A DNA stretch of 64,000 nucleotides from Dehalococcoides mccartyi (GTDB taxonomy: Bacteria; Chloroflexota; Dehalococcoidia; GIF9; DYGU01). Position 1 is the stretch's first letter. Every line of letters starts with the position of its first letter. This document shows positions 1 through 64,000 of the stretch, piece after piece. A program made the position numbers and the translations under genes. The notes under the pieces were generated by a model, which was not told the origin of the DNA, searched no databases, and saw only the letters and a list, made by a program, of their open reading frames with translations. The stretch covers positions 13,210 to 77,209 of the forward strand of contig DYGU01000006.1 of NCBI GenBank assembly GCA_020724525.1, written 5' to 3'.

Positions 1-80
1 GCATTAAGTACGTGGAAGAGAAACTTCGCCTCAAACCCGGTAAAGCAGGTAGGGCTGGTATGAAGAAATAGGCAACAGCA

Positions 81-446
81 ATGGCAAAAACAAATCTGAG
101 ATTAGCTCGGCAACGGCGGCATTTTCGAGTCAGGAAAAAAATAGTTGGCACGCCCCTGCGTCCCAGATTATCTATTTTTCGAAGTCTCCAACACATCTAT
201 GCCCAAATTATAGACGATTCAACCGGAAGTTCTCTGGTTTCAGCCAGTAATCTTTCGCCTGAGATAGTGAATAGGACTAACCAGAAAACAAAGGTAGAGA
301 AAGCCGGATTGGTCGGCAGTTTAGTTGCTCAAAAGGCATTGCGAAAGGGGATTAAGCAAGTAGTTTTTGACCGAGGTGGCTATAAATACCACGGCAGAGT
401 AAAAGCTTTGGCTGAGTCAGCACGCCAGGCTGGTTTAGAATTTTGA
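81..446 (+). CDS. rplR: 50S ribosomal protein L18
   Basis: 121 aa ORF with a basic N-terminus ([20 protein letters not shown]) typical of L18. Its position before S5/L30/L15/secY matches the conserved ribosomal operon order. Confidence 0.9.
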
Positions 447-456
447 GGTTATTTTC

Positions 457-999
457 GTGAAAGCGGTAACAAAGCCATTAGTCCAGAAAGATAAAGTTGA
501 TGCTTCTGAGTTGTCCTTTACAGAAAAGTTGGTGTCTATCGACCGGGTTGCCAAAGTGGTCAAGGGGGGCAAGCGGCTCAACTTTAGAGCTTTAGTGGTA
601 GTTGGCAATGGTGAGGGAATCGTCGGTGCTGGTATAGGCAAAGCCAGAGAAGTACCCGAGGCAGTGCGTAAGGCAGGTGTTGAGGCTCGCAAGAATCTGA
701 TTAAAGTATCCCTTGCTGGAACTACTATCCCCCATGAAGTGCTGACTAAATATGGGGCGACTAAAGTTCTGCTTAAGCCGGCAGTCCCAGGTACCGGGGT
801 TATTGCCGCCGGTGGGACTCGAGCCCTTCTTGAAGTTGCCGGGGTAAAAGACATTCTAACTAAATCTTTAAGCAGCTCAAATTCAGTTAACGTAGTGAAG
901 GCAACTTTACTTGGTTTAGCAAGCCTCAGGGATCCCAAAGAAGCTGTAACCAGGCGCAAAGCGGAACCGGAAGTTGTAGAGGTTGGGAGGAATGGGTAA
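457..999 (+). CDS. rpsE: 30S ribosomal protein S5
   Basis: Contains the [37 protein letters not shown] motif of S5. Operon context supports the call. Confidence 0.9.
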
Positions 1000-1186
1000 A
1001 CTATACATTACCTGGGTCAAAAGTGATATTGGCCATTCCAGAGACCAGCGACAGACTCTGAAGGCTTTGGGCTTCCATCGGCTTGGACAAACGATAGCCA
1101 AAGAAGACTCACCATCCATACGGGGCATGGTGACTAAGGTGAAACATTTGGTTGAAGTTGAGGCAGTTGAAAATGAAGCAAAATGA
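983..1186 (+). CDS. rpmD: 50S ribosomal protein L30
   Basis: 67 aa protein with an L30-like sequence ([27 protein letters not shown]). It overlaps the rpsE stop, which is typical. Confidence 0.85.
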
Positions 1187-1616
1187 ACTAAAACCGGCAC
1201 CTGGAGCTAAACATAAAAGGAAACGGGTTGGGCGGGGAAACAGTAGTGGACACGGAACTTATTCTGGACGGGGCTGTAAGGGGCAGAAGTCTCGCTCTGG
1301 CACTAAAGTCCGGCCTGGTTTTGAGGGTGGACAATTACCGATTATAAAACGCTTGCCTCAAAAACGGGGATTTGTGAATCCATTTAAAACTCGCTATGCC
1401 ATTATTAATGTAAGTAAGCTTAATATTTTCGCCGCTAATAGCGAAGTAACTCCTGAGAAATTATTTCAAATGGGTCTGCTCAAATCATTGAAACAGCCGG
1501 TTAAAATCCTGGGTAATGGCAACATTGCTCGTCCTCTCTTGGTTAGTGCTACCGAGTTCTCTAAGGGAGCTGAAGAAAAAATTGTGACTGCTGGCGGAAA
1601 GGTAAAAAGGATTTAA
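1173..1616 (+). CDS. rplO: 50S ribosomal protein L15
   Basis: The L15 N-terminal consensus [22 protein letters not shown] begins at the second Met of the 1152..1616 track ORF. I place the start at 1173. Confidence 0.85.
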   Translation: MKQNELKPAPGAKHKRKRVGRGNSSGHGTYSGRGCKGQKSRSGTKVRPGFEGGQLPIIKRLPQKRGFVNPFKTRYAIINVSKLNIFAANSEVTPEKLFQMGLLKSLKQPVKILGNGNIARPLLVSATEFSKGAEEKIVTAGGKVKRI

Positions 1617-1617
1617 A

Positions 1618-2934
1618 ATGCGGCAAAGGGAAGGGAGACCACGACTTCTTCAGGCGATGTTGGATGCCTTTACTCTACCTGATTTAAGGCGCAGATTTCT
1701 TATCACACTGGGTATTTTGGTAATCTTTCGCTTTGTAGCTCATGTGCCGTTACCCGGTGTTGACCTGGCTGCATTGCGAGACCTTTTTGAGCGAAATCAA
1801 CTTTTAGGTATGCTTGACCTGTTTAGCGGTGGTGCTATGAGGAATTTTGGCATTGCGGCTATGGGTGTTTTTCCTTATATAACGGCTTCTATTATCATGC
1901 AACTACTGATACCAGTTATTCCTCGCCTCCGGGCTCTTGCCCAGGAGGGAGAGGCTGGTAGACATAGGATTAACCTGATTACCCATTGGCTAACAGCACC
2001 CTTGGCAGCTCTTCAGGGCTATGCCCAAATCACCTTACTCAGGGGAGAGGGTATTATTGCTGACACCGAATTGTTACCAACCGTAGCTATGGTTCTCACC
2101 CTAACTGCCGGCACTATTTTTTGCGTCTGGCTTGGTGAACTCATCACTGAGCGTGGCATTGGTAATGGGATTTCTCTAATAATTTTTGCTGGTATTGTGG
2201 CTGGACTACCAGAAATGATCGGGCGAGGTTATCTGGCTAAAGAGAACTTTAGCGGTTTATTTGTTTTTATCATTCTGGGATTAGCCCTGGCTGTTGTTAT
2301 TGTTATATTCACTGAAGCTCACCGGCGTATTCCAGTCCAATATTCTCGAAGCGTTATGCGAGGGGGTCGGATGTATCGGCAGTCCGGGTCGACTCACATT
2401 CCATTGCGAGTAAACTCTGCTGGTATGATACCCCTCATTTTTGCTATGTCAGTAATGATTTTCCCCAGCACCATAGCCAGTTATCTGGCTCGCCCTCCCG
2501 GGCAAGACCCAAACTGGGCTAATAGAATTATGGAAATCTTTAGCCCTGAAGCTGCCCTTCCCTTAGGTCTCCTTTACTGGGGGTTATATTTTCTGTTTGT
2601 GATTGCTTTCGCCTTTTTCTATACCATGGTAATTTTCCAGCAGATGAATCTGGCACAAACTTTGCAGCGTCAAGGTGGTTTTATCCCTGGTATCCGTCCT
2701 GGGCGTCTTACGGACAATTACCTTAACCAGGTTATTACCCGGATTACCTGGGGAGGTGCTCTCTTCCTAGCAATGGTGGCAATTATGCCTTTTGTGGCTC
2801 GGGAAATTACTGATGTCGGAGCTTTAACCCTTGACAGCATCGGCTTGCTTATTGCGGTTGGTGTTGCTTTGGATACTATGAAACAAATAGAAGCTCAGCT
2901 CCTGATGCGCCGCTATGAAGGTTTCCTGAGATAG
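1618..2934 (+). CDS. secY: preprotein translocase subunit SecY
   Basis: 438 aa polytopic membrane protein with the conserved SecY plug and TM segments. Its position after rplO matches the operon. Confidence 0.9.
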   Translation: MRQREGRPRLLQAMLDAFTLPDLRRRFLITLGILVIFRFVAHVPLPGVDLAALRDLFERNQLLGMLDLFSGGAMRNFGIAAMGVFPYITASIIMQLLIPVIPRLRALAQEGEAGRHRINLITHWLTAPLAALQGYAQITLLRGEGIIADTELLPTVAMVLTLTAGTIFCVWLGELITERGIGNGISLIIFAGIVAGLPEMIGRGYLAKENFSGLFVFIILGLALAVVIVIFTEAHRRIPVQYSRSVMRGGRMYRQSGSTHIPLRVNSAGMIPLIFAMSVMIFPSTIASYLARPPGQDPNWANRIMEIFSPEAALPLGLLYWGLYFLFVIAFAFFYTMVIFQQMNLAQTLQRQGGFIPGIRPGRLTDNYLNQVITRITWGGALFLAMVAIMPFVAREITDVGALTLDSIGLLIAVGVALDTMKQIEAQLLMRRYEGFLR

Positions 2935-2940
2935 ATTTGA

Positions 2941-3630
2941 ATGTATCTGATTTTACTGGGAGCTCCTGGAGCTGGAAAGGGAACACAAGCCGAGTTCCTG
3001 TCCCGCAAATTAGGAATAGCCCATATAGCCTCAGGTAATCTCTTCCGTCAGGAAGTGGCAAAGGGAACAAGTCTCGGTCTTTTAGCCAAGTCTTATATGG
3101 AAAGAGGGGCATTGGTTCCTGACGAAGTTACTATAAAGATGATTTTGGAGCGGCTTAATTCTAAAAATTGTAGTTTAGGTTGCCTTCTTGATGGATTTCC
3201 TCGAACTTTAGCGCAGGCTCAAGCTTTGGACAAGGCACTGGCTGGTATGAGCAAAGTTGTAGACAAGGTGATATATATTAAGGTATCTGAGGAGGAACTT
3301 CTCCGGCGGATTAGTGGACGCTGGTTGTGCCGTAATTGTGAAACTCCCTATCACTCGATAACCTCTCCGCCAAAAACAACTGGCAAGTGTGATGAGTGTG
3401 GCGGTGAGCTGTATCAGCGTCCTGATGATACCGAAGACACAGTAAAGGGAAGATTAAAAGTATATTTTGCCCAAACATTGCCTCTTCTTGACTATTATCA
3501 GGCGCAAGGCAAATTGATTGAAGTAGATGGCGAGGCCGGGGTTGAAACGGTAACTGAAAATATACTAAAAGCTCTCGCTATGAACAAGCCAAACGATAAG
3601 AGAGTGTTGAGTAATTACTGCGTGTCATGA
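2941..3630 (+). CDS. adk: adenylate kinase with Zn-binding lid
   Basis: P-loop GAPGAGKGTQ at the N-terminus and a CxxC...CxxC lid motif (CRNC...CDEC). Sits after secY. Confidence 0.9.
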   Translation: MYLILLGAPGAGKGTQAEFLSRKLGIAHIASGNLFRQEVAKGTSLGLLAKSYMERGALVPDEVTIKMILERLNSKNCSLGCLLDGFPRTLAQAQALDKALAGMSKVVDKVIYIKVSEEELLRRISGRWLCRNCETPYHSITSPPKTTGKCDECGGELYQRPDDTEDTVKGRLKVYFAQTLPLLDYYQAQGKLIEVDGEAGVETVTENILKALAMNKPNDKRVLSNYCVS

Positions 3631-3656
3631 CAGAATGGGGGTTGGTAAACAGTCTC

Positions 3657-4403
3657 ATGGTAATTATTAAATCCGGGTCAGAGATTGCAGCTATGCGACA
3701 GGCGGGGAAGTTTGTAGCCTCAATTTTAGAGAAGTTAAAGGAGGAGATAAAACCGGGAATAAAAACGGCTCATCTGGAAATGGTTACTGTCCACGAATTA
3801 GAAAAAGGAGGGGTTAAGTCTTCTTTTAAGGGTTACCATGGTTTTCCAGCCCATTTGTGTGTTTCAGTAAATAACGAAGTGGTGCATGGCATTCCTGGTG
3901 ACCGCGTTTTAGAGGAGGGGGATATTGTTTCCTTGGATGTCGGGGGAATCTATAAAGGTTTTCATGCTGATGCGGCAATAACGGTAGGAGTAGGCAAGGT
4001 CAGTCCTCAAGCTGAAAAACTTATTTCTGTAACTAAAGCCGCTTTAGTAGCTGGCATTACTGCGGCTCATCCTGGTGCCCATTTGGGTGATATTTCGGCT
4101 ACTATTCAGTGCTATGTAGAGTCTAAGGGTTTTTCTGTGGTTCGGGAGTATTCGGGTCATGGTATTGGCAGGCAACTCCATGAGGAACCGCAAGTGCCGA
4201 ACTTCGGCTTTTTTGGCGAGGGTCATCTCTTGAAAGAAGGGACAACCTTAGCCCTTGAGCCTATGGTAACTGCCGGTGGCTGGCGCACCAAGCTTGCTGA
4301 TAATCAATGGACAGTTCTTACGGCGGATGACAGTCTGGCAGCCCATTTTGAACATACTATTATTATTGCTCGTAATGAGGCTGAAATTCTGACAATACTT
4401 TAA
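3657..4403 (+). CDS. map: methionine aminopeptidase type I
   Basis: Pita-bread fold with conserved metal ligands (D...D...H...E...E pattern). The start is placed at the internal Met (MVIIKSGSEIAAMR) that matches the MAP N-terminal consensus. The track ORF begins 30 nt upstream. Confidence 0.85.
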   Translation: MVIIKSGSEIAAMRQAGKFVASILEKLKEEIKPGIKTAHLEMVTVHELEKGGVKSSFKGYHGFPAHLCVSVNNEVVHGIPGDRVLEEGDIVSLDVGGIYKGFHADAAITVGVGKVSPQAEKLISVTKAALVAGITAAHPGAHLGDISATIQCYVESKGFSVVREYSGHGIGRQLHEEPQVPNFGFFGEGHLLKEGTTLALEPMVTAGGWRTKLADNQWTVLTADDSLAAHFEHTIIIARNEAEILTIL

Positions 4404-4413
4404 ATAAAGGAAT

Positions 4414-4632
4414 ATGCCTAAGAAGGAAACAATAGAGGTTGAAGGGACGGTGATTGAGTCTTTGCCTAATGCGATGTTCCGTGTGGAATTACCCAACGGG
4501 CATAAAGTGTTAGCTCATATTTCAGGGAAAATAAGAGTTCATTATATTAGAATTTTGCCCGGAGACAAAGTGCTGGTAGAACTTTCGCCCTATGACTTAA
4601 CTCGGGGACGGATTACTTATCGATTTAAATAA
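4414..4632 (+). CDS. infA: translation initiation factor IF-1
   Basis: 72 aa S1-like OB-fold protein ([41 protein letters not shown]) typical of IF-1. Confidence 0.9.
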
Positions 4633-4640
4633 GAGATTGA

Positions 4641-4700
4641 TTACTAATGCTTATCCACCATTCTGAACAAAGCGGAGAAAACCTTTTTGACAGATAAGCC
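4641..4700 (+). repeat. partial copy (5' half) of the intergenic repeat family A
   Basis: ttactaatgcttatccaccattctgaacaaagcggagaaaacc matches the ttaccaatgcttatccaccatcctg...aacaaggcagagaaaccc segment of repeat copies at 20024, 20766 and 26262 (reverse). It lies in the infA-rpmJ spacer. Confidence 0.5.
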
Positions 4701-4757
4701 AGGAGAATCTATTATCTATGGAGTTTCTAAAAATAAGTAATAGGGAAGTATTGGACA

Positions 4758-4871
4758 ATGAAAGTACGGTCTTCAGTCAAGCGTCGCTGTGAAAAGTGTA
4801 AGATTGTTCGGCGACGCAGAGTAATCAGGGTAATTTGTGAAAACCCAAAACATAAGCAGAGGCAAGGCTGA
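4758..4871 (+). CDS. rpmJ: 50S ribosomal protein L36
   Basis: Hand-translated 37 aa [40 protein letters not shown] with the zinc-ribbon CxxC...C..H of L36. It lies between infA and rpsM. It is absent from the ORF track because it is shorter than 60 aa. Confidence 0.85.
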
Positions 4872-4891
4872 TTTTATCAGCGAGGTAAGAG

Positions 4892-5281
4892 ATGGCACGC
4901 ATTGCTGGTGTTGATATACCTAAAGATAAGAAAGTTGAGGTTTCATTACAGTATCTATACGGGGTTGGACCTACCTTAAGCCGGCGGATTTTGTCTGCCG
5001 CTGGTGTTAATCCTTCAACCAAAGTAAAGGACCTCAAGGAAGGTGAAATCGCTCACATCCGTGAAATTATTGATAGACAGTATAAGGTAGAGGGGGAACT
5101 CAGGAGGGAAGTTAATCTTAATATTAAGCGACTTGTCGAAATTGGCTGTTACCGAGGTCTGAAGCATCGGCGGAATTTGCCGGTTCGAGGACAGCGAACG
5201 CGGACTAATGCCCGAACTAAGCGTGGTCCACGAAAGACAGTAGCCGGTAGAGGACAAAAGCGGGGTATGGCTAAGAAATAA
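4892..5281 (+). CDS. rpsM: 30S ribosomal protein S13
   Basis: [26 protein letters not shown] is the canonical S13 N-terminus. Confidence 0.9.
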
Positions 5282-5293
5282 AGCGAGACTGGA

Positions 5294-5683
5294 ATGCCGA
5301 GAAGGAAAACAGGAGTTAAGAAACGGGAGCGTAAGGGGGTATCTGAAGGGAAAGCTTATATTCAGTCTACTTTCAACAATACTATTGTCACCCTTACTGA
5401 CCCCAAAGGAAATGTGATTGCCTGGGCAAGTGCTGGAACTGCCGGCTTTAAAGGTTCCCGGAAGGGCACTCCTTATGCTGCTCAGTTAGCTGCTCAGGAA
5501 GCTGTGCGCCGAGCTTTAGACCATGGTTTGCGCCGGGTCGAAGTCTATGTTAAAGGTCCTGGAAGTGGGCGCGAGGCAGCTATCCGCTCTCTTCAAGCTT
5601 CAGGGCTTTCGGTTACTGCTATCCGAGACGTAACCCCTATTCCCCATGGTGGCTGCCGCCCACCCAGCCGAAGGCGGGTATAA
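5294..5683 (+). CDS. rpsK: 30S ribosomal protein S11
   Basis: 129 aa. The S11 signature [32 protein letters not shown] is present. Confidence 0.9.
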
Positions 5684-5693
5684 AGGTGAAAAG

Positions 5694-6320
5694 ATGGGAA
5701 GGTATGTAGAGCCTGTTTGCCGCTTGTGTCGTCGAGTCAGCGAAAAGCTGATGCTTAAAGGGGAGAGGTGTCTTACCCCAAAGTGCGCTCTGGAACGACG
5801 CAAAGGTTCTCCAAGGCAACGCTCTGTCAGGCAGCGGAAGATTTCCGACCGGGGGCTACAGTTGCTGGAAAAACAGAAAGCCCGCTATACCTATGGAGTC
5901 CTGGAGCGACAATTCCGCAGGTTTTTTGCCGAAGCCGAACGTCTTCCCGGCATTACTGGGGAAAATCTCATAGTCCTGTTGGAGAGACGCCTTGATAATG
6001 TTATCTATCGGCTGGGTTTTGTTACCTCCCGGTCTCAGGCAAGACAATTAGTTCGGCATGGACACTTTCTGGTGAATGGGCGCAAAACCAACATCCCCTC
6101 CTTTTTAGTGAAACCCGGGGATATTATAGAATGGCGGCAGGGTAGCCAGCAGACGGAATATTATAAAGAATTAGTCCAGGTTATTGGTGATGTTACTGTT
6201 CCCAGCTGGCTGAGTCTGGATAAGGAAAAACTCGTCGGGTATGTTATCAGCTTTCCCACCCGAGATGATATTCAGGTTAAGTTCAACGAGAAAGCTATTG
6301 TTGAATATTATTCCAGGTAA
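5694..6320 (+). CDS. rpsD: 30S ribosomal protein S4
   Basis: The start is placed at the internal [14 protein letters not shown], the S4 zinc-ribbon N-terminus. An S4 RNA-binding domain sits at the C-terminus. The track ORF starts upstream at 5646 and overlaps rpsK. Confidence 0.9.
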
Positions 6321-6335
6321 CGGGTTAACAGTTTT

Positions 6336-7355
6336 TTGATTAGTGAGAGAAAGTTCATGACTCTTTCAACTCCCGCGAAAGTAGACTGTATTGAGGCAAG
6401 TGATACCTATGGGCGCTTTGCTGTAGAGCCCCTGAAGCGGGGTGGGGGCATAACTTTGGGCAATGCTCTGCGTCGGGTACTTCTCAGTTCCCTCCCCGGT
6501 GCTGCCATAACCTGGGTCAAAATTGAGGGCATTCAGCACGAGTTCTCCACCATGCCCTATGTGAAGGAGGACACTATAGACTTTTTATTGAATGTAAAAC
6601 AGATAAGACTCCGTTCTATAACTAACCGACCCGGTAAATTGATTTTGGAAGTAGAGGGTGAAGGTGAGATCCGTGCTGCCGATATTAAGCCATCAGTAGA
6701 TTTTAAAATTGCTAACCCCGAACTTCATCTGGCAACCCTTGATTCCCCAGAGGCTAAACTCTATGTAGAGTTTAATGTGGAATTGGGCAAAGGCTATATT
6801 CCGGCTGGTTCCAGCAGCGGTTTGCCTATTGGGGCGATCCCAGTAGATGCCATTTTTAGTCCCGTATACCGGGTTAATTACTCTATAGAAGCTGTTCACC
6901 CTGGTCAGGAAGGTAGTCAAGAAAGGTTAATTCTGGAAGTTTGGACTGATGGTACTATCTTTCCCGCCGAGGCTGTTGTTAAAGCCTCTGGCATTCTTGT
7001 TGAGCAGTTATCCTTTTTTCGGGAATTGGTTAAGGCTCCAGTCCTGGAAGCAGCTGTATCCTGGCGTCAACTTTTATCTCCAGAACAATATAATATGCCT
7101 TTAGAAGAATTGAATTTATCAACTCGCACCTATAATAGTTTGAAAAGGTATGGCATTACTACCCTTGGGCAATTCTTAGAAAAGAGCCGTGATGAGCTGT
7201 TGGCTCTGCCCGGTTTTGGGGCAAAGTCTCAAGAAGAGTTAGAAAGGGTTTTGAACAACTTAGGTTTACCTTTGCCTATAGAAATAAGGGAAAAGAAAGG
7301 ACAGGCTGCCTCCACTAACATTTTGATGAGGAGGAAGATAGCAGGTGAGACATAA
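6336..7355 (+). CDS. rpoA: DNA-directed RNA polymerase alpha subunit
   Basis: 339 aa with an N-terminal dimerisation domain and a C-terminal alpha-CTD ([19 protein letters not shown]). The start could instead be the Met at 6357. Confidence 0.9.
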
Positions 7356-7698
7356 GATAGCTGGTCGTAAGTTGAGTAGACCTACTGCTCACCGCCGGGC
7401 ATTGTTTCGCAATTTGGTCACGGACCTGTTACGGTATGAGAAGGTTGTCACTACTGAGGCTAAAGCCAAGGAAGTGCACCGTTTAGCTGAAAAGATGATT
7501 ACCCTGGGTAAAGAAGGTAGTCTATCTTCCCGGCGGCAGGCTTTAACCTTCATTACTGATGAAAAGGTGGTCGCTAAAGTCTTTTCTGAGCTTGCTCAAA
7601 GGTATACCGCCCGTTCCGGGGGCTATACCAGACTGACCAAGTTAGGTCCCAGGCTTGGTGATAATGCGTCTATTGTCCAACTGGAACTGGTTGAGTAA
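7345..7698 (+). CDS. rplQ: 50S ribosomal protein L17
   Basis: 117 aa ([24 protein letters not shown]) matching the L17 consensus. Follows rpoA. Confidence 0.9.
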
Positions 7699-7744
7699 GC
7701 ATTTTGTTCCCCGCGAAATTTCCGATTTCGTTGGGTGACAAGAA

Positions 7745-8533
7745 ATGAAACTGTTTGATGATGCCAGTAAAGTTGTTGTAGTTATAGAATACAATGGTGA
7801 GCGTTACTACGGTTTCCAATGGCAAAAAAGTCTGCCTACTATTCAAGGAGAGCTGGAGGCAGCTATTATGAGATTGACTGGAGAAAGTCGCCGGGTGATA
7901 GCTACCAGCAGGACCGATGCTGGAGTGCATGCTAAAGGCCAGGTAATTAGCTTCTGGACAAAGAGTAACTTACCAGCCCAGACTTTAGTTAAAGCCCTTA
8001 ATTATTATTTGCCTCAGGATATCGTGGCTAAAGAAGCCTATAGAGTAGCTGAAAATTTCAATGTAAGACGGGATGCCATGAGCCGGGAGTATGAATACTA
8101 TATCCTGAATCGCCAAGTAAGGTCGCCCTTTGCCAGCCGGTTAGCTTATTTTGTGTCTAATCCCTTAAACTTGTCAGCTATGAATGAAGCCTGTCGATTT
8201 CTCGAAGGCGAGCACAACTTTGTCTCTTTTGCCACCTTTCTGGGTAAAATAACCAATCCAGTGCGAACAGTTTATGAGGCTAAGTTAAGAAAAAAGGGGA
8301 ACTGGGTTGCTTTTCGCATTATAGCCAACTCCTTCCTGCCCCATCAGGTGCGTAATACCGTGGGACTATTGCTTAAAGTTGGCTTAAACAGGATAGGGGT
8401 TGATGATTTCCGTCAGATACTGGATGCTAAAAGACTGGGCCTGGCAGGACCAACGGCGCCGGCTTATGGATTGTGTCTGACCAAAATCAATTATCCTAAA
8501 CCTTTGGCTGATTTTGGAAATGAAAACTTATAG
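7745..8533 (+). CDS. truA: tRNA pseudouridine(38-40) synthase
   Basis: 262 aa. The catalytic Asp motif RTDAGVHA is present. Confidence 0.85.
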
Positions 8534-8981
8534 CACTAAACCCGACGATATTAAGCGCCAGTGGCATCTAATTGATGCTTCTAGCAAGACTCTGGGCAGA
8601 CTATGTTCTCAGATAGCCAAGTTACTTATGGGGAAGCATAAACCCATATATTCCCCCCACCTTGATACCGGAGACTATGTAGTGGTTATTAATGCCGCTA
8701 AAATTAGGGTAACCGGGAAAAAAGCTAAGGAAAAAATTTACTACTCTCATTCCGGCTATCCCGGTGGTTTAAAGAGTGTTACCTTCGAAAACATGCTTCA
8801 GAAGCATCCCACACGGGTGATTGAACATGCTGTTAAAGGGATGCTCCCCCATAATCGTTTAGGTAGAGCTATGTTTAAAAAGCTTAAGATTTATGCTGGA
8901 GATAGCCATCCCCATCAAGCTCAGGTCATTGTGAGCAGGGCGAAGCAATCTCAACAAATATCGGAGCTGAAAGGTAATTAG
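8520..8981 (+). CDS. rplM: 50S ribosomal protein L13
   Basis: [28 protein letters not shown] is the typical L13 start. The start is placed at the second Met of the track ORF. Confidence 0.9.
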
Positions 8982-8983
8982 TT

Positions 8984-9379
8984 ATGGCTAATGGGACTTA
9001 CAATCGGGCAACCGGAAAACGCAAATGTGCTGTAGCCCAGGTAAGACTTCTCTCAGGCAGCGGGATAATCACAGTCAACGGCAAACCTTATGAGGAGGTC
9101 TTCCCTCGCCTGGAACACCGCCGTCTTATTCAACTCCCCCTTTTGGCTACTAATACTGTGGGGAAATTTGATGTTATGGTCAAGGTGAACGGGGGCGGGG
9201 TAAGTGGGCAAGCCGGAGCTATCTGCCATGGAATTGCTCGGTCTCTGGCTCGAATCAGCAAAGGCTTTAAGCCCCTATTGCGTCAGGAAGGACTCCTCAC
9301 CCGAGACCCCCGGGTAAAAGAACGCAAAAAATATGGCCTCAAGCGCGCTCGCAAAGCTCCTCAATACACCAAGCGCTAA
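8984..9379 (+). CDS. rpsI: 30S ribosomal protein S9
   Basis: 131 aa with the C-terminal GLKRARKAPQYTKR S9 signature. Confidence 0.9.
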   Translation: MANGTYNRATGKRKCAVAQVRLLSGSGIITVNGKPYEEVFPRLEHRRLIQLPLLATNTVGKFDVMVKVNGGGVSGQAGAICHGIARSLARISKGFKPLLRQEGLLTRDPRVKERKKYGLKRARKAPQYTKR

Positions 9380-9491
9380 AGCCAAAGGTGGTTGGTTTTA
9401 GTCTCCATTGAAAGAAACTACGGGGCGGAATTTCTAATCCGCCAAGCTTGGCAAAGGTTGAACGGTCCAATAAAGGCTGGTGGCTACTTCG

Positions 9492-10559
9492 CTACTGTGC
9501 AATAATGGAGCGCAGGCGATGTTTTAGGTAGTTAATGGCTCCAACGGGAGTGGGGTCAATTTCATAAAGAATAGACAGGTAATAGCTGACCCAATCACCT
9601 AAAAAAACTAAGCCCATCATCTGACTGAGTTCACTTTCCCCCTGGCTATCAACAATTTTGTGTTTAATATCAAATTTGGTCAGGATTTCGGCGGTGACTT
9701 CATAGCGACGGAGAATTGGTGGGGGAAAGGACGGGGAGCGAAGGAGGACTACATAGACTTGCTTGGCTACTTCTCCCGGGAAGTGATAGCCGACAATGGC
9801 GTTATGGTTTAGCTCAGGGAAAACCTCATAGAAAGCCCAGGCTTTGCTATTTTCGTTAAACTGGGTCTTCCAGCGATGGGCTACTTCTGAGAGAATACCA
9901 GCCCCATAAATAACTACCAGTTTGCCATATAATTCTGTTGCCAACTGCTTGGCCGGATTTGAAGACACGGGCTCAGTTTCCTTTAGTTTTTTCACAAGGG
10001 CTTTTAAGTCTTTAATCATTGGCTCGATGGAGGGCTCGTCTTTAAGGAAGCCCAGTTTGTGGAGAAAAACCAGAAGCGGGATGAAACTATAGCCTAAAGC
10101 AGCCCGAGGGGGTGAGGAGTAGTCTATAATGAAAACGGGTACATTATGTCTTTCGGCTAATTCTTTTAATTTACCCCCGGTGGTAATGGCTAATTTCTTA
10201 GCTTTGGTTTTCAAAGCCTGGTGGAAAGCCGACAGGGTCTCTTCAGTCATCCCAGAATAACTGGAGGCGATAATCAGGGTTCTATCATCTACGAAGGGTG
10301 GAAGGTCACAATCCCGGTGGACGAAGATAATAGGTGTACTTAAGAAATAGGTCAACCCCCGCATAAGGTCGCCACCTATGGCTGAGCCACCCACCCCAAG
10401 AATGACTATTTTGTCAATATGGACATAATCGGAGGGCAAAGGGAAAGCTTTAGCCTTCTGCCAGGCTTGATGACATTGTTCAGGCAAATGGTGAAGATGA
10501 GCCCGCATATTCGCCGGGTCAAGGCGGTTATATATGTCAGGGTTATCAAGATTAAGCAC
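9492..10559 (-). CDS. bifunctional phosphoglucose/phosphomannose isomerase (SIS-domain, archaeal-type PGI/PMI)
   Basis: 355 aa with two SIS-like segments (ILGVGGSAIGGDL ... IASSYSGMTEET). Adjacent to a PGM/PMM gene. Confidence 0.7.
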   Translation of the reverse strand: MLNLDNPDIYNRLDPANMRAHLHHLPEQCHQAWQKAKAFPLPSDYVHIDKIVILGVGGSAIGGDLMRGLTYFLSTPIIFVHRDCDLPPFVDDRTLIIASSYSGMTEETLSAFHQALKTKAKKLAITTGGKLKELAERHNVPVFIIDYSSPPRAALGYSFIPLLVFLHKLGFLKDEPSIEPMIKDLKALVKKLKETEPVSSNPAKQLATELYGKLVVIYGAGILSEVAHRWKTQFNENSKAWAFYEVFPELNHNAIVGYHFPGEVAKQVYVVLLRSPSFPPPILRRYEVTAEILTKFDIKHKIVDSQGESELSQMMGLVFLGDWVSYYLSILYEIDPTPVGAINYLKHRLRSIIAQ

Positions 10560-11980
10560 TATAAACCTAAAAATTTCTTACCGCTTTGCAGTATTTTGGC
10601 GACTTTTTCTTTAGTGCTACTTTCGGCATAAAGCCGGACTAAGGGCTCGGTGCCAGAAAAGCGAATAAGGAGCCAGGAGCCATCAGCTAACACGAAGCGG
10701 AAACCGTCAGTGGTGTCCACCTGGGTTACTTTAACACCAGCAATGTATTCGGGGGAGGTCTGGGCTCGGTCAATAATTGTTGGACGCTTATGAGAAGGCA
10801 GAGGGAAATCAAGACGGTCATAGTAATGAGGTCCGGTTTTTGCGTAAAGGTAGTCTATTAGCTGGGATGGACCTTTACCCGTTTTAACCATAAAGTCAAG
10901 AAAGTAAAGGGCAGCAAGAATGCCATCCCGCTCCGGGACATGTCCCCTAAAGGCATAGCCACCACTTTCTTCTCCACCGATGAGGGCGTTTTTCTCCAGC
11001 ATTAATGGAGCTACATAAGGAAAACCTACAGGTGTCTCATAGACGTTAACCTGGAAAAGCTCTCCTAACCGATAAAGCATGTCAGTAGAACTTACGGTTT
11101 TAATTATGGGTCCCCTCTCCCCCCGCACTTCTAAGAAATAAAGGCTGAGTAACGCAAAGACCTGGTGGGGGTTAAGGAATTCCCCCTTTTCATCAATAAT
11201 GCCAATGCGGTCGGCATCGCCATCATTAGCCAGCCCCACATTGGCTTTTTGCTCCTTGACTAAGTTAGACAGCTTAATCAGGTTTTTGGCAATAGGCTCA
11301 GGCTGGATTCCGGGAAAGAGAGGGTTACGCTCGCTATTTATTTCTGTAATTTGCATTTTGCCACCCTGAAGGAGGGCCTGAAGATAACCAGCCCCAGTCC
11401 CATACATAACATCAATAATTACCTTCAATTGGCTTCGGCGCAGAGGCGTAAGGTCAATCAGTGACTTCAAGTGCTTCATATAAGACGGAGCTGGATCCCA
11501 GTAGTCCACAAGTCCCTTTTTAACAGCAGAGGCAAGAGGCAGTTGCTCTCGTTTGCCGGTAGATATAATGCGGGCAATTTGTTTTTCTACCTGGTTGATG
11601 ATGGGATGGGGAGCACTGGTTCCGTCTAAGGACTTGAATTTAAAACCGTTCCATAAAGCTGGGTTGTGGCTGGCGGTAATGATAATAGCGCCGTCAGCTT
11701 TAGCTGCGACCACGGCATAGCTTATTACAGGTGTTGGTGTTGGCTTAGGACAAAGGTGGACTTTAATTCCATTTCCAGCGACGACCTCTGCGGCTGCCGC
11801 GGCAAATTCCTCTGAAGCAAAACGAGTATCATAGCCAATGATAAGTCCCCCTTCGGGAGTGCCAGTTTCTTTCAGATAATTAGCCACACCCTGGGCGCAG
11901 ATACGCACATTATCAAAGGTGAAGTCTTCACCAATAATTCCCCGCCAGCCATCGGTGCCAAATTTGATTTTGGTGCTCAT
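10559..11980 (-). CDS. phosphoglucomutase/phosphomannomutase family protein
   Basis: 473 aa. The active-site serine loop TASHNPALWNGFKF and the Mg-binding DGDADR motif are present. Confidence 0.8.
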   Translation of the reverse strand: MSTKIKFGTDGWRGIIGEDFTFDNVRICAQGVANYLKETGTPEGGLIIGYDTRFASEEFAAAAAEVVAGNGIKVHLCPKPTPTPVISYAVVAAKADGAIIITASHNPALWNGFKFKSLDGTSAPHPIINQVEKQIARIISTGKREQLPLASAVKKGLVDYWDPAPSYMKHLKSLIDLTPLRRSQLKVIIDVMYGTGAGYLQALLQGGKMQITEINSERNPLFPGIQPEPIAKNLIKLSNLVKEQKANVGLANDGDADRIGIIDEKGEFLNPHQVFALLSLYFLEVRGERGPIIKTVSSTDMLYRLGELFQVNVYETPVGFPYVAPLMLEKNALIGGEESGGYAFRGHVPERDGILAALYFLDFMVKTGKGPSQLIDYLYAKTGPHYYDRLDFPLPSHKRPTIIDRAQTSPEYIAGVKVTQVDTTDGFRFVLADGSWLLIRFSGTEPLVRLYAESSTKEKVAKILQSGKKFLGL

Positions 11981-11997
11981 GTTTTTGGCGTCAAGCT

Positions 11998-13212
11998 CTA
12001 GGACAATCCTGCCTCTTTTCTCAAGATTTCAGCTTTATCAGTCTTTTCCCAGGGGAGGTCGAGGTCATCTCGTCCAAAGTGTCCGTAGACAGCGGTAGGG
12101 CGGTAGATGGGGCGGCGGAGGTTAAGCATCCTGATTATAGCTTCGGGGCGGAGGTCAAAGTGCTTTTTAATCAAGTCTAAGATAATCTCGTCAGACACTT
12201 TCCCGGTGCCAAAGGTCTCAATAGATAAGGAAAGAGGATGAGCCACGCCGATAGAATAAGCCACCTGCACCTCCAAGCGGTCGGCTAAACCAGCAGCGAC
12301 CAGGTTCTTGGCAATATACCGGGTCATATAACCAGCGGAGCGGTCAACTTTGGTGGGGTCTTTTCCGGAAAAGCAGCCGCCACCATGACGACAGGCTCCT
12401 CCATAGGTATCGACAAGGATTTTGCGACCAGTAAAACCAGTGTCAGAGACAGGTCCACCAATCACGAAACGCCCAGCAGAATTGATATAATATTTAGTTT
12501 TACTATCCAGCAAATCAGAGGAAATAACGGCTTTGATTACATTTTGTATCAAGTCACGCTTAATAGTATCGTGGTCAACTTCATCATCATGCTGAGCACC
12601 TAAGACAACACAGTCTACCCGTTTTGGTCTACCGTGATTATATTCTACAGTTACCTGGGATTTGCCATCGGGTCGCAAATAGGGGAGGACTTTCTCTTTT
12701 CTGACCCGAGCCAGCTGTCGGCACAGTTTGTGGGCTAAAGAAATAGGTAATGGCATAAGTTCTGGCGTCTCGGTGCAGGCAAAGCCAATCATCATTCCCT
12801 GGTCGCCAGCACCGGTCTTATCCAAAATCTCGTCGGTAACCTCACCTCCCCTTATCTCCAGGGACTTATCCACTCCGGCGGCAATATCCGGAGATTGTCC
12901 TTTAATGGAAACAACTACCCCACAGGTACGGTATTCAAAACCATACTCAGGACGAGTGTAGCCGGCTTCTTTAATCACCTGACGGACAATATCCGGAATT
13001 TCCACATAGCAATCGGTGGTAATTTCGCCCAGAACCATGATTAGTCCCATAGCCACAGCCGTTTCACAGGCAACTCGAGCCATAGGGTCTTTGGCTAAAA
13101 TGGCATCAAGAATAGCATCTGAAATCTGGTCGCAGAGTTTATCTGGATGCCCTTCGGTAACGGATTCTGAAGTGAAAAAGTAGGAATCAGCTTGGGCAAA
13201 AGTATTCAGCAT
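11998..13212 (-). CDS. metK: S-adenosylmethionine synthetase
   Basis: 404 aa. The [18 protein letters not shown]-terminal motif and the GGGAFSGKD loop are present. Confidence 0.9.
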
Positions 13213-13266
13213 TTTTTCCTTTAATACGAACTGGAAGCCCGCCTCTAATCTTTCGGGCTAATTTTT

Positions 13267-13539
13267 TTATTTCAACTTCTCCTCAATTTTAGTTAATCTT
13301 TCACCCATCCATTTTTGCCCTTCTCTCAGTTCCTTTAATTCGTCGCCCATCCTTCTCTGTTCATCACCCATCCTTCTTTGTTCCTCTTTCAGTTCTTTTA
13401 ATTCATCGTTTATCCGTCCTTGCCCCTCTATCAATCTCCCTAAAAGAAGAGAACCTCGAATCACAAAACCGAGAAGCACCCCGAGCAAAATAGCAATAAG
13501 ATTGAGTATACCCACTATAACCCACAAAACCAGTTCCAT
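13267..13539 (-). CDS. small single-pass membrane protein with a repetitive coiled-coil tail (paralog 1 of 4)
   Basis: 90 aa with an N-terminal hydrophobic helix (LVLWVIVGILNLIAILLGVLLGFVI). It is followed by decapeptide-like repeats (DELKELKEEQRRMGDEQRRMGDELKELREGQKWMGERL). Similar architecture occurs at 25879, 35515 and 56549. Confidence 0.5.
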   Translation of the reverse strand: MELVLWVIVGILNLIAILLGVLLGFVIRGSLLLGRLIEGQGRINDELKELKEEQRRMGDEQRRMGDELKELREGQKWMGERLTKIEEKLK

Positions 13540-13731
13540 TCTTTATAATCACCTCCAAATCTGTTCGTGGGGGGAACCTAAAAGTATTTCCCTCCTTCAG
13601 GAATAATCACGCTTTTCAAATGTTAGCGTGAAATCTTCAGTCAAAAACATGTCTTTTCCTGACTTTCCTATCTTTGATTTTCCCTCCTCAGTGATTATTT
13701 TATCGCAACTATCAAAAATAATTCTTTTAAA

Positions 13732-14988
13732 CTAAGTCCCTGCCTCCCAGCTCTGGAGGTATTTTTTCTGCTCATCAGTTAAAGAATCAATAGTTATATT
13801 CATGCTCATAAGCTTAAGCCTGCCTACTTCTGTGTCAATTTCCTCCGGCACCGGGTAGACTTTTGGCTCAAGCCTTTGTTGCCTTTTAGCCAGATATTCT
13901 ATACATAGAGCCTGGTTGGCAAAGCTCATATCCATAACACTCGCCGGGTGCCCTTCGGCAACAGCTAAATTGACAACCCTGCCTTCAGCTAAGAGATAAA
14001 GGCGTCGTTCATCTTCCAAAGTGTATTCGTCAACAAAGGGTCGTATTTGCCTTTTACTCTGTGCCAATTGCTCTAAACCCGGGATGTTTATTTCCACATT
14101 AAAGTGACCGGCATTTGCCAGAATAGCCCCGTCTTTCATTTCTCTAAGATGCTGTCCATCAATAACATTGGTATTGCCAGTAGCGGTGATGAAGACATCA
14201 CCCATTTTAGCTGCTTCTAACAGGGGCATAACCTGATAGCCATCCATTATAGCTTCCAGAGCGGCTATCGAGTTAACCTCAGCTATGATTACTCGCGCTC
14301 CTAAGCCTTGAGCCCGACGAGCCACACCCTTGCCGCACCAGCCATAGCCACAGACTACCACTTTCTTCCCTGCCCAGAGGATATTGGTTGCCCGAGTAAT
14401 GCCGTCTATAGTACTCTGACCGGTACCATAACGGTTATCGAAGAACCTCTTGGTGCGTGCCTCGTTTACGGCAATAATAGGATACTTTAATTTTCCATCT
14501 CTTTCCATATTCTTAAGCCGGATAACACCGGTTGTTGTTTCTTCTGTACCACCAATAACATTAGTTACAAGTTTGGGATGCTCCTTATGGAGGGTAGTCA
14601 CCAGGTCAGCACCATCATCCATAGTCAATCGGGGGTGATGCTTGAGAGTGGCTAAAATATGCTGATAATAGGTCTTACTGTCCTCACCTTTAGTGGCATA
14701 AGTAGGTATGCCATATTCCACTAAAGCTGAGGCAACATCATCCTTGGTACTCAAGGGATTTGCTGCGCACAGAACTACTTGAGCCCCCCCTTCTTTCAAG
14801 GTTAAGACCAGATTGGCGGTTTCAGTGGTAACGTGGAGACAAGCTGAAACAGGAATTCCTTTTAATGGTTTTTCTTGGGCAAAACGCTCCCTGATTCTAT
14901 TCAGGACAGGCATTTCCTGACTTGCCCAATCTATGCGAAGTTTGCCCTGGGGTGATAAGGACGGGTCTTTGATATCATAATTTGCCAT
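13732..14988 (-). CDS. ahcY: adenosylhomocysteinase
   Basis: 418 aa. A Rossmann NAD-binding GYGWCGKG motif is present, together with SAH hydrolase substrate-domain motifs. Confidence 0.9.
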
Positions 14989-16541
14989 TATTCCACCTTC
15001 TTTAAGATTAGCCCAATGATCTTAGACAATGACTGGGCAGTATCCACTATTATATGGCTTTCTGGGGGAAATTCTACCACCCGCTCAAAGTCTTGTTTCT
15101 GTGGCTCAAAAATCTCCCAGCGTCCATCAGAAATAGTTCCCTCCTTAAGTCTCTGTTCCAGACGCTTTTTAGCTATTTCTTCATCAAGAATACATTCAAT
15201 AACTAAAAAATCAGCGCCTATTTTATCAGCTATCTTCCTGGCTTGTAATCTGTCAGTCCTTTTCTTGAAGGAAGCATCCAGAATCACCGACTGCCCTTGA
15301 GACAGAAGTTTTTCAGCTTCAGCGAGCATCGCATCGTAAGTCCGGCGAGAAAAGTCTTCAGAATAGATGCCAGTCTTGAATTCATCAAAGCGATGTTCTG
15401 TTAAAGGAATACCGGCTAATTTTTTCCGTGTAACATCTGAGGAAATGATTACCAGTCCTAATCTCTGGCTTAAAGCTTGAGCCAGAGTGGTTTTACCTGT
15501 GCCCAAAAGTCCGGTAGTTATAAAAAGAAGCGGTCTTTGCCGTGTATAATGGTAAGCCAGGCCAAAATAGCCCTGGGCGACAGCTAATATTCTCTCCTTT
15601 TCCGTAGTTAGAATATAGGGGTCGTCCAGTTTAAAACTTTCTACCTTACCCCGGACATAGGCTCGATAACATTTATAGAAATTGAGGAGCTGAGTAAGCC
15701 CTTTATCCTGGCTCAATTGAATATAAGCGGTAATGAAGTGGTAGGATAGGTCAGCCCGAGCGTAATGGTCTAAGTCCATAGCCAAAAAAGCGATTTCAGA
15801 AGCTACGTCGCAGTACCGGAAGCGGTCGTTAAACTCAATGCAGTCATAAATAAAGATGCCGTTAGTAAAGCAGATATGAGCAGCATGAAGATCACCATGG
15901 CAGTCTCTTATTCGCTTTTGCTTGATCCGTTCCAGAAACAGAGAAGCATTTTTCTCCAGAAAGTTATCAGTATAGTGCTTAATATGGTGATATTTCTGAG
16001 GAGAAATAGAAATACCGATATACTTTTCCGTTTGGGTGAAGTTCTCATCGGTATTTTTCCTGACGGTGCTAACTTCGCCGAAAGCACTGACCTCCAGATT
16101 TGTTTTAGCTTTCTTATGGAAGATGGCTAATTTTTCGGCTACTTTGGTTACCATCTCTGGTGTTACCTGGCTAGCTTGAAGCAAGACATTCATCATCCTT
16201 TCTTGAGGTAACTGGCGCATCTTTATGGCATATTCTATGGCTTTTCCTTTACCCTCAAGGCAAATTTGCCCTTTTCCCTTAACAATGGGCACTACAGATA
16301 GATAAATTTCGGGACAAAGACGCCGATTTAACTTCACTTCTTGATGGCAGAAAAATCGGCGCTTTCCCAGGGTAGTGTAGTCCAGGTATCCAAGGTTGAC
16401 CGGTTTTTTCACCTTGTATACATAATCACCAGTCAGCAGAAGAAAGGACATTTGAGTTTGTATCAGGTCTACTTTTTTGGGGGTGTGGGGATAAGCCTGG
16501 GGATTGAGCAGGGCTTTGATTAAAGTGGGTAGCTCAGCCAT
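14988..16541 (-). CDS. bifunctional aminoglycoside-phosphotransferase-like kinase / P-loop ATPase fusion protein
   Basis: 517 aa. The N-terminal ~330 aa carry an APH-type catalytic loop ([12 protein letters not shown]). The C-terminal ~170 aa carry a Walker A motif ([14 protein letters not shown]). It shares one nucleotide with ahcY, suggesting translational coupling. Confidence 0.6.
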
Positions 16542-16556
16542 TGAAAGTTGTCTTTT

Positions 16557-17081
16557 TTAAATTGGCAGTCTGGGGCGACATTGACTGCAGAAAGTAGCTT
16601 GTTTCCAGTCAGTGTCAGCTAAGCAATTAGAAAAGCGCATAACACATTTTGAGTTGGAACAGTGGCGTAGACCAAAAGTGTGTCCCAGTTCATGCACCAT
16701 TTCCTTAAGGGCTCTTTCCAAAAATAAAGCCTTATCTGGTGGCAAGCCATAGAATTCCTGGCGCAAGCGACACAAGGAAATGATAGCCACCCCGGAATTA
16801 ATATCAGCTTCGCCAAAGACAAAATTAAGTCCCGGAGCATAGAGGTCAACATCGGCTATTCCGAGGAGCTTTTCTTCCTTTTCTTTACCCAGGGCATTAA
16901 GAGAAGACAAGAGAAATGAAGACTGATATTGCTTTCGCTTCGGGTCATAAGCTCGGTCAAGGTCACCAATTCCCGGCTTCATCTCCACCGGACAGCCAAA
17001 AACCGGCGCCAGTTTCTCCTTCAACTCCTCAAGGGGGTGATTATCAATAGTGCCCACAGGTCTAAGGGTTATTTTCATCAC
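16557..17081 (-). CDS. amzA: archaemetzincin-family zinc metallopeptidase
   Basis: 174 aa. The HELGHTFGLRHC...C...C..C zinc-binding signature defines archaemetzincins. Confidence 0.75.
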   Translation of the reverse strand: MMKITLRPVGTIDNHPLEELKEKLAPVFGCPVEMKPGIGDLDRAYDPKRKQYQSSFLLSSLNALGKEKEEKLLGIADVDLYAPGLNFVFGEADINSGVAIISLCRLRQEFYGLPPDKALFLERALKEMVHELGHTFGLRHCSNSKCVMRFSNCLADTDWKQATFCSQCRPRLPI

Positions 17082-18057
17082 TTAGCCAACGTCGCCTCGC
17101 TTCTAATAGACGCAAGCTCGCTATCTCTTTGTTAGATTTTCTCGAATAGTTAGCTTTCTTGGCTACTACAGACCTTTGTTTGGCTATTTTCTCCTTTAGC
17201 CAGGTTCTCAATTTACGAGCGTCTTCTCTAACGATAAACTCGATTTTATCCCCAGCCAAGGTAATTTGGTCATAATTTAGTTTTCTTTTTATGATGTCCA
17301 TTAATTCAACATCTATCTCATAGCCATAGCTGTTTCTGCCCAATATTCGTGCCATTTTGGTAGTAGTCCCCGAACCTAAAAAGGGATCAATCACTGTCTC
17401 TCCTACAAAGGAAAAAAGCTTTATTAGGCGATAGGGTATTTCCTCAGGGAAGGCTGCTATCCCTTCTTCAATCCTGCCTGGAATAGGTAACACGTTGGTA
17501 ATATCCCAAACAGTTAAATACCATTTATTCCCCTGATATTCGCCGACATCAAGACGAGAAGATTGCTTTACGTTCATATTAAGTTGCTTCAAGTAGTTGT
17601 AGTCGAATTTGCCCTTTTGGAAGATTAAGATGCTCTCCTGGATATTATCTGGGTAAAAATACATAGGGTAGGGGTGTTGAAGAACCACGCCACTTCTACG
17701 GCTTATTCGAGTATATCCTTCGGGCTTTCGCCAGACTATCTTGTCCCGGTATCGAAACCCGGCATCGATCATTATCCTCGTTATATCAGCCACCACAGGA
17801 TACTTTTCACCATTCACCAGCATATCATCAGTAACATAAGCTGCTACCCTACCAGGAGCCAACACCCTGTGAAGTTCTTTAGCCAAGGCTTTCAGTAAAT
17901 GAAGAAAATCTGCATAATCCATGAACAGGCCTGGATAATCAAAAGGGGCGTTATAGTAAGGTGGTGAAGTCACCATCAGATGCACAGTTTCATCCTCGAT
18001 TTCTTTCATACTCCGGCTGTCCCCGAAAATTAACTTATGCCATGAATTGACCATCAT
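17062..18057 (-). CDS. DNA methyltransferase, beta-class amino-MTase (SPPY motif IV suggests N4-cytosine)
   Basis: Motif IV VTSPPY lies upstream of motif I VIDPFLGSGTT. The start is placed at MMVNSWHKLIFGDS, which has a GGGGGT Shine-Dalgarno-like sequence 4 nt upstream. The track ORF extends to 18141. Confidence 0.75.
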   Translation of the reverse strand: MMVNSWHKLIFGDSRSMKEIEDETVHLMVTSPPYYNAPFDYPGLFMDYADFLHLLKALAKELHRVLAPGRVAAYVTDDMLVNGEKYPVVADITRIMIDAGFRYRDKIVWRKPEGYTRISRRSGVVLQHPYPMYFYPDNIQESILIFQKGKFDYNYLKQLNMNVKQSSRLDVGEYQGNKWYLTVWDITNVLPIPGRIEEGIAAFPEEIPYRLIKLFSFVGETVIDPFLGSGTTTKMARILGRNSYGYEIDVELMDIIKRKLNYDQITLAGDKIEFIVREDARKLRTWLKEKIAKQRSVVAKKANYSRKSNKEIASLRLLEARRRWLSDENNP

Positions 18058-18077
18058 TTTACCCCCATTATATTTTG

Positions 18078-18425
18078 TTAGTAGGCTCTCCATGTCAAAT
18101 TCCGCTTGCAATTTTTGCTTAATATACAATAACCTGAGCAACCGATTGGACTAGCAATTTCACAGTGCTCAATCTTTTCACATGAGTCACAGCTAATACC
18201 CATAAGGTTGTCCGGGCAACAACTGAAGCCGATGCGAAACGCACCGTGGTCAACCATTATGCAATCTTTACTCAACTTGCTTACTACATCTTGAATTAGT
18301 GGTCTCATATCTACGGCACTAATAACATTCCATCCTTCACCTTTGCCTTGTTTCCGTTCGTGAATTATCTCGGGAACCATACCTGTCCTTGAAAAAATCT
18401 TTCCTACGTGCCCATCTATGGGCAT
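18078..18425 (-). CDS. hypothetical Cys-rich protein (possible C-terminal half of a disrupted restriction-enzyme-like gene)
   Basis: 115 aa with a CC...C..C...C...C..C cluster. Its reading frame stays open upstream to 18470 in frame +1 relative to ORF 18464..19027. This suggests one gene broken by a frameshift. Confidence 0.3.
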   Translation of the reverse strand: MPIDGHVGKIFSRTGMVPEIIHERKQGKGEGWNVISAVDMRPLIQDVVSKLSKDCIMVDHGAFRIGFSCCPDNLMGISCDSCEKIEHCEIASPIGCSGYCILSKNCKRNLTWRAY

Positions 18426-18463
18426 TTTAAAACTCGACTTGCTCCATTTCCCTTCAGAGACAT

Positions 18464-19027
18464 CTACACCAAGGGCTGGATGTCCACCCAGGAGATGAAT
18501 AGTCTTGCTGCCTTGTCTCGTAATACCGCTTCCAGAACTGGATTACTCTGCAATGAATTAAGCGCTTCATTGGGTGAGGCACGCTCGCCAAGCGTTGTTG
18601 AGAGTCTTTTGTTGTTTAGGAACATTTCATATATCAGAAATGCACCTACTCTCAAGACCATCCAGCCAAAGCGAGGTAAGACCCTTCCTATAGCCGGAGA
18701 TATTTTATAATCCTCTTTTAGAGGGACTAACCTGTCCATCCGACGAAGGACATTTTGTGGCTTCATGAAAAGGTCGTCACCGAAGGTTTTGTATATTTTA
18801 ACAGCAGTCAAACGAACTGAAGCAGATTTTGCTTGCTGGTCTAAAATAGCAAGTAAAAGCAAGAAACGCGTAGTCTTCTCTTTGTTGGTAGCAACCTCCT
18901 CGGGAAGTGCAGATAGAAGGGCTTTAAGTAAATCTGGTTGAAGAATTCTGCCAACTTGCTCCAATAAAGCAGTCATTAATTTAGTCTCAATCTCGGAAGC
19001 TTCAAGACCGACATGAGATTTAGCCAA
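18464..19027 (-). CDS. hypothetical protein (possible N-terminal half of a disrupted gene next to the MTase)
   Basis: 187 aa with no recognisable motif. It sits between the NTPase and the MTase. Confidence 0.3.
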   Translation of the reverse strand: MAKSHVGLEASEIETKLMTALLEQVGRILQPDLLKALLSALPEEVATNKEKTTRFLLLLAILDQQAKSASVRLTAVKIYKTFGDDLFMKPQNVLRRMDRLVPLKEDYKISPAIGRVLPRFGWMVLRVGAFLIYEMFLNNKRLSTTLGERASPNEALNSLQSNPVLEAVLRDKAARLFISWVDIQPLV

Positions 19028-19029
19028 GT

Positions 19030-19557
19030 TTATTCCTCACTTTTTTGCTCCAACCACCTCACCACCTCTTCCAGCACCTCCTCCCGGTTGGCTCTGGTCA
19101 CAATAAGCACCTTGACTTGGGGGTGGTGTTTGAGTTCATCAGCGAAGGGGTTGGGGGGAAGCATAATAGTGCCGAGGACTTTTTTGCCGCTGTTTATGGC
19201 TTCAAGAACAGCTTTTTTAAACTGGGGGCAGAAAAGCTCCATCTTGCCAATTTCGTCAATAATTATTAAGTCGTCTTCTTTAATGGCTCGGTGAAGGGCA
19301 GAAACACCAACTCGCTCCAGATTCTTAATATCGACCCCATATTTGCTGACGCGGTAAGGAGTAGGAATGTTAACGTGAGCCAGGATAGCTTCTTGTCCAT
19401 CTAAAGTGACAATCTTAAACCCTTGCCTTACCCTGCCTTGGCGAATTTCTTCAGTATAGAATCCACCAGCTTTGACTTTTAGTCTGCCAATAGTTTCTCG
19501 GATGAGGGTAGTTTTCCCTGTCCCTGGTTCACCCGTAAGCAGATAAACTTTCTTCAC
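19030..19557 (-). CDS. nucleoside-triphosphatase THEP1 family (COG1618)
   Basis: 175 aa. Walker A GEPGTGKTTL and a DEIGKMEL Walker B motif are present. Confidence 0.75.
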   Translation of the reverse strand: MKKVYLLTGEPGTGKTTLIRETIGRLKVKAGGFYTEEIRQGRVRQGFKIVTLDGQEAILAHVNIPTPYRVSKYGVDIKNLERVGVSALHRAIKEDDLIIIDEIGKMELFCPQFKKAVLEAINSGKKVLGTIMLPPNPFADELKHHPQVKVLIVTRANREEVLEEVVRWLEQKSEE

Positions 19558-19838
19558 TCACTGTCTGGTTTAGTCGAAACTTCCTTTTTTGGTCTGCCTC
19601 TCTTCTTTGGAGCTGGTGGTGCTTCAGCGGCGCTAACCCCGGCCAATGGCTTAGCGGCTGGAGCTTTGGGTTTTCTTCGGACAACTCTCTTCTTCGGAGG
19701 TGCTTCAGCAACAGCCTCTGCTACTGGTGCGGCAGTTACCGCAGCCAGGCTGGCTAAAGCCTGGGCTCGCCTTCTTTCCTTGAGCTTTCTCAAGCGCCGG
19801 CGGTGTTTTAAGGCTGCCATGCGTTTACGCTTGTTCAT
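19554..19838 (-). CDS. highly basic Ala/Lys/Pro-rich protein with AT-hook (KKRGRPKK), histone-H1-like
   Basis: MNKRKRMAALKHRRRLRKLKERRR...APPKKRVVRRKPKAPAAKPLAGV...PKKRGRPKKEV. The sequence is low complexity with a GRP AT-hook core. It overlaps the NTPase gene by 4 nt. The start is placed at an internal Met. Confidence 0.5.
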   Translation of the reverse strand: MNKRKRMAALKHRRRLRKLKERRRAQALASLAAVTAAPVAEAVAEAPPKKRVVRRKPKAPAAKPLAGVSAAEAPPAPKKRGRPKKEVSTKPDSE

Positions 19839-20023
19839 AGCTATCTTTAATAATACTACAATTTTGTGGAGACTGGCAAAGGAGCCCCAGGTCTTCAGGC
19901 AATAAATTAAGGTAGTCAAGTGGTAATAAGAAAGATTGTTTATAAACTCCAACTTTTATATCTGAAGTTCATTTTACCTAAATACAAAATAAGGCATTGC
20001 TCAACACTCTCGTAGTAATAAGA

Positions 20024-20132
20024 GGTTGTTTACCAACGCTTGTCCACCACCCTGAACAAGGCAGAGAAACCCTCACCTACCCTCTCCCTTGAAGGGAGAG
20101 GGATAAGGTGAGGGTGACAAAATAAACACTCT
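20024..20132 (+). repeat. intergenic repeat family A, full copy (~110 bp) with a central 10-bp-stem hairpin
   Basis: The left part is gttgtttaccaacgcttgtccaccaccctgaacaaggcagagaaaccc. The centre is cctctcccttGaagggagagg, a perfect 10+10 palindrome. The right part is ataaggtgagggtgacaaaataaacactctc. Related copies lie at 20766, 26262 (reverse), 34267 (reverse), 4641 and 38270. Confidence 0.7.
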
Positions 20133-20530
20133 CAATAAACCGTTTTTAGCTGTCTTTTGAGTCCTTCCTGGCATTCGCGGCGAGATAGACTGGGAGTCCA
20201 GTTGCGACAGGCTGCCGGTCGGAAAGGATAAATGGTGCGTACGGCCTTTTCCTCCTGGTATTTCAGGAAAACACAGGCGTCACCCTGGCGACGTAAGAGA
20301 TAAGTCCCTGGCTTCAGGGGATATTCCTGGATATATTTCTGGTAGAATTCAAGTACAGGCATATTTAAGGCTCGGGCTATAGTGGCAATTTCACCTTCAT
20401 CAATGGGTGGTTGCCATTTAGTGCAGCAAGTGCCGCAGCAAAGGCAGGGAATAACTTGAGGCTCAATTCCCCCACGCTGCAAATCATATTCTATTTCTTT
20501 CCAGCTTATAGTGCGTAAAATTACTTTCAT
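20132..20530 (-). CDS. YkgJ-family Fe-S/zinc-chelating protein (CxxCxxCC motif)
   Basis: CLCCGTCC...C motif. The start is placed at the internal Met MKVILRT. Confidence 0.55.
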   Translation of the reverse strand: MKVILRTISWKEIEYDLQRGGIEPQVIPCLCCGTCCTKWQPPIDEGEIATIARALNMPVLEFYQKYIQEYPLKPGTYLLRRQGDACVFLKYQEEKAVRTIYPFRPAACRNWTPSLSRRECQEGLKRQLKTVY

Positions 20531-20543
20531 GGCTTTTGAGTGG

Positions 20544-20741
20544 TTAACTTTTTCTGTAAACCTCCACAAATCTCTTTAGGGAGCGGTCATAAGTCCTTTC
20601 TATTTCCGGAGGGAATAAGCAGCCGGGTAGTTGATTATATTTCCAGTGGTAAGAGAGACAGTCGCAGCACTTTCCCTTTCGTTCACAGGGCTCGTAAGTG
20701 CAGGTGCATTTAGCCTTGTTTATTTCCAACTGGCATTCCAT
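20544..20741 (-). CDS. small cysteine-rich protein (8 Cys in 65 aa)
   Basis: MECQLEINKAKCTCTYEPCERKGKCCDCLSYHWKY. It sits immediately upstream of, and is co-oriented with, the YkgJ-like gene. Confidence 0.4.
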   Translation of the reverse strand: MECQLEINKAKCTCTYEPCERKGKCCDCLSYHWKYNQLPGCLFPPEIERTYDRSLKRFVEVYRKS

Positions 20742-20765
20742 ACTTAACCTCCTGTATGAGCGATT

Positions 20766-20906
20766 GATTACCAATGCTTATCCACCATCCTGGGGGGTCA
20801 CCCTCCCTCTGACTCCCTCCCTTGACGGGAGGGAGTATCATTCCCCCCTACCCTCTCCCTTGAAGGGAGAGGAATAAGGTGAGGATGACAAAATAAAGAC
20901 TCTCAA
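20766..20906 (+). repeat. intergenic repeat family A copy with a duplicated hairpin module
   Basis: ttaccaatgcttatccaccatcctg is followed by ctccctcccttgacgggagggag, a second hairpin. That is followed by ccctctcccttgaagggagaggaataaggtgaggatgacaaaataaagactctc. Confidence 0.7.
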
Positions 20907-21934
20907 GTTACGTACTTCTTGCGGATTTGCTCAGAAAGCTCGGATAATAGCTCCAGAGCTTGAATAGCTGCTTCTGGTGACAGGAGTCCAAGTCCGCAAG
21001 AAGGGGTGAGTAGTCCCTGCCTGATGAGTTGCCGAAAAGAAATGCCGTTCCGGGCAAAGAGTACCATAGTCTCTTCAAGGCGGTCACGGAGACTGGCTAC
21101 TGATTCTTTAGCCAGGGCTTCTTCATGATTGGGCACAATCCCCCAGGCTATAGTGCCACCTCGCTTCAGAAAGGATTTTACTTCTGCCGGGTAAAGACTG
21201 AGAGACTCTCCATAGTTATAGGCATCAAAGCTTAATATATCTGTGGTAGTGCCTAAAAGGAGCGACCAGTCAGCACCACCACAACAATGGACGCCTTTAA
21301 GTCCAGATATTCCTGAGAAGACTTCTTCCAGCAAAGTGGTTACTTGCTCATTGGTCACAGCAACAAAAGCTGACCCCAGGGAAGCTAAATAGGGCTCGTC
21401 GACAAAAATAATAGTCTCAACACCAAGCCGTCTCAAACCCTTTTCTTGCCACATGGCTTTTAATTTGAGAAATTTAGCAATGATGTCCGATAAAACATCA
21501 TCATAAAGGACTGCCCGTCGCTCCCGATCAGTAACTGATAGTCCCCAGCTAATGGGTCCGGTAATTTGTCCCTTAACCATTGTCGCTCCTGGAGGTTTTA
21601 TGGTGAGGAAGGCATGGAGTCCAGCAGCATATTCGGCACTTATGGCATACCTTTCAGCATTGTTGTCCAGGTAATCTGTGTACAATTGCTCCAGAGCCTG
21701 GTCGAAATTTGGGGAGCGGTCAACATAGATTTTGTCTTCCTCTACGACTGTACCGGGAAAGCCTTCGCTAAATTGAAGGTACATAATCTCTTTAGGCGAA
21801 CGCTTGGGTAACTGAGCCCAGTGGGGAAGAGCCGGCAAATACTTCATAATTACGGAGTATGCTTCCGCAGGGTCAATATGAGGCATGCTGCCAATACCGG
21901 TAGCTAAGCAACTAAATTCAATTCTTGCTGCCAT
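20903..21934 (-). CDS. MetE-C-terminal-domain-like methyltransferase (core methionine synthase candidate)
   Basis: 343 aa UroD/MetE-fold protein. It sits in a block with metK, ahcY, mtnP and mtnA. The functional call rests on size, fold-level similarity and context. Confidence 0.55.
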   Translation of the reverse strand: MAARIEFSCLATGIGSMPHIDPAEAYSVIMKYLPALPHWAQLPKRSPKEIMYLQFSEGFPGTVVEEDKIYVDRSPNFDQALEQLYTDYLDNNAERYAISAEYAAGLHAFLTIKPPGATMVKGQITGPISWGLSVTDRERRAVLYDDVLSDIIAKFLKLKAMWQEKGLRRLGVETIIFVDEPYLASLGSAFVAVTNEQVTTLLEEVFSGISGLKGVHCCGGADWSLLLGTTTDILSFDAYNYGESLSLYPAEVKSFLKRGGTIAWGIVPNHEEALAKESVASLRDRLEETMVLFARNGISFRQLIRQGLLTPSCGLGLLSPEAAIQALELLSELSEQIRKKYVT

Positions 21935-21940
21935 TCTCTC

Positions 21941-22804
21941 TTATTTAATATATTTCCCAATGAGCAGTGCTAAATCTTTCTTAGCTTTTTCTGGAATAAG
22001 TTTAGGAGAGGTAACAATTGCCTCCTTAAGAGCCGTAGGGCAGGGGCAATTCCGAGGCTCCCCAATTCGTCCTATAGCTCCCCTTAACACCTTTTTGGCA
22101 GCATCCGTGGATTTTTGTAAATTAGCAATAATCATGTCGACAGTCACTGGCTCATAGACATCATACCAGGCATCATAATCGGTAACACAAGCCAAAGTGG
22201 AATAGCAAATTTCAGCTTCGCGAGCCAGCTTAGCTTCAGGTAAAGATGTCATATTAATGATGTCGGCATCCCAGGAACGATGTAGACGTGATTCAGCCCT
22301 TGTCGAGAACTGAGGACCTTCCATAACTACAAGAGTTCCATTTTTGTGTACCTGAACACCGGCTTCTTTGGCTGATTCGTAAAGTATCTGGTTCAGGTCA
22401 GGGCAGAAAGGCTCGGCAAAAGCGACGTGAACCACAAGCCCACCACCGAAGAAGGTGCTGACGCGGTTACGGGTGCGGTCAATAAGCTGGTCTGGAATAA
22501 CCAAGTCTATTGGTCTGAGCTCCTCTTTAAAACTACCTACTGCTGTCACCGAGATAATTCTTTCCACCCCCAGGGATTTTAAGGCATAAATATTAGCCCG
22601 GGACGGTATCTTAGAGGGCAGAATTCTATGTCCCACACCGTGCCGGGGTACAAAGGCTACCCTCACTCCCTCCAGAGTACCAGTCAGTATAACATCGCTC
22701 GGCTCGCCAAAGGGGGTCTTTACTTTCACTTCCTTTGTCTCTGTCAGCCCTTCCATCTGGTAAAGCCCGGTGCCACCGATAATACCAATTTTAGCTTCAG
22801 CCAT
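21941..22804 (-). CDS. mtnP: 5'-methylthioadenosine phosphorylase
   Basis: 287 aa PNP/MTAP family protein (KIGIIGGTGLYQMEGL, phosphate-binding region). Adjacent to mtnA. Confidence 0.85.
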   Translation of the reverse strand: MAEAKIGIIGGTGLYQMEGLTETKEVKVKTPFGEPSDVILTGTLEGVRVAFVPRHGVGHRILPSKIPSRANIYALKSLGVERIISVTAVGSFKEELRPIDLVIPDQLIDRTRNRVSTFFGGGLVVHVAFAEPFCPDLNQILYESAKEAGVQVHKNGTLVVMEGPQFSTRAESRLHRSWDADIINMTSLPEAKLAREAEICYSTLACVTDYDAWYDVYEPVTVDMIIANLQKSTDAAKKVLRGAIGRIGEPRNCPCPTALKEAIVTSPKLIPEKAKKDLALLIGKYIK

Positions 22805-23862
22805 TAAGTTACCTCCTCAACAAGTTTTCTCAATTTGAACTCATAAGGTTCAGTCACTATTCCTTTTTCGGTGATGATAGCCGTTATGTAAAGGTGGGGG
22901 GTTATATCAAAAGCTGGATTAGCTGTTTTTACCCCCTCCGGAGCAATAGGCTTATCCTCAATGTGAGTTACTTCTTTAAAATCCCTTTCTTCAATAGGGA
23001 TTTCATCCCCAGAAGCTATAGAAAGGTCGATAGTACTGGTAGGAGCAGCAACATAGAAGGGGATGCCGTTTTCGGTAGCCAGAACCGCTAAAGTATAAGT
23101 GCCAATCTTATTAGCTACATCGCCATTAGCAGCAATACGGTCAGCTCCGAGGATAACGCAGTTTACTTTGCCTTGGCTCATTAGATAGCCGGCCGCGGAA
23201 TCAACAATTAGGGTCGCTGGAATACCCTCCTGAATAAGTTCCCAGGTAGTAAGGCGGGCTCCCTGGAGGAGAGGGCGGGTCTCGGTAGCTATGACATTAA
23301 TTTTTTTGCCTTGCTTCCAGGCAGCTTTAATTATGCCTAAAGCAGTGCCATAGCTGGCGGTGGCTAAGGAGCCGGTGTTACAATGGGTAAGAATAGTGAA
23401 ACCATTCTCCACTAATTGACTGCCAATCTGGCTCAGGGCTTCACTGGCGGTTTCTTCTTCCCGGTGAATTCTCCTGGCTTCAGCCTGGAGAGCTGTTTTT
23501 ATTAGGTCAATGTCAGTATTTCTTTGGGCTATTTGCTTCATCCTGTTTACAGCTCGGAAAAGGTTAACGGCAGTGGGTCGGGTAGCTTGGAATGTGCTCA
23601 GGATATGATTTAGTTGGCTGTGAAAGTCATCTTTGTTTTTGGTGATAATTTTTTGGGCTCCCAGGGCAATTCCATAGGCAGCGGTAACACCAATAGCTGG
23701 TGCCCCCCGAATTTTCATTTCCTTAATAGCCCGAACCACATCCTCATAGTTACCCAGTTTCAGGAAAACTACTTTTTGAGGTAGTTTGGTCTGGTCGAGG
23801 ATTATAACCTTATCCTTGACGAATTCAATGGGTTTTAGGATCACTTTGTGTTGGCTCCACAA
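22804..23862 (-). CDS. mtnA: methylthioribose-1-phosphate isomerase (eIF-2B alpha/beta/delta family)
   Basis: 352 aa. The ILTHCNTGSLATASYGTALG and VILGADRIAANGDVANKIGTY motifs of the eIF-2B family are present. Confidence 0.8.
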   Translation of the reverse strand: MWSQHKVILKPIEFVKDKVIILDQTKLPQKVVFLKLGNYEDVVRAIKEMKIRGAPAIGVTAAYGIALGAQKIITKNKDDFHSQLNHILSTFQATRPTAVNLFRAVNRMKQIAQRNTDIDLIKTALQAEARRIHREEETASEALSQIGSQLVENGFTILTHCNTGSLATASYGTALGIIKAAWKQGKKINVIATETRPLLQGARLTTWELIQEGIPATLIVDSAAGYLMSQGKVNCVILGADRIAANGDVANKIGTYTLAVLATENGIPFYVAAPTSTIDLSIASGDEIPIEERDFKEVTHIEDKPIAPEGVKTANPAFDITPHLYITAIITEKGIVTEPYEFKLRKLVEEVT

Positions 23863-23881
23863 TTAATTACCCCAAGGTTAA

Positions 23882-25699
23882 TCAATCATTTTTTGGATCT
23901 GGGTCCCCACATCGAAGATTTGGTGCGGTGATAATTAAGCTAACAATTTTATTCTCCCGAATATCTACCAGTCCTGACTCGCAGATACGGAGAAAAGGTA
24001 TTGCAGCAGTGGTTAGGATAGTTAAAGTCAGGTGAGCATCGGGAAAAGGCATACTTAAATCCCTGGCTTTTTGCTGTATTTCAGCCATTTTGTCAACGAT
24101 TGCTTCCATGGGTAAATCTGATACCCCCCCACCTATAGGTAAAGGCAATTCTGCCAGGATTTTCCCCTCGGCATATATTACTATCCCACCTTGTAACTCG
24201 AAAATCCTATTTACGGCTTGTGCCATGTCCCCCTCATTGGTGCCGACAACAATTATTCCGGGTAGATCCCAGGTAGCACTGGAGGCAAAGGCACCTTTAG
24301 TCATTTTAAACCCTTTGATAAAACCGGTAAACATCTTTCCCCGTCCATCAAATCGGTCAATAACGGCTACTTTGATGAGGTCCCGTCTAATGTCCGACTC
24401 CAGCCGACTTTGCCGGGGGACAATAGTTACTTGTTCTTCCCTGGTTACTAAGTCGGTTACTTGATTTATAACTCTTACTGTAACTGGTGTCTCCTTTTCT
24501 TGGGTAAGGATAGTGAAATCGGCTGGTTCGAGCTTTCTGAGGAGGCGAATAGTCTGTCTAAAGCTTCTGGGAAAGGCGATTTTTTGGGGAGGGACTAAGG
24601 TTTTTTGATTTTGAGCCACAATTTTGCCGTTACTGATGACTAATTCGGGACGGATAGTTTTCAGATTAGGAATAATGACTATATCAGCCAGTTTGCCGGG
24701 AGCGATCCCCCCCACAAGGGTATCCAGAGAGAAATGTTCGGCGGCATTTATAGTCACCATTTGTATAGCTATAAGGGGGTCAAAGCCGAGGTCAATGGCT
24801 TTCTGGACAATTTGGTCCATATATCCTTCCTTTAGTAGGGCTCCAGGGCTAATGCCGTCACTAACTAATATGAGACGCCTAAAATCTATGGGTTCTTTTT
24901 TTATTTTAGCGATGGTTGACAGGTCCTTACGGACAGCTCCTTCCCTGACCATAACATAAATCCCCAGCCTCAGTCTGTCTATAACTTCGTCGGCGGTTAT
25001 TGGCTCGTGACAAGATGATACCCCAGTAGCCAGGTAGGATATGAGCTTGTCGTTTCTGGCACCGGCGGTGTGTCCTTCGGCTATTTTCCCAATAGCTAAC
25101 GTCTCGACTATGAGGCTTATTACTCTTTCCTCTTTTTTCACCACCGACAGCCAATAACTTTCTCCCAAACCGACAACCCTGTCTTTTTTGAGAAATTTTC
25201 GCAAAGCCTGAGGTGATAAAGCATATTTACCTGTCTCTGGGCTGATAGTAACCGCAGGCGGCACAGTAACAAAGATTTTCACAGGTTGGTTGTCAAAAGC
25301 TTTAAGATAAGGTAGTAAGGCGGAATAGCCCAGGACGGTGACTGGTTCTATGCCTTCAGTGATTACTGTAGTAGTGCCGGTTTTCAGGGCATGTTTCACA
25401 AATTCAGCTACATTAAATAACCAGAGGATGTGAGTGTGGGCATCGATAAGACCGGGAATAATTGTTTTTCCTTGAGCCTCAATAATTTTAGTTTCTGGTC
25501 CGATAGTATGGGACACATCCTTACCTACATAGGCTATCCTTTCCCCCTTAGTAGCTATGGAGTAGCCGGGCATTATTTCTCGGGCATACACATTAACCAC
25601 ATCCCCACCCAGAACCACCATATCGGCTTTTATTTCGCCTAAAGCTGTGTCCATTAACCTTTTTATCTGCTCCGAGTTCATAGAGTAAGGTAGAGCCAT
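23882..25699 (-). CDS. ade: adenine deaminase
   Basis: 605 aa amidohydrolase. The GLIDAHTHI metal-binding motif is present and the length fits Ade. Confidence 0.8.
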   Translation of the reverse strand: MALPYSMNSEQIKRLMDTALGEIKADMVVLGGDVVNVYAREIMPGYSIATKGERIAYVGKDVSHTIGPETKIIEAQGKTIIPGLIDAHTHILWLFNVAEFVKHALKTGTTTVITEGIEPVTVLGYSALLPYLKAFDNQPVKIFVTVPPAVTISPETGKYALSPQALRKFLKKDRVVGLGESYWLSVVKKEERVISLIVETLAIGKIAEGHTAGARNDKLISYLATGVSSCHEPITADEVIDRLRLGIYVMVREGAVRKDLSTIAKIKKEPIDFRRLILVSDGISPGALLKEGYMDQIVQKAIDLGFDPLIAIQMVTINAAEHFSLDTLVGGIAPGKLADIVIIPNLKTIRPELVISNGKIVAQNQKTLVPPQKIAFPRSFRQTIRLLRKLEPADFTILTQEKETPVTVRVINQVTDLVTREEQVTIVPRQSRLESDIRRDLIKVAVIDRFDGRGKMFTGFIKGFKMTKGAFASSATWDLPGIIVVGTNEGDMAQAVNRIFELQGGIVIYAEGKILAELPLPIGGGVSDLPMEAIVDKMAEIQQKARDLSMPFPDAHLTLTILTTAAIPFLRICESGLVDIRENKIVSLIITAPNLRCGDPDPKND

Positions 25700-25769
25700 T
25701 CAAAACCTCCTCGTCTTGTAATTAAGCACGCTTACTCAACAAGATATTGTTCAGCAATTGTCCAGTTGT

Positions 25770-25850
25770 CATTGCGAGCGAAGGACACCCCACAAAAGTC
25801 GAAACCTTCCCTGCGGGTTGACGAGAGTGAATACATCAATGGAGAGAACA
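25770..25850. repeat. partial copy of intergenic repeat family B (gtcattgcgag... element)
   Basis: tgtcattgcgagcgaaggacaccccacaaaagtcgaaacc shares the gtcattgcgag and ccacaaaa modules with the 38118..38300 element. Confidence 0.45.
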
Positions 25851-25878
25851 GTGAAAAATTGGTTTAGCTACCAAAGTT

Positions 25879-26163
25879 TTAGCTCTTTTGGCTCATATTT
25901 GAAACAATCCTGGCTGTCTTTTCTGGGATTCTTTCAATCAGCTCGGCAATTTTGGCAGTCCTTTCATCCATTCTTTCAAGCAGTTTTACTACTTCCTGAT
26001 GTCTCAATTCTGCTCTTTCATCCATTTTGGCAATTCTTTCATCCAGGTGTAACATCCTTTCATCCATTTTGGCAATAGCTTGCCTCATCAATTTTCCATT
26101 ATTCCAGGCTAAATAAGCAATCACAATTGAAAGCAAGGTAATAGCAAACCCGAAGATTTCCAT
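25879..26163 (-). CDS. small single-pass membrane protein with coiled-coil repeats (paralog 2 of 4)
   Basis: 94 aa with an N-terminal TM helix (FGFAITLLSIVIAYLAW). It is followed by AKMDER-type repeats (QAIAKMDERMLHLDERIAKMDERAELRHQEVVKLLERMDERTAKIAELIERI). Confidence 0.5.
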   Translation of the reverse strand: MEIFGFAITLLSIVIAYLAWNNGKLMRQAIAKMDERMLHLDERIAKMDERAELRHQEVVKLLERMDERTAKIAELIERIPEKTARIVSNMSQKS

Positions 26164-26261
26164 TACATCCCCCTTTGTCTCTAATGTTAAATTTTTAGCT
26201 CCTATATCTTAACAATATCTTTATTTCAAGATTTGGTCAAGAGCCGAGGACATATTGAAAG

Positions 26262-26340
26262 ATTGTTTATTTTGTCACCCTTCCTCAGGAAGGGTTTCTC
26301 CGCCTTGTTCAGGATGGTGGATAAGCATTGGTAAACAACC
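26262..26340 (-). repeat. intergenic repeat family A copy (reverse orientation, variant hairpin ccttcctcaggaagg)
   Basis: ttgtttattttgtcaccc...gggtttctccgccttgttcaggatggtggataagcattggtaaacaa is the reverse complement of the 20024 copy, with a substituted palindrome. Confidence 0.65.
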
Positions 26341-26737
26341 GAGCCTTGTGGGCGAAGAATCTCTATAATTGAATTCCACGACGAAGATAGACTAATACCA
26401 CCTGAAAATTGTATTATAAATTTTGGGTCACTTGAAAACGGAGTTTTATACAGAATCAAAAGGGTTAGTTTAAAAATGTCGTCGCGAGGCTAAAGCCTCG
26501 CCCGAAGCGACCCTAAAGGGTTGCGCTACAAAAACTTGGGGGTGAAAGGCGTTTAGGGTGCTTAAAAATAAACCTGAAATCAAGATTAAACAACCCGCAG
26601 ATATTAAGGGGATTAGCTCCAACTCAGCTAACCCCCTTGGTAGGTTATTCTCCTAATATTTCAAGAAGCACCCTTTTTGCGCAGGGCTTGGCGCCGAGCT
26701 GATAACTTTGCCAGTTTCTGCTTGATAGAGTCTTCCA

Positions 26738-27343
26738 TTATTTGGTGGAACTCACCTCAGCCAGGGCATAATGAGGAGGAAGTATCCCTGTAGGACATAG
26801 AGAGAAGCACTCCCTACACCCAGTGCATTCCTTGCGGGCAATTTTGGGGAAAAACACTACCTCCCGTTGTGTTCCTCTTCCAATGAAACCAATAGCGTGC
26901 TTCTTCTTTATCTCAGCGCAGTAACGCACACATAACCCGCAAAGAATGCAGAAAGTTGGCTCCGTCTCAAACCTTGTTTTTATTTCATATCCTATTACAA
27001 ATTCCCTAATTGTTCGGACGCCAGTTATATCATACCTCATCCCGTACTCCCTTAAGGGTGCGATTCCAGGAGCACGAGCCCACATTAGCTCTAAAAGTAT
27101 CTTACGAATCTTGCTTAATCGATTAGTTTCTGTCTTTACTACAAGCCCATCTTCAGCTGGATAACAGTAAGAAGCTACTAATCGGGAGTGTTGTTCCCGA
27201 ACTATTTCCACAGTGCACAATCGGCACGCACCATAGGGAGCCAATTTTTCATGATGGCAGAGGGTAGGAATGTCAATTCCAACAGTTCGTGCTGCCTCAA
27301 GAAGAGTCATCCCTTCCTTAGCTTTGACTTTTTTTCCTGTCAA
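26738..27343 (-). CDS. 2Fe-2S plus multi-4Fe-4S ferredoxin-domain protein (NuoG/HndC N-terminal-module-like, no catalytic domain)
   Basis: 201 aa. It carries the Cys cluster C-x10-C-x2-C (2Fe-2S), a HxxxC..C His-ligated 4Fe-4S, and the CILCGLCVRYC and CTGCRECFSLCP ferredoxin motifs. It is the last gene of the NuoE/NuoF-like operon. Confidence 0.7.
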   Translation of the reverse strand: MTGKKVKAKEGMTLLEAARTVGIDIPTLCHHEKLAPYGACRLCTVEIVREQHSRLVASYCYPAEDGLVVKTETNRLSKIRKILLELMWARAPGIAPLREYGMRYDITGVRTIREFVIGYEIKTRFETEPTFCILCGLCVRYCAEIKKKHAIGFIGRGTQREVVFFPKIARKECTGCRECFSLCPTGILPPHYALAEVSSTK

Positions 27344-27369
27344 TAATTAAATTGATTGTGCTCATTTTT

Positions 27370-29290
27370 CTACCCTCGCTTTCGTATTACTTGTGTGCCT
27401 AATGGAACTGGCTCAGGTATTTTTGTACTTGGAAGCTTAACTACGGCACCAAAGCGGGGAGGACAAACTTCAAGGCAGGTACCACAGTTGGTACATTTAT
27501 TCTGGTCTATAATATGGACTAAGCTCTTACCACCATTAATAGCCTCCACTGGACAGTCCCGGAAGCAAATAAGGCAAGCCTGGCACTGGCTGGGTTCAAT
27601 ATAGTAGGCTATCAACCCTTTACAAACGCCAGCTGGACAATACTTTTCTCTTATGTGTGCTTCATACTCGTCTCTAAAGTATTTAATTGAAGTCAGCACA
27701 GGATTAGCGGCTGTAGTCCCTAAAGCGCAAAGGGAAGCGTCGGTGAGCACCTCGGCAATCTCTTCCAGTAAACCAATATCTTCTTCTTTCCCTTCTCCCC
27801 GGCGAATCCTATCTAAAACTTTGAGCATCTGGTATATTCCTTCCCGACAGGGGACACACTTACCACAAGACTCCTCGGTAAGAAAATTTAAGAAGTAACG
27901 TGCCGTATCCACCATGCAAGTGTCCTCATCCATTACTATCATCCCACCAGAACCCGTCATGGAGCCGAGTTTGGAGAGTTCATCAAAGTCAACCGGGGTA
28001 TCCAGGAATTGTTCTGGGATTACTCCACCGGAAGGTCCACCTGTTTGAACTGCTTTAAACTTTTTGCCTTCACGAATTCCGCCACCGATTTTGTAAATGA
28101 TATCTCTCAGGGTTATCCCCATCGGCACTTCTACAAGTCCGGTATTATTTACTTTGCCTACAAGTGAGAATATCTTTGTTCCTTTACTTCCCTCGGTGCC
28201 AAGGGACCTAAACCAATCAGCACCGTTGTTAATAATCAGCGGGACATTTGCCCAGGTTTCCACATTATTGAGGTTGGAAGGCTTTTCCCAAATTCCCTTG
28301 ACTTGCAGTGCGGATGTATTTTGGTCTCGGCTCGCCTACTTTTCCTTCTATCGCTGTCATGAGTGCGCTTGATTCACCAGAGACAAAGGCTCCAGCACCC
28401 CGATGAATAGTGACCTTAAAGTTAAAGCCGGAGCCGAGAATATCTTCTCCTAAAAACCCATATTCTTCAGCTTGCTTTAGGGCAATTTCTAAGTTTTCCA
28501 CAGCCAGAGGATACTCTTGCCGCACATAAACGAATCCCTGGTGCGAACCAATAGCATAAGCTCCGATGATTAAGCCCTCAAGCACACTGTGTGGGTTTTC
28601 CTCCATAAGGCCCCGATCCATATAAGCACCAGGGTCTCCTTCATCACAGTTAACAATAACATATTTAGGTTCTCCTGGAGCCTTGCGGCAGGTTTTCCAT
28701 TTCCTTCCGGCAGGGAACCCTCCGCCACCTCTACCCCTAAGGTCCGCCCTGTCCACTTCGGCTAAAACCTCCTCCGGGGTCATCTCAAAGAGGGCTTTGG
28801 TTAATGCCCGATATCCTCCAAGAGCAATGTAGTCCTCTATACTCTTCGGATTAAGTTTAGAATTATTAGCAAAAATAATCTGGGTCTGATATTTATAAAA
28901 GGGGATTTCGTGTTTATAAACTATCTTTTCGCCCGTGGTAGGGTCAATATAAAGCAGTCTGTCACTAACCTCCTCTTTAGCTGTCCTGTCCACGATTTCT
29001 GGTATATCCTCTGGTTTCACATTGCAGTAACCTGTCCCTTTGGGGGAAACTACGACTATCGGTTCTTTTTCACAAAATCCATGGCAGCCAGTGCTCCTAA
29101 AATCTATCTTTTACTCCAAGCCTTTCTTTGTGAGTTCTTCTATAAAAGCAGCGGCAACTTCCTGGCTCCCATAGGCAAGGCAACCAGTGCCACTACAGAG
29201 GGAAATGCAAAGTTTGTTCGGGTCCCTTTTTAATAAAATATCCTTTCTAAATTCTTCAAGCTCTTTTGGTGATGAAAACCGCTTAGTCAC
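27370..29290 (-). pseudogene. NuoF/HymB-like NAD(P)H-binding 51-kDa-type subunit, interrupted by an in-frame TAA and a +1 frameshift
   Basis: Hand translation from GTG 29290 gives a thioredoxin-like 2Fe-2S domain (CISLCSGTGCLAYGS ... TGCHGFCEKEP). An in-frame TAA splits it at 29111..29113. The FMN/NADH domain follows (GRGGGGFPAGRKWK). The reading frame then shifts by +1 near 28285..28300: ...[12 protein letters not shown] is in one frame and [18 protein letters not shown] in the next. It continues to the [10 protein letters not shown] and [12 protein letters not shown] Fe-S motifs. The track shows this as two ORFs, 28265..29020 and 27370..28263. Confidence 0.7.
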
Positions 29291-29767
29291 TTATTCCTCC
29301 TGACCATAGCTTTGGAGAATCTCTCCTACTTTGGAAACCGAGAGTTTGCCGTGATACTTCCTACCCACCACCATCACCGGTCCCAAAGCACAACAACCAA
29401 GACAATTGACGCTTTTCAAACTGAATTTCAGGTCCGGTGTTGTACCACCTGGAGATATGCCAAGAAATTGCTGGGCTCGTTCCAGTATATGCGGCGAACC
29501 ACGAACATGACACGCGGTACCCAAGCAGACAGTAACTTGATGGCGCCCTCGTGGTATCAGGCTAAAAGCTTTGTAGAAGGTAGCTATATGATAAATTTGG
29601 GTCAGAGGAACACTAAGCCTCTCGCTGAAGTGTATTAGAGCATCTTTAGACAACCACCGGTTTTCTCGTTGAACATGGAGGAGCACTTGAATTAGGAACG
29701 CCTTGTCAGCTCCATATTTATTTATAATTTCATCAATTTTGGTAAGCTCTAACACCATTTCCATCAC
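29291..29767 (-). CDS. NuoE/HymA-like thioredoxin-fold 2Fe-2S subunit (24-kDa-type)
   Basis: 158 aa with the CLGTACHVRG...CLGCCALGP Cys pattern of NuoE. It sits directly upstream of the nuoF-like gene. Confidence 0.85.
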   Translation of the reverse strand: MMEMVLELTKIDEIINKYGADKAFLIQVLLHVQRENRWLSKDALIHFSERLSVPLTQIYHIATFYKAFSLIPRGRHQVTVCLGTACHVRGSPHILERAQQFLGISPGGTTPDLKFSLKSVNCLGCCALGPVMVVGRKYHGKLSVSKVGEILQSYGQEE

Positions 29768-29779
29768 CTCTTTAGCTCT

Positions 29780-30766
29780 TTAAAACCCTTTCTGTCCAGT
29801 AACTCCACCACCAGCTTTGCCCCTTTTTTTGGCTAAAGCCTCATGTCTGGCAACTAACTTGGCTTGGCGTTTAGCTAACTTCACCCAAAAAGCATCTTCC
29901 ATCGTTTGACCGAATTCGCAGTTGGCACAGTGGAAAGCTCGGGAGCAGAGACGGTAAGAGATGTCACCTTTAAGAGCATAGCGGCAAAGTCTCTGGTTTC
30001 CGGGCAATGCCTTTAGCCTTTCTAAGGCAGCGGCAATTTCTGGTGACTCACCGGCAGTCTGCATCTGCTGGTCAAATTCGCAGGTAAGACAATCGTAATC
30101 CTTAGTGCATACCCGGTAAGAAACAACACCCATCTTCATCCAGACGCAGGGCTTAGCGACTTCCGTAGCCGTTACTTCAATTGCTGGTGCTGCCGCTTCT
30201 GTTTTTGCCTTCCGGATCCAGACCCTCGCCGCCAGGTTACCTGGTGCCATCTCCAGTATCCTCTCAAATTCCGCTATTGCTGCCGAATAGTCCCCCTCCT
30301 TGAAGAAGTCCTGACCTAAGGACAGGTACGTGGCAATCTCCTCTTCCAGTTTGCTCACTTCATCTTTCTTCTCCTCCATAATCACTTCTGGGGCAGCCAT
30401 TGGCTTAGCTTCAAGGACTTCCCTGATTAGTTGCTCCAGAGACTCAGGGGCAAATGGTTTAACCAGATAATCTATAGCTCCAGCTTTGGCGGCTTCTACC
30501 GCTGTTTCCACAGACGGATAAGCAGTAATAATGATTGCCTTTAAGGTTGGAATTTGCTCTTTAGCTTCCTTTAAGACCTGGATACCGTCTTTGCCAGGAA
30601 GTTTAAGGTCAAGGACGGCAACACCGCACTCCTGTTTTTTAATTATTTCCAGAGCCTGTTCTCCATCCTCAACAGCAACCACTTCCTGCCCCTCACTCGT
30701 TAGCCAGTCTCTTAATGACTCCCTGACGATGGTTTCATCTTCCACTAACAAAATGGGTTTTGTCAT
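29780..30766 (-). CDS. response regulator: REC domain + helical/TPR-like linker + tandem C-x5-C-x2-C Cys-rich output domain
   Basis: The N-terminal REC has the phospho-acceptor context (VLDLKLPGKDG). The C-terminal half contains two repeats: YRVCTKDYDCLTCEFDQQMQ and YRLCSRAFHCANCEFGQTMED. There is no HTH. It is the first gene of the operon with the nuoE/nuoF-like genes, downstream of a sigma-54-type promoter. Confidence 0.7.
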   Translation of the reverse strand: MTKPILLVEDETIVRESLRDWLTSEGQEVVAVEDGEQALEIIKKQECGVAVLDLKLPGKDGIQVLKEAKEQIPTLKAIIITAYPSVETAVEAAKAGAIDYLVKPFAPESLEQLIREVLEAKPMAAPEVIMEEKKDEVSKLEEEIATYLSLGQDFFKEGDYSAAIAEFERILEMAPGNLAARVWIRKAKTEAAAPAIEVTATEVAKPCVWMKMGVVSYRVCTKDYDCLTCEFDQQMQTAGESPEIAAALERLKALPGNQRLCRYALKGDISYRLCSRAFHCANCEFGQTMEDAFWVKLAKRQAKLVARHEALAKKRGKAGGGVTGQKGF

Positions 30767-30805
30767 TTCTATTACCTCCTCCTTTTTGTCTTCACCTTGA
30801 ATAGT

Positions 30806-30821
30806 CGCAATTTTCGTGCCA
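30806..30821 (-). promoter_or_regulatory. candidate sigma-54 (-24/-12) promoter TGGCAC-N5-TTGC
   Basis: The minus strand reads TTGGCACGAAAATTGCG. It has GG at -24, GC at -12 and an exact 5-nt spacer. The Cys-rich response regulator start codon lies ~40 nt downstream. rpoN and an NtrC-type activator are encoded immediately upstream. Confidence 0.5.
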
Positions 30822-30825
30822 AAAC

Positions 30826-30860
30826 AAGAAACTACCCTGATAACTTCAGGGTAGTTTCTT
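30826..30860 (-). terminator. perfect 15-bp inverted repeat (terminator of the NtrC-type gene and/or activator binding site)
   Basis: aagaaactaccctga-taact-tcagggtagtttctt. On the minus strand it is followed by GTTTT, which runs into the -24 element. Confidence 0.45.
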
Positions 30861-30924
30861 GTTTGTGTCGATTCGCTTTTATGGCTGATGAAGACTACAT
30901 CATAAGTATAAAGAAATTAAACAG

Positions 30925-32286
30925 TCATTTGTCTATTTTATTTACAACAAGGTCATGTGTTTTTACCTTGTTATAGAGGGTCATTCGAGTGATGCCTAAT
31001 ATTTTTGCCGCCTGGCTCAGGTTTCCTTTAGTTTGTCTAAGTACACTCAGGATGTGGCTCTTTTCCAATTCTTTGAGGCTCTTGTCACTGCTCACAGGAG
31101 CTAAAGGTAGATTTTGGTAAGCCAGGTCAGCTAAAGTTACCAGGCTATCTTTAGCTAAAATAACAGCTCTTTCAATGGCATTTTCCAATTCTCGGACATT
31201 GCCCGGCCAGTGGTATTTCAGAAGGAATTCTTTAGCTTCGGGGGCAAAGCCAGCTATTTCTTTTTGATTTTCCAGAGAGAACTTTTTTAGAAAGTGCTCC
31301 GCCAGAAGGGGAATATCTTCCCTTCTTTCTCTTAAAGGTGGTAAATCTATAGTTACCACATTCAGCCGATAATAAAGGTCTTCTCGGAATTGACCTTGCG
31401 CCACCGCTTTTTTCAAGTCTTTGTTAGTAGCTGAGATAATACGCACATTTACTTTTATAGGCTCATTGCCACCCACCCGAGTGAATTCTTTTTCCTCAGT
31501 GACTCTCAGTAAATGAACCTGGGTGTTAGGGCTTATGTCTCCTATTTCGTCGAGAAACAAAGTGCCCTTATTAGCATATTCAAACTTACCCTTTTTTTGG
31601 GCAATAGCACCAGTGAAAGAACCTTTTTCGTGCCCAAAAAGCTCACTTCCTAAAAGAGTCTCTGAAAGAGCGGCACAGCTTATGGCAACAAAAGGCTTGT
31701 CCTTGCGGGGACTCAAATTATGGACCGCTCGAGCAATAAGTTCCTTACCACTGCCGCTTTCTCCAGTAATCAAGACAGTAGCGTTGCTCTTAGCTATTAC
31801 CTTCACCATTTCAAAAATTTGTTGCATTCGATTACTTTTGGCGATGATATTTTCAAAACGATAGCGGTCTTCCAGTTTCTGGCGCAAGGAGATATTTTCC
31901 TTTATTAGCTTCTGGTGCTCCACCAATTTTTTGATGACCAATTCTACTCTCTCGGGACAGAAAGGCTTCTCAATATAGTCGTAAGCACCCTCTTTGATAG
32001 CAGCAATAGCTGTAGCTATACTGCCATAAGCGGTAATGATAATTATTGGAATATCAGGTGAGAGTTCCTTTACTCTTTTGGTTAACTCGATTCCGTCCAT
32101 CCCCGGCATTACCAAGTCAGCAATAATAATGTCTGGAGTTTCTCTTTGAGCCAGTTGTAAGGCTTCACTCCCATTAGAAGCCGTGGAGACGCTGTAGCCG
32201 ATGTCTTTCAGCCACTCCCAGAGGGACTCGCGGATACTGGCTTCGTCATCAACGATTAAAATCCTGGCTGTTTCCTTCAATGGCAA
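30925..32286 (-). CDS. sigma-54-dependent transcriptional response regulator (NtrC family: REC + AAA+ + Fis-type HTH)
   Basis: 453 aa. The REC domain has DDEASIRESL...D. The AAA+ domain has Walker A GESGSGKE, the GAFTGA-type motif GSFTGA, and an ESELFGHEKG loop. The C-terminal HTH is QAAKILGITRMTLYNKVK. Confidence 0.85.
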   Translation of the reverse strand: MPLKETARILIVDDEASIRESLWEWLKDIGYSVSTASNGSEALQLAQRETPDIIIADLVMPGMDGIELTKRVKELSPDIPIIIITAYGSIATAIAAIKEGAYDYIEKPFCPERVELVIKKLVEHQKLIKENISLRQKLEDRYRFENIIAKSNRMQQIFEMVKVIAKSNATVLITGESGSGKELIARAVHNLSPRKDKPFVAISCAALSETLLGSELFGHEKGSFTGAIAQKKGKFEYANKGTLFLDEIGDISPNTQVHLLRVTEEKEFTRVGGNEPIKVNVRIISATNKDLKKAVAQGQFREDLYYRLNVVTIDLPPLRERREDIPLLAEHFLKKFSLENQKEIAGFAPEAKEFLLKYHWPGNVRELENAIERAVILAKDSLVTLADLAYQNLPLAPVSSDKSLKELEKSHILSVLRQTKGNLSQAAKILGITRMTLYNKVKTHDLVVNKIDK

Positions 32287-34238
32287 GCCTCCAGATAAAC
32301 AGTGAAAGTGGTTCCCTTACCTACCTCGCTATCAACCTTGATTCTACCCTTGTGCCTTTGGATAATGCCATGCACTACTGCCAGCCCCAAGCCAACCCCT
32401 TTCTCCCTCTCTTTGGTAGTGAAAAAAGGAGTGAACAATCGGCGCCTATTTTCTTTAGGGATACCACAGCCAGTGTCGGCTACATCTACTTTAACCCACT
32501 CTTGCTTCTTGCCACCGACTCCCTCTTCAGATATTATCTCTGTCTGCAAGGTTAATCTCCCCCCTTGAGGCATAGCCTGGACAGCATTAAGGATGAGATT
32601 GGTAAAAACCTGACAGAGCTGGTCAAAATCAGCCGTGACCAGACAGCCCTCACCACGGAATTTCTTAACTATTTCCACATTTTGCAATTGAGCTTGATGG
32701 CTGACCAAAGACAAAGCTTGGTCAATAACTTGGTTAGCATCAACTACTTTCAATCTTGGCTCAGACTGTCGGGCAAAATCGAGCAGATTTCGAATTATTC
32801 CGGAACTGCGGCTGACTTCAGCTTCTATTTTTGATAGATAACTCAAGGCTTCTTCTTTAGGTAATCCATCACCACCTAATCTTTTAGACAGGAGTCGGGC
32901 ATAAACTAAAACCCCAGTTAAGGGATTATTTAGTTCGTGAGCAATAGCTGCGGCTAATTGTCCCAGAGAAGTTAATTTTTCCGCCTGAATAAGCTGTTCC
33001 TGAGTTGCCTTTAGGCGCTTGACGACAAAGGGCCAGCACATTTCATTCTCGGCTAAGCCGCGGTAGATAGCAATAGCTTTTTCCCGGCAGGTTTTATAGC
33101 CGCAGGCACCACAGTTGAGTTCATCCTCGGGCTTGGTCTTGTCGGTCAAACTCAAAACACCTCGGATTTCTTCTTCAGTGGGGTAGGGGAGGGAGATATA
33201 GCGATTGGTAAACCGTCGCCTTAAATTTAGATCGCCATATCTTATTAAGTCTTTTTCCGTCTGCTCTGGGTCGGTTTCTTTCAAGGTGTATTCAGTAATA
33301 ATTTGTTTTTTCTTAAAATAATTTAATTCGCTTCTAATTGACGGACCGCTGACACAACCTTCACACATAAAAAGCTCAGCGAAGTTAACTCTAATGTCCC
33401 CTTTGTCAATCTCGTGAATAATTTCCAGCACCCTTTCGGCACCTTCCCCCACTACAGCCTCTTTATCCAAAGGATCGGTGGAAACTCCGATTGCTTTACA
33501 AAATCCACCAGAAATAGCACATAATCGCCCCAAATTTGGTTTGGGACCGAAAAAGGGAGTCTCCCCTAAACTGGCCGGGTCGATAGCTTTTTGGGCAAGA
33601 AGTTCTTCAAGTTCATCAAAGGTTAAAACAGCGTCAATTACACCACCTACCTTCTCATCATCCCGCTCTGCCCTCTTGGCAACACTGGGGGCGATAAAGA
33701 CCACCTTTGTCTCAGGTGGGTAGTATTTCTTAATCAACCTACCCATAGCAATCATGGGGGGCACAATAGGCGCTAAGTTATCAATTAACTGGGGGTAATA
33801 TTTCTCAATATAATAGACTACAGCCGGACATTGAGCGCTAATAATTGGTTTTTGCTTGCTTGTCTTTATTAGTTTTCGGTATTCCTGAATAATGAGGTCA
33901 GCACCAAAGGCTCCTTCTACTACTTGGTTGAACCCCAGTTCTAAGAGAGCAGTTACCAGTTGCCTTGGGCGGATTTCGGGAAAGGCTACCGGGAAGGAAT
34001 AATCAAGGCAAGCGATAGGTGCCGGGGATTTACTCAGTAAAACCCTTGTCGCTCCGATATCGCTTTCTATTTGCTTGGCTTTCTGGCTACAGACTCGGAC
34101 ACAGTTACCACAAGCAATACACCGTTCCTTCATCACTTCAGCCAAGCCCTCTTCCACTTTAATGGCATTAGCTGGACAGCTACGGATACAAGCATAGCAA
34201 CCCTTGCAATTGTCTTTATTAGTGAAGATGACCGCCAT
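32277..34238 (-). CDS. sensor histidine kinase with N-terminal 2x[4Fe-4S] ferredoxin + degenerate [FeFe]-hydrogenase H-cluster-like domain (HydS-like sensory module)
   Basis: 653 aa. The N-terminus has CKGCYACIRSCP and CIACGNCVRVC ferredoxin motifs. A ~300 aa region follows with hydrogenase-like L1/L2/L3 remnants (SAQCPAVV, IAPSVAKRAE with Cys replaced by Ser, ELFMCEGCVSGP). HisKA (AAAIAHELNNPLT) and HATPase_c (GCGIPKENRRRLFTPFFTTK...GLGL) domains follow. It overlaps the NtrC-type gene by 10 nt. Confidence 0.8.
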   Translation of the reverse strand: MAVIFTNKDNCKGCYACIRSCPANAIKVEEGLAEVMKERCIACGNCVRVCSQKAKQIESDIGATRVLLSKSPAPIACLDYSFPVAFPEIRPRQLVTALLELGFNQVVEGAFGADLIIQEYRKLIKTSKQKPIISAQCPAVVYYIEKYYPQLIDNLAPIVPPMIAMGRLIKKYYPPETKVVFIAPSVAKRAERDDEKVGGVIDAVLTFDELEELLAQKAIDPASLGETPFFGPKPNLGRLCAISGGFCKAIGVSTDPLDKEAVVGEGAERVLEIIHEIDKGDIRVNFAELFMCEGCVSGPSIRSELNYFKKKQIITEYTLKETDPEQTEKDLIRYGDLNLRRRFTNRYISLPYPTEEEIRGVLSLTDKTKPEDELNCGACGYKTCREKAIAIYRGLAENEMCWPFVVKRLKATQEQLIQAEKLTSLGQLAAAIAHELNNPLTGVLVYARLLSKRLGGDGLPKEEALSYLSKIEAEVSRSSGIIRNLLDFARQSEPRLKVVDANQVIDQALSLVSHQAQLQNVEIVKKFRGEGCLVTADFDQLCQVFTNLILNAVQAMPQGGRLTLQTEIISEEGVGGKKQEWVKVDVADTGCGIPKENRRRLFTPFFTTKEREKGVGLGLAVVHGIIQRHKGRIKVDSEVGKGTTFTVYLEACH

Positions 34239-34266
34239 TTTCGCTAACCTTTCTAAAGTTATTAAA

Positions 34267-34340
34267 GAGAGTGTTTATTTTGTCACCCTCACCTTATTCC
34301 TCTCCCTTCAAGGGAGAGGGTAGGTGAGCGTTTCTCCACT
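34267..34340 (-). repeat. intergenic repeat family A copy (reverse orientation, truncated)
   Basis: gagagtgtttattttgtcaccctcaccttattcctctcccttcaagggagagggtaggtgagcg is the reverse complement of the hairpin core of the 20024 and 20766 copies. It lies between rpoN and the kinase gene. Confidence 0.65.
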
Positions 34341-34345
34341 TAAGA

Positions 34346-35443
34346 TTATTTATTTGTCATTGCCAAGAGTCTCCTTTGTCGTGAGGATGGGATTTTTAGC
34401 TCTTTCCTGAGACTGGCTATAGTACGTCGGGACAGATATACGCCAAATTTCCTCTCCAGACTAACCTTTATTTTCTGGTCACTAAGAGGTTTTGCCTCTT
34501 GTTCAAGAATTTGCTTGAGCAACTCCTTTCGGAACTTCTTAGGGTTTGGGAAAAAGTCTTTAAGTGCTCTTTCGCCCCAGGGAGTTTCAAGACTTTTATT
34601 AGCGATAACTCGGCTGATAGTGCTTGGGGTTAAGCCAATTTTGGATGCCAGTTCCTTTTGACTGAAAGGCAACAACGCTTTTGGGTTGCCCGATTCAAAA
34701 AATGGAGTTTGCTTTTCAACAATGTTCTGTATTACCTGGTGTAAACTATTTTTCCGGCTATTTATTAACTCTAACTTTCGTAAGAGCTGCCTTATCTCTT
34801 TGACTTCGGTATTGTTGAAAACTCCGTCGTGGAGTAACTGTTCCAGCTTCATATAATCAACAACAAATTTACCTCGGGCATAAGCTGGGGAGAAGTAAGC
34901 AACAGATAACCCCTCAGTTCCCCTTTCTATTGCGGCAACTTTGGAATAATGTTTTCCTTTGTCTGAGATAGAAGAAGGGTGGTAGAACTCGGTGGCAATG
35001 GAAAATTCGTCAATAAGACTGTTTATTTTAGACACTTCTGAAACTTCCAGCTGACACTGGTGGGCAATTTCCTCAACAGTAATCCCGGGCTCCGGGTATA
35101 AGAAATATTGTTTGAAATTGTCTATACCCAGATTTCTGATTAGACCAACCAGTTCCTCTTTATTGGCGATCAAAGATTCCACATCAACCGAGCTTGGGGC
35201 GGCGACAATTTCCTCTTTAAGTTCATAAAAACGGCGAGAAAGATTGGCTTTTGGGAATCGTTGATAGTGAATTACCTTCTCTTGTTCCCGGAGGCGCTTA
35301 AATAGTGAGCTCTTTTCTACCCCAAAAATTAAATACTGGAACTCCACTTCCGACATTTCCAGCAAATTGGCCTGCTCTATTCGGAGAAAAAGTTTGAGTT
35401 CTTGTCTTGTTTCCAGAGATTGGGTTATGTTTGGATTTACCAC
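34346..35443 (-). CDS. rpoN: RNA polymerase sigma-54 factor (short form)
   Basis: 365 aa. The C-terminal RpoN box (YLSRRTIASLRKELKIPSSRQRR) and the HTH (ASKIGLTPSTISRVIANKS) are present. The Leu/Gln-rich N-terminal region I is short. The protein is shorter than typical RpoN (450-500 aa). Confidence 0.8.
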   Translation of the reverse strand: MVNPNITQSLETRQELKLFLRIEQANLLEMSEVEFQYLIFGVEKSSLFKRLREQEKVIHYQRFPKANLSRRFYELKEEIVAAPSSVDVESLIANKEELVGLIRNLGIDNFKQYFLYPEPGITVEEIAHQCQLEVSEVSKINSLIDEFSIATEFYHPSSISDKGKHYSKVAAIERGTEGLSVAYFSPAYARGKFVVDYMKLEQLLHDGVFNNTEVKEIRQLLRKLELINSRKNSLHQVIQNIVEKQTPFFESGNPKALLPFSQKELASKIGLTPSTISRVIANKSLETPWGERALKDFFPNPKKFRKELLKQILEQEAKPLSDQKIKVSLERKFGVYLSRRTIASLRKELKIPSSRQRRLLAMTNK

Positions 35444-35514
35444 TGTAAAAATATTTTACTACTCCTGGGCGAATGGGGCAAACTGACGGGGACAGAATTT
35501 TCCCCCGGGCCTCA

Positions 35515-35817
35515 CTATCCCCTCTGCAAGGATCGAGCTATCATCTCCTGACCTTCCTGGAGCCTTGTAAATCCTTCCTTGAGGTGCCTGGCTATTGACT
35601 GTTGCCCCTCACTAATCTCTTTTAGCCCGTCCATAAGCACTTTCTGTCCTTCCCTAATCTCTCTTAGCCCGTCCATAAGCGCTCTTTGCCCGTCAACAAG
35701 CGCTTTTTGCCCGTCCATAAGCAACCTCATATTGCGTCCATTTGCTCTCCAGATATAAGCAAGGATTACACCGAGAAAAGCCAGGGCTGCTCCTATCATT
35801 CCTGTGGCTATTTCCAT
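35515..35817 (-). CDS. small single-pass membrane protein with coiled-coil repeats (paralog 3 of 4)
   Basis: 100 aa with the TM helix MIGAALAFLGVILAYIW. It carries LMDGQ-type decapeptide repeats (LLMDGQKALVDGQRALMDGLREIREGQKVLMDGLKEISEGQQ). Confidence 0.5.
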   Translation of the reverse strand: MEIATGMIGAALAFLGVILAYIWRANGRNMRLLMDGQKALVDGQRALMDGLREIREGQKVLMDGLKEISEGQQSIARHLKEGFTRLQEGQEMIARSLQRG

Positions 35818-36006
35818 TTATGGTCTCCTTCTGATTTTTTCAAACTTCTCACCTGATAATATCCCCGTTTCCGATTTTAGTCAAGGAAGAATTTGAGATT
35901 GATTATTGCTGCCTGGTCAGTGGGCTCGGTCTCGTTATAACAGCCGGGGAGAGAGAAACATCCGAGTAATCGGTTCGGCAGACCCAGGCGGAAACGATTT
36001 TTATCC

Positions 36007-36408
36007 TTAACCCTTTAAAGGACCAAGGGCTCTCACCTTTTCCGTCATTTCATTTACGACAGAGACAAAGCGGTCACCTTCTGAAGCTGACACCCAGTCC
36101 AATCTCAGTCTTTCCTCTTCAATCCCCATCTGGACTAACATTTTCTTTAGTAATGGTATACGCCGTATAGTCTTATAATTACCTTCGGTATAATGACAAT
36201 CTCCGGGGTGACAACCAAGAGCCAAAACTCCATTAGCACCCAACTAGAAAGCCTTAAGGATAAAGGTAAGCTCCACTCTGCCACTACACATTACTCTTAT
36301 TGTTCTGACATTATGGGCACACTTCATCCTGGCTGTCCCAGCCAGGTCTGCTCCCCGGTAGGAACACCAGTTACACAGGGAACCGATAATCTTAGGTTTA
36401 AAGCTCAT
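36007..36408 (-). pseudogene. MvhD-like hydrogenase/heterodisulfide-reductase-associated Fe-S subunit with an in-frame TAG
   Basis: Hand translation from ATG 36408 gives [54 protein letters not shown]. An in-frame TAG (36244..36246) follows. It then continues LGANGVLALGCHPGDCHYTEGNYKTIRR..., which is the MvhD signature. The track shows only the distal 78 aa. Confidence 0.65.
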
Positions 36409-36431
36409 ACTAATACCCCCCTATTCTAATT

Positions 36432-36790
36432 CCTAAATCTTTTCAATATATGACCTCAGGTCACCCAGATACCCCTCCATTTCGTCGAAGCTTAAAGTGC
36501 CATCGTAGTAACCTTGTATGTGAAAGACATCTCTGAGAAATAAATAATGCCATCTAAGCTCTCTGTCAGCATATTTGAAAACCAAGTATCTTCTCCCCCT
36601 ATCGCCTGAGGTAGCTGCTCTTCTTTGATTCCCTTCTTAATCAAAAGACTATGAGTAGCTTCTATGGTGGAGAACCAACTTTTGGCACAAGCATCCCTTA
36701 AAAGTGTGCCGTCATTTTTCTGTCTTGCCCTGTCAAACTCCTCAAATGCCTTTTCGTAGAGCCTTCTTGCTTCTTTCAGATGATTTTCTG
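36432..36790 (-). pseudogene. small helical (HEPN-like?) gene remnant with a frameshift and no canonical start
   Basis: The minus strand reads ...LSSENHLKEARRLYEKAFEEFDRARQKNDGTLLRDACAKSWFSTIEATHSLLIKKGIKEEQLPQAIGG. It then continues in the +1 frame (RRYLVFKYADRELRWHYLFLRDVFHIQGYYDGTLSFDEMEGYLGDLRSYIEKI). A strong AAGGAGAT Shine-Dalgarno-like sequence lies upstream but no ATG/GTG/TTG start follows. The family assignment is uncertain. Confidence 0.3.
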
Positions 36791-36793
36791 AAC

Positions 36794-37933
36794 TCAGATT
36801 ATCTCCTTAACATCTTTAATTTCAATAACATCAGCTTTATCCATAGTAAGCACGCTGTCATCAAAATTGAGGATACAGTAAGGGTAGGCTGTGGCTAAAA
36901 CTTCAGCTCCAACATCTATTGCCTGCTCTAACCTTATGTCCGAAAATCTTTCACCTTTTTTGGTTTCCTGCCAGATTCTGCCGCCACCACCACAGCAAAG
37001 GCTATTTTCTCGGCTATCCGGCATTTCCAGAAAATCCAGACCTAGAATGCTCTGTAGCAATTGCCGCGGGGTGTCGTATATATTGTTATGCCGCCCTAAG
37101 TAGCACGGGTCATGATAAGCTACCTTTTTCTTAATTTCCTTCCTAAACTTTAATCTTCCTTCTTCAAGTAGTTGCCTCAGGTACTGAGTGTAATGAAGGG
37201 TCTCAAAATTACTGCCAAGCTTAGGGTATTCATTTTTGAAGGTATGATAGCAATGGGGAAAGCTAACCACGACTGTCTTCATACCTTTTCCCCTAAAAGT
37301 AACGATGTTGCTCCTGGCTAACTTCTCAAAAAGCTCTTCATTCCCAGCTTTCCTAACGCTTTCGCCACAGCAGAGCTCTTCCGAGCCTAAAATACCAAAA
37401 TCTACCTCGGCTTTCTTAAAGATGTTAGCTAAAGAATGAGACATTCTTTTTACCTTAGGGTCATAAGCAGACACACAGCACGAAAAATATAAAAGCTCCT
37501 TATCTGGAGAAAACCTTTCTACACCCAAATCTTTCGCCCAATCGGCTCGCCTTTCGGCGGCTTCTCCCATAGGATTGCCCACAGCAGAGATATTTTCCAT
37601 AGTAAGTCTCAGTGAATCAGGCACATAACCTACCCCAAATCCTACTGGAATTCTACGCACAGCCCTCATGACATCTATTATCTCCACCCCTCGGGGACAC
37701 CGTTCAACACAAGCCCGACAGGTGACACAGAGCCACCAGATTTCGTCTTCAAAGTTAACCAGCCCTAATTATGTCTGACGCACCATCCGGCGAACAATGA
37801 AACTTCTCACCTGATTCCAGGGACAAATCCCACTACAGAGACCACATTGATAACACAGTTTAAAAGCTTCACCACCGGCTTCTTTTATGAAATCCAGAGT
37901 TTCTCGAGATGGGCTTACTGCCTGTACAGCCAT
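36794..37933 (-). pseudogene. HdrD/GlcF-like Fe-S oxidoreductase (4Fe-4S ferredoxin + two CCG domains) with an in-frame TAA
   Basis: Hand translation from ATG 37933 gives MAVQAVSPSRETLDFIKEAGGEAFKLCYQCGLCSGICPWNQVRSFIVRRMVRQT. An in-frame TAA (37769..37771) follows, then LGLVNFEDEIWWLCVTCRACVERCPRGVEIIDVMRAVRR... The 297 aa track ORF follows, carrying CCG motifs (FSCCVSAYDPKV, LCCGES, HDPCYLGRHN, LCCGGGG). Confidence 0.65.
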
Positions 37934-38117
37934 AATGTTTCTCCTTTTTTAGCCTATTATTTTTCTTCAGACAAACAAAAAAGGTAGTTATTTAGCCAAG
38001 TATTAGCGACATAACTACCGGGAAACAAAAGATAAATTTGAGCCAACATTACGCGGGTATTCTAAAACAGTTTTCAGCCTTTTGACAATGCCTTTTGTAA
38101 AAGAGTATTTATCAACC

Positions 38118-38300
38118 CCATTCTGTCATTGCGAGAGGCGTTAGCCCCGAAGCAATCCCAAGAGATTGCCGCGCTTCTTACACCCAGCCGAATCCTAGAT
38201 TCGGCTGGGAACCCGGTGTCGCCACAAAATCATAGATTTTGTGGGGTGTTCTTCGCTCGCAATGACGGGTAAGCATTAGTAAACATCTCTCTTGCAATGA
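38118..38300. repeat. intergenic repeat family B: MITE-like element with terminal inverted repeats (gtcattgcgag / ctcgcaatgac) and two internal hairpins
   Basis: gtcattgcgagaggcg...cagccgaatcCTAgattcggctg...ccacaaaatcATAgattttgtgg...ctcgcaatgac is followed by taagcattagtaaaca, a family A fragment. Partial relatives lie at 25770 and 26475. Confidence 0.6.
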
Positions 38301-38381
38301 TTTTTTAAAATGTAATCTCCTTTAATAGAGGGAGTAGGGTGAACTTTTATATGATAAAATAGCTGCTATTGATACTTATTC

Positions 38382-40121
38382 GTGGAAACTATGCTCCAAT
38401 TAGGTCAAGCAGTTGATTTAGTCATTATATTAGCCGCGGCTTTGGTGGGAGGAATGATAGCCCACCGACTGAGGCAGCCGGTAATTTTGGGTTACCTATT
38501 TGTCGGAATTGTAGTCGGTCCACACGCTCTTGGTTTGGTAAGTGATTTAGCCCTGATTGAAGTTGCCGCTACTATAGGTGTGGCTTTGCTGATGTTCACT
38601 CTGGGATTAGAGGTCTCTATTGGGCAACTAAGACAGATGGGTGGGGTGGGGTTGTATAGCGGCATAAGTCAGATTTTGGTTACCTTTATCATCGGATTAA
38701 CGGTGGGCAGGGTCTTATTCCACTGGTCTGTGTCTGAAGCTGTTTTGTTTGGTTTGATTATCTCTCTTAGCAGTACTATGGTTTGTCTCAAAATATTGAT
38801 GGAGCGAGGCGAACTTGATTCAGTTCACGGGCGGATTATGATTGCCATTCTTATCCTCCAGGATATCAGTGTAGTTCTTATGATGGTTATTGTTCCTCTT
38901 TTAGGTGGACATTGGGGGAATTTACTATTTGCTTTAGGTATAATTACCGGAAAGGTAATCCTTTTCATCGGCATAGCTATTGTTTCAGGTATCTGGGTAC
39001 TTCCGTGGCTGATGAGCAGAATCGGGGGGGTCCCGTCGCGAGAGTTGTTTTTGCTAATAGTTTTAGTTTTGTGTTTGGGGGCAGCTTTGGGCACTTACAT
39101 TTTTGGGCTCTCTGTAGTTTTTGGTGCCTTTTTGGTCGGTCTGGTTCTTCGGGAGTCAAGATTTGCCCACCAGGCTCTTGCTGAGATTACTCCTTTACGA
39201 GACGTTTTTGCCACTTTGTTTTTTGTTTCTTTGGGCATGCTTCTTAATCCGCAATTTGTGGTTAATAATTGGTTATTAGTAGTCATAACTGTGCTTACTA
39301 TAATTTTCTTAAAGATGGTGGTTGTTTCCGGCACCGTTTGGCTTTTCGGCTATAGCGGAGGGATAGCTCTTTTAGCTGGTGCCGGTCTTTTTCAAATTGG
39401 GGAATTCAGCTTTATCCTGGCACGAGCCGGAGTTGATATGCGCCTTGTTTCTGACCAATTTTATTCTTTAATTCTTGCCACTGCTATTATCACTATGTTG
39501 TTGACTCCTCTATCTGTGAGCCTGGCATCCTGGCTGTCTCCCAAATTAGCTGCGGTTGTTACGGGCAATCTACTGATGAGAAAGCCGGCGACGCCACTGC
39601 CGGCGACCGAAGCACTGGAGACAGGAAACCCAGTAATTATTGCTGGCTATGGGAGAATCGGGCAAAATATTGCCCGGGGTCTTGAGGATGTTGGCATCCC
39701 TTACACTATCATTGAAATTGACCCTGAGCTTATTTTCGAGCTCAGGTGCCAAAGGAAAGCCTGTATCTACGGGGATGCCAGCAATCTCCGTGTACTTTCC
39801 CAGGTTAATTTAACTAAAGCTCAAATACTAGTGGTAACCTTTCCTGACCCTTTAGCGGTGGTAACTACAGTCCAGAATGCTTTAAGGATTAACCCTAAGC
39901 TTAAAATCATAGCCCGAGTCCATAGAACGAGAGAAGCTAATTTGCTCCAAAATTTGGGCGTTGTGGAGTTAATAAATCTGGAGTATGAAGCCAGTTTTGA
40001 GTTCATCAGGCGAGTTTTCTCTATTTCTGGCTGGGAAGAAACTGATGTAGAAAGAACTTTGGCTGGTTTGCGCCAGGATAAGGAGATTATTGAATTTAGT
40101 CGGGATGATGAGGAGGAATAA
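38382..40121 (+). CDS. monovalent cation:proton antiporter (CPA2/Kef-type) with C-terminal RCK/TrkA-N domain
   Basis: 579 aa. It has ~12 TM helices followed by a Rossmann GYGRIGQNIARGL TrkA-N domain. Confidence 0.8.
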   Translation: METMLQLGQAVDLVIILAAALVGGMIAHRLRQPVILGYLFVGIVVGPHALGLVSDLALIEVAATIGVALLMFTLGLEVSIGQLRQMGGVGLYSGISQILVTFIIGLTVGRVLFHWSVSEAVLFGLIISLSSTMVCLKILMERGELDSVHGRIMIAILILQDISVVLMMVIVPLLGGHWGNLLFALGIITGKVILFIGIAIVSGIWVLPWLMSRIGGVPSRELFLLIVLVLCLGAALGTYIFGLSVVFGAFLVGLVLRESRFAHQALAEITPLRDVFATLFFVSLGMLLNPQFVVNNWLLVVITVLTIIFLKMVVVSGTVWLFGYSGGIALLAGAGLFQIGEFSFILARAGVDMRLVSDQFYSLILATAIITMLLTPLSVSLASWLSPKLAAVVTGNLLMRKPATPLPATEALETGNPVIIAGYGRIGQNIARGLEDVGIPYTIIEIDPELIFELRCQRKACIYGDASNLRVLSQVNLTKAQILVVTFPDPLAVVTTVQNALRINPKLKIIARVHRTREANLLQNLGVVELINLEYEASFEFIRRVFSISGWEETDVERTLAGLRQDKEIIEFSRDDEEE

Positions 40122-40242
40122 GGGGCTGTTACCAAAGGCTGGTCTGGGACGCTTTTCGTAGTTTAACCAGGGTAATCGGAAGACAGGATAAGGAATAAAC
40201 CGAAAATTATAATAATACTACCGGCTATTTTGGGCAGCAAGT

Positions 40243-40572
40243 TTATCTAACCAGAACAGAGTCGATGAGTTTCTTAAGCTCGGTCTTTGGTCTGTAACCA
40301 ACCACCTGTTTTGCAGGTTTACCATTATTAAAGATAATGAGAGTTGGTATACTCATAACACCGTAGCTTGAGGCTAAAAAGGGATTTTCATCTACATTTA
40401 CTTTAGTAAAACTGACTTTGCCCTCATACTCATCAGCTAATTCGGCGACTACGGGGGCGACAGCACGGCAGGGTCCACACCAGGGTGCCCAGAAATCTAC
40501 CAGGACTGGTTGTTTGGCTTTAAGCACCTTTTCTTGAAAATTACTCTGGTCAACAGTTGCTGGTTCAGCCAT
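40243..40572 (-). CDS. trxA: thioredoxin
   Basis: 109 aa with the WCGPC active site. Confidence 0.85.
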   Translation of the reverse strand: MAEPATVDQSNFQEKVLKAKQPVLVDFWAPWCGPCRAVAPVVAELADEYEGKVSFTKVNVDENPFLASSYGVMSIPTLIIFNNGKPAKQVVGYRPKTELKKLIDSVLVR

Positions 40573-40626
40573 TTTTCTCCTTTACCAGGCATTATTGATT
40601 AAGCAGTTATATTTTACCAAGATAGT

Positions 40627-41739
40627 CTACCCCCGGCAATGGCAGCCCTTCGCCTTATTTTTTAGTGCCAGGGGGAGTCCAGCGAAACTTATGACTGTGG
40701 CAAAGAGCATTACGGCTTTAAAGCCCATTATCTGAGAAAGGAAACCACCCAGAAAGGGACCAATGCCACTACAAAAGCTGATGGTAGAGAAAAGAAGTCC
40801 GGCGCTGGTGCCGTGCTCTTCGCCACTTCGCATCAGGAGAAGGAGACAACCCACATAGAGGCATGACCAGCCGAGGGCGAGAATAACCTGGACTGGCAGT
40901 AGCTGAAGGTAGTGAGTCGACAGGGCATAGGACAGGAAGACGACACCAGACAGCACTAAGCCTAAGGAAAACATTTTAGCTTCGTGGAATTTTTCCACAT
41001 AACGCATGGCGATAAATTGCCCGAGAAAGTTGACTGTCCACAGGAGGCTAATCCACAACTTGGTAGCGCCTATGCTGACTAAGAAAAGGGGCAGGATAAT
41101 CCAGACGGCGTTGGCGCCTAAGTGGCGCAGGAAGAAGGGTAAATAAACCTTCCAGTTCCGGATAATCACTTGTCCTGGGTGAGCCAGCATTGGTTTTCTC
41201 TCTGAGCTTGATTCTTTAAGTTGTAAGGTTAGCAAAAAAGCAACCAGACACGAAAGGGAACTGAGGGTAAACAAACTGTTATATTCTTTGATAATGGCGG
41301 CGGCAGACGCACCAGCTACCCACCCCAACGAGCCATAGGAGCTGTATTTGCCAATATTACCCTCTACTTCAAAGGCATAGGCAAGCAGGACAGCCGAAGA
41401 TATCCCGAGGCAAAACCCGGTAATGCCTCTGACTATAACTAAAGTTAGGAGATTGTAAGCTAATGTCTGGAGAAAAAAGGCAATAGAGCTTAGACCGAGC
41501 CCTATTCTTATGAACTTAACCCGCCCTTTTTTATCAGACTGCCAGCTAAAGAAAAGGGAAGAGGCAAAATATGCCATCCCGTAGCTGACACCAACGATAC
41601 CCACATCAAAGCGGGAAGCTCCCAGCTCAGTGGCGAAGAGGGGAATAAAAATAATAGAGGCTTCTATAGCTGAATTTACTAATAAAGCAATAACGCCTAA
41701 AGGTAATTGCATCAGTTTTGTCATGGAATTAGAGCGCAA
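40627..41739 (-). CDS. MFS transporter
   Basis: 370 aa with ~12 predicted TM helices and MFS-type loop motifs. Confidence 0.7.
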   Translation of the reverse strand: MRSNSMTKLMQLPLGVIALLVNSAIEASIIFIPLFATELGASRFDVGIVGVSYGMAYFASSLFFSWQSDKKGRVKFIRIGLGLSSIAFFLQTLAYNLLTLVIVRGITGFCLGISSAVLLAYAFEVEGNIGKYSSYGSLGWVAGASAAAIIKEYNSLFTLSSLSCLVAFLLTLQLKESSSERKPMLAHPGQVIIRNWKVYLPFFLRHLGANAVWIILPLFLVSIGATKLWISLLWTVNFLGQFIAMRYVEKFHEAKMFSLGLVLSGVVFLSYALSTHYLQLLPVQVILALGWSCLYVGCLLLLMRSGEEHGTSAGLLFSTISFCSGIGPFLGGFLSQIMGFKAVMLFATVISFAGLPLALKNKAKGCHCRG

Positions 41740-41770
41740 TTATAACGCCTGTACTTAGGGATTACCACTG

Positions 41771-42524
41771 TTAAATAGTTACCTTGAGTCCGAATAAGTC
41801 TACAGCATTTTTAGTAGTCTGCTGGCTAACAGAAGCTTCGTCAGCTCCCTTTATGGCAGCCACAGCGGTCAAAGTCCTCACAATATTAGCGGGCTGGGAG
41901 GAATACTTTGTCTCCCTACCACAAACAACGGGACAATCTGATTCCGGAAGTAGCCTGTTTAAGGGTACTTCTTTAATGGCTCGGCGGTGCTCCTGGTGGT
42001 ACTCTGCTGCTGGAGTAGCCGAAATAAAGTAGCCAGTGCTGAGAATGTCTTTGAGAACACTGGAGAAGCCGGTAAACCAGTGGAAAACAGCTTTTTCCAC
42101 CCTTGTCTGAGCAGTTACTTCATAGGCGTCCTGCCACGCGTAACGACTATGGATTATCACCGGTTTTTGATAAAGTTTAGCTAAGGTAAGGAGACGGTGA
42201 AAGACTTCCTTCTGGGGTTCTTTAGGGGTGGTTTTAATTACTCTTTTATCATAGTCCAGACCAATTTCACCGATAGCCACAATGTCAAAAATCTTGACTT
42301 CAATAAAGTGGAGATTAGCCTCAATTTAGGAAGGGGTGAAGACCTAAGGAAGGGTAAACAAATTCGGGATAGCTCTGGCAGATTTCCAGGGTTTTCAGAT
42401 TTGACGAGTAATCCGAGCCAACAGCAATAATAGCCACCACACCTATCTCCTTAGCTCTGTCCACAGCTGAAGACAGATTTTCCAGCTCATCCAGGTGAGT
42501 ATGAGTGTCGATAAGGCAATACAA
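41771..42524 (-). pseudogene. tatD: TatD-family metal-dependent hydrolase split by a -1 frameshift
   Basis: The N-terminal part (LYCLIDTHTHLD...LGLHPF) starts at a TTG preceded by AAAGGAAAT. It ends at a TGA. The +1 frame continues IEANLHFIEVKIFDIVAIGEIGLDY... to 41771. The break is at ~42285..42330. The track shows two ORFs, 42321..42581 and 41771..42280. Confidence 0.65.
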
Positions 42525-42614
42525 ATTATTTCCTTTAGGAACCAATGTGCCCGAAGATAGTCTGGCAGATAACGGTCTCAAGCCCCGTTTCTTTCAGAAT
42601 CTGGTGAACCATTT

Positions 42615-43157
42615 TCATCTCAGAGTAAGTGGGATGGGGGATACGGCTCCTGAATTCAGGTCGGTAATCAAGAAGGCAAACCTGAACTTTAGAGTCAAGT
42701 TCACAGATTCTTTCTGCCCCACGAACCCTTGGACAATTCTTTTTGGAATATACTCCTTGGGCAATTCAGTTTTGATTTTCATCCCCTCTCTTACTGGGGT
42801 GATACAAGCTGGTCTTACTTGGTTATCAATTTCTATAGCGCAACTCCAGCAACCACCAACTTGGCATGGAGCGAAAAAGTCCGGCTTGTTCGGAGCCTCT
42901 GAGATAGCCCACCCCGCTTCTATCAGGGCTTCTTTGACACTGATGCGTTCCGGCACCCTTATACTTTGACCATCAATCTCAATAGTCACTTCTCTATCTC
43001 TGGGCTCCTCAATCATGTCTATGGCTTGGTTAGGGCAAGCTAAGGCGCAGGCACCACAGCCAATACAGCCATTTTCTTTGCCCGAGCAAGCTACTATTTC
43101 CCGGCAAGTACCACAGTCAAGACATTTTTTTAACTTATACTCAGCTATATAAGACAC
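42615..43157 (-). CDS. ferredoxin-like protein: 2x[4Fe-4S] + plant-type [2Fe-2S] domain
   Basis: CLDCGTCREIVAC and CIGCGACALACP motifs are followed by C-x4-C-x2-C...C (APCQVGGCWSCA...ACITP). The C-terminal 35 aa look non-protein-like, so the 3' end is uncertain. Confidence 0.6.
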   Translation of the reverse strand: MSYIAEYKLKKCLDCGTCREIVACSGKENGCIGCGACALACPNQAIDMIEEPRDREVTIEIDGQSIRVPERISVKEALIEAGWAISEAPNKPDFFAPCQVGGCWSCAIEIDNQVRPACITPVREGMKIKTELPKEYIPKRIVQGFVGQKESVNLTLKFRFAFLITDLNSGAVSPIPLTLR

Positions 43158-43220
43158 AAAATTCCTCCTCCTTTAGATTACTTTACTACTATTATCGCTG
43201 TAAAATTAGAACTGAAAAGT

Positions 43221-43868
43221 ATGGAAAAGAGAAACAAAATTGAAAAGCTTGTTAGTCTCTTTCCTCTTTATTCCGAGGAATTAGGCATAGACCTAATCCA
43301 ACCCCGGGGCAGGTTTAAGTGGTTTTTGGCATCTATCCTTTTCGGGGCTCGAATTAGTGAGCAGATTGCGGCTAATACTTATGGCTGCTTTAAAAACTCA
43401 GGGTTAGATACACCAGACAAAATATTAGCTGCCGGCTGGGACAGGTTAGTGGAAATTCTTGATTCCGGGGGTTATGTCCGCTACGACTTTTCTACAGCTA
43501 CAAAGCTACTGGGGATAATGACCGATTTGAAGGCAAGATATGGCTCATTAGAAGAACTTTACCATCAATCCTCAGGCTCACCAGATTTGATAAGGCGCCT
43601 TCAGGAATTCAAGGGTGTTGGTCCAACGACAACCCAAATTTTCCTCAGGGAATTACGGGGTATCTGGGGAATAGAATGTCCAGTGTCAACTATAGCTAAA
43701 GATGTAGCCGTGAAATTAAACATAAATTTAGATGACTTTAAGGGAAGTGAACTGGCTCGAGTAGAAACAGCCCTGGTCAAGCTCAGTCTGAGATACTGCA
43801 AAAGGCAAAAGTGCCACGAGTGCGGCATGAATGAATTTTGTTTAACCAAGAAAAACAAAAACTATTAG
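43221..43868 (+). CDS. HhH-GPD superfamily DNA glycosylase (MagIII/Nth-like)
   Basis: 215 aa. It has a helix-hairpin-helix motif with a Gly/Pro-rich loop (FKGVGPTTTQIF) and a C-terminal Cys cluster (CKRQKCHECGMNEFC). Confidence 0.55.
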   Translation: MEKRNKIEKLVSLFPLYSEELGIDLIQPRGRFKWFLASILFGARISEQIAANTYGCFKNSGLDTPDKILAAGWDRLVEILDSGGYVRYDFSTATKLLGIMTDLKARYGSLEELYHQSSGSPDLIRRLQEFKGVGPTTTQIFLRELRGIWGIECPVSTIAKDVAVKLNINLDDFKGSELARVETALVKLSLRYCKRQKCHECGMNEFCLTKKNKNY

Positions 43869-44008
43869 CCGTTAGGTATTACTTAAAGCCTGTGCCGGCA
43901 TGTTACGGGATGTTTTCTCGGCACAACGATTTGACGAAGTGTGCAATTGCGGAGCTTTTCTTAAACGATGGCTAACCAGCACACTAACTTTAAGTCTTCT
44001 TTACGTAG

Positions 44009-44694
44009 CTACTCAGCAGGACTCGGGGGCCGGTGGCAGTACTTCCCACTTCCTCCTGAAATCGAAGGATGCCTCCGGGTGTGTAGTAATAGGGCATAAA
44101 CCATTCCGGGGGTGAAGCTTGGGATAATTTTAGTGCTTGAAGCACCTTTTCGTAAATAGTCTGTGGGGTGGTATCGGAAATAGTCGAGGCTGAGCCAGTT
44201 AAGGACTATGATATCGTTCTCTGTTGGGGCATGACGGTTTATCAGGAGATAAAAATAGTATGGCTTTAGCCAGAAGGGCCACACGAGACGACCAGGAGAA
44301 GGCTTCCGCTCTCGGCTCCACTCAATAGCCATGAAGACGAGATAACTATAGTCCTTTGTGAAGATGAAAAGATAATACCCGGGATGTCTGCGAGCAAAGG
44401 ATATAGCAATATGTCGACACGGATAAACAGTTAGTTCTTTTATTTGAACTAAATGGACTTGAGAAGGCGAGGGACTGAGGTAGTGGCTTATAAGCCACCA
44501 AGTCACGATTTATCTCGCCAGGCACGATAGAATTCCAAAGTCGGTAGCCTCATAGCGTACGAGGTTTGTTCTGTATCCCAGTTCGTTCTGAAAAACTGGA
44601 CAAGAGCATCCTTATCTTTGAGACCCAAGGTAATTCGAGTTAATTGCGAGCGATACGCAACCTGCTTACCCATAAATTTCTCTTCGGTGTCCAA
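44009..44694 (-). CDS. hypothetical protein, probably frameshifted (two adjacent ORFs in different frames)
   Basis: ORFs 44503..44694 and 44009..44506 abut in different frames. There is no recognisable domain. The region is Trp/Tyr-rich. Confidence 0.2.
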
Positions 44695-44933
44695 TAAGGT
44701 GAATCAGAAGAAGTTTCAGATCCTGGTTAGTAGAGTAGATGACCCGATAATCCCTGATGCGAAGCTTATAATAACCTTTAAATTCAGCAGAAAGAGGCTT
44801 TGGAGTAATGCTTTCAAAGTTTTCTAAAAGCCATTTTATTTTACCGAAGATGCGTTCCCTCACCGTTGAATCCAGCCTTGTCAGGTCGGCTTCAGCCTCG
44901 GCAAGGAACTCTACCTGGTACCCCGTCACTAGA
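44666..44933 (-). CDS. RelE/ParE-family type II toxin
   Basis: The GTG start gives MTGYQVEFLAEAEADLTRLD...YKLRIRDYRVIYSTNQDLKLLLIHLIGHRREIYG, the classic RelE/ParE C-terminus. The track ORF extends upstream in a basic, low-complexity frame. Confidence 0.7.
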
Positions 44934-45129
44934 CCAGTCCTAACCTTTTGCCGATTTCTGAAGCTGGGATGCCCCTCTCCACTCCTGAGGTCTTCCTGAG
45001 CCTTTCTTTGATTTCTTCCTTTAGCTCCATGCCCCAATCCGGATCCCCCAGAAGTTCCTCAAGCTTTTGTTCAACTATCTGGGTAATAAGGTGCTTAAGT
45101 TCTTCTACCGACATTTCTGAGACTTTCAT
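44929..45129 (-). CDS. putative antitoxin partner of RelE/ParE
   Basis: 66 aa acidic helical protein (MKVSEMSVEELKHLITQIVEQKLEELLGDPDW). It overlaps the toxin start by 5 nt. Confidence 0.5.
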   Translation of the reverse strand: MKVSEMSVEELKHLITQIVEQKLEELLGDPDWGMELKEEIKERLRKTSGVERGIPASEIGKRLGLV

Positions 45130-45149
45130 AAGATTTGCCTCCCCAAATA

Positions 45150-45347
45150 TTATACACTTTTTGCCTTAGCCAAGCGGTTCTTCACCAGCTCTACCACCGC
45201 CTGGTAGACTTGAAGTTGCTCCTCTTCGGTAAGCCCCAAAGCTTCAAAGACAACTTTATCCAGCTGCCTCCGGTCTGACAACACAATGCACAAGCAAGAA
45301 AACTGAACGAAGTAGCGGAGTGTTCGGGGTGGGGAAGATGTAGGCAT
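45150..45347 (-). pseudogene. C-terminal remnant of an N6-adenine DNA methyltransferase-like gene
   Basis: ...VVFEALGLTEEEQLQVYQAVVELVKNRLAKAKSV resembles the C-terminal helix of type IIG/type I MTases. There is no upstream catalytic domain. Confidence 0.25.
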
Positions 45348-45439
45348 AGTTTTGTCTTCAGGAATAGATTAGAGTTGAGAGGGACGTTATACTTTTTAGT
45401 GGGAAAGGTGAAGAACGTATGAATGAGGTATAATGGTTA

Positions 45440-45560
45440 ATAGATGTTTACTTTGACGGCAAATTCTGGTGCGCCCGCAGCATTGAGGTAATGTGTGATA
45501 GGGAGACATATTATGGACTTGAAACAGGTCAATTATTCTTTTCATTGCTCGGAGAAGTTG
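45440..45560 (+). pseudogene. degenerate duplicate of the hicB 5' region
   Basis: atgaatgaggtataatggttaatagatgtttactttgacggcaaattctggtgcgcccgcagcattgag parallels atgaataaggtataatggtttaaggaggttagctatgctggttaagatagaggtttactttgatggtgaattctggtgtggtcgtggcataggcgaagat at 47600 (VYFDG.FWC..G). Confidence 0.4.
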
Positions 45561-45869
45561 AAGTCTAATTTTTTTCTGGTAGCTGGTGTAATGGACAGGC
45601 TGGTCAGTCTGGAGGGGGAGAGGTGGCAAGGGGGAAAAGAAGTGGCTCGGAGTGTCCTGGGGCGTTAAGGAGGGAGTTGAATTTGAGTAAGCAGCAATTG
45701 CCGGTGGAAGAAGTCGGTTTCATTGAGGGTAAAGTGATGGAAGCTTCAGGGGAAATGGAGTTGCGGAATTATGACGAAGCGAGGGAGAGATTAGCTGAGG
45801 CTCTATCTCGTATTACTACCCTCAGTGATAGATATATGCAGACGCTGAGAGAAAATGGCTGGATTTAAC

Positions 45870-46523
45870 CTCTTGGCAATATAACCTTTAATGTCTTCAG
45901 GCTTTATCATACCCAGTTCGGTGATTCTTCCGGTTATGAGCTGGGGTGGGATTTGGTCAAAGCCGGGTTCTAATTCGGGGGATTTACCCTGGTAGCTCTG
46001 AGTATTTAGTTTAGCTGTTTCACAGAGGCAGTAGACAGGGATGGAAGCCCTTCTGGCGGCTGAGGCGAGGATATAAGTGGGGATGCCGTTAATAATAGAG
46101 CCATCACTGAGGATGCTATCGGCACCAACCAGGACTCTGGTTGTTTGAAGATATGTTTTCCTATATAGTTATCTTCGATGAGTTCAGAGCTGATAGTGTG
46201 CCGGACTAATTCTTCAGTAGTTAATTTGCCGTAGACTATGCCTTGGGAGACCTGGACTGGGCAACAATAACCTGGAATTCTTTACCTTCCTGTTTGGCTA
46301 TCTAGAGAGCCTGGCAGACGGGGGAACTGTAGCTGCAGGTCATTAGAATGTCGGATGGCTGGACAATGCTGGCACCGTGTTGAGCTACTTTCAGATGAGC
46401 TTCTGTTGATGAGTTAATAATCTCTTTGCCTTTAGTCTGGGCGAAGACTTTCAGGGAATTAAGGTCAGGCGACTCTTGGGAATAGGTGATAGCCTTGATT
46501 CTTGTGGTGATTTTGTGGTTCAT
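45870..46523 (-). pseudogene. eIF-2B alpha/beta/delta-family (MtnA/R15P-isomerase paralog) pseudogene, N-terminally truncated with an in-frame TAG and two frameshifts
   Basis: Hand translation gives ...ILMTCSYSSPVCQAL, then a TAG, then IAKQEGKEFQVIVAQSRSPKA. A frame change follows (QGIVYGKLTTEELVRHTISSELIEDNYIGKHIF). Another frame change follows (VLVGADSILSDGSIINGIPTYILASAARRASIPVYCLCETAKL...ITELGMIKPEDI). All conserved eIF-2B-family blocks are present but they fall in three frames. Confidence 0.6.
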
Positions 46524-46530
46524 AAGGTGG

Positions 46531-47526
46531 CTAAATGTGAAATTCGATAATGTCACCGTCCTGGAGGATATGGTCTCTTTTAGCTCTTTGTCCGTCAAAC
46601 TTGCCTGAGCCCCAGACAAGGGCATATTTTAATTTAGCTTTGAAATCCTTATGAATAGCCTCAGCGGCATCTTCAACAACACTGTCTTTCTTTAGAACTA
46701 TGGGCTCGGTTAAGTCTGGTTTCCCGCCGGGGGTTTTAGTATAGACGCGGATAATGTCCAAGGCTTTGTAGACCTCTCTTTTAAACTCTTCCAAGCCAGC
46801 ACCATTTTGGGCAGCAATAGGGATGAGGGGGAATTGCTTCTGATAACGCTCGGTCAGTTTCGTCCAGTTCCGGCTGGAATTGTCCAGGTCGCTTTTATTA
46901 CCTACAATTACGGCTTTTTTCCAGTATCTCACTTGAGACTCGCCATCCTCACTGCCGATAAGCCCTATGCCGAGTTTTCTTAGTTCTCGGGTGACAACTT
47001 CCACCTGAGTAATAGGCTCGAGGCTTAAGTCTATCAGAATAGCGAGAAGGTCAGCATTTCTAAGGAGGTTGGTGAGCCATAAAGGCGGTCCTCGGTCGGT
47101 GATGGGTGGGGTATCAACGAGCTGTATTTGAATATTTTCAAAGTCCATCATTCCGGGATTAGGCATCTTGGTGGTAAAGGGATAGTCAGCTATTTCTGGA
47201 GAGGCTTCGGTGACCGCTGCCAGAAGCTGGGACTTTCCCACATTTGGTAAGCCAATAATTACTATCTGCCCGGCGCCTTCCTTCTTGATATGGTGGATAC
47301 CCCGTCTGCCCGGGGCAGCCTTTTTTTCGGCTTCTTCAGAGAATTTGGCAATTTTTCGCCTGAGTTCGGCACGGAGTTTGTCGGTGCCTTTGTGTTTGGG
47401 CATGATGGCCAGCATTGCCTCTAAGGCTTCGATTTTTTCCTCAGGACTTTTGGCGATTCGGAAGCGCTTTTCGGCTTCAAAATATTGTGGTGGTAGATTT
47501 GCTGGCATAGGTAAATATTTTAGCAC
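46531..47526 (-). CDS. Obg-related GTPase of the DRG/Rbg type with C-terminal TGS domain
   Basis: 331 aa with G1 [11 protein letters not shown]3 DTPP and G4 NKSD. A C-terminal TGS-like segment is present. Confidence 0.75.
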
Positions 47527-47635
47527 AAATTTGATTTAGGATTGCCACACTGGCACGGATGTGTGAGCTGATCAGAATAGGCTACCTAAGGCTAAGAATG
47601 TATGAATAAGGTATAATGGTTTAAGGAGGTTAGCT

Positions 47636-47848
47636 ATGCTGGTTAAGATAGAGGTTTACTTTGATGGTGAATTCTGGTGTGGTCGTGGCATAGGCGAAGA
47701 TATCTTTACCCAAGGCAAAAGTTTAGATGAATTACATGAGAACATCAAAGAAGCAGTAGCTGTCCATTATGGAGAACTGGACGAGCCTATTACCATCCTT
47801 ACGCTATCTGAGGTGAAACTGACCGGTGCCAAAGCTACCTCAGGTTAG
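47636..47848 (+). CDS. hicB: HicB-family antitoxin
   Basis: 70 aa protein MLVKIEVYFDGEFWCGRGIGEDIFTQGKSLDELHENIKEAVAVHYGE with the UPF0150/HicB fold signature. Confidence 0.7.
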   Translation: MLVKIEVYFDGEFWCGRGIGEDIFTQGKSLDELHENIKEAVAVHYGELDEPITILTLSEVKLTGAKATSG

Positions 47849-48068
47849 TGGCGAAGATGTCATCAGGCTTCTTCAAACCCTGGGCTATGAGGTCGTAAGA
47901 CAACGAGGAAGCCATGTAAGGCTGCGAAAGATTACACTTCCGGGTGAGCATAACATCACTGTTCCTGTCCATAAAGTGCTGGCTAAAGGAACGTTAAGTG
48001 ATATTCTTGGTAAGGTAGCTTTGTGGAACAACATTACCAAAGAAGAGCTTATTAGGAAGCTGAGGTAA
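47826..48068 (+). CDS. hicA: HicA-family mRNA interferase toxin
   Basis: 80 aa protein with LPKVSGEDVIRLLQTLGYEVVRQRGSHVRL, the HicA/YcfA motif. It overlaps hicB. Confidence 0.75.
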   Translation: MPKLPQVSGEDVIRLLQTLGYEVVRQRGSHVRLRKITLPGEHNITVPVHKVLAKGTLSDILGKVALWNNITKEELIRKLR

Positions 48069-48169
48069 TGTGGTTGGAGGCGTATTTGGTCACACAAATA
48101 CCATAGCGCCCGAATTTGTGAACATTGACTTTCACCCTGTTATCTGGTAATTTAGCCACAAAGTAAATA

Positions 48170-48333
48170 ATGTTGTTGGGGTGCCCGAGGGTGACTGAGG
48201 GCTTAATTTGGTAGCAAGCCGGTGGGATTCCGGCGCAGTTCCGCTTGCTGTAACAGCCAGAACGCCAGCCCCGATAAACAAGACTGCCTCCGCGGAGTAA
48301 GGGGGTAGAGCTTATTTTTAAAAAGGCTCTTAA
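48170..48333 (+). promoter_or_regulatory. cobalamin (B12) riboswitch
   Basis: ggtgcccgagggtgactgagggcttaatttggtagcaagccggtgggattccggcgcagttccgcttgctgtaacagccagaacgccagcccc carries the conserved GGTGGAATTCC-like loop and GCGCAGTTCCGCTTGCTGTAA. The B12-box AGCCAGAACGCC is present. The region is nearly identical in core to the element at 57160. Confidence 0.75.
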
Positions 48334-48366
48334 ATCTCCTTGTTCCAAGGACAAGGAGATTTTTGT
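48334..48366 (+). terminator. intrinsic terminator (riboswitch expression platform)
   Basis: atctccttgt-tccaagg-acaaggagat has a 10-bp perfect stem followed by TTTTG. It lies just upstream of the btuC start. Confidence 0.55.
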
Positions 48367-48381
48367 TTAGTAATCGCCAAA

Positions 48382-49464
48382 ATGGCATTAAGCTTGTTCA
48401 AAAGTCTGATGATACCCAAAACCGCTTCGGTTTACCCCCTTAAGTGGCGAAATCGTCTCTATGCCTTAGTTGCTCTGGTATTTCTATCTGTTATCATCAT
48501 AGTCTTAGCTTCCAGTATAGGTAGCACCCAAGTTCCCTTCTCCACTGTCTGGGGCATTTTGCTTGACAGATTACCTTTGGTGAATCTAAACCCTGCCCGG
48601 GAGTCAGTTACAGAAACCATAGTGGCTGATATCCGTCTGCCCAGGGTAATTCTGGCAAGCCTTGTTGGCGCGGCTTTAGCTGTAGCTGGAGCTACCTATC
48701 AAGGATTATTTCGTAATCCTCTGGCTGACCCTTATCTTATCGGGGTAGCCCAGGGAGCCGCCCTGGGAGCTACTATCGGCTTTTTATTACCCTTGAGGGT
48801 AACCAGCTTAGAAGTTGTTCCGGTGTTTGCCTTCTGCGGCGCTCTTCTTGCCGTGGCTATTGTCTACAGCATTGCTCGGGTGGGCAAGACTTTACCCATC
48901 ACTACCCTTATTTTAGCTGGCGTGGCTCTGGGGGCTTTTTTAGCCTCCATTACTTCCTACCTGATAATCGCTTCAGGCGATAGACTACACGGCATAATCT
49001 CCTGGCTTTTGGGCAGGTTCTCTTTGAGCAACTGGGGGCAAGTAACAGCAGTAACACCTTATATTTTAATGGGTGTAGCCGTCATCTGGCTTTATGCTCG
49101 ACCTTTGAATATTATACAACTTGACGAAGAGCAAGCCCAGCAATTAGGAATAGATGTAGAAAGGGTCAAACTAATGTTACTGGTGGCAGCTACTTTGATT
49201 ACGGCTGCCGCGGTGTCTTTCTGTGGTACCATTGGCTTTGTCGGTATCATTGTGCCCCATGCCATTCGCCTCCTCTGGGGACCTGACTATCGCTTTCTAT
49301 TACCTCTATCTACCTTCGCCGGAGCTATCCTTCTGGTATTAGCCGATACCACAGCTCGAACTATCCTGGCACCGGCTGAGATTCCGGTAGGAGTGATTAC
49401 CGCTTTTTTAGGTGCTCCCTTCTTTCTCTACCTCCTGCGACAAAAGAAACGAGCTATATTTTAG
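48382..49464 (+). CDS. btuC: ABC transporter permease, FecCD/BtuC family (corrinoid/iron-siderophore type)
   Basis: 360 aa with ~9-10 TM helices. The start is moved to MALSLFKSL because the track start at 48340 lies inside the terminator hairpin. The gene sits downstream of the B12 riboswitch. Confidence 0.8.
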   Translation: MALSLFKSLMIPKTASVYPLKWRNRLYALVALVFLSVIIIVLASSIGSTQVPFSTVWGILLDRLPLVNLNPARESVTETIVADIRLPRVILASLVGAALAVAGATYQGLFRNPLADPYLIGVAQGAALGATIGFLLPLRVTSLEVVPVFAFCGALLAVAIVYSIARVGKTLPITTLILAGVALGAFLASITSYLIIASGDRLHGIISWLLGRFSLSNWGQVTAVTPYILMGVAVIWLYARPLNIIQLDEEQAQQLGIDVERVKLMLLVAATLITAAAVSFCGTIGFVGIIVPHAIRLLWGPDYRFLLPLSTFAGAILLVLADTTARTILAPAEIPVGVITAFLGAPFFLYLLRQKKRAIF

Positions 49465-49476
49465 AAAGGACTGTAG

Positions 49477-50295
49477 TTGTTTAACCTGAGATTAGACAAA
49501 ATTAGCCTTGGCTACGGCGACCGGACAGTGCTAAAAAATATTAGCTTAGAAGTTGAGCCCAGGCAGATGGTAGGTATTATTGGTCCCAACGGCTGTGGTA
49601 AGTCCACCCTGATTAAAGGGATAACCCGCTTGATATCCTGGCGCTCTGGAAACATATTTGCTGATGGTAAGAGCATTGCCAGGCTAAGCCGTAGCGATTT
49701 AGCCCGGCTTATAGCCGTAGTCCCTCAGAATGCTTTTCTGCCTGACTTATTTACCGCTTTTGAGGTAGTCTTAATGGGGCGAACGCCTCACCTCGGTTAT
49801 TTCCGCTATGAGAGCCATAAGGATATAACCATTACCAAAAGAGCTATGGAGGTTACTCAGACTATTGCCTTAGCTGAAAGAAGGATTGGTGAACTTTCTG
49901 GTGGCGAGAAACAGCGAGTCACCATTGCCCGGGCTTTAGCTCAAGAGCCAAAAGTTATTCTCCTTGATGAACCCACAGCCCATCTGGATATCAACTACCA
50001 GATAGAAATCCTTGACCTTGTTCGCAACCTATGCCAGGAGCGAGGACTGGTAACAATAATTGCTCTCCATGACCTTAATCTGGCTGCCCAATATTGTGGC
50101 CGCCTGATTCTGCTTCATAAAGGTAGGGTCTATCGTCAGGGTACCCCCCAAGAAGTAATTGATGCTCAAACCATTAAAGAGGTCTATGGAGCCCAGGTCA
50201 TGGTTTGTCCCCATCCCATTAATGAATTGCCAGCTACTTTTGTTGTGCCCGGGGGTCTGACAAGGACTAAAGAAGAAGTTAAGCCGATTGGATAA
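49477..50295 (+). CDS. btuD: ABC transporter ATP-binding protein (BtuD/FecE type)
   Basis: Walker A GPNGCGKST, signature LSGGEKQRV and Walker B ILLDEPT. Confidence 0.8.
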   Translation: MFNLRLDKISLGYGDRTVLKNISLEVEPRQMVGIIGPNGCGKSTLIKGITRLISWRSGNIFADGKSIARLSRSDLARLIAVVPQNAFLPDLFTAFEVVLMGRTPHLGYFRYESHKDITITKRAMEVTQTIALAERRIGELSGGEKQRVTIARALAQEPKVILLDEPTAHLDINYQIEILDLVRNLCQERGLVTIIALHDLNLAAQYCGRLILLHKGRVYRQGTPQEVIDAQTIKEVYGAQVMVCPHPINELPATFVVPGGLTRTKEEVKPIG

Positions 50296-51217
50296 TGCCT
50301 TAATTGTTCTTATCGCCTTGGTCATTGATATTAGCTTTGGCGAGCCACCCAACCGATGGCATCCAGTAGCCAGGCTGGGAAAGGCTATCTCATTAGAAAT
50401 GAAGCGGGCTCCGAAAGGGTCTAAAGCTCAATTAATCTATGGGATAGGCATGGTGATGATAACTTTAGTGGTCATTCTGGTACCAGTCTATTTTCTCCTT
50501 GTTTATCTGAAGCAAATGAGTTCAATAGCTTATGTTCTAATTGCGGCTATTCTGTTGAAGTTTACCTTCTCGTTTCGGGGGTTAGGACAGGCTGCACTAT
50601 ATGTCCGAAAACTATTGGCTCATGATAATCTGGAGCAAGCCCGAAGCCATTTATGCTCTTTGGTCAGTCGGGATACTACCTTTCTCAATAAGCAGCAAGT
50701 AGTATCAGCTACGGTGGAGTCAGTAGCTGAGAATACTTGTGATAGTTTTGTAGCTCCCCTTTTTTATTTCGTTTTCTTTGGCATTCCCGGAGCTGTGGCC
50801 TACCGTATAGTCAATACTTTTGATGCTATGATAGGTTATCACGGAAAATGGGAATATTTAGGGAAGTTTGCTGCTAAACTTGATGATCTCCTGAACTTTA
50901 TACCTGCTCGTTTAGCTGCCTCATATATAGTTATGTCTACCTGGGTGCAAGGTAATAACGCCTCACGAGCCTGGCGGATTATGTGGCGTGACCATGAGTT
51001 AACGGAAAGCCCTAATGCTGGTTGGACGATGGGTGCTGCTGCCGGCGCTTTGGCTGTCCAGCTGGAGAAGTTAGGATACTATCGTCTGGGTGATGACCAT
51101 AATCCCCTGACGGAGGAGACAATAGATTTCTCCCTCCATATTCTAACACTAGTGACTATTATGTGGAGCCTAACATGTTTATTAGCGGAGGTGGTACCGC
51201 TTGTCCTCGCCCCTTAA
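50288..51217 (+). CDS. cbiB: adenosylcobinamide-phosphate synthase (CbiB/CobD membrane protein)
   Basis: 309 aa integral membrane protein with the CbiB-family NRWHPVARLGK N-terminus. Confidence 0.8.
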   Translation: MDNALIVLIALVIDISFGEPPNRWHPVARLGKAISLEMKRAPKGSKAQLIYGIGMVMITLVVILVPVYFLLVYLKQMSSIAYVLIAAILLKFTFSFRGLGQAALYVRKLLAHDNLEQARSHLCSLVSRDTTFLNKQQVVSATVESVAENTCDSFVAPLFYFVFFGIPGAVAYRIVNTFDAMIGYHGKWEYLGKFAAKLDDLLNFIPARLAASYIVMSTWVQGNNASRAWRIMWRDHELTESPNAGWTMGAAAGALAVQLEKLGYYRLGDDHNPLTEETIDFSLHILTLVTIMWSLTCLLAEVVPLVLAP

Positions 51218-52310
51218 ACCAAAAATAACAGGGCTTAGGCCATGTCCTCATGGCGGCATTGACTATTTGGAGCTGGAGAGGTTAAAGATTTCTCCCGAAT
51301 CTGTAATTGATTTCAGCGTTAATTCAAATCCTTTTGGACCACCACCAGCAGTGACAAAGGCTTTAGCCGAAGTGGCTATTGACCGTTATCCTGATTCTGA
51401 GGCTATTGAACTGAGGCGAGCCTTAGCCACTAAATTAGGAGTGACTACAAACAATATCTTAGTAGGTAACGGCTCCATTGAGCTGGTCAGACTTGTGGCT
51501 CTGGCTTATCTCGAAAAAGGAGACTTAGTTCTTATTCCCCAACCTACCTTTGGCGAATATGAAGTTGCCTGCCGCCTTGCCGGTGCTCGATTGCTGAAAC
51601 CCTGGGCTGAGAGAGAGGTAAATTTTCGAATAAGGGTAGCTGGCCTTATTCACTTAATAAGACAGCATCAGCCTAAGGCTATTTTTTTAAGCAATCCCAA
51701 TAATCCTACCGGACAGTATCTCAGTAAAGAAGAGGTTGAGGAGCTGATCGACACAGCTAAAGACAGTCTGGTGGTAATAGACGAGGCTTATATAAACTTT
51801 GTGGATGATGGCTGGTGTTCTATAAATTTGATAAAGAAAGGTAATTTGCTTCTGTTACGGTCTATGACCAAGGACTATGCCCTGGCTGGGCTGCGTTTAG
51901 GTTATGTAGTAGCTGAAGAATCCATAATTTCCAGCTTGCGCCAAGTCCAATCTCCGTGGAGTGTCAATGTAGTAGCCCAGAGAGCGGGGCTTTTAGCTTT
52001 AAAGGAGGAAAGATATTTTGAGGCGTGCCGGAATGGAATCTGCGAAGCCCGGAATTTTCTGGTAACGGGGCTGACTTCCTTGGGTCTGCATCCATTACCG
52101 TCACAGTGTAATTTCTTTCTACTTGAAGTTGGTGGAGCTAAACAATTTCGGCAAGCGCTCTTGGAAAAAGGGATTCTGGTTCGTGATTGTACCTCTTTTG
52201 GTTTGCCTGAATACATTCGGTTAGCAGTGCAGACTTTGCCCCGGTGCCAGCGGCTGATTACGGTTATAAAGGAGTGTGGAATTTTATATAAATGTTGGCT
52301 AAGACATTAA
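51201..52310 (+). CDS. cobD: L-threonine-O-3-phosphate decarboxylase (class I/II aminotransferase fold, CobD/CobC type)
   Basis: 369 aa PLP-enzyme fold. The SMTKDYALAGLRLGY region provides the PLP lysine. It sits between cbiB and cobQ. Confidence 0.7.
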   Translation: MSSPLKPKITGLRPCPHGGIDYLELERLKISPESVIDFSVNSNPFGPPPAVTKALAEVAIDRYPDSEAIELRRALATKLGVTTNNILVGNGSIELVRLVALAYLEKGDLVLIPQPTFGEYEVACRLAGARLLKPWAEREVNFRIRVAGLIHLIRQHQPKAIFLSNPNNPTGQYLSKEEVEELIDTAKDSLVVIDEAYINFVDDGWCSINLIKKGNLLLLRSMTKDYALAGLRLGYVVAEESIISSLRQVQSPWSVNVVAQRAGLLALKEERYFEACRNGICEARNFLVTGLTSLGLHPLPSQCNFFLLEVGGAKQFRQALLEKGILVRDCTSFGLPEYIRLAVQTLPRCQRLITVIKECGILYKCWLRH

Positions 52311-53812
52311 TGGTCCAGGGCACGGCTTCGTTTGTGGGTAAAAGTGTTATAGTTGCCGCCTTATGTCGTATTTTTCGTCAGGATGGCTTTCGGGTTGCCC
52401 CATTTAAAGCCCAAAACATGGCTCTTAATTCTTATGTAACCAGGGAGGGTGGTGAAATCGGACGAGCCCAGGCAGTCCAGGCAGAAGCAGCCGGTATTGA
52501 GCCGACAGTGGATATGAACCCCATCCTCCTTAAACCTGAGACTGACTCCCGGTCACAGGTAGTTATTTTGGGTAAGGTAGCTAATAACCTCAAGGCTGAA
52601 GACTATTATCAATATACCCCCTACCTTCTAAAAATAGTTGAGGATTCCTTAGGCAGGTTACGGGCTAATTATGATATTGTGGTCATTGAAGGTGCCGGCA
52701 GCCCTGCCGAGATTAACTTAAAGAGACGGGAGATAGTCAATATGCGTCTTGCCCGCAGAGTCAGTGCCCCCGTTCTTCTGATAGGAGATATTGACCGAGG
52801 TGGTGTCTTTGCCTCCCTTGTGGGCACTCTCCGCTTACTCACCCCCAAGGAACGACGTTTAGTCAGGGGGCTCATTATTAATAAGTTTCGGGGCGACCCT
52901 AAATTGCTCAAACCAGGTCTAGAACTTCTGGAAAAATATACTGATAAACCGGTATTGGGAGTAATCCCTTATTTTCGCGGTATTACCATCGCCCAGGAGG
53001 ATTCCGTTTATTTAGAAGACAAAAACCAGGAATTCTTAATAAAAAAAGACGACTTGAATATAGCTATTATCCACTTGCCCCATATTTCTAATTATGATGA
53101 TTTCGACCCCCTTGAGGCTGAAGGTTGCCAAGTCAACTATATAAACAGTCCCCATCAGTTGATTAACCCGGATTTGATTATTTTACCGGGAACAAAGAGC
53201 ACTATTGCTGACCTGACTTTTCTGAAAGAGTCGGGCTTAGCCCAAGCTATTTTGGACTGTATAAAGGCGGGAACCCCAATGATAGGTATCTGTGGCGGCT
53301 ATCAAATGTTAGGAAAAAGCATCGCTGACCCTTATCATATAGGATCCCAATTGGAGGTAGCCTCCGGTTTAGGGATTCTTGAGGTCAATACTATTTTTGA
53401 CCGGAGAAAAAGAACAGTACAGGTAAAAGCTCAAGTAATTGGCGACAGTGGCTTACTCTCAGGATTGAAGGGTATGGAGGTCAGTGGCTATGAAATCTAT
53501 AAGGGGCAGACTATGTGGCAGGACTGTCCCCCAGCTTTCCAAGTTCTGGAAACACCCCAGGGAAAGGTAGACTATTTTGATGGGGCGATTGGTAACGACG
53601 GTTGGGTAATGGGTAGTTATCTTCATGGCTTATTCCATAATACTAATTTCACCCGAGGGTTATTGAATAAGTTACGACAAAGGCGGGGGCTGTCCCAAAG
53701 GACAGGAAGCTCATCCCTTAGCCGAGACGAGGAATATAATAGGTTAGCCCAAATAGTAAGACAGAATATTGATTTACCCCAAATTTACAGTATAGTTTTT
53801 GGAGGAGATTAA
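52292..53812 (+). CDS. cobQ: cobyric acid synthase
   Basis: 506 aa. The N-terminal DTB-synthetase-like P-loop domain is GTASFVGKS. The C-terminal GATase-1 domain is GICGGYQMLG...H. Confidence 0.85.
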   Translation: MLAKTLMVQGTASFVGKSVIVAALCRIFRQDGFRVAPFKAQNMALNSYVTREGGEIGRAQAVQAEAAGIEPTVDMNPILLKPETDSRSQVVILGKVANNLKAEDYYQYTPYLLKIVEDSLGRLRANYDIVVIEGAGSPAEINLKRREIVNMRLARRVSAPVLLIGDIDRGGVFASLVGTLRLLTPKERRLVRGLIINKFRGDPKLLKPGLELLEKYTDKPVLGVIPYFRGITIAQEDSVYLEDKNQEFLIKKDDLNIAIIHLPHISNYDDFDPLEAEGCQVNYINSPHQLINPDLIILPGTKSTIADLTFLKESGLAQAILDCIKAGTPMIGICGGYQMLGKSIADPYHIGSQLEVASGLGILEVNTIFDRRKRTVQVKAQVIGDSGLLSGLKGMEVSGYEIYKGQTMWQDCPPAFQVLETPQGKVDYFDGAIGNDGWVMGSYLHGLFHNTNFTRGLLNKLRQRRGLSQRTGSSSLSRDEEYNRLAQIVRQNIDLPQIYSIVFGGD

Positions 53813-54926
53813 CATGTCTGATTCTCTGGAGCGAATAATTAAGGCAATAAAGCCTCTTGATGAAGTTGCTATGGAAGCAGCCCGAAAACGCCAGGATAGC
53901 CTAACTAAGCCTCAGGGAAGTCTGGGTCGGCTGGAAGAACTATCTATCAAGACTGCTGGCATTAAAGCTGACCCTCTGCCTAAGCTCAAGCACAAGGCTA
54001 TCATTATCATGGTAGCCGACCATGGTGTGGTCGCTGAGAGCGTGAGTCTTTACCCCCAGGAGGTTACCCGACAGATGGTCCTTAATTTTCTTGAGGGTGG
54101 GGCGGGCATAAATGTTCTGGCAAGCCATGTCGGAGCTCGGGTAGTTATTGTGGATATGGGAGTAATTGGAGGTTTTCCACCACTCCCCGGGCTTGTATGT
54201 AAAATGATTGACTTTGGCACTAAAAATATGGCTAATGGACCAGCTATGTCCCGGGAACAAGCTTTAGACGCCCTTGAAGCTGGAATTAAAGTAGTTGAAG
54301 CTGAGATGGGCAAGGGACTTGATATTGTTGGTACTGGGGATATGGGCATCGGCAATACTACTGCCGCCAGTACTATTTGTGCTGCAATCACCGGGGAGCC
54401 AATAAAGAAGGTTACTGGACGGGGCACTGGCATTGGTGATAAACAGTTAGCCCATAAAATTGAAGTCATTAAGCGAGCTTTAGCCGTTAACCATCCTTCA
54501 GCCAGAGACCCCGTAGATGTTTTAGCCAAAGTTGGCGGCTTTGAAATTGGTGGTTTAGCCGGTGTCATTTTAGCCGCGGCTGCTTACCGCATTCCAGTAG
54601 TTATAGATGGCTTTATTTCCGGGGCTGCGGCTCTCATTGCTTCAGGACTATCACCCCGGGTAAAAGACTACCTCATTGCTGCCCACGTTTCGGCAGAGCC
54701 AGGACACGCCTTGCTCCTTAATTTCCTCGGCTTAAGACCTTTACTTAATCTGGAGATGCGTCTGGGGGAAGGGACTGGAGCTGCTTTAGGCATCTTCTTA
54801 GCTGAAGCCGCCACCAGGATTCTTACCGAAATGGCTACTTTTGCCGAAGCTGGTGTCTCAGAAGCCCAGCCAATTCCAGAAGATACTATCAAGAAATGGG
54901 GTCACCAAAAATCGCCGATTTTTTAG
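53799..54926 (+). CDS. cobT: nicotinate-nucleotide--dimethylbenzimidazole phosphoribosyltransferase
   Basis: 375 aa with CobT family motifs (GDMGIGNTTAASTI, GGFEIGGLAG). The start could be the Met at 53814. Confidence 0.85.
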   Translation: MEEINMSDSLERIIKAIKPLDEVAMEAARKRQDSLTKPQGSLGRLEELSIKTAGIKADPLPKLKHKAIIIMVADHGVVAESVSLYPQEVTRQMVLNFLEGGAGINVLASHVGARVVIVDMGVIGGFPPLPGLVCKMIDFGTKNMANGPAMSREQALDALEAGIKVVEAEMGKGLDIVGTGDMGIGNTTAASTICAAITGEPIKKVTGRGTGIGDKQLAHKIEVIKRALAVNHPSARDPVDVLAKVGGFEIGGLAGVILAAAAYRIPVVIDGFISGAAALIASGLSPRVKDYLIAAHVSAEPGHALLLNFLGLRPLLNLEMRLGEGTGAALGIFLAEAATRILTEMATFAEAGVSEAQPIPEDTIKKWGHQKSPIF

Positions 54927-54952
54927 GGGTAAAAGAAAGGTAGTAAGTAGTC

Positions 54953-55693
54953 TTGGGCTTTTGGGCTGCTGTCCGGTTTCTAACTATTTTCCCTACCCCA
55001 AAACGCTACAAAATAGAAGACAGGGAAATAGGTGCCTCCCTGACCTACTTTCCCCTAATAGGTTTAGGAATAGGAGCCATTCTAACAGGCTTGGACTATG
55101 GGTTAGGGTTATTGCTGCCCATGGCAGTGGTAAACGCCTTACTTATTTTAGTTCTGGCTATTGTCACCGGGGCTCTTCATCTTGACGGCTTCGTTGATAC
55201 CTGTGATGGTGTCATTAGCGGTAAAACGCCAGAAGAAAGGCTAACCATAATGAGAGACAGTCGCACTGGAGCCTTTGGAGTTATCGGAGCTTTTCTACTG
55301 CTACTGGTCAAATATGCTGCTTTAGTTTCTATCTCTGGGAAGTTAAGAATGCCTGCCCTCTTCCTTATGCCAGCTTTAGCCCGCTGGACTTTAGTTGGTG
55401 CTATTTTCTTTTTTCCTTATGCCAGAAGTTCAGGCATGGGGCTCCCTTTCAAACAAGGTGCTAGGAGAGTAAGGCTTATTCTGGCTACTGTCATAACTTT
55501 AGCTGCCTCCCTGGTTCTGCTAAAAGGGCTTGGACTGGTAATAATAATGTCTTTGGGGCTTATAATTTTGGGTATAGCCACCTACCTTCGTTCCCGGTTG
55601 GGAGGACTTACCGGCGATAGTTATGGGGCTATTAATGAAGCCTCCGAAGTAACCTTCTTAGTTTTACTAATCCTTTTTAGTCAGTGGCTATAA
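54953..55693 (+). CDS. cobS: cobalamin 5'-phosphate synthase (cobalamin synthase)
   Basis: 246 aa membrane protein with CobS motifs (LTIFP...DG.VD..DG). Confidence 0.85.
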   Translation: MGFWAAVRFLTIFPTPKRYKIEDREIGASLTYFPLIGLGIGAILTGLDYGLGLLLPMAVVNALLILVLAIVTGALHLDGFVDTCDGVISGKTPEERLTIMRDSRTGAFGVIGAFLLLLVKYAALVSISGKLRMPALFLMPALARWTLVGAIFFFPYARSSGMGLPFKQGARRVRLILATVITLAASLVLLKGLGLVIIMSLGLIILGIATYLRSRLGGLTGDSYGAINEASEVTFLVLLILFSQWL

Positions 55694-56265
55694 TGACTGA
55701 ACAGTTATTCTCTAAAAAGGTTACTTTTGTTCTCGGTGGGGCTCGCAGTGGCAAAAGTTATTTTGCCCAAAAGTTAGCCAGGAAACTGGGAAAAAAGGTG
55801 CTCTTTGTGGCTACCGCTGAGCCTCTGGATAAAGAGATGCAAGCCCGTATTGAGGAGCATAAGAAGTTGCGTCCTTCTTACTGGCGAACCCTTGAAATAG
55901 CCAGTGGCATAGCCGGGGAAATAGAGACTCAGTCTGGCGATGCCGAAGTAGTGGTTGTGGACTGCCTGACTCTGCTTGTTTCCAATATCGTGACCAAAAA
56001 CTCTGACTATAACCAGGCAGAAAAACGGGTGATAGCCGAAATTAATGAGCTCATTAACTGCCTGGACAGACTCAATGCCAGCTTTATTATTGTTTCCAAT
56101 GAAGTGGGGCTGGGCATAGTGCCCGAAAACGAGCTGGCACGCTTTTACCGCGACCTCTTAGGTAAAGTCAACCAGCTTATCAGCCAGAAAGCCGATGAAG
56201 TCTATTTCATGGTTGCCGGCATTCCACTGAAAATAAAAGGGGAGCCCTCACCAACCAAAAGTTGA
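55684..56265 (+). CDS. cobU: bifunctional adenosylcobinamide kinase / adenosylcobinamide-phosphate guanylyltransferase
   Basis: 193 aa. The P-loop GGARSGKS and the CobU family length are present. Confidence 0.85.
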   Translation: MAIMTEQLFSKKVTFVLGGARSGKSYFAQKLARKLGKKVLFVATAEPLDKEMQARIEEHKKLRPSYWRTLEIASGIAGEIETQSGDAEVVVVDCLTLLVSNIVTKNSDYNQAEKRVIAEINELINCLDRLNASFIIVSNEVGLGIVPENELARFYRDLLGKVNQLISQKADEVYFMVAGIPLKIKGEPSPTKS

Positions 56266-56289
56266 CAGTTACCTTCCTGGGCCTATAAT

Positions 56290-56441
56290 CACCCCTCTGC
56301 CTTTCGTAAATACAGTCTGTCTCTTCAATGAACCACTGCCGACCGACCTTTGTTCCTTTAATTCGACCTTTCCTGAGTAATCGCTGAAGCCATTGTTTGA
56401 CTTATCCCAAATCTTTTGGCTGCCTCTTTAGCGGTTATCAT
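56290..56441 (-). pseudogene. excisionase/HTH_17-family DNA-binding gene remnant with a 1-nt frameshift
   Basis: The minus strand reads ATG MITAKEAAKRFGISQT. The next frame continues WLQRLLRKGRIKGTKVGRQWFIEETDCIYERQRG. This is the typical excisionase motif (..VKEAA..LGVS..TIYRL...G.I...K.GR.W.I). Confidence 0.4.
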
Positions 56442-56548
56442 CTCACCCCGACCCTAATTATAACAAGACGCAAATATAAATAATCAATAGGATTTAAGAA
56501 AAAAGCCAACCTTAATCAGGTTGGCTCCAGAGCAAACCACAGTGTTAT

Positions 56549-56833
56549 TTAAGGTTGAGCTTTAAGGACTTGCCTTGTCTTTTCTGATTCTGAGACAACT
56601 AGCTGGGCCAGGTATTTTATAGCCTCAGCCATTTCTTTTCTTGCCTCACTCTGTCCTTGTTCTATTCTAATGAGTATTTCTCTTAGCTCTTTTCTTGTCT
56701 CGATATGTCCCTCTTCCATTCTGGTGAGAATTTTTCTTGTGTTTCTTCCATTTATTATGGCATAAACTGTAATGAATGCACCTAAAATGGTTGACATAGT
56801 CCCGGCTAAAGCCAATAGTTCCCAGAGACTCAT
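56549..56833 (-). CDS. small single-pass membrane protein with coiled-coil repeats (paralog 4 of 4)
   Basis: 94 aa with the TM helix LWELLALAGTMSTILGAFITVYAII. The helical repeats are TRMEEGHIETRKELREILIRIEQGQSEARKEMAEAIKYL. A bidirectional hairpin, agccaaccttaatcaggttggct, lies downstream. Confidence 0.5.
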   Translation of the reverse strand: MSLWELLALAGTMSTILGAFITVYAIINGRNTRKILTRMEEGHIETRKELREILIRIEQGQSEARKEMAEAIKYLAQLVVSESEKTRQVLKAQP

Positions 56834-57159
56834 CTCACACCTCCATTTCCGTTTCCTGCTTCTATCAACCCTTATATCTTTTTAATCTGCTACCTCCAGT
56901 TTAGGAAACTGAATAGGGGCTGTCAAGGCAGTAGCTTTAATAAATTTGTCTACGCACGTTCTCAGGCTCCTTTTGGGCTGAAGTATATTGACTTTAGTAA
57001 TACTCGGTCTTCCCATGGGTAAAAAGGGCATAGATTAAAAAGCTTAATTTGAGGTCTAGCCTTATAAGTTCCCTTAAAGTCAACGCCTGCTTCAACAGGG
57101 CTTGACTTTTTCACTGGTTCTGCTATACTAACCACAAAATAAAATAAATTGTTTAGGTT

Positions 57160-57312
57160 GAGGTGCCCGAGGGCAATCGAGGGCTTAATGGGAAAGCAAG
57201 CTGGTGGAATTCCGGCGCAGTCCCGCTTGCTGTAACAGCCAGAACGCCTGCCTCAACAACAATAACCACCTCCGCGGAGTCAGGGGGCAGGGTTTTTTAG
57301 TTAGCTTCTAAA
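57160..57312 (+). promoter_or_regulatory. cobalamin (B12) riboswitch
   Basis: ggttgaggtgcccgagggcaatcgagggcttaatgggaaagcaagctggtggaattccggcgcagtcccgcttgctgtaacagccagaacgcctgcctcaac has a closed P1 stem (ggttgagg...cctcaac). The AATGGGAA, GGTGGAATTCC and GCAGTCCCGC motifs are present. The B12 box AGCCAGAACGCCTGCC is present. Confidence 0.8.
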
Positions 57313-57346
57313 ATCCCTCTACCGCTGTGGTGGAGGGATTTTTTAA
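57313..57346 (+). terminator. intrinsic terminator (riboswitch expression platform)
   Basis: aatccctctacc-gctgt-ggtggagggatt followed by TTTTTA. It lies 24 nt before the btuF start. Confidence 0.5.
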
Positions 57347-57369
57347 TGCCAAAAAGAAGGAGATTATTA

Positions 57370-58376
57370 TGAAACAGTACCTTAGAATCTTCTTGACTCT
57401 ACTAATAACAGTGGGGCTAATATTCTCTTCAGTCATTTCCTGTGCCCCAGCCCCACCAGAAATTAAACCACCACCGCCACCCCCCATAGAAAAACCAAAG
57501 CCACCGGAACCGGAAAAACCGCTACCCCCACCTATGTTCCCGGTGACCGTCACCGATGACCTGGGCAAAAAGATAACCCTGGAGAAACCACCCCAGCGAA
57601 TAGTCTCCCTGTCTCCAAGTAATACCGAAATCCTTTTTGCCTTAGGTCTCGGGAATAAAATAGTTGGTGTTACCTCTTTCTGCAATTATCCCGATGAAGC
57701 CAGAACCAAGCCAAGGATAGGTGGTTTTCACCCTCCTGATATTGAAAGGGTGGTTGCTCAGAAACCAGATTTGATATTGGCTGCTAAAATCCATGAAAAG
57801 ACAGTCGTCCCCCCGTTAGAAAGATTAGGCTTGACCGTTTTAACTATGTCTCCCAAGACCCTTGAGGGAATACTTAAAAATATTACCCTGATAGGAGATG
57901 TCACCGGCAAAAGTCAGGAAGCGGCTGCTTTGGTGGCTAAGCTAAACGAGAGAATTAAAGTTGTTACTACCAAAACAGAAAAGCTAACCAGCGAGCAATA
58001 CCTCCGAGTCCTTTATGTTATCTGGCATGACCCAATATGGACAATGGGACGAGATAACTTCCAGAATGATTTAATTCAAAAAGCTGGTGGCAGAAATATC
58101 TTTGCCCCAGATTTCCCCGAGTGGCGCATTGTTTCCCTGGAAGAAATCCTTACCCGAAATCCTCAGATAATCATTGTCAGCGGCATGGGAGCGACACGGG
58201 GGCTTATTTTTAGCTCCATAAAGAATGAGCCAAGATTAGCCGCCACTGAAGCCCTGACTAAGGGGAAAATTTATGAAATTGAGGGCGACCTTATTGAACG
58301 GCCTGGACCAAGGATAGTAGAAGCTTTAGAACAATTAGCCGGGTTTATCCATCCGGAAATATTTGGCTCTCAATGA
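57370..58376 (+). CDS. btuF: periplasmic/surface-anchored substrate-binding lipoprotein, BtuF/FhuD-type (corrinoid-binding)
   Basis: The start is moved to MKQYLRIFLTLLITVGLIFSSVISCA, a signal peptide plus lipobox Cys. The AAGGAGA Shine-Dalgarno-like sequence lies 8 nt upstream. The signal peptide is followed by a Pro-rich linker PPEIKPPPPPPIEKPKPPEPEKPLPPP. A class III periplasmic-binding-protein fold follows. Confidence 0.8.
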
Positions 58377-61300
58377 AGCTAAAACTCTGGCAATATTGTC
58401 TCATCACCATATTTTTCTTCACCTCTATTATTATTGCCGCCAGCCCATCAGGGCACTCCCAGCTGGTGGCAGCCGATAGCCCAGCCCTCCAGTGGCTCCG
58501 CCTTAACACACCACAAAATGGTGCTCCCGGGCACTATGTTTTAATGAATAACTCTGAGGTTAGTCGTATTGCTGTCAGCAATGATAACAAGACCATTTAT
58601 GCCTTGGATAACTGGAACACACGGCTCTATAAATCTAACGATGCTGGCTATACTTGGCAAGACTTGACCACACGTCTTAATGCTGCTCCCGGGCTTCCCG
58701 GTGCCTACACTGCTTTAGTCGCATTAGCTACCCCGCCTGATGACCCCAATTTTGTGGCTGTCGCCGGGACCGCTGGCGGTATTAAAGCTGTCTCTATCTC
58801 CGCTGACGGTGGCATTAACTGGGGCTACACTGGTCCCCTCCCCACGACTGTTCTAGGCACTATCAGGTCCCTTGATGTGGCTAAAGCCATCCCTGGTGGT
58901 CTTGGCATCATTCGCAACATAGCTGTCAGCACTGCTAATGATATTGCTGGTGGCACCGTTGCCCGACTTGAGTTCGGTAGCATTGGTGGCTGGGTGGATA
59001 CCTTTGTTGCTTACCCTGGGGCTACAGCCTCCGATGTCACCGCTATAAAGTTCTCGCCCAACTTCCTCATTGACCGGACACTCTTAGCCGTCTGTCAGAC
59101 AGCTACCCGAAGTATCTTGCAAGCGGCTAACTTTGGTGCTGCTCCCATCTGGAACACTACTTACACAGGCTATCCCATTAACATTGATTATCCACCAGGC
59201 ACGGCTACCCCCAATGCTACTCAGATAATAACTTCAGATATGGCTTTGCCTTCTGATTATATAGGGACTAACCCGTCCCGGCGCCGCGTCTATATCGGTT
59301 TTAATGCTACAGGTGGTATCAGAGATGCCTTCCGTATTGATAATACCAGCGTTTTCCGCCTCAATGTTCTTGATGGTGCTAATATTGACTTGACCAGCAT
59401 TGCTTATTATGGCACCTATGATTCAGGCAAGCTTTTAGCCGGAAGAACTGATGGTATAGGTATAGAAACTCAGGTATACCGCACTTTTAACCCCCAGTCC
59501 CGCCTCCCAGACTGGAAAACCTCGGCTAAGCCACCCACTGGTCCCGGGAAAGCTTTCGTCCGCTGGGCACCAGATGGCAAGAGCGCTTTTTGCGGCACCA
59601 GCGGTGTTGGCGCTAATGATGAATCGGCTTTTTCCCGAAGCATTGATGCTGGTCTTAGCTGGAACCAGACTGGAATTATTGATACTGTCATTAACCGGAT
59701 TAATCACCTGGAACCATCGCCTAATGGCGACACCTTATTTATGACCACCATTAATGTTGGGGCAGCTAATGCCGATAGTCTATGGCGAAGTATCAATCCA
59801 ATAATGGGTAAATGGGAGCGAGTCCTGGCTCGCAGTAGCACCGGTACTGGTGACAATCCCCGGGCAAAAGTAGCACCGGATTATGCCGATACCAAGATCG
59901 TCTGGTTTATCAGCTTTGATATTTCCCTGAGTACCCAGCAATTACTCGTTTCCTATGATGGCGGTAATACCTTTGAAGCTCGGGCAAGCAATATCGTTCT
60001 AATTGACCTGGCGGTAGAAGACAAGAATACTCTTTACGGTCTTAACGCCTCTGGTGCTGTCAGCAAAAGTGTTGATGGTGGCTGGACCTGGCAGACACCA
60101 GTCATGACTGGACTTGACAATGGTTATAGTATTACTACCGCCTACACTGGTTCCACACCTGACAATGATAAAGGCAAGGTTATAGTTGGCGGCACCGGCA
60201 CTGGCAACTACGATGTTGCTTACTCTATTGATGGAGGTGCCACTTTTACCTCTATCCCCCTGCCCCTGCCAGCTCCTCGAGGCAATACCTTAGTCCTTGC
60301 CAGTTCGGGCTACAAGATGGATGGTACCATTTTAGCCATGACTGCCGATGGGATCTATGCCTGGGGAATTTATGCCGGGAAAAATGTCTGGGAACAATGG
60401 GGATTCACTTCCTGGGGAGGCTGGGATTACGGATTTAGATTTACTGGGATAGTAATCTTCCGCAATTATACTGCTTATGCTTCTACCCTTCGGACATTAC
60501 CCTGGGGCACCAATGGTGTCGGACGCTGGTTCTATCCCAACCTCCTGGCTAACCTTGACCCTGACGTTTCATTCCAGGCACAACCTCGAGGGCTTAAGCT
60601 TTCTGGTGGGCTGGAAGCTAATCAGCCGGTAGTTTTATGGGCAGCCGACACCCGTGCCTACAACCCACCTCAAGGTGGTGTCTGGTATTATGCCGATACC
60701 CTTATCTGGCTCGGTCCACCTCCCGCTGAGCCGGTAAGTCAAGCTATAATTGAATATGACCCGGTAACAGGAAGGGCTGGAGGAATTTTTCTCAAATGGC
60801 AGCCCCGCTCCTTAGCCGATGGCTATCAAATTCAAATCGCTGTAGACGAAGATTTCGCCGCTCTAATTACTGATATTGGTCGCTTTCCCTACTACTATCC
60901 CCACGACCCATTACAGCCAACTTTGCTTTTGCCGGCTGGTGGGGGCACCATCACTGACAGGAAAGGTAATTCCTGGGCAATCCCCGCCTTACCAGCGGGC
61001 AAGACTTACTACTGGCGAGTTCGAGTCCGGAGTACCATTTATGGTGATTCCCTGATGAGCCCCTGGTCCTGGCGGGAAAGCCTCGCCGTCAAGACCGGGG
61101 TGCCAGTAAGGTCTCCCTCACCCGGTTTACTTATTCTTAGCCCCAAAATCGGCGCCACTGATGTCCCTCCCACCCCTGCCTTCTCTTGGATACCTTCCCC
61201 CGGGACTACTAAATATGAGTTTGTCCTATACCGGGATGCAGCTCTAACTGATATTATAGTTAAAGCCATCATCCCCACCTCAGCCTGGCTTTACCCCGGC

Positions 61301-61540
61301 AAGCTTGAGCCGGGTAAAACTTACTTCTGGCAGGTAAGAGCCATAGAACCAGCTTTTAGTGATTGGAGTGCCATCGGCGTTTTTACCACTACCGAGGAGG
61401 CCACATCTAAAGCAACTCAACCTTTACCCACACCACAGCAACCTAAAATACCTCCCTGGATATGGCTAACTATAGTACTCTTCGGGCTAACCTGGGGCCT
61501 CGTGCTCATTTTGTTCCTCAAATCCCGCCATTGGCTATAA
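58373..61540 (+). CDS. large secreted BNR/Asp-box beta-propeller protein with FN3-like modules and a C-terminal TM anchor
   Basis: 1055 aa with an N-terminal signal peptide. At least six Asp-box repeats are present (SNDAGYTWQDL, SADGGINWGY, SIDAGLSWNQ, SYDGGNTFEA, SVDGGWTWQT, SIDGGATFTS). C-terminal GKTYYWRVRVRS and GKTYFWQVRA motifs are typical of FN3-like domains. The final helix is IWLTIVLFGLTWGLVLILFL. Its start overlaps the btuF stop by 4 nt. Confidence 0.7.
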   Translation: MKLKLWQYCLITIFFFTSIIIAASPSGHSQLVAADSPALQWLRLNTPQNGAPGHYVLMNNSEVSRIAVSNDNKTIYALDNWNTRLYKSNDAGYTWQDLTTRLNAAPGLPGAYTALVALATPPDDPNFVAVAGTAGGIKAVSISADGGINWGYTGPLPTTVLGTIRSLDVAKAIPGGLGIIRNIAVSTANDIAGGTVARLEFGSIGGWVDTFVAYPGATASDVTAIKFSPNFLIDRTLLAVCQTATRSILQAANFGAAPIWNTTYTGYPINIDYPPGTATPNATQIITSDMALPSDYIGTNPSRRRVYIGFNATGGIRDAFRIDNTSVFRLNVLDGANIDLTSIAYYGTYDSGKLLAGRTDGIGIETQVYRTFNPQSRLPDWKTSAKPPTGPGKAFVRWAPDGKSAFCGTSGVGANDESAFSRSIDAGLSWNQTGIIDTVINRINHLEPSPNGDTLFMTTINVGAANADSLWRSINPIMGKWERVLARSSTGTGDNPRAKVAPDYADTKIVWFISFDISLSTQQLLVSYDGGNTFEARASNIVLIDLAVEDKNTLYGLNASGAVSKSVDGGWTWQTPVMTGLDNGYSITTAYTGSTPDNDKGKVIVGGTGTGNYDVAYSIDGGATFTSIPLPLPAPRGNTLVLASSGYKMDGTILAMTADGIYAWGIYAGKNVWEQWGFTSWGGWDYGFRFTGIVIFRNYTAYASTLRTLPWGTNGVGRWFYPNLLANLDPDVSFQAQPRGLKLSGGLEANQPVVLWAADTRAYNPPQGGVWYYADTLIWLGPPPAEPVSQAIIEYDPVTGRAGGIFLKWQPRSLADGYQIQIAVDEDFAALITDIGRFPYYYPHDPLQPTLLLPAGGGTITDRKGNSWAIPALPAGKTYYWRVRVRSTIYGDSLMSPWSWRESLAVKTGVPVRSPSPGLLILSPKIGATDVPPTPAFSWIPSPGTTKYEFVLYRDAALTDIIVKAIIPTSAWLYPGKLEPGKTYFWQVRAIEPAFSDWSAIGVFTTTEEATSKATQPLPTPQQPKIPPWIWLTIVLFGLTWGLVLILFLKSRHWL

Positions 61541-61689
61541 GAATAGCATTATTACCGGTCTTGAGCGCTTTCTCACCGACCTGTATAAAGTCCATTCTGG
61601 TAAAGAGGCTGAACCCCGTCAGGCTATTGATGACTTTTATCTCAGTAAAAAGCATATAGACTGTGCCTCAGAACTGGAAGCTCGCTATT

Positions 61690-61800
61690 TGAAGGTGTGG
61701 CTTATAGACTGCTGAAAAAGTCCTTCGGACATTTTTCAGCAGCTTTTGATCTGCCCCAATGGGGAAAAGAGGGTTACCCGCTGAAAAACGCAGTTTTTCA
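61690..61800. terminator. two strong hairpins (bidirectional terminator region)
   Basis: ctgctgaaaaagtccttcggacatttttcagcag is followed by cttttg. ccgctgaaaaacGCAgtttttcagcgg is a perfect 12-bp stem. Confidence 0.45.
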
Positions 61801-61814
61801 GCGGTCTCCTTAAT

Positions 61815-62162
61815 TCAATACTTTGTCTCTTTATTGAGAATTTCTTCAATTTGTGGTATGAGTTCTGGCAATTCTTGTTTAACTTGCCAGATAACATCAT
61901 ATTTAATGCCAAAATAGTGGTGGATTAGTTTATCCCGTAATCCGGCAAGTTCCTTCCACGGAATTTGTGGATATTTCTTTTTTCAATTGGCAGATATGCT
62001 TTTTGTAGCCTCTCCCACAACTTCAAGGTTTCGAATCATAGCATCTTGAGTTTTTCTGTCTTGCATAAACCCCTCATAAGTTAATCCCTCAGTGTAAATA
62101 ATTATTCTCTCTATAGCCTCTTTAATGTCACCAAGGTAGTCTTTGTCTCTTCTTTTAGACAT
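61815..62162 (-). pseudogene. hepT: HepT/DUF86 HEPN-family toxin with an in-frame TGA
   Basis: Hand translation gives MSKRRDKDYLGDIKEAIERIIIYTEGLTYEGFMQDRKTQDAMIRNLEVVGEATKSISAN. A TGA follows at 61983..61985. It then reads KKKYPQIPWKELAGLRDKLIHHYFGIKYDVIWQVKQELPELIPQIEEILNKETKY. This is collinear with the intact paralog at 62627..62974. The ATGTCTAA overlap with the upstream MNT gene is typical. Confidence 0.6.
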
Positions 62163-62508
62163 AAATCAAACTCTTTTTGATATCCTCGGCAATATGCTTA
62201 TATCTTGGATTGCTAAAACTTCTTTCCAAGCACTCAAAGGTGGCAACATCCACTTTTCTGCCCAGTGATTCTTCAAGGTAATATGCCAGTTTTACAAATC
62301 CAAGACCTAAAGGTTTTTTGAGTTCTATAAGAATGTCTATATCACTTCTTCCCCTTTGTAAACCCCTGGCAAAGGAGCCGAAGATACATATTCTTTCTAC
62401 TCCATATTCATCCCTTAAATAGGGGAGCTCTTTCCTGAGAGCTTCGATAACACTTTCTTTTGTAAGTATTCTTTTCATAGCTACCATTATCCCCAACCTT
62501 AAAACCAT
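62155..62508 (-). CDS. mntA: MNT-type minimal nucleotidyltransferase antitoxin
   Basis: 117 aa. The ICIFGSFARGLQRGRSDIDILIE motif matches GS..RG....SD.D. Confidence 0.75.
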   Translation of the reverse strand: MVLRLGIMVAMKRILTKESVIEALRKELPYLRDEYGVERICIFGSFARGLQRGRSDIDILIELKKPLGLGFVKLAYYLEESLGRKVDVATFECLERSFSNPRYKHIAEDIKKSLIYV

Positions 62509-62626
62509 TATAACATGTTGAGGAACTCAAGCAATTTATCGCGGGAGTCGTAGAGCACAAGTTCGGGGAATTTCTCGGACCCCGTGATTTGGGGATATAG
62601 CTAACAGAGGAAATCAAAGGGAGGAC

Positions 62627-62974
62627 TTATTTCTCGTGCAGGTCTTCTAATACTTTTTGCATTAGTGGTTTCAGTGCCGGAATATCTTGCTTGATGGTAT
62701 CCCAAACTACCTTCAAATTGATACCAAAGTATTCGTGAATTAATTTATCTCTCATACCTGCGGCATCTTTCCAGGGTATTTGGGGATAACGATTCTTTAC
62801 CGAGCGAGATATTCTTTTGGCTGCTTCCCCAATAACTTCTAAAGCCCTTACCACCGCAAAGATAGTTTTATCATCTTTTATGAAATCGTTGTATTCCATA
62901 CCTTGTGTAAACTGTTGTATCTTTGATAGAGCGTCTATTACGTCTTCGATATAATCTAAGGACTCTCGCTTCAA
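62627..62974 (-). CDS. hepT: HepT/DUF86 HEPN-family toxin
   Basis: 115 aa. The R.KLIHEY(H) HEPN Rx4-6H-like motif is present (MRDKLIHEYFG). Confidence 0.75.
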   Translation of the reverse strand: MKRESLDYIEDVIDALSKIQQFTQGMEYNDFIKDDKTIFAVVRALEVIGEAAKRISRSVKNRYPQIPWKDAAGMRDKLIHEYFGINLKVVWDTIKQDIPALKPLMQKVLEDLHEK

Positions 62975-63351
62975 ATATTTATTACCTCGGTCAAAATGCG
63001 TTGTCCTATCCTTGGCTTTAAAGCGTCTTTCATAACTAAGTCAACTTTAATGCCTATAATTTCGCTCAGGTAATTTTCCAAATTAATAAACTTAAGAAGG
63101 CTTATTGGTTCATCAAACTCCACTAAAATATCTAAATCACTTCTCCTTTTAGGCTCACCCCTAACATAAGAACCAAATATTCCAATCTCCCTAACTTTGT
63201 ACCTCTGTCTCAATACTTCCTTAGACTCGGCTAAGATACTTTTTATTTCTTCAAGGGTCTTCATATTTCTGACCACCAAATTAAGGTTCTTCCTTAGACC
63301 CATTATAACATTCTCTTTGTGGTAGGAATATAGACAAAAAGGGAAAGGCAA
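62971..63351 (-). CDS. mntA: MNT-type minimal nucleotidyltransferase antitoxin
   Basis: 126 aa. The IGIFGSYVRGEPKRRSDLDILVEF motif is present. It overlaps the downstream hepT by 4 nt. Confidence 0.75.
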   Translation of the reverse strand: MPFPFCLYSYHKENVIMGLRKNLNLVVRNMKTLEEIKSILAESKEVLRQRYKVREIGIFGSYVRGEPKRRSDLDILVEFDEPISLLKFINLENYLSEIIGIKVDLVMKDALKPRIGQRILTEVINI

Positions 63352-63412
63352 AGCTATAATCAGTCTGTGGTTTCACTACCTCAGCCTCAAGTCCTTTTTA
63401 CTCAGGAAGAAA

Positions 63413-63916
63413 TTAAGAAAGCTGTCCAGCGGCTGGCTTTGGATTATTCGTGGCAAGCCAAGAAATGGGAACGACAGAAGCCATTTCGAGTTGGATAAGC
63501 TCTGGGTCACCTGTTACAATAGTTGCTCCTTTAAGTTTAGCCAAAGCTACAGCAAAGCAGTCCGCATAAGCTACAGACCAGTGTGCCTTAATATGGGCAG
63601 CAGCTAAGGTCTGGGCTCGGTTAGCGTCAACGATTTCAACCGGGAGTTCGTCAATGCGGGCTAAAGCTTCTTGGGCTTTTGGTAGTCCCCGCTCCCGTTC
63701 CGTTATGTATAAAACCTCCCCCAGGTTAACAATGCTCATAAACAAACGGCAGTGTCCGTGAAAAGCTTCCTCCAAGAGCTGCCTTACCCTCTCCTGCCCA
63801 GCTTCGTCACCAAAAAAGGCGAGAAGGGCATAGCTATCAAGAACAAAGCGCTCTGGCTCTAATTTATTTCCCTTTACTAAGGTCTTCTTTTCGGGACTGA
63901 AGAAGCGCCTGGACAA
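63413..63916 (-). CDS. vapC: PIN-domain (VapC-type) toxin
   Basis: The PIN N-terminal acidic motif is FVLDSYALLAFF. A D/E-containing conserved core follows. The annotated TTG start at 63916 probably over-extends into the upstream antitoxin. The true start is likely closer to 63840. Confidence 0.6.
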   Translation of the reverse strand: MSRRFFSPEKKTLVKGNKLEPERFVLDSYALLAFFGDEAGQERVRQLLEEAFHGHCRLFMSIVNLGEVLYITERERGLPKAQEALARIDELPVEIVDANRAQTLAAAHIKAHWSVAYADCFAVALAKLKGATIVTGDPELIQLEMASVVPISWLATNNPKPAAGQLS

Positions 63917-63918
63917 GA

Positions 63919-64000
63919 GAAGTATTGCCCTTCAGCATACCTGCCGCGGCATCTAAAGGGCTTTTGGAAACAGGTACAATAGCTATTACCCCACCATAAT
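63919..64000 (-). CDS. partial VapB-like antitoxin (5' end outside window)
   Basis: The minus-strand frame reads ...IAIVPVSKSPLDAAAGMLKGNTSLVQALLQSRKEDLSKGK*. It ends 2 nt before the vapC region. Confidence 0.35.

Follow-up and report, generated by a model that had tools for sequence, protein, structure and literature searches.

A cobalamin riboswitch-controlled btuF operon encoding an S-layer-family surface protein as a candidate for corrinoid collection in Dehalococcoidia

The operon and its riboswitch

The locus lies in a 64,000-nucleotide stretch of a Dehalococcoides mccartyi assembly (contig DYGU01000006.1), hereafter the window, and all features with coordinates below are on its plus strand. 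It displays, in order, a putative promoter, a cobalamin riboswitch with a terminator, btuF, and a gene for a large surface protein. The promoter-like site (57102–57129) is sigma-70-like (TTGACT-16 nt-TG-TATACT) and was retrieved by a consensus scan as a pattern match alone, with 10 of 12 consensus positions and a TG extension, approximately 15 nt 5' of the aptamer. The aptamer (57144–57269; Rfam RF00174) is a short form of 126 nt that skips ~70 positions of the Rfam model and attains a covariance score of 44.0 bits against a gathering threshold of 31.5 (E = 8.7e-08); a custom model, R1, whose training set contains the window sequence itself, gives it 129.6 bits. Homologous aptamers sit at the same position in related loci, where they score 31.7–44.1 bits, with RF01689 being the best-scoring model for some. 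RNA folds reveal an expression platform (57314–57344) consisting of a GC-rich 11-bp hairpin (57314–57338; TCCCTCTACCG-CTG-TGGTGGAGGGA) followed by T6 (U6 in the transcript), i.e., an intrinsic terminator, 3' of which come AAGGAG and then the ATG of btuF. The complete cobalamin riboswitch with its own terminator proposed in an earlier, sequence-only reading of this DNA is thereby borne out, and the element is predicted to be an OFF switch acting via that terminator. Of 35 related aptamers, 33 have a terminator-like hairpin behind them (21 of the 22 preceding btuF and 12 of the 13 preceding the large gene), with one of the examples preceding the large gene having been folded.

The first gene (57369–58376), recognized through Pfam, NCBIfam and gene callers, codes for a btuF-like substrate-binding lipoprotein of 335 aa. 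The listed ORF begins at 57327, but the ATG at 57369 behind AAGGAG is the likelier start, and gene callers also return 335 aa on four public contigs. The product combines a signal peptide with the lipobox VISC, a Pro-rich tether (aa 25–58; 18 Pro in the 34 residues after the Cys), and a Peripla_BP_2 domain (aa 78–306; PF01497, 2.1e-36, 125.9 bits against a cut-off of 27.5) that supports a cluster-A binding-protein fold; the lipoprotein-type BtuF with a long Pro tether of the earlier reading is therefore retained. Its match to the NCBIfam BtuF equivalog NF002894 (3.9e-36, 124.5 bits) falls below the cut-off of 234, and its best NCBIfam match, a PGF-CTERM binding-protein model, is likewise under its own cut-off. 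We infer B12 specificity from the riboswitch and from the operon btuC-btuD-cbiB-cobD-cobQ-cobT-cobS-cobU for corrinoid transport and salvage (48163–56265, including its own riboswitch at 48163–48287 found by the Rfam scan), which encodes BtuCD and the enzymes for cobinamide salvage but lacks a btuF. A riboswitch, a btuF-like gene and btuCD are the ordinary components of a canonical BtuFCD importer under cobalamin control; unlike in that arrangement, btuF is here separated from btuCD and coupled to a surface-protein gene, with which it forms a conserved unit.

The large surface protein and its kin

The second gene (58373–61540) codes for a type I membrane-anchored surface protein of 1055 aa, a member of the btuF-linked clade of the BNR/Asp-box family. 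Its ATG (58373) and the btuF stop codon (58374–58376) share the tetranucleotide ATGA (58373–58376), the 4-nt overlap already reported from the sequence, which implies translational coupling. The protein begins with a signal helix (aa 2–22) devoid of a lipobox, and continues into a tandem β-propeller region (aa ~40–780; 58490–60712) with ~13–14 four-stranded blades, as counted from the strand list of the structure model. This is followed by two FN3/Ig-like domains (aa ~785–905 and ~920–1006; 60725–61390) with low-confidence linkers between and after them, and a Pro/Thr/Gln-rich stalk that precedes a C-terminal transmembrane helix (aa 1028–1054; 61454–61534) assigned from model secondary structure and sequence. 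Evidence for the FN3/Ig-like modules comes from Pfam matches to Ig_Rha78A_N and Pur_ac_phosph_N, PDB sequence matches to cytokine-receptor FN3 domains, and the AlphaFold model, and six Asp-boxes can be located by sequence (aa 88, 143, 423, 527, 566, and 618). Thus, the secreted protein with Asp-box repeats, FN3-like modules and a C-terminal membrane anchor that had been described earlier stands, while the single 7/8-bladed propeller anticipated over residues 40–700 gives way to tandem propellers. Searches of Pfam, NCBIfam and PDB sequences recover BNR, sortilin and FN3 matches alone, and no known B12-binding domain.

The top Foldseek matches are GH74 enzymes (E = 2e-16 to 1e-12), whose tandem seven-bladed propellers provide a fold-level likeness only. 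The xyloglucanases of this family (PDB 5JWZ, 7KN8, 2CN2) share the tandem Asp-box β-propeller fold, and these best structural matches (E ~1e-16), along with weak matches to the NCBIfam 'F510_1955 family glycosylhydrolase' and to BNR_2, raise the alternative of a GH74-like or sialidase-like BNR-type glycoside hydrolase that is co-regulated by chance, e.g., for freeing polymer-bound corrinoids. We regard this as very improbable: identity to GH74 is 13–14% with TM-scores of 0.25–0.37, the sequence matches comprise one or two Asp-box blades, paired with blades that are not their equivalents, and all family scores lie under curated cut-offs. Moreover, the window protein differs from GH74 in possessing FN3 domains and a membrane anchor, the neighborhood of its gene contains no carbohydrate genes, and the nearest relative that has been studied is a structural protein of high abundance.

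That relative belongs to the DET1407 type. The window protein aligns along its full length with the DET1407-type protein of locus L083, which was recognized by the published peptide YFGNQWNQTA (hhalign 99.9%, E = 2.4e-32, 918 columns; BLASTP identity to the DET1407 type 22–27%). The two are alike in size (1035 and 1055 aa) and Pfam signature, and have the signal peptide, Asp-box propellers, FN3 domains, and C-terminal membrane helix in the same order. By homology, the 1055-aa protein is best described as a specialized full-length paralogue of the D. mccartyi DET1407-type BNR/Asp-box putative S-layer protein, and the earlier attempt to set it apart from a generic S-layer protein is not upheld. 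The best-studied family member, from D. mccartyi, is regarded as a highly abundant structural S-layer protein (PMC6646388, PMC5102406), making a purely structural role plausible for its paralogue too. The two differ in context: the DET1407-type loci that were fetched have neither btuF nor a detectable riboswitch, whereas the window gene has both, and is predicted to be repressed by corrinoid as opposed to expressed constitutively and abundantly.

Linkage to btuF and riboswitches across Dehalococcoidia

The comparative set consists of 77 homologous Dehalococcoidia loci kept from GTDB species-representative genomes, which are metagenome-assembled throughout, plus the window. Exactly 22 of the 77 have btuF immediately upstream on the same strand, such that at least 22 related species have the pairing of btuF with the large gene. 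Cobalamin riboswitches occur in these 22 loci only; the 55 paralogue loci show neither btuF linkage nor a riboswitch, and the unlinked paralogues are often found near type IV pilus genes. The 21 alignable btuF-linked proteins form one clade, with none of 51 paralogues inside it. The proposal that a B12-responsive leader controls the large gene gains from this distribution, with btuF linkage and a riboswitch in all 22 clade members and in none of the 55 paralogues.

The linked loci vary in how the two genes are controlled. In 13, a cobalamin riboswitch lies within the spacer between btuF and the large gene and is hence the large gene's own, indicating a B12-responsive control independent of co-transcription with btuF. 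Seven others, as well as the window, have a short spacer (−9 to 144 nt) and an upstream riboswitch common to both genes. In L013 a radical-SAM-like ORF occupies the gap, and the 336-nt spacer of L010 has no detectable riboswitch. The pair is retained across otherwise unrelated neighborhoods: cob genes are upstream of it only in L001, L005, L007, and L040, and in L084 and L085 it is flanked by housekeeping genes. In eight genomes the linked copy co-occurs with an unlinked paralogue, pointing to the former as an extra, specialized version. Comparative evidence therefore supports the large gene as a predicted member of the B12 regulon. Taken by itself, the window would also fit co-regulation as a side effect of the 4-nt overlap, with the large gene merely downstream of btuF and read through with no functional link. 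This explanation is strongly disfavored, given that 13 loci separate the genes with a second complete riboswitch before the large gene (with a terminator-like hairpin in 12 of the 13), and that the linkage extends through the whole clade and is seen in no paralogue.

Adhesins and receptors, too, commonly have a type I architecture of propeller plus FN3, and the fold matches include sortilin/SorCS2 and the receptor ectodomains of Sevenless and ROS1. Together with predicted induction only at low corrinoid, this would accommodate a starvation-induced adhesin, whose ectodomain binds particles or corrinoid-producing partners such as methanogens and acetogens, bringing the auxotroph near its source. 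We consider such a function improbable: btuF directly adjoins the large gene in 22 of 22 loci, for which a direct functional partnership with the binding protein is the more natural explanation.

An alignment of 72 family members reveals 40 positions at which the btuF-linked clade conserves a residue that differs in the paralogues, all of them in the second propeller and FN3 domains (aa 448–998; 59714–61366), i.e., in the C-terminal half in which the window protein and its separate clade depart from the DET1407 type. The same clade has three specific insertions (aa 590–601, AYTGsTPDNDKG; aa 681–683; and aa 858–865). This half is also where the tandem second copies diverge, and the N-terminal propeller has no clade-specific residues. 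The last feature fits a common assembly function and, with the full-length homology to and shared architecture of the DET1407-type putative S-layer protein, is consistent with a B12-starvation coat isoform or docking scaffold. Such a protein would replace or intercalate with the housekeeping S-layer-family protein, and make room for, position, or stabilize BtuF, possibly along with further induced surface proteins, while not binding corrinoids itself. Eight linked loci have further surface-protein genes downstream (a He_PIG Ig protein or a second family copy), which fit envelope remodeling as well as they do capture. Nevertheless, the 40 residues and three insertions point to a new specific interaction, and remodeling for access alone seems unnecessary, as a molecule of ~1.4 kDa can generally pass through the pores of S-layers. 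On balance, we judge a coat isoform or scaffold to be an unlikely, if serious, alternative.

A possible surface accessory of corrinoid uptake

Cultured Dehalococcoidia, among them the organohalide respirers employed in bioremediation, are auxotrophic for corrinoids, depend on cobamide enzymes to respire, and are established to lack an outer membrane. To our knowledge, their scavenging of cobamides at environmental concentrations is understood only as far as BtuFCD, and dedicated surface capture proteins have been shown in Bacteroidetes only. The analysis establishes how the operon is built, its riboswitch, its conserved linkage, and the family to which the large protein belongs. On this basis, we lean slightly towards reading the locus as an operon of two genes under corrinoid repression, whose large product acts at the surface as an accessory of corrinoid uptake by BtuFCD. 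With ample corrinoid in the cell, the aptamer would bind it, the terminator would form, and both genes would be off; with little, both would be transcribed, with the 4-nt overlap coupling their translation. The BtuF lipoprotein, on its ~35-residue Pro-rich tether, would then deliver corrinoid to the BtuCD permease of the neighboring riboswitch-controlled operon. The exported 1055-aa protein would be anchored by its C-terminal helix with an FN3 stalk holding up the ectodomain, and would most likely capture or concentrate corrinoids within the protein coat and hand them to the tethered BtuF, with the clade-specific part of the second propeller and the first FN3 domain forming the hand-over surface. 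The grades of these proposals differ. That the large protein has some role in corrinoid uptake appears probable; that it binds corrinoids directly is a more tentative suggestion. Equally speculative is the full scenario of a copy of a cell-coat protein turned into a riboswitch-controlled, membrane-anchored corrinoid receptor, with its clade-specific second propeller and FN3 region as the binding site and the Pro-tethered BtuF as the recipient of its ligand.

This proposed role of surface capture and hand-over to a transporter is reminiscent of BtuG, likewise a surface-exposed β-propeller encoded in riboswitch-controlled B12 transport loci. BtuG was found through the same kind of conserved genetic linkage and later shown to bind B12 (PMC6143338), a property that is only inferred for the window protein. 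BtuG is a single-propeller outer-membrane lipoprotein partnered with the TonB-dependent transporter BtuB, whereas the window protein has tandem propellers with FN3 domains, a transmembrane-helix anchor, and BtuF as its likely partner; the neighborhood of the window locus has no btuB. We rejected homology with BtuG, as the large protein shows no sequence similarity to it (BtuG2, PDB 3DSM) or specific structural likeness, and no BtuG chain is among its best fold matches. The Bacteroides proteins BtuH (DUF4465) and BtuJ are also accessory surface proteins of B12 uptake loci and contain Ig-like modules (PMC8941943, PMC13398666, bioRxiv 10.1101/2025.07.01.662609). The window protein, which has such modules too, comes from a different phylum with a different envelope, and DUF4465 is absent among its Pfam matches at E ≤ 1. 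We found no paper tying an Asp-box/BNR or S-layer protein to a cobalamin riboswitch, save one unreproduced remark on the D. mccartyi S-layer gene.

The recurrence of the riboswitch-controlled pairing with btuF in at least 22 related species makes the large protein a testable candidate for B12 collection. If the capture model is correct, it would represent an independent invention of BtuG-type surface capture in a bacterium presumed to lack an outer membrane, and also the recruitment of an S-layer-family protein for nutrient uptake. As a conserved, BtuF-paired surface protein with its own riboswitch, it offers a concrete, clonable candidate for the missing capture step, and in metatranscriptomes from anoxic sediments and aquifers its gene may mark a shortage of corrinoids.

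Genes under the predicted control of the second cobalamin riboswitch

The Rfam search of the window recovered two cobalamin riboswitches. The first (48163-48287) scores exactly at the gathering score and precedes btuC, btuD, cbiB, cobD, cobQ, cobT, cobS and cobU, an operon for corrinoid import and salvage that contains no gene for a substrate-binding protein. The second (57144-57269; 44 bits) lies downstream of a promoter-like site (57102-57129) and is followed by a GC-rich hairpin of 11 bp plus U6 tract (57314-57344), a ribosome-binding site, AAGGAG, and the ATG of btuF at 57369. This element is a predicted corrinoid-responsive switch of the terminator type. Both aptamers are short (~126 nt), with 70 model positions skipped in the Rfam alignment; among the aptamers of the window and of the related loci L004, L013 and L040, there are some copies for which RF01689 (AdoCbl-II) outscores RF00174.

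The btuF-like product (335 aa) combines a signal peptide, a V-I-S-C lipobox and a Peripla_BP_2 domain with a linker in which 18 of 34 residues are proline; it resembles BtuF, yet scores under the NCBI equivalog cut-off. Its stop codon overlaps the start of a 1055-aa ORF (58373-61540, + strand) in the tetranucleotide ATGA, and the translational coupling of the two genes is predicted from this overlap. The sequence-only reading, which had described a complete riboswitch with its own terminator, a lipoprotein-type BtuF on a long proline tether and a 4-nt overlap with the large gene, was thus correct on all these points. Both genes are called alike on four public contigs of identical sequence, one of them contained in the MAG GCA_020725225.1. 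The riboswitch, btuF and btuCD of the window are in themselves ordinary.

The interval that separates the cob operon from the second riboswitch contains a 94-aa ORF (56549-56833, - strand), called on all four public contigs, whose N-terminal segment is hydrophobic and whose helical tail is charged. It has no Pfam match and is equipped with a terminator-like hairpin of its own (56528-56502). A 27-aa fragment nearby, MITAKEAAKRFGISQTMASAITQERSN (56358-56441, - strand), has the look of a relic of a helix-turn-helix or excisionase-type gene. Immediately beyond the large gene (61900-64000, - strand) are two HepT-like/nucleotidyltransferase (HEPN-MNT) toxin-antitoxin pairs and, likewise, a PIN and MazE/AbrB pair. 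Together, the fragment and the downstream toxin-antitoxin genes hint at decayed mobile DNA on either side of the btuF unit.

Linkage of btuF, riboswitch and large gene across the Dehalococcoidia

A scan for relatives of the large protein over one genome per GTDB species yielded 379 stretches, the best 80 of which represent 77 distinct loci, all from Dehalococcoidia/Chloroflexota MAGs. A tblastn search of these with the window BtuF as query placed a same-strand btuF directly upstream of the large gene in exactly 22 loci. These are the loci where the large protein shares ≥35% identity with that of the window; the remaining 55 have no such btuF. When the B12 box upstream of btuF was sought with a strict regular expression, the pattern proved too narrow, matching in only one related locus, whereas aptamers were recovered with Rfam and with a custom covariance model. 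The latter, trained on nine aptamers, detected a cobalamin riboswitch at every one of the 22 btuF-linked loci and at 0 of the 55 unlinked ones, a distribution that supports the B12-responsive coupling of the large gene to btuF claimed earlier. A neighbor-joining tree covering 72 family members groups the 21 alignable btuF-linked proteins in one clade with no paralogues inside it. One homolog (P0015, 45% identical) is labeled 'Bacteroidota bacterium' at source, whereas all 77 loci are from Dehalococcoidia/Chloroflexota assemblies; its 3.7-kb contig is probably mis-binned.

The conserved unit is the pair of btuF and the large gene: cob and btuCD genes occur upstream of it in only four loci, and in one other genome its neighbors are proS, ispG and pheST, the riboswitch being retained. 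The most telling point on the link to B12 is where the riboswitches lie. A spacer of 233-446 nt that houses a second complete riboswitch lies between btuF and the large gene at 13 of the 22 loci. At seven loci and in the window, by contrast, a short spacer (-9 to 144 nt) is present, and an upstream riboswitch is common to both genes. At one locus (L007), the riboswitch is present only in the spacer because btuF there is joined on to the cob operon. The remaining long spacers are that of L013, where an ORF of 288 aa (3072-3938) carrying the radical-SAM-like motif CxxxCxxC is inserted between the two genes and overlaps the btuF stop codon, and the 336-nt spacer of L010 (2614-2950), in which no second aptamer was found, even with the filters off. 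A terminator-like hairpin and U tract follow 21 of the 22 riboswitches preceding btuF and 12 of the 13 preceding the large gene, with one example folded.

The possibility that the large gene is expressed by mere read-through from btuF is less likely, being contradicted by the 13 riboswitches dedicated to it. Instead, the large gene appears to be kept by selection under a predicted corrinoid-sensing OFF switch in either gene arrangement, and its place in the B12 regulon is well supported.

A putative S-layer-family ectodomain with predicted tandem propellers

The database relatives of the large protein are all unnamed hypothetical proteins, with an exhaustive search at E ≤ 1e-30 recovering 400 representatives of clusters formed at 50% identity. 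Its matches in the curated profile libraries are all weak, viz., Ig_Rha78A_N, Sortilin-Vps10 and BNR. To place it relative to DET1407, a putative S-layer protein of D. mccartyi, a DET1407-type gene was located by scanning metagenome contigs with a back-translated published peptide. The 1035-aa product matches the family profile over its full length (hhalign probability 99.9%, E 2.4e-32, 918 columns) and has the same Pfam signature as the large protein; these two observations place the latter, at the level of sequence, in a Dehalococcoidia family of putative S-layer proteins. The contrast with a generic S-layer protein drawn in the sequence-only reading has to be given up, the large protein and the DET1407-type protein being homologous from end to end. 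A remark in PMC5102406, citing Rowe et al. (2015), mentions a riboswitch upstream of the D. mccartyi S-layer gene; it was not reproduced at two DET1407-type loci (L082 and L083), where neither Rfam at the gathering threshold nor our custom cobalamin riboswitch model R1 returned a hit.

The AlphaFold2 model of the large protein, built with 33 homologs (mean pLDDT 84, pTM 0.76), displays an N-terminal signal helix, a β-rich region (aa ~40-780), two Ig/FN3-like domains (aa ~785-905 and ~920-1006) with low-confidence linkers between them and a C-terminal transmembrane helix (aa 1028-1054). It thereby supplies the FN3-like modules and C-terminal anchor of the earlier description, whose 'at least six' Asp-boxes agree with the six that we counted. 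In Foldseek searches of the PDB, the top fold matches are GH74 xyloglucanases, which consist of two seven-bladed Asp-box propellers, followed by the sensor domains of Bacteroides hybrid two-component systems and sortilin-type Vps10 domains at 9-14% identity. Based on the model and these fold comparisons, we predict a type I membrane-anchored ectodomain with tandem propellers on an FN3 stalk, in place of the one 7/8-bladed propeller initially envisaged. The fold matches also raise the prospect of a GH74-like hydrolase; this is less likely, since the similarity is confined to the level of the fold, with sequence alignments to GH74 being local and pairing non-equivalent blades, and there is no carbohydrate-related gene context.

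The closest functional precedent, by analogy, is BtuG of the Bacteroidetes, a surface-exposed seven-bladed propeller found via its linkage to riboswitch-controlled B12 loci, which binds B12 with femtomolar affinity (PMC6143338; PMC10404256). The large protein has neither sequence similarity nor specific structural similarity to BtuG, and unlike it is not a lipoprotein, has no BtuB partner and belongs to a host with an envelope presumably of another type. For these reasons, it lies outside the BtuG family and is by descent a DET1407-type protein. BtuG was absent from both fold-match lists and from a PDB profile search with the large protein, although its rank in a top-50 list is not decisive, as any seven-bladed propeller matches many others.

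A specialized copy and its candidate role in corrinoid acquisition

The btuF-linked gene is an additional, specialized copy, as eight genomes carry it together with at least one unlinked paralogue. The unlinked paralogues occur in other neighborhoods: type IV pilus/type II secretion genes (T2SSE, T2SSF, prepilins) adjoin them divergently in ~22 of the 55 loci (e.g., L053 2860-5726, L033 4201-5873 and L070 2865-3398), and a CARDB-domain protein is encoded upstream on the same strand in 16. We defined clade-specific positions as those conserved in ≥90% of the linked clade with the same residue in ≤15% of the paralogues. All 40 such positions fall within aa 448-998, most densely in aa 549-902, and none in the N-terminal propeller; among them are Y585, T595, D597, N598, W676, W681, W779, D862, D892, W900 and E902, and they include three insertions specific to the clade, namely AYTGsTPDNDKG (aa 590-601), W..G (aa 681-683) and G...D..G (aa 858-865). 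Enrichment in tryptophan among these positions was dropped as an indication of where a ligand might bind, since this residue is equally over-represented at positions invariant across the family.

Four linked loci (L040, L010, L012 and L017) encode a second family copy downstream of the first, which is like its neighbor in the N-terminal half and only 20-40% identical past residue 500. At L040, the two copies (4065-7367 and 11355-14555) share 93% and 77% identity across residues 300-500, which suggests that the N-terminal propeller underwent gene conversion or was recently duplicated in part. The divergence of the second copies, along with the lack of clade-specific residues in the N-terminal propeller, gives the family a modular look, its members sharing the N-terminal propeller and varying in the half that is nearer, in sequence, to the anchored C-terminus; in the btuF-linked clade, this variable half looks to have gained a conserved new surface. 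Further, in eight linked loci (L003, L008, L010, L012, L016, L017, L040 and L063) the large gene is followed on the same strand by one for a He_PIG 'putative Ig' protein (~650-740 aa) with a transmembrane segment and a proline-rich tail. It is absent from the window and may represent a third B12-regulated surface component.

We consider it probable that the large protein is an accessory in corrinoid acquisition; that it binds corrinoids directly is a more tentative proposal. Our preferred reading is corrinoid capture, a plausible candidate function under which the protein would capture or concentrate corrinoids inside the protein coat and hand them to BtuF, tethered at the membrane by its proline-rich linker. 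The main rival is a structural isoform made in starvation, or a docking scaffold, that does not bind corrinoids, with which the S-layer ancestry and the extra surface-protein genes downstream at some loci are equally compatible. An adhesin for corrinoid-producing partners is less likely. Our literature search found no publication on a cobalamin-riboswitch-controlled Asp-box or S-layer-family protein. Accessory surface proteins encoded at loci for B12 uptake are already known; the role in corrinoid acquisition proposed here would fall to an unrelated family in a different type of envelope.
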